Source: Nageia nagi (taxonomy: Eukaryota > Plantae > Pinophyta). From it: a stretch of DNA of 64,000 bases. This document shows positions 1-64,000 of the stretch, one piece after another (within the stretch, counting starts at the first letter, position 1; each line of letters begins with the position of its first letter). The notes under the pieces are model-generated. The model saw only the letters and a list, made by a program, of their open reading frames with translations, had not been told where the DNA came from and searched no databases. The DNA lies in the NCBI GenBank assembly GCA_050084985.1, contig JBITNC010000002.1, forward strand, positions 11,222,001 through 11,286,000, written 5' to 3'. The translations under genes and the position numbers were made by a program.

Positions 1-218
1 ACTTGGTATTAAAAATACCCTTGTATGCACTCATATTGTATTTATCATTTCCTAACAACGAATCCCCTATTAATATACAGGCCTATGGATCATAAGAGAG
101 ATATAACTTCTCAGTACCAACATGAATTAATGTCTTTACTTGCAAGCTACATTGAGGATTTGAGTGCTAGGATAGGGTATATCTTTGATTCAGAAAATGT
201 TGAAATCATGTGATGAAT

Positions 219-900
219 CTAGTTCAAAAGCTTGATATTATGGAATAACACTAGAGCCAACATGGGGTATGTGTCAAATTCATCCAAAATGATGGAATGA
301 GGGATATCTCTTTTGGCTTGAATGGAACTTGAGAGCAAGTTGACCAAAATCCTCTTGATGCAGGCCCAACTCCCCCAAACTTCACATCCATAAAGCAAGG
401 CCAAAGAGACAAGAGCATGGAAACTATTAATTTTTGCCATGATATTATGGAATTGGAGTTGAACACATTCTCTACCGAGTGTGACAAATATAACATAGAT
501 TATTTTAAGATGTTGGGATCAAGCTAAAAGTACGACCTATGAAGAGCACACCCAAATAGGTATAAGAGGGCATTGTCTTGATAAGTTGCCTTTGGAAAGT
601 TAGTTGAATTTTGGAAGCATATACTCTTAACATATTGAAGGACATCACCTTCGTAGTACAAAAGGTACTTAGTGTATCAAAGTAACGTTGAAGCTTATTT
701 TTTGTATGATATAGCTAAATGACATCTACAAAGAGTGAAATTGAGCCAATGGAACCATCCAAAAAATAACCCACAATTGGTTCCAGGGTGTTTAACATTA
801 GTTGTCTAAGATCATTAGTATAGAACCCAAATAGAGGAGGTGAGAGGGGGTAACCTTGTTTGACACCAATAATGTTATAGAGCATATTGGATAAGTGAGA
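219..900 (-). mobile_element. Degenerate RTE-type LINE reverse transcriptase fragment
   Basis: FHALVSLALLYGCEVWG matches the LLYGxExW motif of RTE-clade RT C-termini. Many stops; boundaries approximate. Confidence 0.6.
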
Positions 901-959
901 ACTAACTCGAACTTGGCTAACTACCTATTAATATAATGTCATGACAAGGGATATGACAT

Positions 960-3080
960 TTTAAATTTGCAACATATGGGTAAGACATTAATGTATCATG
1001 TACACTCATCCCTACAATAGTACAACAAAAGATACAATTTGGTTGATGGATCCTTCACATGGCTCAACATGGAAAACCACTTCTTCTAGAAGCTATAATA
1101 AAAGACTCCACCACTCACTGTGTACCAAGGAACCCCTTGTAATAACTCCACTTAAGTGTCTTCAACACATAATCTTGGCACCTTCTCATTCATTGCATGT
1201 TCATGGAATGCATGTTATTTGGAATGGTCTTTATTCATTCATTAGTTTTTATTATTGTTGTTACTCAACTAAAACCTCATTTACCTATGACATTGAATGA
1301 GGTGAGTGCTTACCAATAGTCACTCATGAGTGCCCAATGGTACCACATATCATCTGTTTTGGAAGACAATCCTTCATAGCTTGCATGGATGCAATCTATC
1401 CATAGTCTCAATTGCACAAATGGACACTTTGTGATCCATAGTTTAATCATTTTGATTCACAACAAAAGGATGTAGAGACAATCTTTGTAGTTGTCCAAAT
1501 TTTTTAATGGCTTTGTATGGGTTGTCTTTGAAGACCCATTATTGTAATCAATTGAACCTTATAACTACAATGGTGCATTTGTTCCTTCATCCCATTAATA
1601 AGACCATGGGACCGTTCTTTTATCCATGGTAGTGTTGGTTGCCTGAGATGCATTATAACCAACATGATTTTGCATGTGAAGAACCACCCATGTTTGTAAT
1701 TTTTTAAGTATGAAGTTTGTAATAGTGTATTTGGAGAAATAGAGATCGTTTCATTCCATCTTTGGCATTCATTGATTGAATTTCTATTTTTATCCATATT
1801 GTGTATTTACCTTTCTAGAAAAATATGTTCACTACATTTTTCCATATTTTTCTACAAAGATAACATGTTACCTTTTTCTAGAAACTTAAACTTTTTAGTT
1901 GGTATTAGAGCTTTATGCTTTTGTTCACCATTCTTGATGCATCACAACTTTAAATTCTTAAATTGGTATCATAACCAATCCAATCTACATGGGTTCAATG
2001 ACCTTGTGTTGGCAACATGGCAACATCAAGGGGGGATCAACATATCAAATTGTCATCATTTTCATATGGAGTATAAAATATTTTACATTAACAGGGAGAA
2101 TGAAGGAATTTAATTTTTCTTTATTAATGTTGTAATATTTTATTAATTTGGAAGAAGTCAAGACCGTAGAGCCACCTTTCAATTATTCTAAATTTTTTCC
2201 ATATGCACATCCCTCCATTTTAAATTAGCAGCATATGGGTCAGACATTAATGTCTCACATACACCTCTTCTACAAGATACAATAAAAGACTCCACCGCTC
2301 ATGGATCCTTCACATGGCTCAACATGGACAACCACTTCTTCTATAAGCTTCAATAAAAGACTCCATCGCTCATACCGTACCAAGGAATCTGCTACAACAA
2401 CTCCACTCCAACATCTTAGCACGTAACCTTGGTAGTTGCTCATTCATTGCACGTTCATGAAATGCATATGCTATTTAGAGTGGTCTTTATCCATTCATTA
2501 GTTTTTCTTCTTGTTGTTGCTCATCCAAAGCCTCCTTTGCCTGTTGAATGATGTATGTGCTTACCTAGTAGTAGCCCATGAGTGCTCAATGGCACCACAT
2601 CATCTTTTTTGCAAGACAAACCTTTGTAGCTTGCATGGATGCAGTATGGCCATAATCCCAAGTTGTACAATTGAAAACTTTGTGATCCATAATTGAATCG
2701 TTTTGACACACAACAAAGAGATGTAAAGGTGATCTTTGTAACTGTCCAAGCCTTTCAATGTTTTTGTATGGGTTCTCTTTCAAAATCCATTATTTTAATC
2801 AGTTGAACCTTACAATTGCAATAATGCATTTGCTCCTTTAGCGAACTAAAAGACCATGGGACCATTATTTTATCCATGGCAGTGTTGGGTGCCTGAGATG
2901 CACTATAACCAACACGATTTTGTTATGTGAAAAACCACCCATGTTTGTAATTTCTGAAGCATGAAGTTTGTAGTAGTTTATTTGGAGAAATAGAGAGCAT
3001 TTCATTACATATTTGGCATTCATTAACTAAGTTTTCATTTTTGTCCATGTTGCGTGTTTACCTTTCTAGAAAAACATTTT
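960..3080. repeat. Diverged direct duplication (~960-1830 vs ~2220-3080, offset ~1.26 kb), probably a decayed DNA transposase fragment
   Basis: Colinear shared blocks such as catatggg..agacattaatg, ggatccttcacatggctcaacatgga, gcttgcatggatgca, aagaccatgggacc and aaccacccatgtttgtaattt. A minus-strand peptide KKWLSMLSHVKD weakly recalls the hAT TRWxSM motif. Confidence 0.6.
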
Positions 3081-3899
3081 CACGTAGAAAAATAGTAAGC
3101 TTTTGAGGACCATTTCATCCTCCTTGCACCTGACTTTATTATAGGTATTGCATATTTGATAAATTCGTTATTGTTATTTCCACCTTTTCAACGATACATT
3201 ACACCCCCATACTTGAAATATTCTAACCTTTATCCAAGTTTTTCCACAATCAACTCAATCCATACAATTTCCAGATTGATGGGGTCTTTCTTGGTGGTGT
3301 CTTGCTTTGACAATCGTACACATGGATGAGGCATAAAATCCACAAACCAAGGTCAGAAGTATCACCATCAAATTGGAAGAACAATGATATCTACTATCGG
3401 AAGTGAAATTTCCAAGCAAGGTCATATTGGCAATGGTGCCCAGAGAGATAGGAGGCAAGAACAACCATCTAAAACAAGTAAAGGAAGAGGATAAGGAAAG
3501 AAAAATTTCTCCGAGAAATTAGAGAGTAAATGAAGGATTGCAAGAGAAAACCAATGAAAACAAAGAGTATCTTAACCTTGCTACCAAAGAAAAAATAAGA
3601 TTATACCATACTCACCATAGAAATTTTGATGGTTTTACAAGCATGTTGTATGCACTTTATTGATCCAATACGAGAAAAATTGAACCAAGTGGGGGGAAAT
3701 ACGAGCAATTCATATAAAGCTTCTAGAAGAATCCAATGACTTTATTGCGGAATGCACAATCTTGGAAGAGGAGGTTCGAATCTGACAGACATCACTGAAT
3801 ATTAGCTAAGAACTCAATCTTGAAATCATGAAGTAGATAGCATACCATGAGGGTCAAGGTTTGGTATAGGAGTCTCAAAGCGTCAAGCACCTCTTCATG

Positions 3900-4050
3900 A
3901 AAGGGCAAAAAGCCATGAATGTTGATGTCAAGTATATGTGCAAATATTGTTGAAGAAAAGATCATGACAGAAGTTGGTGTTCAAATGTGAATCCTTACAA
4001 GTATTGTGGCAAAAACAACCATGGTGATACTCTATTATTAGCTTGAGAGC
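3900..4050 (+). mobile_element. Decayed LTR-retrotransposon gag zinc-knuckle fragment
   Basis: CKYC*RKDHDRSWC and YCGKNNH are CX2CX4HX4C-like remnants. Confidence 0.35.
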
Positions 4051-6405
4051 TAACGCATATGGATCAGAACTTGTGGTCAACATAGACTTTGGTTGAACTA
4101 CCAAAGCAAGTGAAGCATCACTTCAACCCCTTACTGATCTCATTCATATGTATCCGTTGCAGTAAGAAGCATCACTTCAACCCCTTACTGATCTCATTGA
4201 TATGCATCCATTGCATTGAGAACATTTAAGAGAGGAAGTTTGATCCATAAGGATCAAATTCAACTTTAGAATATCAAATCTTTAGTTACAAATCAACTTT
4301 AACTTTGAAGTTAAAATACCAACAGACTCTTTACAAGCCGTCAAGGCCATTCATAAGTCATCAAACACATTCTATTTAATGAAATAATATTTCATCAAGT
4401 GAAGGAAATTAGAGGAAGAAGAGAAGATGCAAAGAGCGATGGCTTGTTTTCAATAACAAATTCAAACCTTTATATAGAGATCACATCTTAAGACATCTCT
4501 TACATAGGCATACCTCTGTACATCCCTATATTGTGTTCTATTTATTATACACACTTCTATAATACAACATGCCAATATTTTGAATTTGTAACTTGTCTTT
4601 TTACTGGGTGCTTGTTTCAATTTCATGTGCAACTATCTCTCGTAGGATTCCTTGGTAATGGATGTTCACATCTCACAACACATTGGTTTCATAGATTTTA
4701 TGTATAGCCACAGGAATTTGCCTACCCGTTCAAACTTCAGATCAATGATGAAGTCAAGTTCAAATCCAACAGAAGTTTTGAAATTTTTAAATGAATATAC
4801 AATTGACAGTGGCATAATAACATATGCTACAATTACAACAGGCAAATAAACTATCATGAGATATATTAATTAGGAATAACAAAGTATTTGAACCATTACA
4901 AATTGCATAATAAAAAATCACCTATGACTTCTCTTCAAACTTTATCTGGTTCAATGATCATGATTTTTTTTTAACGTTCTAAAGATGAACAACAAAATTC
5001 CATTGGCATCATTTGATTATAAGATGTTCCTATCTGTTGACTTGAGTTATTATGTATATTTCTATAAATTCTTATGAATGTACTTATTACACAACAGTTA
5101 TGTTGGACATCCATCATCTTCACACCATCCATTAATTGCATTTTTTTTGAAAGGATGGATACAGCTACAAACGAGGAAATTAATGTTAGTGGCCACTGTA
5201 TTTTAGCTAATACGAGTTTCACTCGTGTCCATAATAATAAAAATAAAAAATTAACACCTGATGACCGTATACTAAGCCCCTTGGAGCAACTACAGAGCAT
5301 AATTTTGTATAAGAGAAAGTTAATTACCTTAACCTTGTTCAGCAATCGTGGATAAGGCAGGATGTCACTTCCAAACAGAACACTGAATGCAAAAACACCA
5401 AACAGAATATATGGCTTCTCTTGAATAATCAGTAGCCATGTCATACATGATATCCTGCTAAGGATATTCAGTTCAAAACAATCCAAAATCGCATGGCAAA
5501 GGTCTAAGGAATATGAAGTGAATGGTGAACCTCAACTGCATGTTATTCACTGAGATACTAAGAGTAACAAAACTATATAGTAGCCACACTGAAAGCGGTT
5601 CAAATAGAAATTAAATGTAGTGGGTAAATCTTTATAAAATGAAATATTTTTTTTCCATAGCCCATATTCCATGTAAGGATATTAAACACAGCAATGTAAG
5701 TACTAACAGACATCATCGATATATTTAGTTGTATATTAAAACAATAAAAGAAGGCTCAAGAATTCATGTTAAAACAAACACCCGTAGAAACAATCTTCTA
5801 AACTAACAGATGCATGTAGACACATTTTACAGACATACTAAAACGAATTTTTTGGAAACATATGATGTTTTATAAATATCATTAGATATTGGCAAATGCA
5901 TAGTCATCGACTTTTAAGAATTTAAATTTAGAGCAAGTGGAAACAAAAAGATTTATCGGTTAAATCTTTGATGTAGCCATTATTTCATTTCACCCACAGA
6001 TGAGACGAGCACATAATTGTTTATTTGATTAGATTTAATATAAACATTCAACATGTTATCAGCTTCAGAACATTATCCGTCTTCAAAAACATCAATCAGC
6101 AAGGTTTGATTCTGGAGAATCTCGACAAGGTTACAAAAGTTACAAATGCTTAGCCTACAATGTCATTTATTAGATGCCATCTGAATGCCATAATTTTGCA
6201 GATCCCTCTCAAATTCCCACAACCCACCTAGTTTCAAAACATGATGCACAGTAGCATTTTAGCTGTGCATTTAACCTCTACATATACTTGTATTCTTATT
6301 GACGATGAAGCCTTAAGCTGACTCATCGTAGAGAATCTACAATCATCTTAATTTCTTGTGATTAGAGGAGGATTTTGAGACTTGCTGGACACATTCCACA
6401 TCGAT

Positions 6406-6604
6406 TTACAGGATTGCAGGTTGTTTGTTACCATATTGTGCCAATTCCACAGATGGGTGCACGTAATCGTACACAGAGATTTCATCAAAGTCATTTGGCA
6501 AGGACTCCCAATGTAAATTTGGAACCCAATTAGCATTTTTCAAGACCTTCAGAAGCTCCTCCAGCAGAATCTGGTTGCCAACAGGACTCAAATGATAGCC
6601 ATCG
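6406..6604 (-). CDS. SGNH/GDSL esterase, last coding exon with block V catalytic Asp/His (DGYH)
   Basis: ttgcag|C GAT GGC TAT CAT, phase 2. (S)DGYHLSPVGNQILLEELLKVLKNANWVPNLHWESLPNDFDEISVYDYVHP...AIL-stop. The W.P.LHW.S.P tail resembles the CPRD49-type subfamily. Confidence 0.93.
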
Positions 6605-9600
6605 CTGCAAATAATTTGGAAAGCCCAAAAGGTTAACAGCAAAAAACTTGATTGCATGAGATGGTAAATTAAGTGTACATAAGTGTACTGCATTACTTCA
6701 TGAGTTTTAATTTAATATGTGACATCAATAAACTTACAGCATCCCCTGACTGCAATAATGTTAAATGAGTTCTCTATGTTCATGCTTGATATTAAAAACC
6801 AGTTACAGACAAATGACCACCATGAACTTGTTTGTTTAATATCTATTGTAAATTGTAAATGAAAACATTCGTTTGGGAAAACATGTTTGATTCATCCAAT
6901 TTCCCACTAACTTGTATAAGAGAGTTTTGAGGAAAATTTGATGACCACATCTTATACCTATCATGTTTGTTGTATTTACTGGAGACTCCGATCATTCTTT
7001 TATGGAATTTCAAAGAGTAGTCGATCAACCCCCATATCAATAGTCAATCAATCATAGTGAATTTATAGTGGCTTTCAAATACTATTAATACTAACAAAGC
7101 TTCTACCACGAAGAAAATGTGAAAAATTTCCTCATTAATCTTAATTGTAAATCCTCATGTTTCTCCATGTCACATGTTTCTTTGATGTGCATCTTTAACA
7201 TCTAGAAGACTCTGAAAATAAGTTACACGCACTGACATTAACCAAATGTGTGTAATTAATTGACAGAAATCTACAACTAAACTAAGAAGAAAGGATCTCA
7301 ATAATCTGAATGTATTAATATAGTATAAATTTATAATAATTAATTGCTCTTTTTCAATATTTGAGATACCCGAAACAGACTCCCTCCCATTGAGTGCTTT
7401 CTACAGCACATGGATAACACTTTATTGATCACCAAACTCGAGTCTTCATTCTAGCTCTGAAATAGGATATGAGTAGGGAAGTAATTTTTTTGTTCATACA
7501 TCTACTTCCTAAATTTAGTTACTTCATTTGCTCACTTGTGAGCGATGGCAAGGTCATTAGCATCTCACTCCAAAAACATTGTTTTGGTGCTTAACCAAAA
7601 CTAATACAGCCCAATGAAGTACCATTACAATGATTATTTTAAATTTTAAATCAAACTATAGAATGGAAGACTATAAAAAAGAAATGGACTAACATTCTCA
7701 GATGATTCACTTGGATGAACCTACTCTCATTTTAAGGCTGTAGGATGTGACAAACTCAATTAAGGGCAAAGAAAGCAGCTAAGCTTCTACTTTGAATTGG
7801 GAAAACATAGGAATATTACAGCCACATTATCTTCAAATAAGTCTAGATGTGCTATTCAAAGTTTTTATATGATTGTTTCCATCTCCGTGGATTCAAAATG
7901 AAACCTGTTCCTTCCACTGATAGATATGTGGATTAGAACAATGGAATTTGAATTTACATCCTTTTTCACAAACAAGACCTTATCTGTTATCTTACAAGCT
8001 ATTAAATTAGACATTCTAGTTTGTAAGTGATCTACATTGAATACTATACGAACATGCTCCTTTTTTTCTGGCTATAATGAGGCCTACAACTTTTCATTCT
8101 ATGAAATTTCACAAACAAGTATTGTCAATCAATCCCCATATATTATCAGTATATGATAACATAGCATTGAAGTCATTCTTATTTAGAATACCATTTGGAG
8201 ATACTGCTTGGGCATTGCGAAGCCATGCTTTCCTTCATCACCATATCTCACAAATCGAAGCATTGCAGACCCAAATCAAGACGTAGTTGTAGTCTTGTAG
8301 AGAAGCATCAAATTGTTCAAACAAGAAATTGCGAATAAGGCTTAAATAAATCTATTGTCGTAGGTACAACTAGATGAATTTCAGGGTGTAATAATATGTC
8401 ACTAATTGGTTGGCTATTAATGTGCAACTGTACCAAGCAAACTAGTTGGAGTCTCCCAATGTAGACCATATAGTCTTTCATTCTGGATAGCATTCAAACT
8501 TGTTCACAAATTTTGGAGATGCACAAACATTGGTGTTTGTTACATCTTGATTTGTATTTAGCTTATGTTCGACAAAGTATCTCCTCAATTCAATGAACAA
8601 TCCTGCTGTCTGTCTTTGCAGGCCTGTTCTTTACACATTAGAGTTCCTTTTACTTGCATGTTGCTGTCATATTTCGTGTTTTACATTTCTGTTCTGTTGC
8701 AAACATTATTCACAGCCTTGTTCCTGCTGTAACTATTCCCTACGCAGTTTATATGTCATTCTGTCCCATCCTCTTGTTACTCTCCATATCAGAATACCCT
8801 CAACCTGTAACCTACAGACCTGAGAGTATTTCTTGAGCCGAGTGTCTGTACATGGAAACCTCACAGGACTTGCAGACGCTGTTAACACCCCAAAACATGT
8901 TGACAACCTGTTGGATGAATGGCCATGATGGAGCAATTGGAGACAGAACTGCAAAGCCAAGTTTCAGGTCTCCAAAATCAGTTGTTTGAGAAAAATATAA
9001 TTATTGACGCTCATTGACATTAGATTCAAGCGCTTGAGAAAAGAATGGCTATTCTTGAACAACACTAGCACGCTTCTCATCGAGAATTCCAAGGTTGATT
9101 TCTGTAATACAGAAAAAACAGGATATGGTTCTCATATTGCACGAAAATCTGAAGCATAAAACAACCACCTGCCTATAGTCACTCGACACAAGTTGAAGAG
9201 CACAATTTGTAGGTACAACTTACAAGTAGTCAAAGGAATGAAGACTTAATGTGTAATTAGCGGTGCAAACAAAATTCGAAGAAGGTAAGGCACTTTAATC
9301 CAAGAGTTTCAAGACTACCAAAAACTACAAACCATTTGCTTAACACTTTGGATCTCAAGGACATTGTCAAGGCATGGTTCACCTTGGATGGCACTCTGCT
9401 TATTCACCTTCAATCCAGTGAAGAACATTTGAGAGCCAAATAGCTGTTCACTCTTCCCACTGGGATTTACCTAGATTGGGATGTCACACAACTCCAAATG
9501 GAGGAACTCCAAAAGATACATGCTTTCGTTATAGCTACACAAAAGATGGTAAATGGACAGCTAATGTAACTACAAGACAGTGATATGTATTTCCCCCCAC

Positions 9601-10013
9601 TAAAATGGCCACAGATCCTACTAGGCAAAAACATCTTTGTCACCTGCTAGAATTGTGATAAGGCTATTAGGTCTTCTCGGAGTACTTTCCATAATTTTGT
9701 TTCCTCATGAGACCTTATCTTCTTGATTTAGACAAATGAGACCCTGAGCATGGACTTCCTCATGTCATTGGCTACAACAAGATCTTAGCTATGAAATCAA
9801 GTGATCATGGTTCTAGAAGCATGGCCTGCCTCATTCACGAGTGCCTGCACTCTCAAGCAACTTTGGTGGCATCTAATGAACATACTGAATCTACATGTTT
9901 TTGTATTCAAAGTGGTCCTCATCTTCGGGACATCTTTATTGTCATTTTTACTTTCCTCTTGCTTCATCATTTACTATTTATTCTGATGGTAACAGCGCAT
10001 TTTACTGCAAACA

Positions 10014-11381
10014 TGTAGAATTCCAAATACATATTCAAGTGCAATTAAACCAAAACACATAAGTATGCACCACCGTCTGGCCTAGAAGGGCAATTACAAG
10101 CATCAAACACCTCAATATGCCAAAATTAAGGTTAGGGCACCAAATACAAGCTCAATCAACATACAAATGCCAACTTTTGGCTCATACATGCATTAATGAT
10201 CAAATACACCACACCGTTGCAAATATGGACAAGTGCACAATAGAATATGAGATCCAATAGCTCATGGCTTGTATTAATGATACAGAATGGACAATGATAC
10301 AATACCAGGCCCGCACGGCTCAACGTTGGCCTCCAAGGAGCCAACTAGGGCACAATGAATGTGATCAATGCTGGCCGGACAGAAAACTTAATGGAACAAC
10401 CTCACTCCCTCAGAATCGGAATCCTCTCCACCGAAGGAGCTCTCTCCAAACCTTGGCGACCAACTGAATGGTAGGAATGTGACCTCGGTATGCCATCGGA
10501 TGGACTAAGATGTTGCACCTTAGCCGTAGAACAACAGGATCCCTCAGCCTATTAACCATCCTAGATGTTGCACCTAGGGATGTTGCTTGACGCTATGCCA
10601 AGACTTCTATCCACTGGACGGTATGAGTAATAATCAATAATCTGTATATCCAACAATGATGCTAACCTTCTTTATATAACAATTCTTGGATCTGGATCTT
10701 ACCTAGAAATCATCACTCTAACCTCCTAGTCCAACGTTAGCCTCCTAGAGGCCCTCAAATGCCCAAACATGGGGTTAAATATGCCCTAGGTATCATATAT
10801 ATGACAATGTTGTCTAGGGATGCCAATAATTACAAGATCCAATGGTTAGATATGCAACACCTCATTATTGGAGATTAATATTGCATTTACAATTATTAAT
10901 TAAATTGGAATCATATATTACAATTCAAACAAGTGACCCCCATAAAACATACTAAATCCTTTCTTAATTACCAAGCTCACACCTAAATATAACTCATAAT
11001 TAATTCCTATCCCAAGGAGTGGGACGTCACATCTCAAGCGGTCAATATGGAGATGTTTCTAGATTTCCGTGAGCGGCCACAATATGGAAGACTAGTCCAA
11101 CTAGCAAACTTCAAGAGACCATAACTCTTTCGTTTCCTGATGAAAACATGTCATGTAACCTAGCAAAACATTACCACGAGATGCCCTATCCAAAGAACAA
11201 ATCAAATCAACTCTCCAAGACTTGTGGTGAACTCTATCCTCAAATAATTCATCCTAAGCTTGGGAGGAAGTTGTCCCACTTTGGGGCTCACAATGTGGAT
11301 CCATAGGACCATTATATTCTATCCCAAGTAACTAGCAACATATAGATACATAAATAGAATATTTACAAAAGGGATGTTCCA
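10014..11381 (-). mobile_element. Solo LTR, family B copy 1 (1,368 bp)
   Basis: TG...CA ends and perfect TSD AAACA (10009-10013 / 11382-11386). Homologous to 35447-36678 and, inverted, to 56357-63579. Orientation inferred from TATA-like ttatataa near 10672. Confidence 0.8.
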
Positions 11382-14029
11382 AAACAACTGCCCATGGGTG
11401 GAGCCCTATCAGACTCCTGATCTAGACCTAGCTTAACCGACCTCCATACACCCATGCACCCTACATGCCCGCACGTGTATAGCTCTCCCTCTATAGCTAT
11501 CCATTTACAGCTATATGTTATATATTATATGCAATTAAACGAATAAGTTGTAAGCTATAACAAATGAGTTGTATTTGTTGTAAGCTATAACATATGAGCT
11601 GTAAGCTATAAGCTATGAAATTCATTTCTCAATGAACTTCCATATTTTCTGGATTTTGGCAGGATCACTCAATTTCTATGAAGGGGCAAAGTGAGTCTTG
11701 TTGCAATCAACTATATTCTTGCAAGCAAGCCCTTCCTTTTCTAGACTCCAACATTTCACTTGCTTTCAACATGGGAGAGCAATGAGTGTGGTTGACTATG
11801 ATCTCGCTAGCAAGCCCTTGATTTCACATATTGGAAACTTTCAAAGATCTAGCCAACTTCTCCGTGCTAACCAAGTAGTTTTGATATTTTCCATTGATAT
11901 CTCCCCTTCATTATCTTCTACCCCTCTCCTTGAAGGCTCCCTTGTATCCACCACATTACTATTTATTTGAATAATTCCCATCCACCTTTCCTAATCTAGG
12001 TACCAGTCTCTTTCCCTCCCATAATTGCCAAATATTATTTTTTGTCTCTTCTTAGTTCGGGCTTGGATAATCTCTATCTCTATAGAATCAGTGATCTCTC
12101 TATTCGATTCATTTCAGACAACTTCGTTCCCTAGTTTAATAAACTCTTTATTCCATCTGGGTGGGTAGGGTGGCCCTTATTATTCGGGTCAAAGGAGTAG
12201 GAAATGCTACTCACAAGGTTTGGTAATACCGTTAATGCGTATATGATCAGGAAACAAACTATCTACGTATTAACGTAAGGGCGTATGATGTGAATGGTGA
12301 ATGGACGAATCCGAGCAAATCATGACAATAGCCCTACTATTATTATTCATACTTCATGGAAGGCGACCCTCAACTCCGTCGTAACTTCCAACAATCTAAG
12401 CCATCATATAATTTTGGCTCTTGTCCTATTAATCATTGGCAATGAGCGTAAATATGTGGGTAAAAGACTCCATTTTCTTTTAGCACATGAGCAAGCCATC
12501 GTATCTTCCATGCATACAGAACATCAACAACTCCTTTGATGTAAGAAACATATCTTTCAACATGACCTTAATGCTCTCCATAACTCTCCCATGATCTTTT
12601 CATACACACTCCTACCTAGGAAACCATTTCTTTGTATATTCAATCCCATTCTTAGGTCTCACATGCCAATTCCCTCTCTAATATTCCAAAGTAACCTGCA
12701 ATTTATGTTGCCTCTTCCCATGCGAACATCTTCCAACTTCTTCCCATGTGAACATCTTCCAACTTCTTCCCAAGTGTCAAGGAGAGCTATACAAAAACTA
12801 AGTATCAACAACAAAATTTCTTGCCAACCCTTCGTTGTTTGACTTGAGGTTGATTCTTCTCTATTTAGCTTGGGAGGAAGATTTGCATCCATCTCATTCT
12901 CACATTTTGATTATGAGTCCTAATAGGACCCAAAACTTCAATGCTATGAACTCTTAAGCAGGTTCACCAAAAATCTTTTATAATCAGCAAAGGTTGTCAA
13001 TGTTAAACAATACAAAGATGAGTATCAAATTATATCATTGACTTACATACATATTGTTGTGCTCGCACAACACACCCCAAGATGCAGTATTTTGGGGACT
13101 CAATTTTTTTCAAATAGCAATGAGCAACATTGCCTGGGCATGATCAACTTACGATCGATATGGAGACCCAGAACAGCGAGATGATCAAACAATGCATGAG
13201 CATGCCTCAGAGTCATGGAAATAGTTCAGCTTAACCAGTGGCCAAGTCAGGGCTCGGTCTTGAGCAATGTCCCAAAGGACGAAGTTGTGGATTGCGACAA
13301 CAACCAGATAGTGGAGTTTTGAGCGAATGGTCATCAAGGCAGAAAAGGGGTCATTTTGGCAAGTTTGAGCCCGGAAGCAGTGGATACATTTAAGATGATG
13401 AAAATGTGAGTTTTGTACAAATTGAGCCCAGAATGTAGAGCCAAGAAGCGCGTTTTTGTCAATTTTGAGCCCGGAGACCCAGAAGATGGTCAATAGCATG
13501 GAAAAACGCATTTTGGTCAATTTTGAGTCCAACAATGGTCAGTATAGTGAAATTGTGCATTTTTGCACAATTTGGGCCCAAAAAGCTCAGAAATGACCAA
13601 AAATGCAAGTTTGATCTCAAAGTGCTCGGAAATGCCCGGAAAGGCCGGAAATGAGCGTTTTGGCATATCTTGATTCCATAATGGCCGGAAATGTAGATTT
13701 TGAGCTCAAAATGCCGGAAATGATCATTTTTTCACCATTTGAGCTCGAAAATGTCCGGAAAAGCCGAAAATGGTCAAAATTCATGCTTAGAGCCGGAAAT
13801 GTTGGAAATGCACCGTTTGGGCTTGTAAAAGATGGAGAAAGTTGGGAATGTACAGTATAGCCCAGGATGAACAAGGAAAACAAGTTTGAACGCCCTTGTG
13901 GGCCAAGATCAAGAAATGAGCGTTTTGGCCTCTAAAAAGCTTCAATTCGAGCTCCAAAAATTGAGATTTTTCCAAAATGCTCGAAATGAAAATCCGAGAG
14001 AGAGGTGTGGTGCCAAAAGACAAATTAAG

Positions 14030-15330
14030 GCCACTCTACTCTTGGAAATTTCGAAAAAAAACATGATTTTTGACCCTCGAAAAGTTAGGGGGGAGTTTTG
14101 CAAGTTTTCCCTCAGTAAATTTCGAAAAATCACCTATTCCCTTCAAAACTTGTGCCTACCTTTTGGGAAGCCCAAATTGATCCGAAATGGCAATTTTTGA
14201 GCTCGGGAGTGTGAGGATCGCGATTCTACATCAAATTAGTATTTCAAGTTCGCGATTTCGACAAGTTTTGCTCAACCGAAAGTGAGAAAAAAGGAAAATG
14301 AGCAAAAGGGCAGCCAATGAGAATGCTCCAAGATTTCCAAAATTCCCAAAAGTGTCAAAATGAAAATTTAAGAGTGAGGTAGGGTGGCAAATCAAAAATT
14401 AGGCACCTTTCCTCTTGGAATTTTCGAAATTAAGCAAATTTTGATCATCCTAAAGCTAGGCGCTGGTTTTGCCTTGATTCCCTCAAATTCCAAAATTTGA
14501 AAAATGGCCTAAATGCCTCAAAACCTGCGCCTACCCTTCTTGAGCCCCAAATTTGAAAAAAATTGGAAATTTTGACCTTCAAGGGGTATAGGATGGGATT
14601 CCACATAAGATTGATGAGAGTTTTTCAAAAAAATGAAATCTACCTCCTAAAATCATCAAATTTCGATTGACCAATGAGAGGGCTCCAAATTTTCTCAAAA
14701 TTTTTCAAAATTGGTCAAATCAAAAAAAGAAAGTCAGGTAGGGTGCAAAATTCAAAGGAGATCAAAATTGCCTCTTGCAATGTTGCAAAAAAATAAAGTT
14801 TAACCCCTCAAAAAGCTAGGCAGCAGTTTTGGCTTGTTTCCCCCATTTTCTAAATTTCCAAAAACATGCCAAAGCCTCTAAAACCTGCGCCTATCTTCCA
14901 TGCCCTCATTTTTGCTCAAAAATAAAAAAAATTGATCCTAGAAGCATTGGAAATCCAATTTTGCATCTCTTTTATGTTTCAAGTTTTTGGAAAAAATTGA
15001 TCTACTCCCTCAAAATCCCAAAATTTGGATCAGCCAATGGGAGAGGCTCCAAAATTTTCCAAGAAATTTCAAAAAATCCCAAAAACAAAATTGGAAAGAA
15101 AGGTAGGGTTTAAAATCCAAATGCAAGCATCTTTGCCTCTTGCAAATTTGCTCAAAAACTAATTTTTGCTCCCCTAGAAGGTAGGCGCTGGTTTTGCAAG
15201 TTATCCCCCATTTTTTTCATTTTTCAAAACTTGCCTAAACATACTAAAACCTTCGCCTAGCCTCCTTGGTCCCTAAAAGTGACCAAAATTGTAAATTTTC
15301 ACTTCTATGAGGTAGGTGGTGTGATTCTAC
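14030..15330 (+). repeat. Tandem array of four ~360-375 bp units, each with a 15-bp inverted-repeat pair
   Basis: Units begin ctcttg(g/c)aa at ~14039, 14412, 14772 and 15137. Arms TAGGCGCTGGTTTTG (14457-14471) and CAAAACCTGCGCCTA (14519-14533) have equivalents in the other units. CCAATG.GA..GCTCCAA and GGTAGGGT also recur. Confidence 0.85.
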
Positions 15331-15701
15331 ACCATTTTGACCTATCATTTGTGCAATTTGGCTCACACAAACTCCTAAAAACCACCTTTTTGCATCCAAA
15401 AAGAATCTAAGGGCTGAGTAAACTCAAAAAATTTAGATTTTCCTTCTAAAATCTCAAAATTCAAAATCCAAATCTGAATCATGGAGGTTGTAGAGCATTC
15501 CAACACCATCATCTTTGCTTCCAAGACCTCCCCCATTGCACCAAATCTGCTTCTTCCCCATCTAGTTGCAGGTTTTGACTTTTTTCCAAGATTTCTCATG
15601 ATTTCCAATGTTGGGTTTGAGAGAGAATAGTCCAAAGTGCAAGTGTTGAGCTCTAGAGTTGATGTGGAAGTGACATGTGGCACTTTTAACCCCCCTAGGT
15701 G

Positions 15702-15710
15702 TATAAATAC
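15702..15710 (+). promoter_or_regulatory. Candidate TATA box (TATAAATAC) for the G1 ORF
   Basis: Lies between the array and the ORF. The identical 9-mer occupies the equivalent position in G2 (62033-62041, minus). Confidence 0.5.
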
Positions 15711-16557
15711 GACCATACCCCCTCCATTTTGCTCACCTCTCATTTTTCATCCTTATGCTGCCCAAATTTTTGAGAATTTGAGAACCAAGTGAGAAAAGAA
15801 GCCATTTTTCTAGCCTTGGAGGATTTTTCAAACACTTAGCATCTTGGCCATTTACCCAAACTCCATTGAAATTCGAAATCCAAGCATCCTCCATGCACAT
15901 GAACTCCATTTTTTCCATGTTTTGAGGATTTTTTCACAAAACCCCTTTTTCAAACCCTCAAACACTTGAAAATTTATTTTTTCAGATTTCAAGTTTGATC
16001 AATTTTTTTTGGATATTATCCATGTGATCAACCTTTATTTCCAGCTAAAAACCATAAAAAAATTCATAAGATCCAAGATCTGAGTGCTCAAAATCCTCAT
16101 TTCTTAAAAAAAATTCAAAAAAATCCAAAAAAATTTCAGAAAACCCCAAAAATTGTTTCTGAAGTCCGTTTTGGCCATTTCAAAGCCTGAAACACCTTCC
16201 CCATTCATTCCCCATCCATCTAAAGGTGTCAGAACTTGATTCCAACACCATTTGCCAATTTTGCCAAATTTCACCACTTTTTCCTGTTGAAAAAGAAAAC
16301 TTTTTGAGAAAAACTTCAAAATTCTCCAATCATACTAATTTTTTGCCAAGGCATTCCCCTTTGAGGCAGCTACCTTTGTGTCATCTTAAACTCACCCAAA
16401 AGGCCTTGAAAATTGCAAATTACAACACTTTTCGATGATGGCACACTAAAACGCCAAAAAAAATCCAAATTCTTCAGAAACCCGTCTTTGCCTACCTACA
16501 AAGTGCCATAAGCTTCCCAGGACTCTTCTAACTCTTGTCCTCTTAGAAAGGGACACA

Positions 16558-19500
16558 ATGGCGTTAGTTGCTCAGAACATCAAAGACCAAAAGCAGAGAA
16601 GGCTCACAATGGACAGTCTCATCATGCTCGAACACACAACAAAGCCAGTGATGCCTGCCGCAAGAATCATAGACCAACTAAGTGAGATTGGGGACACAAA
16701 TTGTAAGTCTCTCAATCCAATAAAAACTATAATGAAAATCCAAGCATTGGATCCAGCTTCGCTAGTAAAGGACACTTTGAAAACCTCTTTCCTAGTAACA
16801 GCTTCTATGGTGCCATTTGCCACCCCCTTCCCTGAGCTATGTTACGAGTTAGGAAAGCATTGTGATATTACAAATCGAAGACTCCTCGACAAAAGGACCA
16901 AAGTAATCATGGACTTCACTGAGGAAGGAATAGAGAGCGCTTTCGCTTGGAAAAACGAAGGCCAATCATACAGCATATAGGACTCCTTAAGGTTCTACAA
17001 AAGTCTAAAGCCCCCAGCTTATTTGATTAGAGATTTGTTGGCTGATGACCGCAAGCATCTCACAGGGAGAGCCTTAGCAACGCCAAACAAAGGAGACTTC
17101 TATCCAATAGTCTCCATACTAATATTAATGCTTTCTAGGGTAACCAGACCAAAAGACGACACCAAATTCTGGTTGGAATTTGCAAGGTTTATAAAGCCAA
17201 TCAGCATTGTTAGAGGTGTAAGGTGGAGTAGAGTAATTAGCAATTGCCTAGCTCAACAACTGAAAAATGTCCAGAAGAGCAAAAAATTCTATATGAATTC
17301 CTACTTGGTTTATCTACTCCTTCAAAGTAGGGAGAGGGTGACCTCAATCGCCAATACTAAGTATCTATATGACCCCACACACCTAGTGTGGGAAAACTAC
17401 CCGTTGTTCTTTGTTCATAACAAGTGGAGCGATGGAAATTAGAAGATGATGACCAACGGTTTTGAAGGCAAAATTTACGAGGAGATCATGGGCAGAGCCA
17501 ATGTACTTAGAATATCAAATGAGGCTATTGCTGCTATCAAAGGACATGAGGACTTCTTTGCAGAAGACATAGAGTTCACCTACCTTAGGGTCTATGGATC
17601 CAAAAAAGCCCCTTATAGGCTACCCCGTTACGCAAGTGATCGCATCATCCTTATGGAATTTTCAAGACACTTGCTAAACGTACACAAGGTATGGCTAAAG
17701 AAGGCGGCGACCACTTACCAATTGCCTATCGTCATTAGGAATTATGAGTGCACCACCTGATGACAGATTGAAAATATTAAACAAGAGTTGGCGTTGTATG
17801 AATTCCTGACCGAAGTAGCTGCGAATCATTATGATCCCGATGGAGTGATTGATGCATTCTTCCAAAAGTCTTGGAGCTCCTCATATCCACACTAGTCCCT
17901 TAGTAGCATCGAGAGGTACAGGAACATTCAAGATGCCTTGCAGGTTCAACGAATTCATAAGGAGCTGAAAAAAGAACAAAAACAACATGAAGCCAAAGAA
18001 GTCACCAAGTTAAGAGCCAATGCACAAGTCACCGCACCCCCGAGCCACGAATATGTTATTCCCATAATATCCCCTTCAGTAACCCTGGCTCAAGGACAAA
18101 ACGGGCAGTATGCTACCAATAGCATCCCCGAACAAACCATTGAAACAACTGTCACATGTACGAGGAATGAAATCCTAGACCTCAGACAAGCAGGCCTGAT
18201 CTCTCAACCATTCAAACACTTGCAGAAAAAGATAAATCTCCCACAAGGTTTGAACTGGAGTGGTATGCGCCTGAATCAAAAACCCTGCACATCATCATCC
18301 AGTTCCGATAAATATGGATCGAGTGACTCGTCAGGACTGATGAAGAGATGGAATTTGCTGCAGTCATCAACACCAACATGGAGATAAACCAAGATACTGC
18401 CTTTGAGCGGGTCCACACTGATCTTTCAATAGATATCCTTAGCGAAGGCAATCCCTAAGTCGATATGATTGTAAAACAAGCAGTAGGAGCAAGTATCCCA
18501 AAACCCGCTCCTTGGAAACAGGCGTCGCAAACACCACCATCTCGGAGGACCAAAACAACATCAACTCAAAAGGGTACTTCAAGACCCAAAATGAGGAAGA
18601 AAATGAAGAACAAAGGAGAAAAAGAAGAAAAGTAGAGCATGACGTCGAGATCATCGAAGACGGAGAGATGGTTACCTTCATAAAACAACCTATGGAACCC
18701 CGCTTCGACATGGCTGCAATGATGGCCAATTTGACTTCAAATCATCCTTGCGAAGAAGATTCCGAAGATGAAAATGAGGAACTTCAGCAGATTGATACTC
18801 TTATCACCATTGTAGGAAAAGTCACCTATAAGGACAATCTCTACTCAAGGAAAAACAAGGTTGGTACCGGAAAGTTTGCCCTCACCGTCAAGACCAAAGA
18901 GGCCCCTACAGAGATTGTTGGCCCATTGGGAATGGAGCACAACATCATCACAAATGCATGGGCATTGAGGGAATCTAGTACTATTGAAGTTAGAGAACCG
19001 AGAGCTGAAGAAGATAGTGGCGAGGCAGGAAATGATCGACAAAGAAGTCAGGGCTGCTAATTTGACAGTTGAAGTCATCAAAAAGCAAGTTAACTTAAAT
19101 ACTAGAATCACCACCCTAAAACAAGGATGGACAAAGAAACTTATTGAGGCCATCAAAGCACTCCACTCAAGCATGGTAAATTTTTATATTGGTAAATTTT
19201 TATTTTGAGGAGGGGTCGCATTCTTAGGCAGAGAAAATAGACTAGTTGATCATTAGATGGAAGAATGGGTGCCCTACAATGCTAGACCTACGGAGAAGGG
19301 CCACCCATCATCCTTTCGTGCTAGATTTTTCCATAGATTGGTTCCAACTATACGATTACTTGTTCTATATCAAAGCCAAGTCCATCGACTTCATATACAC
19401 TAGAACCCAACTTAAAGCCGTCATCAGTAAACAGGCGAAGGAATTCGAATCCTAGGTACCCTTGTTTGAGGAAAACGGTAGCATTAAGGAGTATATGACA

Positions 19501-19773
19501 ATGATCCATGCCACTATCACAGAGCAGATATGTTTTGAGGATCCACACAGCCTGAAAACAGGAAAATAGATGACAGGAGGGATGAGATTGGCTGATTGGA
19601 GCAAGGAAATGGTCAAAACCAATAAGGCCATCCTGGAGCACTTACTATCAAACGAAGGAGCTCTCCAGGCAATCCACCATGCCATCAAGAACATAGAAGT
19701 GTTCATGGGAGATGATTTTGAAGCCAAAATCACCACAAACATGGAAGTCATCTTCCCACAATCACTAGAATAG
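16558..19773 (+). pseudogene. Decayed ~1,070-codon ORF of unknown function inside G1 (helical N-terminal domain, charged linker, coiled-coil C-terminus)
   Basis: ORF pieces 16558-16980, 17023-17442, 17446-17760, 17938-, 18512-, 18984-, 19246- and 19570-19773 are broken by point stops and frameshifts, and align colinearly with the G2 ORF. Confidence 0.8.
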
Positions 19774-22700
19774 AAAGGGGTCTATTTTGGCAAGTTTTTG
19801 ATACGTAAGCCAAATATTTGGCCAACTTAGTGGATTTCCACTAAGTCCAATTGTAATCTCTATTTAGCATTTTTAATTAACTTTTAATTTTGCAATTAGG
19901 TTTAGGGTTTTGAAACTCATTTCTAGGGTTTCAAAAGCCACTTTTAGGGTTTCCAAACTCTAAGTAAGAGACCAAGGGTCTTATTTTTGTAAGGACTTTA
20001 TTATGAAGTAAAACACTTCAAGCTTGAAAAGAAAACTTTTGTAAGAGAGTAGCAAATTGATGTATCCTTGCACAACTCTTTTTCAAATTAATACAAAGTG
20101 GTTAATGCAAAGACTTTAGTTTGAAACGTTTCACGTTGGTGTTATTGATTGATTCTTTTAGGGCACTCATAGTGGGTTTGTGTACTTTTGTTTTATTCCT
20201 TTAAAAGCTCACAAACGTTAGGGAAGTTATCTTTGAAAAACTTTAAAAAGTGCTTGAAGCCTACCTAGGCTTGTTGCTTGATCCTTAACATGCAAGTTGA
20301 TGGGTATTCTATGTCAAATTTCTACTTCTATGACATCTTAAATCCTTCATCCAAAACCGTAATCCATCCACATTGAAACTTTCCGTTTCTACCCATTTGA
20401 CATTCCTCCTTGCTCCTCTTTGAAGCAATTCGAACGTTAAGTTGTTTGCTTGCAAGGTTGGACGAATTGAATGAAGAGTCTTTAACCGATTTGGAAGAGA
20501 TCAACTCTTAGACACTTTCCTGTCAGTGAACCTCAACCTCATATCTGACCAAGTATCCCTTCTTTCTCCAAGGTGTCGTCCTTCACCTTTTACAATATTG
20601 CCTTTATGCTTTCTTTATGCTTTCATACCAAATATGATCGTTAAGTCCACACACAAAAGCTCCGAACAAACTCTATACATCAAAGAATAAAACATCGTTA
20701 GTTAACAGACTACATACCTCTCATTCCATTCCATTGAGACTAATTCTAAAGAGGGATACCGCAATTTTATTTATCTATCCCTATTTAAAAAACACACTTA
20801 ACAGACACACCTTACAACATAATATTGGGGCCACTAGGCGGGCTGTTTCTATAAAAGCCTTGGAGGTACACAATCCTTTTCAACCGGGGGAATTGGTAAC
20901 GCATTCCCAACTATGTTGCTTGGGATCTCCTAAGTTCCGCCTGCGATATTCAAAGTGTCCCACGTGGGAAAGAAAAGCATCCCAACACATATCTATTTAA
21001 TGAGGTTATTATTATTGGCTTTACCTCCTCATTGTATCATATTATTTGCCACATGCACAAATATGAGGACAACTTAAATCCCAAAAATAATTGTACTATC
21101 ATGTTTGGGCACACTCTTGCCAAGCTTTTTTCTGTCACAATCCATGACATAAGCTCTATATTGAGTTGAAAGAAGGTAATCTTAGAGAAAAAAGGGCAAG
21201 TGGGATTTAGGAATAATTATGATACCAATGACCTCACTTTTACTCTTCGAGCCATTATTGAGGAGGCTTGTCAATAGTTTTCTAGAGCCTTTTTGTTATT
21301 TTCTAGACTTTAAGAAGACCTTTGATACAATCCCCAAGCTCCTTTTCTAGCAATTATAGGATATTGGCATCTTCATGTTCCTTATCCTTTTAATCATGCA
21401 ACTTTATGAGGTGGTGGTTGGGATATTTTTGGACCATATTTGGATATTTTCATGGGAGGAGTCAAACAAGGGCCCCCTCTACCTCATACTTTTTGGGATT
21501 TATATTTATGAACTTCAAGATTTTATTTGCAAGCACTCTTGTACCGATGATAGTTCCTTATAGCACCATCCTCTAAGTCTTATATTGCTATGCGTTGATG
21601 ATGTGGTTCATCTTGTACAATTCCCTGAGGGCTTGCAGTGGTAATTAGATGCTTTCGCTCAATTTTATGGACTTTGCCAACCTGCAATCAACCTTAGCAA
21701 AACTAAAGTTTTGATCTTTACTATCTCCAAAAATGTTGTCTACAACTTCCAATTCCTATACCAAGGCAAGCCAATAAAAATCACGATGACCTACATGTAC
21801 CTAAGAGTTCAATTTACAAGTCAATTTGAAGCTCATTTCATAGCCATTGCTCAGTAAGGGATATGCTTCATTCATTACTTTGGAACGTCAATGTTTCTAG
21901 ATACATTATAGGAAATTCCTACAAAAATGTCTCTTTGATTATAGCACCAACCCCACAATCCTGTATGGTTACCATGTTTGAGGCATACCAACTAATCATG
22001 TATTTATCAAGTTCAAATCCTCCTCCAACATGTCATCCATTGTAAGAAGACAATTATGCAACATATTGATCAAACTAAGTTTTTTGTTGTTTAGCTTCCT
22101 CATATTAAGAGGGTCTTGAGGATTTTCATGGACTTTCATTCATAGGCTATTGCCCATTATAGAAAAAGATACCTTTCCTTACCTCTTTGCTCATCAAAGT
22201 GGGTTGTCTCCAAGAATCTATATGGACCATGTCACAGTTGTACTTGAAAGTTAGCTTTCATCATTACTTCATGGGTTCATCATTACTTCATGGGCATTTC
22301 TACAAATTAGTTTCTTCCTTTCAATACTTGCCGAAAATCCTCCTTGCATTTTGCTTGTTAGGAAGACAATCAATAAAAAGCAATCAGAGAAGATGTCTAT
22401 TAACAATACAGTCAAGTTACATGGATCTCACCACCCCAACCCCTTAGTCCCAAAATGGCTTTCTATGCTCATAATTTTTGCACAATTTTTTTACATATCA
22501 AGGATGGCATCATAACTCATCCTTAATTATACACGAATGCATGGGCTTATGACCTTTGTATCCCAATCAACCAATTTAGAATATACTCACACTTAGGTTA
22601 CATGAATCTCACAACCCCAACCCCTTAGCCCCAAAATGACTTTCTATGCCCTACGTTTTTTGCATATCAAGACTAGCATCATCATTCATCCAAATCATAC

Positions 22701-23839
22701 TCAGCAGCATTGGAATCATGGCCTAACTTCGAGTATCCTCCCACCAATTGTGAGTGGAAACAAACAGTCATAGTTTGAAAAATGATCGGATCTAGCACCT
22801 TTCTTCCCTTCAAAAATAGATATTGAGGATTATTTTATCTTATGATGTTCTATATACTATGAGATTTGAGAGTGGTATTGTTGCTTATTCAAAGATATAG
22901 GAGTATTACTTTTTGTCTTCTTCCTTTTCCCTGACCAAAGGTGCTTGGCTTTATAATTTAGGGAATTGAAAGCAAACCTTGCACAAGGTGTCAAAACCAT
23001 TAGATTACTTATCTCGTTCCTCCCTCCTATCTCAAGCAATGGGAGAACCAAATATCCTTTTGATGCCACTAACACTTAATATGTTGATAATGATAGATCT
23101 ATGAGACATCACGGGCCATCTTTCTCATCTTAATCACAAATTAGGCAGCTAATTAGCTTTGTCAAGCAACATCTAAGTATAGACCTAAGAGGTAGACAAC
23201 CTTTTAGCTAGCATGTACCTCAAAACAACCTCATTAGGGAAAGGATTATTGTCATCACAAACCTTCCAAGAAAAAACGACTCAATGGTAAACACCATTTG
23301 TGTTCCTTGCCATCAATAACTTCAAATGGTTCACACCCATGTCATAGACTTATGGGATGCAACAAGATTATTCTTAATACCTTTGGGTCTAATGAAATAT
23401 TTGGTGAAAACAATTCACCAATCATAGATTCCATACTCATAAAGGTATGATGCTCATTCTCACCATCTCTAGCTGGATTTCATCACTACCAAGACATTTT
23501 CCTTTGTAACTACCATTTTCCTCTGTAACTACCATTTTCCTTTTTAAAAACCCTTTAGCTACCCTAGGCCTTTGAATTACTTTTCCAATAAATCAATGTT
23601 TGAAAATTATTTTTAAACACCGTTTTGGCTGCACTAGGCCTTTGAGTTTGAATTACTTTTCCCCATTCCATTTGCTAGCAGAATTTTTTCAAAACCCTTA
23701 ACATATGAAACATTAATTTTTACAATTTGATAAAGAGGGAATAAGTTGGACATTTAAATGCTATTGTAGACAATTAATTTGCATTTTTTCCATTTAAATA
23801 TATTTTATTTAAGTGTTTTAATTGATTTAAATAAAGTGT

Positions 23840-26800
23840 TATAATGTCCCCAATTTTGAGAAACCTTGTTACAGGCATACCTTCCATCATATGTCTTGAA
23901 TCACTGATTTGTCTTTTGGAAAGGAGGGAGAATCTTCTGCCAATGGTTTTGACAGGACATGGTTCCATCAAGAAACGAGGAAGATATAGACTTTTGAAGT
24001 TCACCCAAGAAACCATGATTCTACTATCACGGCCAGGGAAAAGTCAGCTAGGAGAAAGTTATTTTATACCAAGTCGGCTAGGAGTTTAATTATTGGTAAT
24101 TTCAAGGTAAAAGCACCTATAAAATGAGGAAAGATTCACCACTTGAAGAACATCATAATTTGACATTTGATCTCGAATCATCTCGGAGATGGGGATGGTC
24201 CCCTCTCTTCCTTCTATGGTCTAGGGCCGCTTCCTATCGTAGAAGTGGCACATTCGCAATTACATATACTTGGAGAGTTTGCACCAACATTGGAGGACCT
24301 TCTAGCCCTAGCGCTAGACCTTGGGAGCTATCTAGAGACTTGCACCAACCATTCTTGCTACTTGGAGACTTGCACCAACCATTAGGAGTCTTTGTTGTGC
24401 ATTTTTGGCAAGGTTGTCATGGATTGAGGGACAGGGGGTTAGGGATACAAGGTGACAAGTCCCCATTGACAATAGGGGACGACGACCCAATTTTAGGGAA
24501 CGCAAGGGGGACGACAAGTGCATATATACTAAAAACCCCCTAGAATTTCCAGATTTAATAAAATTAGATATTAGATATAGTTTCAATGTTTCAGGGGACG
24601 ACAAGTGCATATATACTAAAAACCCCTTAGAATTTCCAGATTTAATAAAATTAGATATTAGATATAGTTTCAATGTTTCATTCATCATTAGCATTCGTGA
24701 TTCATCAATGGGCCAATTCAAATACTTTGAAAATGAAAATTTGTAACTACTAACATACTAATAAGTAACATGTAACATGATTATAAAATGAAAATCATAA
24801 ATCTGAATCATAAATGATAAATAAGAATGAGCCATAAATATAGTCTAATAATCATAGTCAACAATGAATAATCATAATGCCATTAAGTTTGAATATGTTA
24901 AGGCCCAAAAACATAGTCTTGCATGAATATGTCAAATAAGTAAAAAATGACAAATAAGTGTAAATGACAAAATAATTGCAATGTGAATATAAAGGCATGT
25001 TTTTAGAGTTGGAGGGGTGGAGACCCTTATGGGATGCCCCCCACGCACCCCCACCCCCCTTAAGGTTTATGAAAAAAAATAAAAAAGTTGAGATTTTTTT
25101 TGTGTGCAAGATGGGGGGGGATGACCAGCCATCCCCATTTCAAAATTTTAATAGGAAATGTCCCTAGGACCTAGGAAATCATCCCGAGGATGTCCCCTCT
25201 ATACGCCCTAAAAAGGGGACGATAGGGAAACATCCCCTGAGGCATCCCCCAGTCGTAGGGACGTAAGGGAAAAGGAAACGAGGAAAAAAAGGGGGGATGC
25301 GTCCCTTGATAATATTGCTTTTTGGAGTCTTGGGCTTTGCCCTAGAACTCGTTACAGGTTTGTTATAGCCCTATACTTATTCTTGGTTATTATTCATGAT
25401 ATTTGGCTCTCATATTGCTCATTGAATGTGAATGAATGTTCTTCTACTACTGCTGTACTATTATCATTTGTTGTGCATGGGAATGTATGCGGATTAGAGT
25501 GTTTTGGATGCATATTACTGTTATGTTAAAGATCTGCAAATGTGTCTTAGTTTGGTTGGTTTCACATGTTGTATGAGCTTCTTCACTGCTATATATCAGA
25601 TCTTGTTACGGTTATAATATTTCAGTATTGAGAGCATTATTGGATGGTGAATGAGAGTTTACTATTGTGCCCTGATTTGTGAATAAATGTGAAATTGGTT
25701 GAGTAATTGTGCATGTTTAGTATAAACCCTAGAAGGGCACATTACAAGTGTGAATTCTAGACCCACTTGGGGTTATTTTTAAATATCTTAATTAATTTCT
25801 TCTAATTTAGCATTATCTTTTTACATATTATTCTAAATTGCCTCCACCTAGGTGACATCAAATCAAATTTGTGAATCCCATATAGAGCACTCCCAAGGGC
25901 TCATTGCAAATATGATGGAAGAAAGACACGAAGAATAGTCATAAGCAATATTTTTTTTTGCATCTTTTCTTCTATACTTGTGGACACATCATCTAGATTA
26001 TCAAGCATAGGAAAAGGAGCAAAAACTAGGTCAAACAAGTGTTAAGGCTAGAAAGCTTGCATTCCAACACCTAGACCCAAAACGGCCAACATTCTAGCAC
26101 CCAAGCTCAAAATGCCCAATGCTCTTGCACCTCATGCCAAAATTTCAATCTCAAACCTAGACAATCCTCACATTTGAACTAGTTCGTTCTAGATCATTTG
26201 CATATAAATTTCAATATCATCTTTGGCAAGATATCTTCAAAATCATCATTCCTAGAATAATCAGGATCAACTACAACTAGGGTTTTCCCTCCAAAAACAC
26301 AAATTGTCTGCCAACAAGCTCAAAATCCCTCACAATCTTGCATATCATCTTATCCATTTGCAAAATCATAATTGCTAGATCTCTATATTGTAGTTTAGCT
26401 ATTAATTTATTTTCCATAGTAAATCTTAATAATTGTATTTATTTTAATATATTGTTTATGAACTCGACTGTCTTTTATTGTTCAAAACCTAAGGTTTTTG
26501 GTGAACCTAATGCTAAAAATGTTTTTGACCAAAACCTTAGAAATGTGTCAATATTTTTATTATATGCAATGAACCCCACCTACTTTGAAATCTATGACCA
26601 AACCCTAAGTTTTTGGTAAGACTAAAAACCCTTATGAAAATCATCTAAAATCCAAAAGAAACATACATTATCCAATGCTTTATCAAAACCTTGGATTTAA
26701 TCTTAGGTCATCATGGCTTCATATTGAAATAATACAACTTTGATCAAACAATTTTTTCAAGAAAATGGTATGGAAGAGGAATACCTACTTTTATTTCAAC

Positions 26801-27830
26801 ATATACATAATAGCCATGAGCGATAACAACCAAAATAATTAGAATGTTAAAGGGCTACCTCCATCCACTGAAGGGTGTAAGTAGATTCAAAAACATTAGA
26901 ATTGAGAAAATTATTGGATTAAACTATGGCTAATATAAAATCTATGAAATGACAAAGTGATAGACATTACTCTTACTTTATAAATTCAAAGTACCCCTCT
27001 TCCACATGATTACATATCTCCAATATTTGAAATTTTTAATGGAGGAGATCCAAGACAACATTTATTTCTATTTCAAGAAGAATGTAGTCTAAAATTTGGT
27101 GAGAAAGATAACATAATGTCTAGATTATTCCTAAAGAGTTTTAAAGTTTGAAGCATTTGATTCTTTTCAAAACTTGCTCCATGATCTCTCAACAATTTTG
27201 AAAAGTTACTAGAGTCATTTATCAATCAGTAAATATATAACATCAAGAAACCACCTACATTAACAAATATCAATGAAATTCAGCAAGGACCTAGTGAGAA
27301 GCTTGAAAAATATATTCCTAGGTTTAAAAACCTATGGCAAAGTATCCACACTCCAATAGACGAATTATATGTCAAAGAGATCCTTGAAAATTTCTTGATT
27401 AAAAATGTAATGCCATATGTATATGACAATATGAGTTCATCTTTTAGGTGTTTGACTCAAATAATGATCACAAAAAAAAAAAGTCTTAAGGTAGAAATAA
27501 CCAAATATGGAAACCCTAGTAGAGATTAGAATAGAAAGTCATATCCAACAAAGAATGAAGATAATAACATAGTGAATGTGGTTGAATGTAATAATCAACT
27601 AATAAGGTCTCAAACTGAAAGACTGGATAACCATTTTTTCTCTCTACAACCACAAATAATTCTTAAATAACCTATTACAAAAATAATTGATCACATTACC
27701 TACAAAAAGGTCTTAAGATGAGGAAAAATCATATTGTGCATCAAACTAAAGGCCATACCACAAACCAATGTTGGAAACTCAAAAATGAAATCAATGATTG
27801 ATCAATGAAAGAATTTATGTTTGCCTAACT
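23840..27830 (+). mobile_element. Truncated Ty3/Gypsy element: LTR 23840-25746 plus decayed gag ~26960-27830
   Basis: LTR ends T(A)TAATGTCCC...GGGCACATTACA. Gag motifs FNGGDPRQHL, IQQGPSEKLEKYIPRF (major homology region-like) and HQTKGHTTNQCWKLKNEI (Tat/Athila-type knuckle). Confidence 0.7.
24409..25317. mobile_element. hAT-type MITE (909 bp) inserted in the Gypsy LTR
   Basis: 8-bp TSD ATTTTTGG / CTTTTTGG, imperfect TIR CAAGGTTGTCA / CAATATTATCA, subterminal GGGAC/GTCCC motifs, and an internal ~88-bp direct duplication at ~24507-24680. Confidence 0.7.
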
Positions 27831-28687
27831 ATAGTAGCCAATAATCAAGCTAGAAAGTCAAAGTAAGACTACCAATAATACAAAACTTAATAGAATTTTG
27901 TTGAATTAACTGTCGCACCTCGGGATAAGATATCGTGGACTAACCACCACCCTCGGTATGGGACTAACCACCCTGCGAGGTGTTCTTATACGGTGCTTGT
28001 ATCAAACTCTTGGCAACTATAGAGCCATAGTTTTGATTTAGGGCCTTTGCCATTTTGGGTACTAGATTGATTTTACTATTTACAAGTTTAATCTTACTAG
28101 AGTGATATATGTTCTATCATTATGACATTATCTACTAGACTGATTTATGCTCCTAATTAATTTTCAAATTTTGATTCATACTTGATGAATGATTTTGTTT
28201 ATTGATGATTAATGTGAATGTTTAAATTGAAATTTCAGTTTTAAGTTCTGTGTACATGATTGAATTGATAAATATTAAATAATAATGAATTTGAAACAAT
28301 GAAATATCAAAAATCTAAAATTTTTACTAGTATTATACATGTCATTCCCATCGTTCCCTGTCATCCCTCAAAAATGGCCCTCCCCGTACCAACGTTCTCA
28401 TGTTTCTTGGCCTTGTGGAACCTTGATTATTGATGATTTAATATTAAAATATATAATAACAATAATCAACACTTAACAAAAAAAAATTATTAAAAAACTT
28501 CATTACATTATGAAAAGTGATAATATTAATAAAGTTAAAAAGCGTCGTAATAAAATTGCAAATCAAATAAGTGTTACAACAGAATAAAATTAATTTGAAA
28601 AAAAAATTTAAGTGTACTATTCTGAATTATAAAAATTAGGAATAACCACAAACTATATCAAGAAATGCAAAATAAGCCAAATATGGA

Positions 28688-29474
28688 TGTTAAAAATCAG
28701 ATCTGATATTATTTGATGCTCAAAAGACAAGTACAAATTGTCCAAATGGCCTCAAGGGCTGGATGTCTAACTGCAAATGCCCACAACAGAGTAACAAGTG
28801 CCCAAAAAACTAACATTTGGCTTAATAGCCAGATCTAGTGCTCCAACTCCTCCAGAAGGGCTGATGTCACACTCCTGGGTTGATGATCTAACTGAGCTGA
28901 ATGTTGAAGTCTTCCAACAAGGTATTCGGAGCTTCATGAGGCTCCAATGGTGGCAGGAGCTTGATGAGGCTCCATCGAGGGCATGAAAGCTTAATGAGGC
29001 TTCTAATCCTGCAAATCAAGGGTGGTGCTAGCCAAGTAGCAAAGAGAATGATCAAATGTGCAAAGATATCCTTCTCCCATACATCAACTCCTTATACCCA
29101 AACATCACAACTAGAGGCTAGATGTCCACCTTGGGATCCCAACTTCGCATTGGTTCATGCATGCTTGGACGATGGGGCTTAGGGAGCATGGTTATGCCTT
29201 GGGATCATACAATTCACTCCTAAATGCATTATTTATCTCAAGGAAGGCCAACTCACAATTATCCTTGAGATTTCCAAATAAATAATAAATGTGCCTACTC
29301 TTTACTAAAAGAGGGAACTTATACAATAAAATACCAAATCACACCTAATTAATTAATAAATATAGTTTTATATTTATTTAATCATGTAATATTCCAATTA
29401 TGGAATGTTACATAAAGGGATTAAAAATTAAATAGTATAAGCACTAAAAATTAATAAAGTTAATATTTCTGACA
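28688..29474. mobile_element. Possible solo LTR
   Basis: Inverted ends TGTTAAAAAT...ATTTCTGACA and LTR-like composition, but the flanks (ATGGA / TATCA) are not a TSD. Confidence 0.35.
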
Positions 29475-29561
29475 TATCAATTTTACAGAATTGAATAGAA
29501 AATTTAAAAAATATATAATATTTGAAGTTTGAAAAATATAAGTGAAACGTGTTAAAAAAAA

Positions 29562-30113
29562 GGGCAAATTACAAAAATAGCCCTAACAAATCCATAAATT
29601 ACAAAAATGGCCCTATAAAATTTGTATTTACAGAAATGACCATCATCCTAAATCATGACTGCATTCAAATTGTTTGTTGGGCATCTCTCATACTCTTTTC
29701 CACAAGAGAAATAACCACCACCTCTACACAGTCCACTCCCCAACTCATCACTACACTCTGTAAAAAGGGTCATCTCAAGAAGACTGTGTGTAGACTCCTC
29801 CATGTATGTCTATCTTTTACAGTGCTGCATTCAGAATAAAGTTAAGTGTAGACATGCTCTCATTCTCACTTGCAATCAGCTGAAATTCACAGAAAAATGT
29901 ATTTTTGTATAACATCAGATGGGATTCTTAAGGATGCTGAAAATCTTTATATGGAAATGCAGCACAAAAACAGGAGAGTGTGAGAGATGACCATCAAACA
30001 AGCAAACAATCTGAAATAAGTCATAACTTAAGGTGATAGGGCCATTTTTGTAAATTAAAATTTTACAAGGTCATTTTTGTAATTTCTCAATTTATAATTT
30101 TTGTAATTTGCCC
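29562..30113. mobile_element. Mutator-like MITE / possible Pack-MULE (552 bp)
   Basis: Long imperfect TIRs (GGGCAAATTACAAAAAT... / ...ATTTTTGTAATTTGCCC, ~140 bp) and a 9-bp TSD TAAAAAAAA / TAAAAGAAA. Confidence 0.75.
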
Positions 30114-32364
30114 TAAAAGAAATTTAAAGGAATTTAAAAGTTTAAGGAAAGGTCTAATAGGGCAAGAGGAAATATATAGTGCTGTTAAAGGGAAAAAAAA
30201 TTATATGATATTATAAATACTTGTTTGTGTGCAGGCTGAACACAGCAGAGGGCCGGATGTGCAGTGCAGGCAGAATGCCAAGGTGAAAAGAGGGTTTTGC
30301 ATGCAGAACATGGTGGCGGAATTGGAAGGCACAGAGGTGTGCATGGCATACATAGGTGCAAAGGAATAAAGGGTGCACATGGTCTACACATGCCGCTGGT
30401 TTCTCACGACTCTAATGAATGCATTTTGATGAAAAGGGCATTTTGTTATTAAACGGCTGTTGAAAAAAATGGCAAAGGACCGTATTGAATAAGAATTTCA
30501 TGGACGCTGCTTGGTTGTCATTGCTTCTTCAGAAATTCAAACAAATAACGGTGTTTAAAAGTTCATATCATTACCTTTCAGTGAAAAACAGTGGCAACCA
30601 TTTCTGTAAAAATACAAAAATAGTAAACACAACCAGGGAAATTGACCCTATAAGGTGTAGGAAGACCTTGATGTGTGATTTTGTATTGCTTAAAGCAATA
30701 TTTGTGATAGCAAAAAAAGTGAGGTATTAGCTCAAGATGAGTAATATGGCCACATTACCAAAGTTTCTAATGAAGTTGCCACAATTTATCGATATATACC
30801 ATTGGATACTAAAAACCGAGCAAAAACCTAGAATCCAATGTATCTTCAATATTTAAAGCCAACATATAGAACTATTAAAAGTGCTAATGGGGGTTTGGGT
30901 GACTATTAATTATATGTGGGACCAAACCCAAAATACAATATTACAATACTTGTATTTATAAAAGAGTTATCAACAGTGATATTAAACTCAGGTCTAGTAA
31001 TTGGACATCATCATTATCATGCCTACTTTTTCTTTTCAGGCTTCTTAATCAGGAAATAAATTTCAACTTCTAAACAGATACATTTTTTAATTAACGTGTA
31101 TGACCAAGATATGACCAATGTTGACTAATATAATTGAAAGTTGAAACATACTACCTAACAACATACCAAGGCATCTACCAAAACATCTCCATAACATAAA
31201 ACTAAATATAACATGGTGTGTAACTGTTTTACAAAGGACTGTCTGAGGAGGACTCCAATGTTAATACTTGAGAGAAGTTACAAAATTGTGAAAACTCTTA
31301 AACCAAAAACTAGCATTCACCATCCGGACATCCTTTTAGCTCCCAGGATAATTTACATACGAATTTTGTTACAAGAATCTTCTCACGAGTCTATTCATTA
31401 GCTAGCAATGCATGCAAACAAGAACAATTACAGAAATTGAATAAAGATCAATACACAATTCTTATTTTAAGAAATGTATCCTATATCACTTGTAAAGGCA
31501 TGCCATCTGAGAATCAGGGATACATGGGAAACTACTTCTTATAAAAGCAAAACTATAGCATTTGATTCATCAACCCAAGGAGCAAAAAATCTGAATCCTT
31601 TTTGAAACCATTGAATCTTTCCTAAACAATCATAGCCAGTTTCTTTCAAAAAGTACTCAACCCTTCTACACAGAGATGTGAACTACCTACATGAAAAGTC
31701 AGTGTATCTTCCCGACAAAAGTAAATCTGTAAGAAGCAATCTTACCATCTGTTACAACTGCTGCACCCTTCTCTAAGCATGAGGACATCCCAATAAATAG
31801 AACCTTGCCAAGAGCATGGGCAACTTCCTACAAGCTACAACTATGCCAAAAGGTCCTGGAAGATTATACTCCCTCTTACTAAAAAGAGTTCAGATAGCAT
31901 GAACTCTAAATTTACTTCAGTACTGACCATAAAAACTAATCATAGCAGTTCTCTTCAAACGGGTTATGATATTATATATTAAAGTGGCTTGACTGCAAGT
32001 TGACCTCCGCAACTAACCAGATAATAATATCTTGAAAACTCTTTGCAATGCCTTAATGTCTAAATCTGTTGCACTTAAGAGGTGTGCTTATATTTATTTG
32101 GCATAATACATCAACATTTTAAAATACACACTTCTGGCAGAAATTCCAAAATTCTGTTTGCCATGGCAACAATACATCACCGGATTTGATAAGTTATCCA
32201 TATGTATTCTTTACCATATGAATGTCTAACTAAAAAGGTGAAACACAGGGTATACAATATTCATTAGTGAATAAGATACACCCACGCTTTTGAAAAGGAT
32301 ATAAGTTTGTCGTAATCATGCTGATTAATTCTTAATATCTAAAAGATGGGCAAAGCTTTTTGAC

Positions 32365-32529
32365 CTGAGGCATTCTGTCTCCCAGTCTTTTGTTCCTTGA
32401 ATAGCATTCCACAGGTCTACAACACCTACATCCATTTCCTTTGCCACTTCCAAACAGGCTTCAGCATACTCCTGTGCACGTTCATTTGTACGATCAGGAT
32501 AATTACCAGCATGGCTACCCCACTTGCGT
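32365..32529 (-). CDS. SGNH/GDSL esterase, internal coding exon
   Basis: atacag|A...CTCAG|gtcaaa, 165 bp, phase 2/2. RKWGSHAGNYPDRTNERAQEYAEACLEVAKEMDVGVVDLWNAIQGTKDWETECL(S) has the family RTNE...YA.AC...VDLW pattern. Not listed in the ORF track. Confidence 0.93.
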
Positions 32530-33499
32530 CTGTATCCAACATTTATTATTAATCGTTATAAAAGATACTGAAAAGATATTAAAACATCACAATAATCTCA
32601 TAACTTTCTAAAGTCTAGATTGAAAATCATCACTTTACAGAAACTAAACTTTAAATACCAGGGAGCAGCCATAATTTTTAAGAACATATAACAGGACAGA
32701 ACATAGACGTTACTTTTGAAAAGATGGGAAACAATACATGCCTAAAAATTGGTATGAAATACAGTGTCCCCCAAGTTGGGAATAAACGCCCAAAGAAAGC
32801 TGCATATATCGGCATGGTTCAAAAAGCATCAAATCTAAAATCAAACTAACTTCAGGTTAATGACCTGTAAGGATCAGCCCATCCTCAATCTAGAAGACGA
32901 GCTTAGTATATGATTAAGCAAGCATTAGTAATCAGTAATGAAATGTAAAAGTTTGATTTTAGACTATAAGGCAACACAACCAGGGTTTTTTTCAAGTTCG
33001 ATTCATCGTAAAATGGCTATTTTCAGGATTTCTAAAATAATTTGAGTAAAATATTTTTCTAAATAGCCAAAATTTTATAATAGGAAATTTTGTTTACTGG
33101 TTAAATAGCAAAAATGTAAAATCATTTAAAAAAATGAAATTGAAATACACATCTCCAAGAAAGTAAAAATTAAAATTAAAATAGCCAAAAAATTATAATA
33201 AAAATTTATTAATCTTAAAAAATTGCCTAAATATTGTAATTACACTATTTTATATTGTAGAAATAGTCAAAATTTAATAAATATTATTTATATATTTCCC
33301 TTGAAATTTGAAAATCAACAAAAGTTAAAGTCTCGAATCCCTATATAACTTTGAAAAATTTAATTTAAAATAAAAAAGAAAAATTATTAGGCGAGCAACA
33401 AAATTCATTTCCCACATCCTAGCAACCCCTTTTGCATTTAATTATGCAATTTTTCACACTTGGCGATGAAGAGAGGAGGGTCTGCGAGGTGTAATGCCC

Positions 33500-34850
33500 T
33501 ACTCTGCAACCTTTGTGGCATTCTTTCAGCATGTGCCACCATGGAAGCTCTAGTAGAAGGTATGGACTTCCATCAAAGAGTTGAAAATGGCTATCATTGA
33601 ATTGTTGTGGTTGTGAGTGCCCTTATCCATCTAAATCATATATAAATAGATGGAGAAGTAGGTGGCCATAAGACCACCTCCATCGCTTTTGAAGGCAATG
33701 GTCTTTTGTTGTTGGCGTTTTCACTATCAGACAATACCATCACTTACCCACCAAAATGATATGAATATCACTCTCCTACAACTCTATCAATACATGTGAT
33801 TGAAGGACGCAATGCAAATTTTGCAGATACATACTACTCTCTATGCTCTTCAATATGTCTTCAACTCTTGAGACTTACACCGCCAACAATGCCCTTCCAT
33901 AAAAAAATTTAACCTTGCATCCATAAACAAATTTCTGCAAAAAGACTTATCCACATGTATGTCAACTACGGAAGTTTGTAGACGCCCACGAAGTTGTCGA
34001 CTATATGCCTGAATGAACCCCTGCTCATGGAATATGATAATTTCAAGTTACCAAACAATAGCAGCAGTCAAACCAAATCAATTCAACTTTCCAAGCATCC
34101 TCAAAGCATGCACCAAACTAGGCGATTCGCAACAAGGTTTATACATACATCAAAGACTCTCTAAAAGTGGATTTCTATCAGATGTTGTGGTTTTGAGTAC
34201 CTTGGGAGATATGTATGCAAAATGTGGAACCATAGAGAAGGTAAGCACATTGTTTGATAAAATGCCTCATCGAGATACAGTCACATGGACTACAATGATC
34301 GCAAGAAATGCACAAAATGGGTTTTTTGATAAGGCCCTGGAGACTTTTAAGCAAATGCAAATGTCAGATTTAAAGCCAAACTCTGTAACCTTTGCCAACT
34401 TTCTTCCAACATGTGCCACCATAGGAGCTCTTGAAGAAGGTATGTACATCCATCAAAGAGTAGTTGAAGATGGTTTTCCATCAAATATTGTGGTTGTGAA
34501 TGCCCTGATGGACATGTATGAAAAATGTGGAAGAATACACAAGGCCCAGGAATTGTTTGACAAGATGCATGATTGTAGGATATGCACAAAATGGATTTTC
34601 TGAGAAGGCCTTGGAGACTTTTAAGCAAATGCAATTGTCAGGTGTAAAGCAAGACTCCGTAACCTTTGCCAACTTTCTCCCAACATGTGCCACCATGGGA
34701 GCTCTTGAAGAAGGTAGGGACATCCATCAAAGAGTAGTTGAAAATGATTTTTCATCAAATATTGTGGTTGTGAATGCCCTCATAAACATGTATGCAAAAT
34801 GTGGAAGAGTACACAAGGCCCGATAATTGTTTGACAAGATGCATCAATAA
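33500..34850 (+). pseudogene. PLS-class pentatricopeptide repeat (PPR) gene fragment, antisense within the host intron
   Basis: SWNMII..., PNQFNFPSILKAC, DMYAKCGTIEK, TWTTMIARNAQNG and NALINMYAKCG repeats, with frameshifts, a stop at 34824-34826 and no E/DYW tail. Confidence 0.85.
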
Positions 34851-35446
34851 TAAATTAATATGAAGAACATCAAGGGAATGATAATGGTATTAATCTCATT
34901 CTTAAATGAATTTATTTGTGCCCAGTTCATTCATTTTTTTATACATATTAAATATTACTATATGCTGTCTCCAACGATCAAATTGGTTTTAAAATACATC
35001 ATTGAACTGTAGAGCTTATTAGTGCTTATAATGTTTATTGTTGAATGCCATAGTTCTTTTAAAAGATTCATTACACATTCACATAGCCTAGGAAAGCTTA
35101 TAACTCAGTATTATTTGTTACAAATATAGATTAGGTGTCAATAGGGTGTAAGCATGTCCATGTTGAAACTTGAGCCATTCAAGATCTAATGTCACCTCTA
35201 TATTGCAAATAAAGGCTGAATTCCCAAGCATAATACAATTATGAAACTTTTTGTTGTATAATCCCAAATTTAGTCATAACATATAGTCATTCTTCAAAAG
35301 AAGACTCTATTGGTTGAAGTGTTTTTGCTATTTAAATTTTGATAACAGAATATTGGCTTAAGGGTTAGATGGGTGCACACGAATGCTAAGACTTTTGATC
35401 CTTGATTTGGGATTTGACCCTTTATGTATGCATATATGTATTTGAT

Positions 35447-36678
35447 TGTGATGATCCAAAATGCAATTTGGATACAAAATAGGCAAATTCACCCTCAATC
35501 ACCTTGACATCAGGCCGATATCCACAACAAACTTTCAAACCCTCAAGATGGCAACGTTAGGGTTAGGGCATCCATAATCCACATGCACAACATTAATATA
35601 CCCACGTCTGGCTATAACATGCAATATTCAATCAACAATACACCACAATGCCGACGTATGATAAATACAAGCATATACAACAATGATGATCCAACGCATG
35701 CACAAAATGAATAAACACAACAATAGTATGAGATCCAATTGCCCTTGGCAGTATACAAATGATATGGAATGATGAAATACAATACCAAACCTAGGAGGGC
35801 TAACGTTGGCCTCTCAGGAGCCAACTAGGGCACAACACAAATATCCTCTAGCTGGAACAATATCAACACCATGGGATAGTACGCTCCCTTAGAACTAGAA
35901 TCCTCTCCATCGAAGGAGCCCTCCTCTGACCTTGAATAACCAAATGAATGGTAGAAGCAATACCTTGAAATACCATCGAGTAGGCGCTGCACCAATGCTG
36001 TAGACAAATAGGATCCCTCAGCCTGAATGCCCTCTAGACATTGCGCCTAGGAAGGTTGCTTAGCATTGCTAAGAATTGTCCTCTGGATGATATGAAAGTA
36101 TAATGATCAAAAGTATATCCAGTAATGAGGCTCCAAGGGTTAATATAGTCTTTTCAGATCTGAATTACACCTCAATGTCATCACCCAATCCCCTCATGCC
36201 CCAATGTTGGCACCTAGAAGTCAATCTAGGCCCAATGTGGGTATTTGGACCTCCCTAATGCTCCACATGGACCCAGGAATGCATGCGTGGGTCTAGGAGG
36301 CACACGTGGTCACTTAGGGGAGAAATGTGGCTCTCAAGGGCCAACATGGGGGTCTAAGAGTCTCCCCAAGGCTGGCGCAGGTGTATTAATGCTCCCAATC
36401 TCAACGTTGGAGCCATTAAGTGCTCATCCTTCCACTAGATGCTAAATAGACCTTAGAATTCCCACAATCATGTATTGAGATCTCCAAGTATAATAAGAAA
36501 CCTAATCTAAATTTAAGAGGGAGACGTCCCACTTGGGACTCATAATGGGGTCCACTGACCCATTAAATCTCCTATCCTAAGTTACAAACATGAACATACA
36601 ATACATTAATAAAATATATTACAAGAGATCCCAATTGGACCTTATAATTAAGTACAATTGTGCAAAGGGGGCATCACA
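35447..36678 (-). mobile_element. Solo LTR, family B copy 2 (1,232 bp), inserted in the OTU-like domain
   Basis: TGTGATG...CATCACA ends and perfect TSD TTGAT (35442-35446 / 36679-36683). Shares blocks (gttagggca, aacgttggcctc, ggagccaactagggcacaa, ggatccctcagcct) with 10014-11381. Confidence 0.85.
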
Positions 36679-37833
36679 TTGATTATGCTCATCTGCAACT
36701 TTTTCTCTTAAGTCTTGACCTAGATTCTTCAAGATGCTATCATCTGGACATGGTTCTTTTCTTTGCACACACAACCCAAAAGCAATGGCTCTGAATAAGT
36801 AGTTTCCATCACCAATCATTTATGACACTACGAGATTTTCATATTCCTCTAAATCCTTACCTGCTTTGTCTTTTCCACATGCATTCCCATTACTCCAAGA
36901 CTTTTCACACTTAAAACAAAGTTGCTCCTTTCTCAACTGATTCTTACTCTTGTGTTTATGTTATGAATTTAGTAATTCTTTAGTAACTTTTTGCTGCGTG
37001 TTTTCCTTATTCTTTCTTTGAGCTTTGCCTTCATGTCTTAAGTTTTCATGAGACCCAGACTTTAGTGGAGATCTAGATTTTGGTGGTGATCTAGATTTTG
37101 GTGGAGAACCTCCCTTACTCACTATGCCATGTAATTGCAAATAGCTTCTGAAAGAAAGATGCTTCCTGAATTATGGAATTTTCTTTGGTACCTGTTATAC
37201 AAATCATCAATTTCTGGAATTCCATTATCCAATGGTTGAATTCACTCTTCTGACTTTTGATTGTCAATTTGGAATTTTTGTGAATTTGAATTTCTTTGTT
37301 GAGGTGTTTGTAATGAAGAATTTTTATTCTAATTTGTTGGTGAAGATTTTTCACTTTGTTTTGTTGGCGTAGTTCCCTTATAGGATGTCTGACTATGGTG
37401 AAAATTATATTGGTCATTTTCTGGAATTGTTTTTAGCCCAAACACTTCATATATTCTATTGCTTATTTCCGCCATAGCTTTAATTGCTTCTTCTTCGAGT
37501 GTTGCCTCTTGTGGATCTATTTCCCAAGTGAGGTTTTTCTTTGGATTTGGTTCTCTTCTCCGCAGATGATATGTGTGCTTGATGGGAGGTCTTTGTTTCA
37601 TAGGAAAACCCAATCAAAGACTAATTTGATGTGAAACTACTGAAAATATTCATTAATAATAGCCGGATTTGTTGGATCTAATAGATATGAAAATAATATG
37701 ACGGGATCTGCAATACCCAAAATCTAAAAACCCTAGATCTGATAAATCTACCCAAAACTCTTGTAGATCTACTCAAAATACTTGTGGATCTATTAGATCT
37801 TATAGATCTCTCCATAGGATGGCAAGATCCAAG

Positions 37834-37843
37834 TCTGATACCA
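37834..37843 (-). promoter_or_regulatory. Primer-binding site (tRNAi-Met)
   Basis: TGGTATCAGA lies one base inside the LTR end at 37845. Confidence 0.8.
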
Positions 37844-40800
37844 TTGTAATGACCCAATTCTGATAATTTTGCAAACCCTAGCACAAAGACTAATTTCTTC
37901 CACACTTAATTCTGATTTACAAAAAATAAAATTCTGATTTATAATTTTTATGCATAAAACTAATTAAAAATCACAAACTAGGGCAAATCACAATAATCTT
38001 TAATAGATCCAAAAGAATATGAAGTACAATGTATAGATCTACTCACAAACCAATAGATCTACAATGCAATGCTTGCAAACCCTTCAAATTTGAATACCCA
38101 AAATGCAATATATCAAATCTGGTGTAGAACACTGTGAATACAACCAATAATGATGGATCTTATCAAATCTGCCCAACAAATGCCTTCAACTGGCTGAATA
38201 CTCAAAAAAGTCACTTTGCTTCTCTCAAGCTAAATGGCCCTTCCGAAAGCTTCAAAATGGATGCAAAGTGCCCGAAAATGCCTCTTAGGGTTAAAAGTTT
38301 GACTTAGAATACTAAGACTGATGCTGGAAACCCTAAAATGTGATGTAGAAGCCCTCTAATGGCTGAATAACAATCTGATCCCTCAAAATGGTGCAATGAT
38401 GCCCTAGCTGGCTGAATACACACTGAATGCTGCACAATTAATTCCAATGAAGTCCAAATGCAAACTCTAGATAGGTTTGCATTCAAGAGAGTTAGGGTTT
38501 TATTTTCGTCTCTCTCATGATCCAAAGGTTTTCATCCCTTAATCAATCTTCTACAAGTTTTCGTCCGCAAAACTAATCTCTCGTAGGGTTTCATCCACAA
38601 GAGAGATGTGATTCAGCTACAAACCAAATTCCACAAGAAGAAGAAATAATAAAACATTCAAGTTATCCAAATGAACACCCCTCACCTTCTTTTATAGACA
38701 TAATGTTCTAATCCTTCGTTGACGAATCCCAAGGTACCCATTATGACTTAAGGCTTAGTTTACAAAAAAAAAAGAAAAATAATTAATGTTATGTCTTCTA
38801 AAACATTACCATTATATCTCCCCCTTTATTATTTAATTATTTTCTTTTATTTTTATTTATTATTTTTACTTTATTAAGCCACATAAAATACCATGCAAAT
38901 AATAGAAAATGCAGACATTACATTATTACCAACATAAATGTTTTAATAAATCAAGTCTTCAAGATTACCAAAGTTACAATTTCATAAAACAAGGTTAAAA
39001 GTAACTAAGAAATTAAATGTTTAAACAATGTGAACATAACAGGAATATATAAATCCAGAGCAAGAACACCCTTACAATTTTATTCATGTAAGTATATAAA
39101 TATCCACGCAAGAGAAGGACCTATTCAAAGAAAATAAGGAGCAAAGATGAATGCCAAAAGCTGGATACCAACTCTAGATACTAGAGTTACCACATGCTGG
39201 TATATTTGTCCTCCTCTCTTAGGATCCTTGAATAACCACCACACCACAATATATATGATTATATACATAGCTCACCTTACCTTGTTCTATTTGACTAATA
39301 CTAGCTCTACAGTGTAAGTTATCTAATTTTTGTTTTGTGCAAGCCAACCATTGCCTCCTATGTCTATATTACTCATTATCCCAAATTACATTGTCCTCAT
39401 GGTTCTCACCCCAAGAACCATTCATACCATAGTCATGACATTCAGATTCGATAAATAATCCTTTGGGTTCAAACTTCAAACTTTTGAAATTCAGCCAACT
39501 GGACAATATTTGTTAAAAGAGAAATAAATTGAAAATGTAAAAGTATACTAGATATATATAACATGCAATAAGTGGCAATTATTCAAGAATCTTCATAGAT
39601 TATTAGACAAAAAACATATATTTGTGAAAATAAGTGATTTTTGCCAATTTTTTAAGCAATCATTCATTTTCATTGACTAGGAGAATATTCAACCACACAA
39701 ACAGAATATTCACAAAACTTTGTGAATATGATCCATGTTAGAATAATTAATACACTAAGAACTTTAAGTATTTAGAATAATTTGGATATTAGTATTAGTG
39801 ATAATGTTGGATAATAATTATATTAGAGTTTTGTGATAGTTCATATATTTTATTACTCTATGGGAATGTACTCCCGAACAAAGGTTACTCTTGACTCTCT
39901 CATTGTCTCTGATATGGTATCAGAGAAGGTTCAAGCATGAAAACCATGGTCTTCCTTGTTGCCATAAGCTTGGTAAAGAGTGTTGCTTGAATTCATTTTG
40001 TGCACCCACAATGTGCCCTCGGAATGATTATTGTGAGATCAGATCTACCGTATTACAAATGCCTACCCTCGAGATGACTATGTTATGAAGGCAAGCAATC
40101 TGCCCATTGTGTTTGAGAAAGCTGGAGCATAAGAAGTTGTCATTCAACCTGCGCTTTAGCAAAGTCTGTAACAATTAGCAACGTGTAACATTGTGAGGAG
40201 CACCCCATATTGGACTGTTTGAAGTTTGATCCAGACCTACAAACAGACTACACGAGCACCTACTTTTGTTTAGCACGTGCGAAGGAGTACAAGATGTCAT
40301 GAACATTGTGTGAAGTATACACAACAACAAATCATTTGAATGCATTCAAAAATTTGGGCATACAAACAAAAGAAACGACATCGTGAATGAGTTTGCCAAG
40401 CAGTGTGTAGAAAACAAGCACAACACCAACATTGGAGAAAGCTACGCATTGCCCTTTCATCCTGCACACATGCCTGCGTAGGGAAGACACAAGTGTAGTG
40501 AAGCCAGCACTTAGATCCCACACTTTCTCTACAGGTTCATGTGATTTGCAGAAGTTTGTTTGTTGTGGAAATGGAACGAAACTTTTCGTTAGCTAATTAT
40601 TTATTTTAGTAACCTCTTTGGTGAACATGTCCAACGCACACAAACAAATTTAATTGAAACAAGTTGATTTGCTTATAATCTTCAGCCCTATCTGCCAAGA
40701 CGTGAAGGAAATGAAGTTTAACACCTAAAAAATGAAATGCAATTTTTCCAACAGATGATTTACTTAAGTAAAGTCTAATCTTTAATTACCCACCTGCCCA

Positions 40801-41339
40801 ATTCTAACTGCCACACGATTAAAACCTAAAATGTTTGATTAAAACAAGTTCGGTCTGTCCAGTAATTCACAAAGGTAACAAAGCTTTCTATTTGACGGAA
40901 TAGAAGGCTGCCCAAAGTTTTTTGCCAAGACATAATATAAAATAATAGAGTCTTAACACTGAAGAACAAAATCAAATCTCTTTATTATTTGACCAAGGTG
41001 GAGTCATGGTGCATTGGTGGAACAACAAACTTGAAACCAAGAGGTCATAAGTTCAAATCTTCATAAAGTTAATATTTTTGACTTGTGCCTGAATTTTTTT
41101 TAGCATATGTTGAAAAAGTTAAAGGTGATATTTTTTGAAAGAAAAACAAATGTTTAATCTTTCAAAATAATTTGATACCTTTGAGGAAAAATTGAAGGCA
41201 GGGGCAAATATTTTTGAAACTACATGAGAAAAAGAGATTTTTCTTGAAGAGTGGTGGTTTAATAATCCAAACCATAAACTATTCAAGTTTGAGAAAGTGA
41301 ACTTGCAAGACAAAAATCGCCCTTCCCACCACTAAAATT

Positions 41340-43020
41340 TTGCTCCCTGATTCTCAAGTTTTGAGAGGAAACTATGTTGCCTAGAAGATGAAGATTCAGG
41401 CAATCTTGGGGTTTGAACGCTTGTGGGAAATTGTTACTGCCATAGAACAGCATCCACAGATGGCTGGTGGAGCCCAAATAAAGTTTGATCAATGCAACAA
41501 AAAGGTATATATAATCATCTTACTTAGCATCTCAGATGATGTTCAACCCTATTGTCGTGACTCCAAAGATGTTGTCGATGCATGGAAAACATTGCAACAA
41601 GTGTTTGCCTCAAAGAATCAAAATCAGATTCCACAATTGCAAAGACAATTACACACTTTGAAACTGAAAGGTGGTGACAAAATGGAGTCCTTGCTTCGTA
41701 GAGTTGTAGAACTTCGCACCTCCCTACAAGCACTAGGAGAGACAATAGAAGATAAGAGCACTCTCGAAGGCATATCACACCTTTGTAATATCATTGAACA
41801 TCTTGAAGCAAACACCTAACTTTGAAGAGTTGGTAAATATGTTGCAAAAGGAAGAAGCATTTCCATGACAATTCAAATGAAGAAGAGAATGCCATGATGT
41901 CCAACAAAATAGGCAAGAAGCCTTTTGGAGAAAAGGGCAAAGGCAAGAATTTCTCAAAGCCCAATAACAAACAGAAGAAAAATTGTTTGATTTGCAAAAA
42001 GGAAGGGCATGAATTGCAAGCTTGCTAGTACAATTCTTTTGCTCAAGGATCTTCAAGCAACAAGAATCAAAAATAAAAAGGACCACCACCCAAGAACCAA
42101 GAGAAGTAGAGAAGTAAAAGACCACCTCAACAAAGACAGCAACAAGGCAATGTTGCTAATGATGTTGAAGAGGACACTAAAAATTTTGCTCTTGTTCATC
42201 AATAACAACCACTTGGTATGTTGATTATGGTGATTCCAAGCACAAGACTGGCCGAAAGGATTGGTTTATTTCCTTGGATGAAAGATCCTATATTGGTCAA
42301 GTACAGTTGGGTGATGACACACCCTATAACATGAAGGCAAGGGAGATGCACAAGTACGTTTTGGGAAGCACAACTATCAAATAAAGGAGGTCTTGTATGT
42401 GCCTAGTCTCACAAAGAATCTCTCGTCTATCAAGCACATGTTGGATAACAACCTGAAAGTGGAATTTGATATTGTGAATGGGAAGAAATGTTGTTTCATT
42501 CAAGACAAATCTAGAGATTCTCACATTGTGGTTAAAGCTTCAAAAGTTGGGTAGATGTTCTTACTTAATGTTATAGCTTCAAACAATCAAGCACTCACTG
42601 ATTGTGTTACGGATGTCACCACTCTTTGGCATCGACGATATGGACACATGAATCCCAATTGATTGGTCACTCTGCAAGAGAGGAATATGGTATGTGGTCT
42701 TCCATCTCTTGTTTCTCCTACTAACATATGTTCTACTTGTATAGCAGATTAACAAGGAAGAATTCCATTTTAGGCTAGCAGAAATCATGTTATAAGACCT
42801 CTTGATCCAATTCATTTCAACCTATGCAAACCCATAACGGCTAGCCACATCGGTCTCAAATATTTCCTACTATTTTTTGATGACTAATCCAAAAAGATGT
42901 GGGTGTCTTGTTTAAAGACAAAAGATGAAACCTTTCAATATTTAAAGGAGTTCAAAGCGCATGTGGAGAATGCTACTAATTGTCATATCCATGTACTCTG
43001 ATAATATCAAGGGGGAGACT
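41340..43020 (+). pseudogene. Copia gag-protease-integrase remnant
   Basis: MKIQAILGFERLWEIV...AWKTLQQVF (UBN2-type gag), a CLICKKEGH knuckle, WYVD protease remnant, LWHRRYGHMN pre-integrase motif, and KYFLLFFDD...KMWV...QGGDY integrase core. RT and RNase H are deleted. Confidence 0.85.
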
Positions 43021-44159
43021 ACACATTATGATAGTTCATATATTTTTTTACTCTATAGTTCTGTAACTCTCAAACACCCCATGTATTTAAGCAGAGTTAT
43101 CAAGTTCGTCGGTTAGGAGCCCAAATCTTGTCCAATCTGCCAATGAGTTCTAGCAGGGTCTGGCTAGTTCCCGTTAGGTTTGTTAGGAAACAATCCCGAG
43201 GAGAAACCGAACATACCCAAGAAAACCCGGACAGAAACACGATTGTAGGCAACTAGAGGCAACTTTTTTGCATTTTTTTAATATATTTTTTATTTGACTT
43301 TGACCAATTCTGACTTGAAAACCCTAAAAGTTACCTCTAAAGCGCATGAAACCTCTAAACTACTTCATTTTTAATATATTTTTTATTTGCATTTTTTTAA
43401 TATATTTTTTTATTTGACTTTGACCAATTCTTGTTCATTTCTTTTGCAAACAACAAATTTTATTCCAAAAGGTTAAGCATTGGTTGAGAGTTGAAGAGTG
43501 ATTGTTAAAGCTTGTACAAGGATTGTATTGTCATTCGTACTCATTTGCAAATGTTCATTGCTTGCCAAGAAAATTGTAGAAAGATTTTTTTTGCAAAGAG
43601 GTAAGTTTTTTTCATTTTTTTCTTCCATTTTTGTTTCAATCTTAAAGTTGAAACTTGAAACAAATTATTTGCTTTGAATTTGTTTATATATGGTTTTTCC
43701 ATTCTTTTATGAATGTATGAAAAATTCAAAAGAGCTAAGTTTTTTCTTGCCATAAGAATCACAATGGCAACTAGTTCTACCAATACAAGTCAACCTAAGT
43801 TCAAAACAGATCCTTATTCTCCTCCATGAAAACATGTTGAAATGATACAATCAATTCCAGGTGGTGGGGTTTACATTTGGAAATGCAATGGATGTGGTGT
43901 TCAATATTCTAGTTCATATTTTTGAATTAAAGCCCGTTTGTGTGGAATACCTAGAAAAGGAATCAAAGCTTGCCCTAGAAAGAATGGTGTACTTATGCCA
44001 TCGAATACAACAGTAAGATATATTATGGAGCAAGAATAAGCAGATGAACGAGACTCCAATAAAGAAAATCAACCCTTACTTAAAAAAAAGATCCAAAGGA
44101 ATACTGCCCACATCTATTCCCAATATCATAGTAGAAAACTATATGTTCAAACACAAAGT

Positions 44160-45011
44160 TGTTAGTCACACAATGACACTGAGAGGAGGGGTGAATCAGT
44201 GTAGTAAATTAATTCCTCAATATTTCAAACCAAAGTAATACAAAATTGAAACCATACACAACAACACACAAATTCTAAAAATACAATAACACATTTAACG
44301 AGGTTCACCAATTTGGTTACATCCCCGAAAATGACTGCTTAGACTTCCATCCAAATCCACCCTTTGCAAAGCACCAACTTCACAAACAATTTGCCAACAC
44401 CCATTGGAAGGAGCACCAACCCCTAACTTTACTAGCACCAACTGGAAGGAGACACCAATCCCCTAATTTACCAGCACCAACTAGAAAATCATAAAACTCT
44501 AATGGAGATAATTAAACCCTATCAAAAAACCCTGAATGGTCTAGCTCATAAAACTCATTATTTGAATGCTTTTGTCCAATCTTTGCAATCTTCAACACCC
44601 TGCACACTCATACACTTCTTGGATCCAACCATCTCTCACACCCTAAAAACAAACCCTTGCTTTTTTGGCCTTTTAAAGCAAGAAAAACGTAATCTAGCCT
44701 CCAAACACCCCCTACACTAACGGGCCTCCAAATCGCCCCTAACCAAAATGCCTTGAATGAAGGTCAAATCTTTAGAAAAGGTAGGTATATTTATATTTGT
44801 TGGAAAGGTCTCTTAGAGGGCTATCTAATGAATAAATAATCAACTCAATTAGATGCCTCTATCAAAATTTATGCCCTTCTAAACATGACTAATACATTCT
44901 CAAACAATTCCACTTACTGTCCACTTACAACATCATGGCAGATACATAATAACTTCACCAATACATGCCCAACAAAGTGTGTTGACAACAATGACAAAAA
45001 CTTGCTCAACA
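44160..45011 (-). mobile_element. Solo LTR (852 bp) inserted in hAT 1
   Basis: TGTT...AACA ends and perfect TSD AAAGT (44155-44159 / 45012-45016). An ATTCACCCCTCCTCT motif near the minus-strand 3' end resembles Sirevirus-like Copia LTRs. Confidence 0.82.
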
Positions 45012-45598
45012 AAAGTTAACAGCCCAATCCCACTACAAACAAAATACCAAGGGGACATTTGGAGATGGCATCTCAAAATGAGAGTAGAGACATTGTCGAC
45101 CAACATGTAGCAAAATGTATTGATGCAAATGGGTTATCTTTCAATGTTGTTTGATCTCCATATTGGAAAGAAATGTTGAGAAAAGTTAATGAAGCTCCAA
45201 AAGGGTACAACGGTCCTCGTCCTCGTTATGAGAAGTTTTCTGGCACCTTGTTGGAGAAAAAGGTCACGATGGTTGAAGATTCTTTTCAGCCCATAAGGGA
45301 TTCATGGATTGAGACAAGTGTGTCCATTGATTCATATAGTTGAAAAGATGCAAAAAATCAAACCTCTATCCATGTCATAGCGGTGTCCCCTAAAGGGAAA
45401 ATGTTTTTGCAAGTCGTGGATTGTGAGGGGCAAGTAGAAGATGGACAATTTATTGTTGATATTCTCATCGAAGCCATTGAGCAAGAGGGACCCCGCAATG
45501 TTGTTCAAGTCATAACGGACAACAATAAGAATTGTAGAGTTGTTGGGTTGTTGGTTGAAGAACAATATTCACGTATCTTTTGGACACCCTATGTAGTC

Positions 45599-48500
45599 CA
45601 TAGTTGTAAAAATCGAATCGGAATCGAATAAAATCGAAATCGACCAATCAAATGATCCGATTCAAATTGGATCCGATTTTTTTCAAAAAAGTGTTTATCC
45701 GATCTTTTCTGATTCCAATTTGCGATTTTTTAGACAAAAAATTGCAAATTTTTTGAAAAAAATGGGCAAAGAATCAGCCAACGATTTTTCAGGAGTAAAT
45801 CCGATTTTTTGGCCGATTCGATTCTTAAAAAAATGCGATTCCCGATTAAAAAATCGGCAAAAAATCGTCTAGTCATCTTGGGCGCGGGTAGAAGGGTTTA
45901 AGTCACCAAAAAACTCAATCATTTCATTTTGTTTTGCATTCTAGAGCTGAGAGGAGCTGAGCTAACACCATTTTCAACAAGTTTGAAGAGATTCCAAGTA
46001 AGTTTCCAACTTTCCAATGCTTTGTGAGTTTTGATGGTATTTTTTATTTTCTCTTCAAGGCTTTAGCTATTTGTTTTTTTCTTTTTTGTTTGTTTTTGCA
46101 ACTACAAGTATGAGTTCTCCAGGCCGTAGGAAAGATAGGACAGATGTTGCTTGGCCATATATCACAGAGACTAAAATAGCAAACACTTTTATTTGCAATT
46201 TTTGTAGGGAACCTATTGGTGGAGGTATTTACAGAATGAAATTTCACTTAGCAAGAATGGCTAGGAATAATGTTAGACCTTGCCCTAAGGTGGATCAAGA
46301 TGTCTAGAGGCAAATGGTTGCCATCATAGAAGTCAAGGCAGCAAAGAAGCAGGCAAAGAAAAGAACAAAATCAGAAATTGCCAAATGGTTTCCACCAACT
46401 CCCACTCCGCCTCCACCTCCAGGGTTTCCATGGATAGGTTCTACCTAGAGCCATTTCTTTGAAGAGGGCGATGCTAGTGGTAGTGCAATAGCTGCAACAA
46501 CAAAACAAACCCCCACCAGGAAGATGAGGAATCCAGCAAGCTCTACTAGTGCAATGCGGTGTGATTTTTTTGCACCTCGTGGTGGCCAAACCACACTCAA
46601 TCAATCATGGAATAAAGATAAGTTTGAGGAAGCCAGAAAGGCAATTGCAAATTTCTGGTATTACTCTAATCTTTCCTTCAATGTGGCGAACATGCCATAT
46701 TGGGAGTACATGGTTAGAGCTATTGCTGCTTGTCGTGTTGGATTCAAAACACCAACTTACAATGATTTGAGAGGTCCTATGCTGGATGTAGCTGTTTTAG
46801 ATTGCAGGAGGGTTCTTGATGAGCAAAAGAAGATTTGGAGAAGAAAGGGTTGCAGCATTCTTAGCGACGGTTGGACCGATACACGAGGGAGAACTTTGTT
46901 GAACTTTTTGGCTGCTTCTTCAGGAGGTCTGGTATACTTGAAGTCAATGGATGCATCAGGTGAAATAAAAAATAGTGATTATTTATTTGGCCAGTTACAG
47001 ATAGTCATTGAGGAGGTGGGGGCTGAGAACGTTGTGCAAGTATATTTATTATTTTTTATCTATTTTGTTTCAGTTTATTTGTGCATGTTCTCATTTTTTT
47101 ATTTAAATTTTTAATAATTAAAATTTAATTCATCTAAGTTTAAAACATAACTTTAAATTTTATGTTGTGCACATTGTAGGTTATCACGGATAACACTTTT
47201 GCATACGTTAAAGCAAGGGAAACGATTGAGAAAGAATACCCTACCATATTTTGGACTCCTTGTGCCGCACATGTCATCGACTTACATCTTAAGAACATTG
47301 GAAGGGTAGATTGGATCAAAGAGGTTGTGGAAACAACAAAGAATATCACCAAATATATCTACAATCATGCTTGGGTCCTCCATTTAATGAGGACAGATTT
47401 CACAAATGGAAAGGGTCTAATACGTCCTAGTAAATTTTTTATTATTTCCCAGCTTTCAATTTATTGCATTTATTATTATTTTATATTCTATTTTTTTTAT
47501 TTTTCATTAAATTAAATTTATGAATTTTGCATGCAACCACTACACGATTTACAACATCATTTCTTACATTGCAGAGTATTTTTAATACTCGAATTGCATT
47601 GAAACAAATGTTTGTGAGCAACAAGTGGATGGTGTCAAGATATGCACGTGAACCAGAGGGCAAGAATATCTTTAATTGTATCTTTGATGATGATTATCGG
47701 ACGGATGCCCTTCAGATTTTGAGGGTATAATTTTATTTCAATTTTCAACTTTTTCACTTTTCTACTGTTTGAAATTCTGAATCATTCCATATTGAATTGA
47801 TTAAATATTAATTCATTAAAATTGTTATTAATTTAGTAGTATAATTGATAATTCACTTTGCAAATTACAGAGCCCTTAGTGAGGGTGTTTTGCCTTGTGG
47901 ACTCAGAGAAGCCATCCATGGGGTATGTGTATGAGGCGATAGATAAGGCAAAAGAGGCCATATCTGCTTTTTTCGATTATCAAGCATCAAAGATTTCAGT
48001 ACATTTGGGACATGGTTTATTGTAGGTGGTATACTCAATTGCATTAGCCTCTACATGGAGCGGGGATTTACTTGAACCCAAAGTTCTTCTATCCAGACAA
48101 TTTTGATCCATTGAATGGGGAGATTAACGCAGGTATCCAATAGTAAATATTAATCAACTTTGAGGATTTTGCCTTCAATTTTCAACTTAACCTATTGAAT
48201 TTGAATATATGGATTCTGATGGGCATTTAAATTTTGTAGGTCTCCACAAGGATATTAACTGTTTGGTGCTAGATAAGGAGATTAGGACCAAAATTTTCAG
48301 AATAGAGCTTCAAGATTACAAGAAAGCACAAGGCTATTTGTTCTCATCCCCAAAATGTATAGAATCAAGGACAACTCTAGCTCCAGGTAACAAAATGCAT
48401 TTTCAATCTTTTTAAAGTGAATTGCCCAATTAGTAACATCTTGAAAAATGCATATCTTATTTGTTTTTTCTGCTGTTTTTTTTAAGATCTATGGTGGAAG

Positions 48501-49513
48501 GATTATGGCGGTAATACGCCAAATCTTCAAAAAGGTGCCATAAAAATCTTACCCCAACCAGCTAGTTCTTTTGGATGTGAGCGAAACTGGAGCACTTTTG
48601 AGCAAATTCATTCAAAGAAGCACAGAAGGCTCACCCATGAGCACTTGAATGATTTGGTTTTTGTGCATTACAACCTTCGCCTCCGTCATAGACAAATTGA
48701 AGGAACAAGTAATGATGCAATAGAGTTGAATGAGATTGATGCAAGTGATGTGTGGGCTTCATGTTTGAAGGATGTGCCATAAGAGGTTAGAGATTTTGAT
48801 TTCAATTTTCAACTTATAGATTAGCTATTGAATTTGATTTTGAATATATTTTATCAGCTTTTGATGGGCAATGCATTTTGATTTTACAGCCTCAAGATTT
48901 TGATTTCACCTTTGAAGAGTATCAAAGAATGGAAGAACAAGCTCTTGTAATGGGTGAGGAAGCTGAAAGGGTGGCAACGGAAGCTAAAAGGGCCCAAGGG
49001 GGTACATTTGCAGTAGGACCATCACATAGAGGAGATGCTCTTGAAGATGATATTGATGATGATGAACCTCTAATAACAACTAGGTCTAGGGTTGCAAAAG
49101 AGAGATTGTGAAAGGCAAAACATGGATGATAGCTCATAGCAATGTTGTAGTACCAATCACTAGATGAATGTTTTGAATCTTGTGATTTAGATTTTGTTAT
49201 GTCACATTGAAAATCTTTAATGTTTTTTATCCTTGACACTTGACATTCGATATGTAATATTGAACTCTACAATTTCTTTAGTATGCAATGTTGGATATTT
49301 TATGTGTTCTTCTATATGGAATGTTGTCTATTTGATGTGCAATATTCAGATTTAGCTAAGATTGATTTGTTTTAATATCAAATAGGGGAAATTCCTTCAT
49401 TTTTTCTCCATGCCAATTTTATTCGATTTTTTTGCCGATTTTATCCAATTTTTCAAAAAATCAGAATCCTGGAACCAAACGATTCCGATTCGATTCTGAT
49501 ATTTTTAACTATG
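45599..49513 (+). mobile_element. hAT transposon 2 (3,915 bp) nested in hAT 1
   Basis: TIR CATAGTTGTAAAAAT / CATAGTTAAAAAT, TSD ATGTAGTC / GTGCAGTC (6/8), and subterminal CCGAT/ATCGG repeats. Confidence 0.88.
46110..49111 (+). pseudogene. Intron-containing hAT transposase (BED, DUF659, hATC dimerisation) with stops and frameshifts
   Basis: FICNFC...GGIYRMKFHLA, CSILSDGWTD.RGRTLLNFL, ENVVQ|VITDN, FWTPCAAHVIDL, TRFTTSFLTL and CERNWSTFEQIHSKK...LNDLVFVHYNLRL, with GT-AG introns. Confidence 0.88.
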
Positions 49514-51451
49514 GTGCAGTCCACTCACTCAATCTTATGCTAAAAAAGATTGAAAATAAAATTGATTGGATCAAAGAGTTGTATGTAGAGCCTAAGGACA
49601 TCCAGATGTTCATCACCAACCATCACATGTCATTGATCAAAGTTTGTTTTTAAATTTTTAAATTTTTAAATTTTAATTATTATTATTTTACTTTGCAGTA
49701 GGTTACAGATTCCCATTTTAGCTATAACACAATCATCTTGAGACGACTTGTGAACGTTAGAGATTCACTTTCTAGCATGGTGATTAGCCAAAATTGGTCT
49801 ACATGGAGGCAAAGCAACACTGAAAGGGCAACAAAAATTAAGAAGATGATATTAGATGACTCATGGTGGGATCGTGCGAAGTATCTCCTTAGTTTCATCG
49901 ATCCCATTTTATGTATGATTCGCTATACTGACATGGATAGGCCTTGCATTAGAGAGGTATATGATGACATCAACTAAATGATTGAGAAGATGAAGTGCAC
50001 CATAAATGCGAAAGAGCAAGACCCTCAAGAGACTTTCTTCAAACAAGTGCATGCATTGTCTCCAAAAGACTACAATAGTGAGATTCTTTTTGTGCTAGAA
50101 AGGGTTACCCCATATAGAGATTTTGAAGTGTCTAAAGGGTACAAGGCAACATTTGTTAGAGTACCTTGAAACTGAATTGCGAGATATTTTCACAAATGAG
50201 TTCATTGATTTTGTGCACTCAAATGGTTAAAGTATTATTGAGGCTCTTCGTGAGAGGCTCAAAATGGATGCTCATAGCTGGTGGTACTTCCATGGCCAAA
50301 ACTTCCAAAACCTACAACCCCTCACAATCAAAGTTTTATCACAAGTAAGAATACTAAATTTTTATTTTTTAGTCTTTGAATTTTCATTTATAGTTTTTAA
50401 TTTTTAAATTTTTTTTATTTTTATAATGTATAACTTTAATTATTTATTTAATATTTTGTCTTCATAGGTTGCTAGTTCATCTGCTTCGAATAGGAATTCG
50501 AGCACATATTCTTTCATCCACTCAGTAAAGTGCAATTAATTACACTAAAAAAAAGCGGAGAACTTAGTATATGTGCATTCCAACTTGCATCTCCTTTCAC
50601 ACAAACAAAATGACTACAAGCAAGCGGAGTTGAAGTTGTGCAATATAGAGATAAGCATACTGACTTGGATGTATCCAATTCCCACCATATTGCATTTGAT
50701 AACTTAGATAGCCAAAATGAACACACTATTGGTACAGGTGACAGTGGCACTACTTGTGGCTCATCTAATATTCCTACATCATCTAATGTTAATGATGATG
50801 ATGACTTTGTCGATTTAGAAAATGCATTTTACGATTAATCATTAAACTAATTGTTGAACTTGATATTATTATTTTAATATTGAACTTGAAGTTTGAATGA
50901 TGAATATTTAATATTTATCATGCATGTTTTAAATGGCATTCAAGTTTATGGTGGTTTTGTTATGTGTGAGTGATTTTTACCTGTTTTTTGTATGGGTTCT
51001 TTTTTGTATGGACAAACCCAAAGCCCAAAAGCACTTTTAGCCAAACTTGTGAACTGAACCACAATAGCAAAACCGACAACTTTGTATTTAAGTATTCTCA
51101 TTAATGCAAAGGTTACTCTTGAATCTTCCATTGTCTTCTAATAATCCATTCAATGAAGAAATGAAATTTATGCATTGAAGGATCCATATGCCTCAACCTA
51201 AGACCCTCCCTCCATCCAGGTGTACAAAGTATCATACTCTCCTCCAATCAAATAAGAAAGTTTTCATACATCTAGGTTGCATGCAAAAGTGAATAATTTC
51301 AAAAATGAGAATCAACTCTATAATCTTTGTGCTACACCAGAAGATCTAAAAGCATATGTCCAGACTCTAGACATAACATTATGCCTTTAATTGAAAATTG
51401 AGTAAGTTAATGGTTTGAAGCAATGTCATCTCTAGAGCAGATTATAGTGTA

Positions 51452-52499
51452 TGCATCTACGGGGCCCTAGGCGGTGTGCGCCACCCCTCCTATATCTTGG
51501 AGACATCTTCAAGAAATAGGGAAGAAACATCGTCTAGATGCAAGGGTAATAGTGGTGCCATAGAGAAGAGGAATCAATGCCCTACCTTCTCTTTGCATGC
51601 TTTCTATGTCCAAATTGTGTGGAGCACGTGATGAGACGTTTATTCATGCAAGGAATCCAATTCCCTCCATGGAGTCCTTATGGGATTACTGGAAGGCCAA
51701 GAAATTCATATCCAAAAAGATAAAGTCTATTCGGGATCTAGGACTAAGATTCATCTAATGGAAAATATGGCTAGCGCAAAATGGAAGGACCTTCGAGGAA
51801 GAATTCAAAACAGTGGCGAAACCCTAGAAAACCCTAACAAGAAAGTTAACAAAAACTTTGGAGGCAAAAATTTGAGAAGAATCCCAAATTCCGAAAGAGC
51901 AAGACAAAATTTGGGGCAACCTAAGATTGGGGATGACTTCGGCCAAATAAACTAACAACACAAATTTTGCAAATATAGCAAATGAACTTCAATAGTTTGA
52001 AGATGTTGACTCTAAGTTAACATTGGGAAGAGACATGAAGCCATTCAAGAATAAACAAGAAAGCTAAGGAAAAACGAAAGTCCCCAAGCCCAATGGGAGA
52101 AAGGATGAAAGAAAGAAAGAAAATATATTAATGTCCTCTCGTAAACAAAAGCAATCAATGGGATTGAGCGGTACAAATGTATCAAGCAGCAAGAATAGAA
52201 ACTAAGAATCACAATATAGAAATAGGGGCTTAACCCCAAAAGAGAGTACATGATCGAAGAGTAAAATAGAATAGACAAGATTAGTGGGGAGGTAGGGCAC
52301 TCTCGTCTATATAACTAAGCATTGTTGGAGCTAAAGAAGGATGTAATCTACTGAGTCTGCAAAGGAATGGAGTTAGCACAAACTCGCTAGAAAAAGACTC
52401 ATTGTAAACACCTCAAATTTAGAAAGACGATTACTCAAATAAAGAAAGCTGATCTATCTTCTGAAACTGGACAAGAGGGGCAGGATACCAGATGCCACA
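51452..52499 (+). mobile_element. Probable solo LTR (~1.05 kb)
   Basis: Ends TGCATCT...AGATGCCACA, flanks GTGTA / ATGTA (4/5), and TATATAA near 52308 followed by TGTAA motifs. Confidence 0.5.
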
Positions 52500-52541
52500 A
52501 TGTAAACCAAAACATATTAGTAGAATGTTAATCTTTTCACT

Positions 52542-52543
<2 letters not shown>

Positions 52544-52577
<34 letters not shown>
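52544..52577 (+). repeat. (AG)17 microsatellite
   Basis: Direct reading. Confidence 0.95.
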
Positions 52578-52580
<3 letters not shown>

Positions 52581-52796
52581 GTTTCAATGTATTTCAACAC
52601 ATCCCTAAGACAGTCAAGGATACCATCTGACATCCCTTTGGCTTAAATTGTAGGGTAAGAAGGATCTAAGATCTAACAAATAATAGCATTTCGTGTACCA
52701 TATAAGATCCAATCCTCTTGTAAACGAATTATGAAGAATTTAAATGGATATGCTCACCCGCATGTCTCAAGAAGAAAAGTCTATAAAACTCCATAC

Positions 52797-52873
52797 CTGG
52801 CATGAGCTCTTCGTGCTTCTTCATATACAGGCGGTGGAGTTACAAGAACCACATGAGATGTATCTGAAAGACC
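52797..52873 (-). CDS. SGNH/GDSL esterase, internal coding exon
   Basis: ttttcag|GGT...GCCAG|gtatgg, 77 bp, phase 0/2. GLSDTSHVVLVTPPPVYEEARRAHA(R) has the family LxTPPP motif and joins in frame to the neighbouring exons. Confidence 0.92.
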
Positions 52874-53809
52874 CTGAAAATTCAACTCCGTTCAGGTTAT
52901 GAATATGAAAAAACAAGTCAGATATAATACAGAAAGGCATGCGGAGTGGTACTTCACAACCTAAATATTCAGTAAACATAACCACTAATGTATAATAACT
53001 TATTGGGTTCAAATATTTCCAACAAGGAACCCTTGTCAAAAATGCATTATTTAACAAAAATCTGATTCCTAAGGTTATAATTTTGATGTGAAAATTAAAC
53101 AATCAAAATATCTTGTTGGTAAAGGCAAAACATAACTAATTCTTTATGCAGACAAACCTGTCCATCTTCAACTAGATATGGATCTCCTCTATGAGAAGCT
53201 AAACTACCTTAAAGTTAACCATATGCCATAATTTATTCAGAGAAACAGGTTTTCTGTAGCAATTGACCATTATTGGTACCAACTAGATGAAACATCATAT
53301 CAAGACATTTCAACACAAATATTTAAATTCAAGCTTATGAAATACACCAAACATGTTGAAAGCTCTGAAGTGATACGGTGGCTCACATATCTAAAAATCC
53401 CTCCAGTTTGGTACATAAAGTAATTACGTAATATTGCAGATGACAAGAGGGCAATAATATGAATGACGTGATTCGTTTTACTGGAAAGTTTACAGCACAA
53501 TACGAAGAAACCAATAATCAAGGTGACAAATAAATATTGATAAAGGTTTATGTTTAACGAGGAATTTTCATCAATCTTTTTAACAAAGAATTTCCCTACT
53601 AAGCTACAATTGAAGTAACATCCAGAAAGTCTGCAAGATTTGATATCAAACATTCTGGACATGCAAGAGCTTCAGGGACAATACTACAGGGCATGGCAAA
53701 TCTTAATCCTTGATGTTTCTGTCAAGTTCTTTCTTTGTCTTCTATTCTACATATTTTGTGGTGTGTCAAGCAGATCATCTATTCACCTGGAACCACCATG
53801 AGTGAAATT

Positions 53810-53950
53810 GCTAATGGTTTATAATCTAAGCCAAAAACACATGCATGCAATTGCTGATGGTTTATAACCTAAGTCAAAAACACAAGAATAAAATTGTTAA
53901 TGGTTTATAACCTAAGTCAAAAGCACATGCACGAAATTGCTAATGGATTA
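53810..53950. repeat. Short tandem repeat, ~42-bp unit, about three copies
   Basis: tggtttataa(t/c)ctaag(c/t)caaaa recurs at ~53815, 53858 and 53901. Confidence 0.75.
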
Positions 53951-54038
53951 TCTAAAATAAGCTAACAACTGATGGAGCTTTCTCTTTGCATGCAAGCATC
54001 GAATAATAGAAAGAAGATTTACTAAAATTAGCACCTAC

Positions 54039-54179
54039 CTTGATATGTACACAGATTTGTTGAAGGTTCGCTTTATACTCTGGAAGCGGCACATGTTGCC
54101 CCTTTCCACTGGGGAGAGGAAAGGCAGCATCATTGGCTCCAAAAAACACTATCACTAGAGCAGGTTGGGATGGATGGTC
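54039..54179 (-). CDS. SGNH/GDSL esterase (IAH1/CPRD49-like), internal coding exon with block III (VFFGAND)
   Basis: ttcag|GAC...AAG|gtaggt, 141 bp, phase 0/0. Translates DHPSQPALVIVFFGANDAAFPLPSGKGQHVPLPEYKANLQQICVHIK, matching the plant IAH1-like GDSL family pattern (xFFGAND...QHVPLxEY). Confidence 0.93.
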
Positions 54180-55479
54180 CTGAAGACAAATAGTAATTCA
54201 TAAGTGAAAGAAAAGTATCTTGAATTTGATCATGAACCAAAGTTAACAAAAATATAGAGTTTACCATTGGAATAGATTCATACAGCTTCATAGAAAGTAT
54301 CACATTGACATGATAACCCTACAGTCTGAGTGAAGCTCAAGATTTTATCAATTACTACTTGGAAGGAATATAATCTAATTCAACGACCAAATATTTTAGC
54401 AGCATTTCAAGTTGGGGAGAATTAACAACTACCCGACCGCAAGATTTACAAAATAGATATACAAAAAAGAAAATATTTTTTACAGAACTAAATAATAATA
54501 CCAGATATTTTAATAAGTAATACACACAACTAGTGGCAGTTGTATAATACCAATTTTAACTTCGGAATCAGAATTAAAGTGATTCCAAAATGTGATGCAT
54601 CAAAAAAAACATTTGCGTAAATTGCATATCCTCTCATCTTATTTAGGACAGAAAGCTTCTCAAAGCATTATGTGATGATGTAAATTTATTAGTCAGCTTT
54701 CACTTAAGAGAATTACACTTCAGCTACCTATAATTACCCAAAGTGGACCCAGTTGGCATTTAACGCTAACTTAGAGAATTACCTCAAGTAGGCCCAAATT
54801 AGCGTTTAATGCTAACTTAAAGAATTCCACTTAAGTTAGCCTAGAATTACTTAAGTGGGTGCAAATTAGCATGTTTGCATAAATCAAGTAAACCACTTAA
54901 ATAAAGTCATTATAAATAGTTAAAATGCAATTTCAAGTCTCTACAGGTAACCTTCCCCTTCGTTTCACATGAAGATTTTGAGTCATGACCCTTAACATAT
55001 CAAATATTAATTTTTACATAAAACAAAAATAAGTTGAACTTTTAGATACTACCTTTTTGAAGTTGTAACACCATCAACTCCAATAACAAAAAATTACTCA
55101 AAGAAACTTTACTAAAGTATGTGTAATAAACTCTCTTCTACTACAACCGCCTCTCCATGCAATTGTAATTTGTAAGCAAGTCTTTTGTAGTGCAAAGTCA
55201 AGTCTCAATATACAGTATAAGAAATAATAATCATCACATTAAGATGGGTTCAGCGTATGAATGTCACATATATTGATTACTTGATTGGAAACTTCTTAAC
55301 AGCAGAAATGCAAAGCTGCATACAAACATGAGTAAACATAATGCTCAAGTCAAAGCTACAAAGAAAATACTCTACATTGGATGTGGAATTGTTTGTTTTA
55401 TTCTACCAAAAATTCCTAATTTTAATGGGACAGCAGTGTTAAAAGTTTACATTTGGAAAGGTGGATTGTTCCATGACCA

Positions 55480-55670
55480 TCAACAGCCCTGTCTCACACC
55501 ACGCTTACATTTAAGGAACCTACCTACCTGGCTTTGATACCATAGTATGAACTTGCACCAGCTACGAATCAAACCCAGGACTTCATTCATGTAGACTTCT
55601 AGAGGAGACCATGTTTTGTTTTGGACTAATGCATTCCATGCTACATAACCAAAAATATAAATGTTTACCA
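55480..55670 (-). mobile_element. Small LINE RT fragment
   Basis: GRFLKCKRGVRQGC matches the RGVRQG RT motif. Confidence 0.55.
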
Positions 55671-58599
55671 CTGATTATGATGAACAAATAATAGAATGAA
55701 TCTAGATTTCAGCATGCCGCTTGAACTTTGAAATGAAATTGAGCAAAGAGAACCACAACAGACACTTAATGCGCACGCTAATCTAGCTGATGTTGGAATA
55801 TTGTGATCATACCATGCACCAATTTGCCTGAAACACATTTTGTTGCAACATCTCTAACCCTAAAATCAAAAGCTAAAAGTTAAAAACTATACATACATGA
55901 GAAACAAAAGTAAAAAGGAGTGTAGCCATAGTGGTTATGTTACACTTTAGAGTTTACTATACTATTGTTAGTGACAGTTCCTCATATGTATTTCAATTTA
56001 ACATTTGTGTTTGAATGTTTTAATTGAAAACTATATTTTTGTACCAGCAGTAATGGATATAAAGAAAACTCACAACTGCATTTTTGTACAAATGTTTTTA
56101 TTATAGAATGGATATAGTTATGTTGGAGTTTACTGTACTATTGCTAGTGACAGTTCTTAATAATACTATCAAATATGTATTTGACATTTGTGTTTGAATG
56201 TTCTTACTTTTTAATTGAAAACAATATTTTTGTACCCTTCTATACTGTATTTTTGAAAACCTTAAACAGTATTTGTTGTAACAGCAATAATAGATATAAC
56301 AAAAACCTATATTGCACAAAGTTGCAAGGACAGGTACGACCGAGTATCAAGGGACATGTTTCTAGGATGGAGATGAGTGGCATCCCCCTTGGATAATTGT
56401 AATTAATTATAGAATCCAATGGATTCCCCCTTTTCATATAACTAATTATTTAATTGTGCTTTATTAGTTAGTACTTGGAATAGAAGACATAATGGGCCAT
56501 TGGACCCCACAGTGAACCCCAAGTGGGATGTCTCCCTCCCAAGTGTAGTTTAGTATGATTTAATGTACTTTTAGATCCCAAAATATGATTGTGGGAATCC
56601 CAAGACTTATTTAGCACTTAGAGCATGGATAGTCACTTAATGGCCCCAACGTTGAGATTGGGAGCACTTGTACACATGCGCCAACCTTGGGGAGACTCCT
56701 AGACCCCCACATTGAGCCATGACACCCACGCATGCCCCCTAGATACCCACACATGACTCCTTGACCCATGCATGCCTTCTTACACCCATGTTGAGCTTAA
56801 GCACCCACGTGGAGCATTAGGGAGGCCCAGATACCCACGTTGGGCCTAGAATGACCCCTAGGCACCATCATTGGAATTTGAGAGGTTGGGTGATAACTTT
56901 CAGGTGAGATCCAGATCCAGTTTCACCTATATTAGGCCTTGGCGCATCATTGTTGGATATATAGATTATTGATTATTACTCATACTGTCTAGTGGACAGA
57001 AGTCTTAGTGCAGCATCAGGCAACATCCCTAAGTGCAGAATCTAGTAGGGTTAACAGGCTGAGGGATCTTGTTGATCTACGGTTAAGGTGCAACATCTTA
57101 GTCCATCTAGTGGCATTCCGAGGCCGCATTACTACCATTTAGTTGGTCGCCAAGGTTTGGAAAGAGCTCCTTCGATGGAGAGGATTCAGATTCTAGGGAG
57201 TGAGGTTGTCCCATTCAGTGATCCGTCTGTCCAACATTGATCACATTCATTATGCCCTAGTTGGCTCCTTGGAGGCCAACGTTGAGCCTTGTGTGCCTAG
57301 TATTGTATCATTGTCCATTTTGTATCATTAATACAAGTCGTGGGCTATTGGATCTCATGTTTTTTTGTGCACTTGTCCATATTTGCAACATTGTGATGTA
57401 TTTGATAGTTAATGCATGTATGAGCCAGACGTTGGCATTTGTATGTTGATTGAGCTTGTATTTGGTGCCTATTGGGGGCTTTTCCTTTCCTACCCCTGCA
57501 AGTTGGCAAGTAGTATCGCAGGGCTTAGTGGAAAGACTCCAACACCCGAGTGGTAGGGTGTCACCCCTACCCGTTATGAGGATTGTTCACCTCAAAGGTT
57601 AGAAAGTGAAGGGTGCATGGGCTTACTCAGGTGCTTTGGTAGAGATGCTTTCAGCTATTACCAACTCAAATGAAATTTGTTACTCAAGGACTCGAAGGGT
57701 CTCTCTAATCCAGTGAGGTTGTTTCTCGAAGAGAAATAAAAAAATAAAAGGAGTTTGTTAGGAAAGCTGCACAAAAAATGGAAAAATAAAGAAAAGGGGT
57801 TGTTTGTGAAGAGACGGTGATATATGAATGGGGCTCTAGGGCAATGTTCTCACCGATTAGTGTGAATTTCAGAGACTTGACACGCACGGGTTTGTTCTAG
57901 GTTCCATGCATTCCCAATCCGACTTGTCAGGCAACAACAAGAATACCTCAACAAGGGAAGCTTGAAGCTAAAGCGATGGAAAGCTAGGATAGGATGGGGT
58001 AAGACTCAATGATGGAATGAAGTTCCTAGGTTAAACGACATATGCTAGTTCTCTTGGAAGACACTAATCCAAAGTGAAAACTACAAAACGTTACAACTAC
58101 ACACCACTTAGAACGTTTCGTAGGATCTACAAGCACTCTTTTGTCCACCTTTTAGAAGATTTACAAAATGAACCAAACATTCAAGATAGCATAGAGAAAT
58201 AACATACAATGACATCCATAGTCTCAAATAAGAACATGCTCACTTCAATTAATTGAGATTTATATAAAAATTGCAAAAAAAAAAAGGAAACTTGCAAGTT
58301 TGGAAGAATAGTGTAAGTAGTCCAATTTTGCACAAAATGTCTAATCCCTTACAAATGACCCGAAATGGGCTATATATAGTTTTAGAGCAACTCTAAATGT
58401 TGTCCTAACCCTAATTGCAACTTACGAGAAAATAAAATATGATCCAATCAAAATATGCCACATGGCGTTACAAGATATCTTCCAAGTTGGTGGGAGCACA
58501 TCCTCATCCATCACAAATTTGGGAATTATTAACAAATAAATTCAAGTTTCCAATCATAACTATGAAATAAAATAAAATAAAGTATAACAAGTATTGTGA

Positions 58600-61500
58600 C
58601 TAGGCGTTTGGTGGGCCGAATGCCTCTACACACCCCTCAAAGTCGTCATCTAGGAATTTGGCTGTGAGCTCCAATCCATCCAGCATCTCTGATAACCTAG
58701 GCTTGTTCTCAGCCTTGTAGCGCTCCACCTTGTCTACTATCCTCAACATGTCCTTCTCCCATGCATGAGCTTTAAGCAAATGCTCCAAGTGACTACCAGT
58801 CTGGAACGTGTTGATATCTTCAGTCATAATCAAGTTGTGAAGGAAGTGCCTCACTTCTGCCACCACCAGGTCTCTGTCTCGGATGCCTGCATCATCATCA
58901 AGGAACTTTACCTAGAACTCCATTTGCTCAAGGCAAGTGTTTGCTTTGTCATTGAGCTTCTACACATCCTTTTGCACCTCTTGGAATCGAGTGGCAATTT
59001 GATTGACCACACCCAAATAGAACCAATATTCTTTGCAGAACTTCACATCTTCTGGTCTACGATTCTGTGTCATCTCAAACTACATGATCATGTGCCACCT
59101 AGAATCCAGGATTCTGAGAAAACTAGTTCTCTCCAAAATGATATCTTTGAGCTTTTGCTCCTCGAGTGCTACCCTCTCTAGTGCTCTAACAAATCGCTGA
59201 ACTACTGCCAAGACCTCATCTATGTGCTTTTGTTTTATCGCAATCATACCTTCCTTAAGTGGCTTGATCTTCTGGAGTTCTTCGGTGGGTACCTTAGCCA
59301 ACTCCAATTCTTTTGTCAACTTCTTCTATGTAGCTAACTCCTTGAGGCCCTTAATCTCCTTATCTTTCATCATACCATCTTTGGTGATGACCTCAACATT
59401 GGAGATGATTGCATGTTTCCGACCAGCCAAACCGATAGGATCTGTATTAATGATCTAGTTAATCTGCCTAATGTCTTTTGGGCGTTGTGGGTTCTCCTTG
59501 TCAACTATTATAGTCTTAATGTGTATAGCATTATCGGCCAAGTGGACATACATCTAGGATTTTCCTGGACAGGTGGAGCTTTCTCCTACTTGGTCATCCT
59601 TTTTCCTTGCTCCAAATTCTTTTTCGACGTCCATATTGAACACATCAAGGCACTCCTCCATGTTGACACCCCACTCATCCATGGGTGATGGCTGATAAGT
59701 GTCCACAACGACCTCTTGATTGGCAAGAGTGTTCCTCTTTATTCTCTTCGAGGGTCTCTCCTCTTCCTATTCATCATGCTAATCATCTGAAGCTCGTATG
59801 GCCCAATACTGCGAAGTCCTCTTCAATTGAGCCCTCTGTATTATCTCTAAAACTAGTTCTCTGCTTCTCTCTATAGATAGCCCTTACATTGTATGCCTAC
59901 AAGTCTCCTTTAAAATCTCCACAGACACATCTTCTTGTTGCGCATCGAGGATCTCCTCATCCTGGACCATATTCTACTCCTGTTCATCCTCCGATACTCC
60001 AACCTCTCCTTCTTCTTGGTTTTCATTGGGCCTATAAGAGGGACTGGAGGCTACCAACCCAGATGGTGATACAACAGGTGACGTCGCAACTATGGTGGCT
60101 CTAGGTGGTCTAGGTGGTGGAGAAGGATCTTGATGTCTATTTCGCACACACCTTACTACCTTATCTGTGGCTACCTGCTCTAGTTCCCTTGCATCATGCT
60201 CATCCATGGTGGCCTACACTTGCCATACAACTCATTCAACTAGGTTCTTGCCACGCATCGTTGCATACTACCCAACAGGTGTCTTGTTTACAAGAGAAGA
60301 CTAGGTGACCTTGGAAGTACACTCTTGAATTCTTCTTCCTTTGTTCCGTGAGAGTCTCTTGCTAATTGTGGCTTCCACACGGTGTTGCTCATCACTTGCA
60401 TTCTTCTGTACCCTTTCTCTTATCCTCTTGATATCTACCTCATTGCTGATATTCCGGAAAGGTTCCTCGTCTGCAAGTGGCTAATGTTCATAGGGTTTCT
60501 TCCTTTCCTTCATGAAGAATGAGTGCAACCTGTGGTCCGGATCATAGTGGTTGGTGGAAGGCATCTTCTTGAAGTTGAACCTAGCCAACTCTTCTTTCAT
60601 AGCGTCCACATCTGTCCAAAATTTACATTGGTATTCTCCCACAGCGATCGATAGATTTGATGTAGTCGATTTCTTCTGCCACACCTATTCGTGTAAAACA
60701 GTCGATTGCCTCATCATCTCCATTAGCAAAATCCTGTTATTCACGAACCCTGACAATTGATAGGGTTGTACGGATGATCCATTTATACAAATATAAGAGA
60801 AGTGTTGGTGATGGAGGAAGAAATTGCAATGCTTCTTCAAAGCATCTTGGGCAGAATTGGAGATCCGTGCAACTGTGATCTCTCCCTTAAGTTCCTTATA
60901 TATCTCATATTCCCATCCATCGTTTTTCATTGTGAAACTATCCCACCTTCTCTCTAACTTCCACTTGGGATAGCACTTCCAAATGGAGTAAGTTCCTCTT
61001 TCTATCCAAGCCGTCTCACCCTGCACTATAACCCTGTATCTGCCGTGGAGCAACATGTATCCTAGGTATGAATTGAGGTAGAATTTAGGAGTTGTATCAA
61101 TGGATGACAATTGATCGGCTATTGAGTCTCTCAACACCTTGCTCCATTGGATCCTTCTGCCTCTAGCAATCTCAAGAATGAACCCAAAGAACTCCTTCCT
61201 GAATTTTGAAGCATCTTCCTTAAAGAGAACTTTGGATAATAGGAGAATCATTAACTTGACTATCGGGTAGAAGTTGGTGCGAGGAGCATTGATGAGTGCA
61301 TTTCCCTTCAACCCGTGATGTTCTTCGAACATCCAACTCTTAATAGCAATGGATGCCCTGGGAGTCTCTTGGTAGCATGCGAGTGACCTAGCTTCGCTAT
61401 ATTCATAGTCACCCTCGGAAGTCCATTGAAATGCTGCTTTAATAGCTTTAGGGAGAAAATCCATAATGATGTCTCGGAGGATTCTCTCTCCCTTCTGCCA

Positions 61501-61815
61501 ATGGTGACCGACTTCCATGCACAACTCAAGGAATGAAGCTGTGAAAGGGATGAAGGTGCAAGTGGAGAGCTCGGAGAAGAAGACAATGCCTTGCTTTAGG
61601 TCGGTGGAAGGAAGCCCACGAATGCTCTCCCTCATCTGCATGGGGTCTATGTTTTGCCAATCAGTATCTCCGATGGTTGCAAAACCATTCCTCGAGAACC
61701 TGGCCCCTTAGGGAAGGGCTTGTTGTCTCTCAAGAATGGAGATGACACAATCTTGTTTCAACCGCTCGAGGTCCTTAGCAAAATCAAGAGCCGAATTGCC
61801 CTTGAAGGGAGTCAT
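58600..61815 (-). pseudogene. Decayed ~1,070-codon ORF of unknown function inside G2, homologous to the G1 ORF
   Basis: The ATG at 61815 is in frame (one TAA) with the 318-aa ORF 61641-60685, followed by 60684-60481, 60207-, 59319- and 58866-58600. Shared motifs with G1 include IGDT, IMDF...AF.W, FYPIV, KFY(M/L)NSYL, RISN, NHYDPD and DDFE. Confidence 0.82.
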
Positions 61816-62199
61816 GGTATTTTCAATTGCGACGTGGCTCACCAAGGATGCTACATGGGTTTCCAAGTGAGAATAACCCTCACATGATGGTAGCTAACCT
61901 CCCAAATGCTTGCGCAAGCCCTAAGATGCACTAATGAAGATGTTTGGATGCAAAAATCTGCAATTTCCTGCTATTTTGGCGCAAGGGTAGAAGAGCAAGT
62001 TTTAAAATTGGGAAAATGAGGTCCCAAAGCTTGTATTTATAGCCAATTTGTCTCCCACCTTGCCCTAGTTGGCTAGGGTTTCTATCAAACCTCATCATAG
62101 CCCACTATTTGGTCGACCTCGAGATGTGTGCCGATTCGGAAACTCATGCCAAGCCTCTTGTGTCCAGACGTTGGGGTCCAGAAGATCATCCAGGATCGA

Positions 62200-63163
62200 C
62201 ACATGGAAAAAAAAAGATAGAAAGGTGACTTTTTAAACCATGTGCCAGCCCTAGGAGGGAGTATGCTCCCAACGTTGAGTCTTCTGGTCATGTGCTTGTT
62301 TGCTTTGATCTTCCAACTCACCCATTAACCTGATTTCTCTCAATTTTTGGTCTTCTAGTCGGCTGAATTTATCAATTTTGATGCTTCATTTCAAACTAGG
62401 CAACCTGTAGGCTTGGTGCATGCTTTCAAAAAGTCAAGATTGTGACTTTTTGAGGCATGCACCATGCTTGCCTGCCCCTAAAGCTTGGTTGCATGGTTCA
62501 AAAAGACAAGATTTTGTCTTTTTGAAACATGCACTAGCCTCCTATTGGCCTATTTTGCGAATTTTGATCTTCAAATGCTCATGCCTTAGCCGAATTTTCA
62601 TGCTTCTCGAATCCTAAAGGCGTCTTGGGCTTGGCACATGCCTCAAAAAGTCAAGAATTTGTCTTTTGAGGTCATGCACTAGCCCCCCTGTATATGCTTG
62701 AGTTGGTCTTGAGTTCCACAGGTCCATGCCTTGTCAAATTTTCACTTTTTGTCAAACTGAAAGCCCTTCCAAGCTTGGCACATGGTTCAAAAAGAGAAGA
62801 TTTTGTCTTTTTGAGGCATGCGCTAGCCTCTTGGGTGACTTAGATTCTTTTTCTGGCATCAAAACTTGCTCAACTTGTCCTCTTAGCCAAATCACATGGT
62901 TCAAAGAGACAAGATTTTGTCTTTTTGAAGCATGCGCCAACCTCCTGGTGTCTTTGCCTTAGGATTATTGTGCCCTCTTCTCGTCCAGAATGCTTCCTGT
63001 CTCTAGCGCATGCTCAGGAAAGTCAAGGTTTTGTCTCCTGGAGGCATGTGCTAGGTTTGTAAGTGCACAAACTTCATCTTCAAACCTTCCCTCTTGCCTA
63101 GATGGCCCCTTGGCCCAGTCACATGGTTCAAAAAGACAAGATTCTATCTTTTTGAAGCATGCG
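62200..63163. repeat. Array of eight ~44-bp palindromic repeats with variable spacers
   Basis: Consensus CATGGTTCAAAAAGACAAGATTTTGTCTTTTTGAAGCATG, with copies at 62200, 62417, 62490, 62635, 62779, 62893, 63007 and 63120. Confidence 0.9.
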
Positions 63164-64000
63164 CCAACCCTTGGGAATGCCTAGTTTGACTTGATCAGCT
63201 TCCGGCTTGTCTTGGACTTCCTAATTCACCTAGATTCGACTTTTACTCTTCTCGGACTTAGCCATTCTAAGGAATTTGCAATTTCTATTTTATCATGGCT
63301 AACTCTAATGAAGGGAGAGGCTATGAACTATGAGTAGTCCATGAATCAAGGTCTTGGTGACACAACATGGGGGGTGAAGACGACGACAAAACGAAGTATA
63401 TACAAAGGTGTGCTTGACGGTCCCCAAAATCACATGTATTTAAGTCACAACAGTGCCCTAACTCTAACGTTGGCATATTGAGGTGTTTGATGATTGTAAT
63501 TGCCCTTCTAGGCGAGACGGTGGTGCATACTTGTGTGTTTTGTTTTAATTGCACTTTAATTTGTATTTGGGATTCAACAGGACGACGGGATATGGGGGTA
63601 CGTTCCAAGGACATGCACAACAGGATATGTCTAAAATATAATAAATATATATATATAAATATTGTTTTTTTTTTATTTTTAAATATTTTTATGAATTTTT
63701 AATTAATCATTAAAATGCAAATGGTTTGAAATTAATAATTGAATCATAATGAAACCACAATCAACATGAAACAAAAAAATTGTTGTTATGAAATGAAAAT
63801 GTGTCCTTACTTCTATCTAAAGGTAGCCTTGGTTTTTAGTTTTTAGTTTTTTACTTGCAAGTATGTATAAAGTTGTTTTACTGTTCTTTTAGTTTTTAAC
63901 ATTTTATTTCTTACATGTTATTATGACAGTCACAAAACGGTAACAGTCTTCTACTAATCTTTTTTTACTGTAAAATACTAAAAGAACAGTAAAAAAATAG

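Follow-up and report, generated by a model that had tools for sequence, protein, structure and literature searches.

Gene-carrying TG...CA insertions in Nageia nagi: likely solo LTRs of giant retrotransposons with a candidate VANC/PMD-like gene

Boundaries and Termini of the Insertions

Two insertions in the window (the whole 64,000-nt stretch of Nageia nagi DNA analyzed here), G1 and G2, raise the question of what kind of mobile element leaves behind a single unit with integrase-type ends and a long gene of its own. G1 (nt. 13055–20987, forward strand, 7,933 bp, TG...CA) lies between forward-strand copies of CATAT on its left (nt. 13050–13054) and right (nt. 20988–20992), with the junctions reading CATAT/TGTTGTG...CCCAACA/CATAT. 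G2 (nt. 57470–63452, reverse strand, 5,983 bp, TG...TA) lies between copies of GTGCC, as read on the forward strand, on the element's 3′ side (nt. 57465–57469) and 5′ side (nt. 63453–63457). A 5-bp target site duplication (TSD) is expected by chance at ~0.0014 per junction pair. The coordinates and both perfect TSDs of the original prediction were confirmed, and G2 additionally has an empty site, a paralog of the repeat it interrupts (window nt. 10014–10725), which matches both flanks and carries GTGCC only once. Read depth at the G1 flanks was near zero, and the G1 5′ junction was resolved to 334 bp only.

The termini had been proposed to be homologous, and the similarity between G1 and G2 did exceed background at both the 5′ end (60 nt; as high a score in 2 of 300 random stretches of the window) and the 3′ end (120 nt; 0 of 300). 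The related copies L001 and L002 likewise start with TG, and L002 ends in CA; the shared CA end did not hold for G2, which closes with ...CCCAATA. The two insertions do not form one family as first supposed, as blastn returned chance-level words only and their proteins are 34% identical over 480 a.a.

The reported lack of an LTR pair and of any recognizable coding domain stood up. Comparison of the first with the last 2.5 kb revealed no long direct repeat, with no match in G2 and just two of 24–28 nt in G1, no terminal inverted repeat extended beyond TGTTG/CAACA in either, and a primer binding site (PBS), polypurine tract (PPT) or attached internal region was absent from the flanks as read. 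No Pfam family was matched at E ≤ 0.05 in any of the 12 frames (stops read as X).

A Fixed Layout around Unrelated Arrays

G1 and G2 share one order of parts, comprising an array, a TATAAATAC box, a 3.2-kb ORF, a second TATA-like region, and a tail of ~1 kb, and this layout was seen in three full or 5′ copies and a matching 3′ half. The common order that had been claimed is therefore present, except that the arrays themselves are unrelated. In G1, short degenerate repeats with 22–27 nt units (families D4, D7, and D8; nt. 13340–13930, forward) precede four ~365-bp direct repeats with inverted GGTAGG/CCTACC motif pairs (nt. 13951–15331, forward), the unit number of which differs between copies (joints skipping 366–388 and 1103–1137 nt). 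In G2, the array comprises eight 41-bp dyads with the core AAGACAAGATTTTGTCTT (nt. 62211–63172, reverse), also seen in L001 and L002. The first TATA box lies at nt. 15702–15710 (forward) in G1, where it is the presumed ORF promoter, and at nt. 62033–62041 (reverse) in G2.

Downstream of the ORF, G1 carries TAGGGTTT repeats and a second promoter-like region (nt. 19903–19992, forward), in which many of its relatives have two extra letters at nt. 19960 that create a TATA box. The equivalent region in G2 (nt. 58345–58420, reverse) holds TTAGGG, CTATATATAG, and CATTTGTAAGG. The TTAGGG-rich tract ascribed to both elements is slight, being a 21-bp unit repeated 2.8 times in G1 and one TTAGGG at the corresponding place in G2.

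Near the ends, a double dyad opens G1 (TGTTGTG-N4-CACAACA, then CCCCAA..TTGGGG; nt. 13055–13097, forward) and is kept in L001 and L002 (z −3.35, −3.38, and −5.37 across the three) and lost in G2 (z +0.76). Hairpins lie ~90 nt from the 3′ end of G1 (GTAAC center, nt. 20888–20908, forward) and ~95 nt from that of G2 (GTGAC center, nt. 57553–57572, reverse). Taken singly, none of these GT[AG]AC hairpins has a significant folding energy (z −0.9 to −1.6); their support is the common position, which in G2 and L002 is occupied by stems different from that of G1.

A Decayed ORF under Purifying Selection

From ATG to TAG, the ORF measures 3,216 bp in both G1 (nt. 16558–19773, forward) and G2 (nt. 58600–61815, reverse). 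The predicted length of ~3.2 kb was thus correct, but neither copy is intact. G2 retains one frame of 1,072 codons, interrupted by 17 stops (14 TAG, 2 TAA, and 1 TGA), and G1 has five stops within its first 588 codons and, by eye, about four frame changes beyond them. The idea that every solo LTR leaves an expressible gene accordingly does not extend to these two copies.

In the window, a profile built from the ORF matched G1 and G2 alone, a representative protein search gave 66 homologs at E ≤ 0.001, and 10 of 821 candidates were homologs of near-equal length. The ORF is under purifying selection. The protein of G2 comprises an N-terminal globular part (~480 a.a), an acidic and Pro/Ser-rich linker, and a helical, coiled-coil-like C-terminus. 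The Pfam PMD, Transposase_28, and ATHILA families did not match the ORF, PF09331 and PF10536 matched none of three window proteins, 25 homologs, or the 12 frames, and sub-cutoff Pfam matches (TPX2, DUF7405, and others) were regarded as noise. An Env-like membrane protein was rejected, as no transmembrane stretch was present (maximum hydropathy 1.1–1.5). No relatives were found among viral contigs and prokaryote genomes, nor were longer protein forms (558–2,000 a.a; 855–2,440 a.a with alignment A3), the latter being weak evidence against a fusion of the ORF to gag-pol.

The ORF could have been a nested insertion within the element, an alternative that the data contradict. The ORF is colinear in L001 and L002, depth is continuous across it, no ORF-skipping joint occurs among the 15 of 79 joints listed, and G1 and G2 are alike in layout although dS between the two families is saturated.

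Predicted Fold and Possible Function

The stop-free N-terminal domain of G2 (nt. 60934–61641, reverse) was used for fold modeling; where the resulting model is confident, helices predominate. The domain's top structural match, VANC21 (9lnk_A), is weak and covers 191 of 236 residues. Foldseek searches of the PDB and BFVD returned nothing at E ≤ 0.001, a missing match that is uninformative about the fold, and the ORF protein had a single match in a PDB sequence search (E 0.35). An atlas search with the distant homolog P0035 gave no usable named match. A VANC/PMD-like fold is a new, if weak, lead, and the product is predicted to be a VANC/PMD-like DNA-binding regulator. Since the predicted fold weakly resembles that of the anti-silencing protein VANC21, a gene in the end repeat may have shielded the element from silencing. 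By analogy, we tentatively suggest that the protein may bind the repeat array of its own family and counter DNA-methylation silencing as VANC does, although we hold this somewhat doubtful. Were it so, a young solo copy would act in trans as a self-contained regulator until it decayed. Sequence-specific anti-silencing, which has to date been demonstrated for DNA transposons of eudicots, would then reach gymnosperm retroelements and offer one route for their persistence in heavily methylated giant genomes, and the long-open role of the extra ORFs in plant retrotransposons would become directly testable with several natural protein–array pairs.

Likely Solo LTRs of Giant Retrotransposons

We consider G1 and G2 to be insertions from two diverged families of one layout that likely represent solo LTRs of giant retrotransposons, probably Tat-like Ty3/gypsy ones, whose U3 would hold an accessory gene with a predicted VANC/PMD-like product. 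This reading, put forward in the original prediction, fits all tests and is the best explanation of the data, albeit with no PBS or PPT at any junction seen; the placement of the gene in U3 we infer from motifs only. The genomic RNA of the parent element would be initiated from the second TATA, making the ~1-kb tail R-U5 and everything upstream U3, and reverse transcription would then place U3, with its gene, into both LTRs. Because the ORF would come last on the genomic RNA, it would be expressed from its own first TATA, with the LTR poly(A) site ending its transcript. The cassette probably derived from a Tat-type region between pol and the 3′ LTR (a repeat array and an extra ORF with its own promoter) and was probably absorbed into U3 when the plus-strand primer moved upstream. 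LTRs of such length would recombine frequently to solos, and G1 is present in many copies.

If they are solo LTRs, G1 and G2 exceed all LTRs of the plant-element reference survey, which had a limit of 6 kb and so could not have found LTRs of this size. An abundant class would then be absent from conifer repeat catalogues and from solo-to-intact ratios, and recombination between LTRs, rather than silencing the element, would leave its accessory gene behind.

Alternative Origins

Less probably, though still worth weighing, the units belong to a stand-alone class that never had an LTR pair or internal region, bears integrase-type ends, and depends on a partner's machinery for copying and insertion in trans, e.g., through circular or tandem intermediates, with its own gene regulating or protecting it. 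Both window copies are TSD-bounded singles, their sole gene is the ORF under purifying selection, and the 5′ terminal dyads and near-3′ hairpin could be cis signals. A PBS was seen at 0 of 3 read 3′ junctions and a PPT at 0 of 4 5′ junctions, and the 3′ loose ends looked random in 4 of 4 runs. However, this junction test is weak, as it sampled low-depth contigs close to G1 and a shared PBS junction would collapse into few short contigs; it is compatible with as many as 3 of 19 continuations being shared, and one X1 contig (depth 20.9) extends 51 nt beyond the end and may be such a continuation. Head-to-tail joints were absent among the 15 of 79 joints listed, and no replication route is known that would restore such a unit in the absence of an LTR pair. 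An absence of paired copies would make this a new kind of mobile element. A more specific form of it, in which G1 and G2 are the first members of a conifer class without an LTR pair (a 6–8 kb unit with integrase-type ends, a family-specific array, and a single array-binding, VANC-like anti-silencing gene, spread to hundreds or thousands of copies via another element's enzymes), strikes us as distinctly unlikely.

TRIM, LARD, and TR-GAG elements lack pol and are mobilized in trans, with TG...CA ends, 5-bp TSDs, two LTRs, a PBS, and a PPT, the last three of which the G1 and G2 units do not hold. Solo LTRs of a giant TRIM- or LARD-like parent, non-autonomous and with an internal region that is very short or lacks coding capacity, would share the terminal and TSD evidence of the preferred reading and would explain a large solo excess. 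PBS and PPT junctions are indeed scarce, and unequal recombination reportedly affects longer LTRs more readily (PMC7251063, citing Du et al. 2012). Against this stands that no pair was seen; the sole end-to-start neighbors (L002, 31 bp apart) were not supported as an LTR pair, the spacer lacking a PBS or PPT and the halves not overlapping, and we regard such a parent as improbable.

There is only a slim chance that the solo LTRs are reversed or bounded otherwise, with the gene antisense to gag-pol or within R/U5 and the first TATA as the LTR promoter. Extra ORFs are antisense in known gymnosperm TatIII and in most Ogre and Retand elements, and the second TATA of G2 is palindromic, with TATAAATA on the opposite strand in L002. 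Yet the ORF strand downstream of the second TATA in G1 and G2 has TTTGTAAGG and AATTAAT motifs, which we take to resemble plant LTR R regions, and transcription would have to run through the gene's own poly(A) site if R or U5 were 4 kb long. A DNA transposon with the ORF as an unrecognized transposase would suit the single ORF, precise ends, TSD, lack of an LTR pair, and best fold match (a protein of a MULE DNA transposon), but is hardly credible, as DDE elements such as Ginger2/TDD-like ones have terminal inverted repeats and an integrase-like transposase whereas G1 and G2 have just TGTTG/CAACA and no Pfam transposase or integrase (or any other family) in 12 frames, the matched VANC21 serves as an accessory factor rather than as the transposase, and helices make up most of the confidently modeled part.

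Relation to Known Elements

Under the preferred solo-LTR reading, the gene within U3 recalls MMTV sag, an ORF in the U3 of a retroviral LTR that is doubled in both LTRs and left in solos. That element is an animal retrovirus with a small LTR and an unrelated membrane protein, unlike the ORF product here. The rice Retrosat2, RIRE3, and RIRE8 elements have LTRs >3 kb, an additional fast-evolving ORF0, and solo to complete copies at 2.6:1, whereas, in the part of the source available, ORF0 is described upstream of gag-pol, with no placement in the LTR, and the LTRs are less than half the size of G1 and G2 (PMC3485330).

Elements of the OTA/Tat clade of Ty3/gypsy (TatII, TatIII, Ogre, and Retand/Grande) share with G1 and G2 the 5-bp TSD, large non-coding regions, tandem arrays, and an accessory ORF of globular-plus-coiled-coil layout, and PMD occurs in their gymnosperm lineage III (PMC6317226, PMC4408406, PMC7264820, PMC11963269). 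Their typical PBS matches tRNA-Arg, Asp, Asn, or His, and the extra ORF of Grande is reported to have its own promoter. The published extra ORFs are internal, between an LTR and gag or pol, whereas that of G1 and G2 lies inside the TSD-bounded TG...CA unit, and no linked pol was found. The top structural match of the G2 domain, VANC of the VANDAL (MULE) elements (DUF1985/PMD; VANC21–DNA structure 9lnk), is likewise encoded by a gene that adjoins family-specific tandem arrays and has a coiled-coil region (PMC5735166, PMC13547354, bioRxiv 2024.09.27.615353).

Boundaries and Repetition of the G1 and G2 Units

G1 and G2 are genuine repeats with well-defined ends, each carrying a gene and unusually large. 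Both lie where the original prediction had placed them, with verified 5-bp target-site duplications (TSDs): G1 (13055-20987, forward strand, 7,933 bp) is bordered at each end by CATAT, and G2 (57470-63452, reverse strand, 5,983 bp) by GTGCC. The target of G2 is a repeat with a paralog at 10014-10725, which matches both G2 flanks, contains GTGCC once, and thus represents a true empty site. This other repeat family has three copies in the window, 69-90% alike (10014-10725, 35535-36670, and 56384-57469 together with 63453-63579), and a further copy at 2529-3065 of L001, a metagenome locus with a relative of G2. We noted that the G2 insertion adjoins a CCCTAA motif within its repeat copy, the remaining copies supplying the empty site.

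Contigs from public sequencing runs (X1, X2, X4, and X5) were aligned to window positions 12000-22000, which covers G1 only. The depth of G1 was hundreds of times above that of its flanks; in X1, summed depth, which is distinct from copy number, was 0-3 in the flanks, 292-2,471 in the interior, and 4,839-5,658 in the terminal bins, and the same shape was seen in X2, X4 (one sample with X2), and X5. The left junction is spanned by one X1 contig (323 nt, 7 differences), and at the 3′ end depth drops at 20987 in four of four runs (X1, X2, X3, and X6). G1 is clearly a repeat unit delimited at these positions. Depth in the terminal bins (13002-13335 and 20350-21017) exceeds that of most of the interior several-fold, which may come either from conserved ends common to subfamilies that have diverged or from short derivatives; among the matches listed, the two ends were not connected by any joint.

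Solo LTR or Stand-Alone Unit

As originally described, neither unit has an LTR pair (a terminal direct repeat is absent in both), and no gag, reverse transcriptase, integrase, or transposase was seen; none of the 12 frames matched a Pfam family at E ≤ 0.05. LTR retrotransposition followed by recombination is, to our knowledge, the only route by which a TG...CA unit flanked by 5-bp TSDs can be copied, and solo-LTR variants are favoured for this reason; taken all together, they quite probably explain G1 and G2. We lean less firmly towards the specific model of an autonomous parent with the gene in U3. Here, the second TATA (the promoter-like region 3′ of the ORF) would be the LTR promoter, the ~1-kb tail would be R-U5, and the cassette would be U3, with the first TATA driving a separate mRNA. 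Solo copies would have been produced through LTR-LTR recombination, and the cassette may derive from a Tat-type 3′ internal region taken up into U3.

The junctions bear on the alternative of a stand-alone unit. A PBS was found in zero of three fully read 3′ junctions and a PPT in zero of four fully read 5′ junctions. Contigs reaching the G1 3′ end numbered 110, 19, 27, and 10 in X1, X2, X3, and X6, with 19, 5, 12, and 6 loose ends exactly behind 20987; these agreed with one another at 0.41, 0.53, 0.44, and 0.46, compared to 0.40, 0.52, 0.43, and 0.49 for simulated random flanks. Most sampled G1 3′ ends enter unrelated DNA. The simulation rules out a continuation common to 6 of 19 contigs, or to 4 of 12, while one common to up to 3 of 19 is compatible. 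No TGG consensus was present behind 20987 among the matches listed (21 of 43 loose-end rows), a weak test for a PBS because a common junction would collapse into few short contigs. One X1 contig (record 7, depth 20.9) extends 51 nt past the G1 end. Past that end (20987-20989), the first ~12 letters are identical in four contigs (three from X1 and one from X2) and start with CACCC, also the 5 bp preceding the L001 start; this may reflect preference for a target or continuation into common sequence.

A solo-LTR origin requires a high solo-to-intact ratio. This ratio has been published as about 1:9 in Picea and 2.8:1 in Cupressus (bioRxiv 2026.07.23.736688), and LTRs of greater length reportedly recombine more (PMC7251063, citing Du et al. 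2012).

The sag gene of MMTV is an example of an LTR-borne gene. No plant LTR-borne gene of the G1/G2 kind was found in full-text searches of a mainly open-access literature. A reference survey describes LTRs up to about 5 kb and extra ORFs on either the 5′ or the 3′ side of the polyprotein; because it capped LTRs at 6,000 bp, its design left no room for one of 8 kb (PMC6317226). Reviews place extra ORFs internally (PMC7264820; PMC11963269), Retrosat2 is described with LTRs longer than 3 kb and an ORF0 that precedes gag-pol (PMC3485330), and such units are not mentioned in the accessible portions of two conifer genome papers (PMC13477047, PMC11539532).

Shared Layout and Cis Features

Contrary to the original view of one homologous family, G1 and G2 are separate families, and the DNA they have in common comprises no more than terminal and promoter motifs. 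At the DNA level, blastn returned only chance-level words, and the proteins share 34% identity over 480 residues. The termini are homologous above background (as good in 2 of 300 random stretches for the 5′ 60 nt and 0 of 300 for the 3′ 120 nt), as is the second-TATA region (1 of 300). The proposed common array type did not hold, with four ~365-bp direct repeats in G1 and eight unrelated 41-bp dyads in G2, nor did TG..CA ends for both, as G2 terminates in TA.

A metagenome scan of 52 candidate stretches yielded two loci. L001 holds a G2-type copy starting with TGTTGTG at 8191 and colinear with G2 in a single alignment of 3,148 bp that runs from the terminus across the array and TATA and reaches the ORF, within which the contig stops. 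L002 comprises the 3′ half of an element from a third family (1-2817) and, 31 bp on, a second G2-type 5′ half (2849-6640). The third-family C-terminal protein matches that of G2 (score 144 against 38 ± 7, 0 of 300 shuffles), as does its second-TATA region (0 of 300). The layout is therefore fixed across families, and the ORF as a nested insertion was rejected on this ground. The L002 G2-type copy is truncated near 6646, where unrelated sequence starting with TGTGAC begins, and these families may cluster. Exon-like pieces (L001:4300-5030, by eye) precede the L001 copy by ~3 kb and resemble a photolyase/cryptochrome gene, and the copy may lie within a long intron.

A 5′ double dyad (TGTTGTG-N4-7-CACAACA, then CCCCAA..TTGGGG) is present in G1, L001, and L002 (z of -3.35, -3.38, and -5.37) and absent from G2 (z +0.76). 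A GT[AG]AC-centred hairpin, whose stem differs in every family, occurs near the 3′ end at a distance of 92 nt in G1, 95 nt in G2, and 60 nt in the L002 element; elsewhere in the window, 1 of 113 such pentamers reaches 6 of 8 pairs, and folding energy by itself made none of the hairpins significant. A clear second TATA is missing from G1; two extra letters at 19960 create one in many G1-related contigs (the entire depth in X1, 87% of it in X2, 49% in X4, and 24% in X5), aligned in position with CTATATATAG...TTTGTAAGG of G2.

The ORF: Decay, Selection, and Homologs

The predicted ~3.2-kb ORF spans 3,216 bp from ATG to TAG in both units, and both copies are dead: that of G2 (58600-61815) has 17 stops per 1,072 codons, and that of G1 has 5 stops up to codon 588 and changes frame about four times. 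TAG accounts for 14 of the 17 G2 stops, and read differences in G1 are mostly C>T/G>A and A>G/T>C; these biases would match the expected decay of methylated DNA. Between G2 and L001, dN/dS was 0.118 (385 codons, dS 1.42), while the other three pairs were saturated at synonymous sites (dN 0.18-0.66). The ORF was maintained by selection during the spread of the families.

A protein search returned 10 near-length homologs and a representative search 66 representatives; two of 10 homolog clusters looked up were named, as Taxus chinensis hypothetical proteins (8 sequences), which makes a conifer the probable host. A predicted-fold resemblance of the G2 N-terminal domain to VANC21 offers a specific, if weak, lead to a VANC/PMD-like function. 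That the protein binds its own array and acts in anti-silencing is speculative and, in our estimation, rather doubtful.

Other Features of the Window

A PPR-type ORF fragment (33487-34846, by eye; 196 a.a. at 34013-34603) contains a 274-bp tandem duplication and looks pseudogenised. An open frame at 46053-47114, with related fragments near 45150-45490, presumably resembles a hAT/DUF659-type transposase fragment (by eye), and decayed candidate copia-like gag/zinc-knuckle/integrase-start fragments lie at 43900-45600 (translation, by eye). A different LTR-like repeat (23842-25488), 83-88% alike to L001:6376-7108, is broken by ~900 bp including an 87-bp tandem duplication (24507-24680). Finally, 957-1832 and 2216-3083 form a direct duplication of ~870 bp at 81% identity.

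What the first reader, a model, noticed from the sequence alone, without database searches (positions are those of the whole stretch)
35130..36960. LTR element with Gag zinc knuckle fused in frame to an OTU deubiquitinase-like domain
Seen, reading minus from 36960: ...KNQLRKEQLCFKCEKSWSNGNACGKDKAGKDLEEYENLVVS*MIGDGNYLFRAIAFGLCVQRKEPCPDDSILKNLGQDLREKVADE, with a single TAA (plausibly from CAA). Beyond the solo-LTR insertion (TSD TTGAT) frameshifted pieces continue as GSKVLAFVCTHLTLKPIFCYQ, LYLQYRGD and HGHAYTLL. Established: xLRxxxLCFxCxxxWxxGHxC is the chromovirus-type Gag knuckle. GDGxCLFR...LRxxVADE...SHxLxxPIxVY...GHYxxL are OTU motifs, closest in pattern to plant OTU3/4-like proteins. The catalytic Cys codon here is TAC, one transition from TGC. 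OTU domains are known in viruses and some LINEs and Helitrons, but I do not know them in the position normally held by the LTR aspartic protease. Inference: a captured deubiquitinase that could protect Gag or counter ubiquitin-based silencing.
Basis: partly seen in the sequence, partly recalled or inferred. Interest (0 to 1): 0.75.

Follow-up and report, generated by a model that had tools for sequence, protein, structure and literature searches.

The report
Jumping gene carrying captured ubiquitin-removing enzyme
This is a broken copy of a repeated plant jumping gene in which a zinc-knuckle-like motif sits in frame with part of the plant's own ubiquitin-removing enzyme OTU4, likely captured from spliced RNA and likely once used to strip ubiquitin tags from the element's own protein.

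Summary
A 1078-bp LTR with a tRNA-Met primer site precedes a decayed ~400-codon ORF (4 stops in 917 nt; 0 of 300 shuffles as low). In it a C-X2-C-X9-C knuckle lies in frame, across one TAA, with the N-half of an OTU domain. That domain is of the plant OTU4 type: 12 of 13 phmmer hits are OTU proteins of that type, and a custom profile scores 47.5 bits. It crosses an inferred host intron site without an intron. The fusion is not a one-off: 7 listed contigs from three organisms span knuckle and OTU at 81-88% identity, and up to 12 contigs in one run cover the junction. Weak points: the pieces beyond the nested solo LTR do not beat chance. This copy lacks the catalytic Cys and the knuckle His, and shows no capsid, pol or 3' LTR. 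The Gag label is recalled. No intact protein was found. Best reading: a likely non-autonomous gymnosperm LTR family with a retro-captured OTU4 that was probably once active. No such case turned up in six literature searches. Activity and selection are unproven.

The parts
37845..38922 (-). 5' LTR, 1078 bp, TG...CA with 7-bp inverted ends; no partner LTR in the window
   Evidence: related sequence in all four runs over the part that was laid
37834..37843 (-). primer-binding site of the tRNA-Met type, one base after the LTR
   Evidence: tRNA identity of this motif is recalled; tRNA-Met use by chromoviruses and copia per PMC6317226 passages
37128..37601 (-). 5' part of the decayed ORF (ATG at 37601), low-complexity, two in-frame stops, no Pfam match, no capsid domain detected; frame change near 37125
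   Evidence: Atlas leads below 0.9 only
36937..37127 (-). basic, Ser/Pro-rich linker in the knuckle frame, with one TAA at 36963-36961
36877..36936 (-). Gag-type zinc-knuckle-like motif, C-X2-C-X9-C, His absent in this copy
   Evidence: same span as the canonical CCHC array in PMC2577118; chromovirus-type pattern recalled, no database hit
36685..36870 (-). N-terminal half of a plant OTU4-type domain, in frame with the knuckle; TAA at 36822-36820; catalytic position (36801-36799) reads Tyr
35447..36678 (.). nested solo LTR of an unrelated high-copy family, 1232 bp, TTGAT duplication at 35442-35446 and 36679-36683
   Evidence: depth 10-1000 times that of the host element in all four runs
35342..35401 (-). 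candidate middle part of the OTU domain (THLTLKPIFCY region), collinear but not significant alone; about 13 codons shorter than host OTU4 between here and the N-half
35130..35341 (-). candidate C-terminal OTU remnants in shifting frames; His box not readable with confidence
   Evidence: by eye; not above chance; belongs to the repeat family in runs X1 and X2
34880..35129 (-). 3' internal remnant; ends against a PPR pseudogene without pol, polypurine tract or 3' LTR

Best explanation
This locus is a dead, 3'-truncated copy of a multi-copy LTR element whose single ORF joins a likely Gag-derived knuckle to a plant OTU4-type deubiquitinase domain that was likely captured from spliced RNA and was probably once an active enzyme. 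Shown: LTR, primer site, former long ORF, in-frame knuckle-OTU order, OTU4 kinship, and recurrence of the junction in other genomes. Inferred steps: (1) a spliced OTU4 mRNA was co-packaged and joined to the element just behind the nucleocapsid knuckle by template switching; (2) the element lost or never had capsid and pol and was copied in trans by an autonomous tRNA-Met-primed relative, probably a chromovirus; (3) the ~400-residue product bound element RNA through the knuckle and so brought a K48/K63 deubiquitinase to the ribonucleoprotein or helper particle, where it would spare element proteins from ubiquitin-directed turnover; (4) this copy then decayed (stops, a frameshift, loss of catalytic Cys and knuckle His, a nested solo LTR, loss of the 3' end). 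The host is likely a gymnosperm (inferred from TE-packed introns over 20 kb and composition).
For: Former ORF: 4 stops in 917 nt with one frame change versus a shuffle mean of 14.4, 0 of 300 as low; opposite strand and LTR controls not significant. OTU4 kinship. Multi-copy junction: 7 of the 32 contig pieces listed span knuckle and GDG motif at 81-88% identity (2 in X1, 4 in X2, 1 in X4); 9-12 contigs in X1 and 6-7 in X2 cover places 36831-36868, with only about half of each run read. Intron loss: host rows that run into intron-like text break after LRxK and between SHVLQ and MPITV (P0002, P0009, P0018, P0020), and the window is continuous across the first site. Constraint: 11 of 17 host-invariant columns match the conifer protein against 9 of 28 variable ones (Fisher P 0.034), at only 42-49% identity to hosts that are a median 69% identical to each other. 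Arabidopsis OTU4 cleaves K63, K48 and linear chains and needs its Cys (PMC3950621 passages).
Against: No intact knuckle-OTU protein was found among 1.84 billion representatives or in three word-indexed searches. The constraint signal fades if the donor already differed from the conifer protein (P 0.018, 0.076, 0.29 for 100, 80, 60% donor identity at variable columns). The only similar non-host sequence, P0006, also has Tyr at the catalytic position. The C-half is not significant, and no listed contig joins it to the N-half (15 of 96 joints shown). The state of the stop and catalytic codons in other copies was not among the 40 of 1240 differences shown. The knuckle has no database match. Conifer TEs capture exon fragments very often (PMC13477047 section 12), so capture alone implies no function.
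Confidence: 0.5

Rival explanations
1. Passenger capture: the OTU4 retro-fragment landed in frame by chance in a non-autonomous LTR element and was amplified with it without serving any function, like maize Bs1-type transductions.
For: Exon capture by conifer TEs is very common (PMC13477047). All copies seen are 81-88% identical to this one, so old. No intact protein in any search. Constraint test not significant if the donor differed at variable sites.
Against: The frame from ATG through knuckle into OTU was open over 305 codons. Divergence from host OTU4 (42-49% identity) is deeper than copy-to-copy decay, yet core motifs are kept. PMC7264820 states that transduced ORFs are usually in one or a few copies.
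Confidence: 0.27
2. The family is an autonomous or formerly autonomous chromovirus in which OTU4 sits between nucleocapsid and pol (or replaces the aspartic protease), and this copy has lost capsid and pol by deletion.
For: tRNA-Met primer site and knuckle order fit a chromovirus. This copy is truncated, and relatives continue past 35000 (2 contigs in X1, 6 in X2), so what follows is unseen.
Against: No capsid match in any of three frames between primer site and knuckle; no protease or pol match in the ~590 nt after the insertion. Related contigs tile the capsid-less 5' region (36886-37365, 37458-37804), so its layout is shared by other copies.
Confidence: 0.1
3. The family carried a catalytically dead OTU that works as a ubiquitin-binding or decoy module fused to an RNA-binding knuckle.
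For: Both this copy and P0006 read Tyr at the catalytic position and group together in a tree at 91/86 support, unstarred.
Against: The codon lies in a CHG-type context where methylation decay recurs (window CHG observed/expected 0.61). P0006 has no known flanks, ends exactly at an inferred host intron site and may be an exon of another gene; both branches are long, so the grouping may be an artefact.
Confidence: 0.1
4. One-off juxtaposition of an OTU4 retrocopy and an LTR fragment at this locus.
For: No intact protein and no named element were found.
Against: Up to 12 distinct contigs in a single run cover the junction, more than alleles of one locus can give; spanning pieces come from three organisms and two studies.
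Confidence: 0.03

Closest known systems
Plant OTU4 deubiquitinases (Arabidopsis At3g57810; conifer P0003, Wollemia)
   Same: GDG..LFRA and LR.KVADE motifs, helix spacing, 42-49% identity over 45 columns.
   Different: No intron at the inferred host site, host N-terminal extension replaced by element sequence, long branch, Tyr at the catalytic position in this copy, inside an LTR element.
Ginger1 DNA transposons and animal Helitrons with OTU domains (PMC2836005, passages)
   Same: A mobile element carries an OTU domain fused to its own protein; the authors propose a role for the ubiquitin pathway in transposition.
   Different: Those are DNA transposons of animals with OTU on the transposase or helicase; here it is an LTR retroelement of a plant, behind a knuckle, with a traceable plant OTU4 donor.
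Orchid Ty3/gypsy elements with a captured AlkB demethylase (PMC9289625, passages and section 12)
   Same: Family-level fixation of a host enzyme in a plant LTR lineage, read as counter-surveillance.
   Different: AlkB is a separate ORF in autonomous elements and its activity was shown; here the enzyme is fused to the knuckle, no pol is seen and nothing is assayed. OTU is not named in that paper's main text on 121 angiosperm genomes; its supplementary chart could not be read.
TR-GAG and other non-autonomous LTR elements (PMC13570524, passages); maize Bs1 transduction (PMC7264820, first third read)
   Same: LTR, primer site, gag remnant, no pol; host gene capture.
   Different: TR-GAG-like families keep GAG/PROT domains; this one shows no capsid and has a cysteine-protease domain where the protease would be.

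Membership tests
OTU deubiquitinases (PF02338) | Profile match to the OTU domain | tested here: met
   Pfam direct E 0.16 only, but phmmer hits are OTU proteins (12 of 13 with a Pfam OTU match, 11 above the curated cut-off) and a custom OTU4 profile gives 47.5 bits
OTU deubiquitinases (PF02338) | Catalytic Cys in the GDGxC motif | tested here: not met
   Tyr in this copy and in P0006; other copies not visible
OTU deubiquitinases (PF02338) | C-terminal His box and complete domain | tested here: inconclusive
   distal pieces collinear but not above chance
OTU deubiquitinases (PF02338) | Ubiquitin-chain cleavage | not testable with these tools
   needs an assay
Plant OTU4 clade as donor | Best matches are OTU4-type proteins | tested here: met
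   no OTU3 sequence was on hand for a direct tree comparison
LTR retrotransposon | TG...CA LTR with tRNA primer site | tested here: met
LTR retrotransposon | Paired 3' LTR, polypurine tract and flanking target-site duplication | tested here: not met
   no second LTR or purine tract in the window; copy is truncated
Chromovirus (Ty3/gypsy) | RT/RH/INT phylogeny and chromodomain | tested here: not met
   no pol in this copy; lineage cannot be assigned
Chromovirus (Ty3/gypsy) | tRNA-Met primer site | tested here: met
   shared with copia lineages (PMC6317226), so not diagnostic
Chromovirus (Ty3/gypsy) | Gag with capsid and one CCHC array | tested here: inconclusive
   three Cys at canonical span, His absent, no capsid match; lineage-specific pattern recalled
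TR-GAG non-autonomous elements | GAG (and PROT) retained, pol absent, two LTRs | tested here: not met
   pol absent, but no capsid or aspartic protease match and only one LTR
Processed (RNA-mediated) gene capture | Host introns missing | tested here: met
   continuous across the site after LRxK where P0002 runs into intron-like text; intron positions are inferred from protein rows, not from a gene model

The most novel reading that the evidence does not exclude
A gymnosperm LTR lineage gave up capsid and pol, kept only the RNA-binding knuckle, and fused it to a captured OTU4 deubiquitinase kept under selection: a helper-dependent element that carries its own anti-ubiquitin enzyme to its RNA or to the helper's particle, and the first plant LTR element known to do so.
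Probability: 0.3. Interest if true: 0.8.

Novelty: new variant of a known kind. Interest (0 to 1): 0.55.

Why it matters
Why transposons repeatedly pick up ubiquitin and SUMO proteases has been an open question since the Ginger1 and Helitron reports (PMC2836005). Those domains are old and have no clear donor. Here the donor is a characterised plant enzyme (OTU4) and the family has many datable copies, so selection, timing and chain specificity can be tested against the host gene. If the domain was active, it would be direct evidence that ubiquitin-dependent turnover restricts plant LTR elements. If it was a passenger, it is one more gymnosperm gene capture and of modest interest.

Tried and rejected
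Word-indexed protein searches: 0 of 45 candidates (260-2000 aa), 0 of 8 (162-2000 aa), 1 of 33 (25-161 aa, P0006 itself); weak negatives. PDB sequence search: two chance hits. NCBIfam: none. Metagenome scan by peptide: 228 stretches, none confirmed. Metagenome scan by motif: 14 loci, all unrelated OTU genes with no DNA similarity to the window; P0006's contig was not among them. Viral and prokaryote collections: 0 matches. Pairwise BLASTP of two distal ORFs to conifer OTU4: nothing. Atlas on two upstream ORFs: leads below 0.9; the knuckle-OTU stretch has no Atlas result. No RNA holder listed. Runs X3 and X4 have no cover at 35000-35371; not used as evidence. No structure was predicted: a half-domain folded on host rows would be circular. 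P0006 was first taken as a second copy; it may be an exon of another gene, so it is not counted. Rows dropped: P0013 from the C-half profile; P0002 and P0010 from the constraint test. Earlier-findings look-ups by sequence, genome and relatives were empty.

Full report
Observation. The quoted minus-strand peptide is exact. The knuckle-like motif (36936-36877) and the OTU motif (from 36819) share one frame, split by a TAA at 36822-36820; another TAA lies at 36963-36961. Upstream is a 1078-bp LTR (38922-37845, TGTAATG...CATTACA) followed after one base by a primer site TGGTATCAGA. No second copy of this LTR, no purine tract and no pol-like sequence lie in the window. A 1232-bp solo LTR (35447-36678) with a TTGAT duplication interrupts the OTU; it belongs to another family, with relatives at 56384-57453 and 10136-10725. 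The whole element sits, in the same sense, in an intron of over 20 kb of a GDSL-esterase-like gene with exons near 54100, 32450 and 6550. A gymnosperm host is my inference from this architecture; no genome is held.

A former single ORF. From the ATG at 37601 to the insertion (917 nt) only 4 stops are needed with one frame change, against a shuffle mean of 14.4; 0 of 300 shuffles were as low. The opposite strand (46 of 200), the LTR (83 of 200) and the distal region (31 of 200) were not significant. With the distal part the product would be about 400 residues. Pfam finds nothing in any of three frames from primer site to knuckle, so no capsid is detectable.

The OTU domain. Pfam gives only E 0.16 on the 45-residue piece. 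A phmmer search of 1.84 billion representatives gave 13 hits, best E 1.4e-5, all on the OTU part. Twelve of 13 match Pfam OTU and the named ones are plant OTU or OTU4 proteins, including a Wollemia protein. A profile from 11 of these proteins scores the window piece at 47.5 bits; the next unrelated stretch scores 0.7. Identity to 14 host rows is 42-49%, while hosts share a median 69%. Host rows from genomic or mis-spliced calls break after LRxK, after ETEW and between SHVLQ and MPITV, which I read as intron sites; the window is continuous across the first, which points to capture from spliced RNA. The catalytic position reads Tyr; it lies in a CHG-type context, and CHG is depleted across the window (0.61 of expected).

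The distal half is weak. The pieces beyond the solo LTR were tested three ways and none beat chance (10-27% of null stretches score as high in the last two). Both aligners put THLTLKPIFCY on the host SHVLQMPITVY motif at the expected place, about 13 codons short. The target-site duplication shows the two sides were once adjacent, and the distal DNA belongs to a repeat family in runs X1 and X2. I rate the C-half as probable but unproven.

The knuckle. The span C-X2-C-X9-C equals that of the canonical Cys-X2-Cys-X4-His-X4-Cys array (PMC2577118, passages), without a His. It occurs once in the window and in 0 of 100 shuffles, a test made after seeing the motif.

Is it a family? Four public runs hold a small share of the stretch (0.05-0.10). 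Laid at 80% likeness, 7 of the 32 contig pieces listed (18,546 more not shown) span both knuckle and GDG motif: 2 in X1, 4 in X2, 1 in X4, at 81-88% identity. At places 36831-36868, 9-12 contigs in X1, 6-7 in X2 and 1 each in X3 and X4 are counted, with 47% and 56% of X1 and X2 read. X1 and X2 are two organisms of one study and share some loci, so this is two to three studies, not four independent rows. Other contigs tile the 5' ORF, the primer site and the LTR, but no listed piece spans the whole element. Only 40 of 1240 differences and 15 of 96 joints were shown; the stop codon, the catalytic codon and the empty insertion site were not among them.

Function. Against the conifer protein, the window matches 11 of 17 host-invariant columns and 9 of 28 variable ones (P 0.034), but the signal falls to P 0.076 and 0.29 if the donor already differed at variable sites. 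P0006, a 46-residue metagenome ORF, is 48% identical, also has Tyr, and groups with the window at 91/86 on long branches; it ends at an inferred intron site and may be an exon, so I do not count it as a copy. No intact fusion protein was found. My best reading (0.5) is a non-autonomous element whose knuckle tethered an active OTU4-type enzyme to its RNA or helper particle. A passenger capture (0.27), an OTU-bearing autonomous element (0.1), a pseudo-enzyme (0.1) and a one-off (0.03) are the rivals. Arabidopsis OTU4 cuts K63, K48 and linear chains and needs its Cys (PMC3950621, passages), which sets the expected activity.

Comparison with print. OTU domains are known in Ginger1 transposases and animal Helitrons (PMC2836005, passages). 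Six searches for an OTU or deubiquitinase in LTR elements listed no such report; most hits were seen as listings only. 'OTU' has 0 occurrences in the main texts of PMC6317226, PMC9289625, PMC6338049, PMC13570524 and PMC13477047 (also 0 in its two readable supplements). The supplementary chart of rare domains in PMC9289625 could not be read and could hold an OTU entry; subscription journals and Repbase were not searched. PMC13477047 section 12 shows that exon capture by conifer TEs is very common, which lowers the surprise of capture alone. PMC7264820 was read in its first third. Unchecked earlier notes of this scan describe OTU-like domains in DIRS, Penelope-like and animal LTR elements; they suggest recurrence but are no support here.

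Verdict. Real, multi-copy, and apparently undescribed in plant LTR elements; a new variant of a known kind (enzyme capture by retroelements). Interest 0.55; 0.8 if activity and selection are shown.

Noticed in passing
window 54170-54050, 32531-32365, 6610-6410 (minus): Exons of a GDSL/SGNH esterase-like host gene (Pfam Lipase_GDSL_2 E 9e-6 on one exon) with introns of about 21 and 26 kb filled with transposon remains; the element lies in the first of these introns.
   Followed up: partly
window 33480-34850 (plus): Decayed PPR gene with 274-nt internal repeats, inside the same intron, antisense to the host gene and abutting the element's truncated end.
   Followed up: partly
window 35447-36678, 56384-57453, 10136-10725: Three related LTRs of a very high-copy family (69-86% identical).
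   Followed up: partly
window 39830-43070 (plus): Copia remnant with a tRNA-Met primer site at 39915, Retrotran_gag_2 match, and gag-protease-integrase pieces.
   Followed up: no
window 43700-49100 (plus): hAT-like transposase remnant (DUF659, E 2e-31), apparently with introns.
   Followed up: no
window 16450-19060 (plus) and 58600-61707 (minus): Two sets of long ORFs without Pfam match that share a similar motif, probably extra ORFs of a gymnosperm LTR lineage.
   Followed up: no
window 62392-63175: Cluster of short direct and inverted repeats, including a ~165-nt palindrome-like stretch.
   Followed up: no
L001, L003, L009 and L004, L008, L011: Unrelated OTU genes on metagenome contigs, several with transposon-like or animal-like context; not homologous to the window at DNA level.
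   Followed up: no
P0006: 46-residue OTU4-like ORF with Tyr at the catalytic position on a 7.6-kb metagenome contig that could not be fetched; either a second copy or an exon of a pseudo-enzyme gene.
   Followed up: partly
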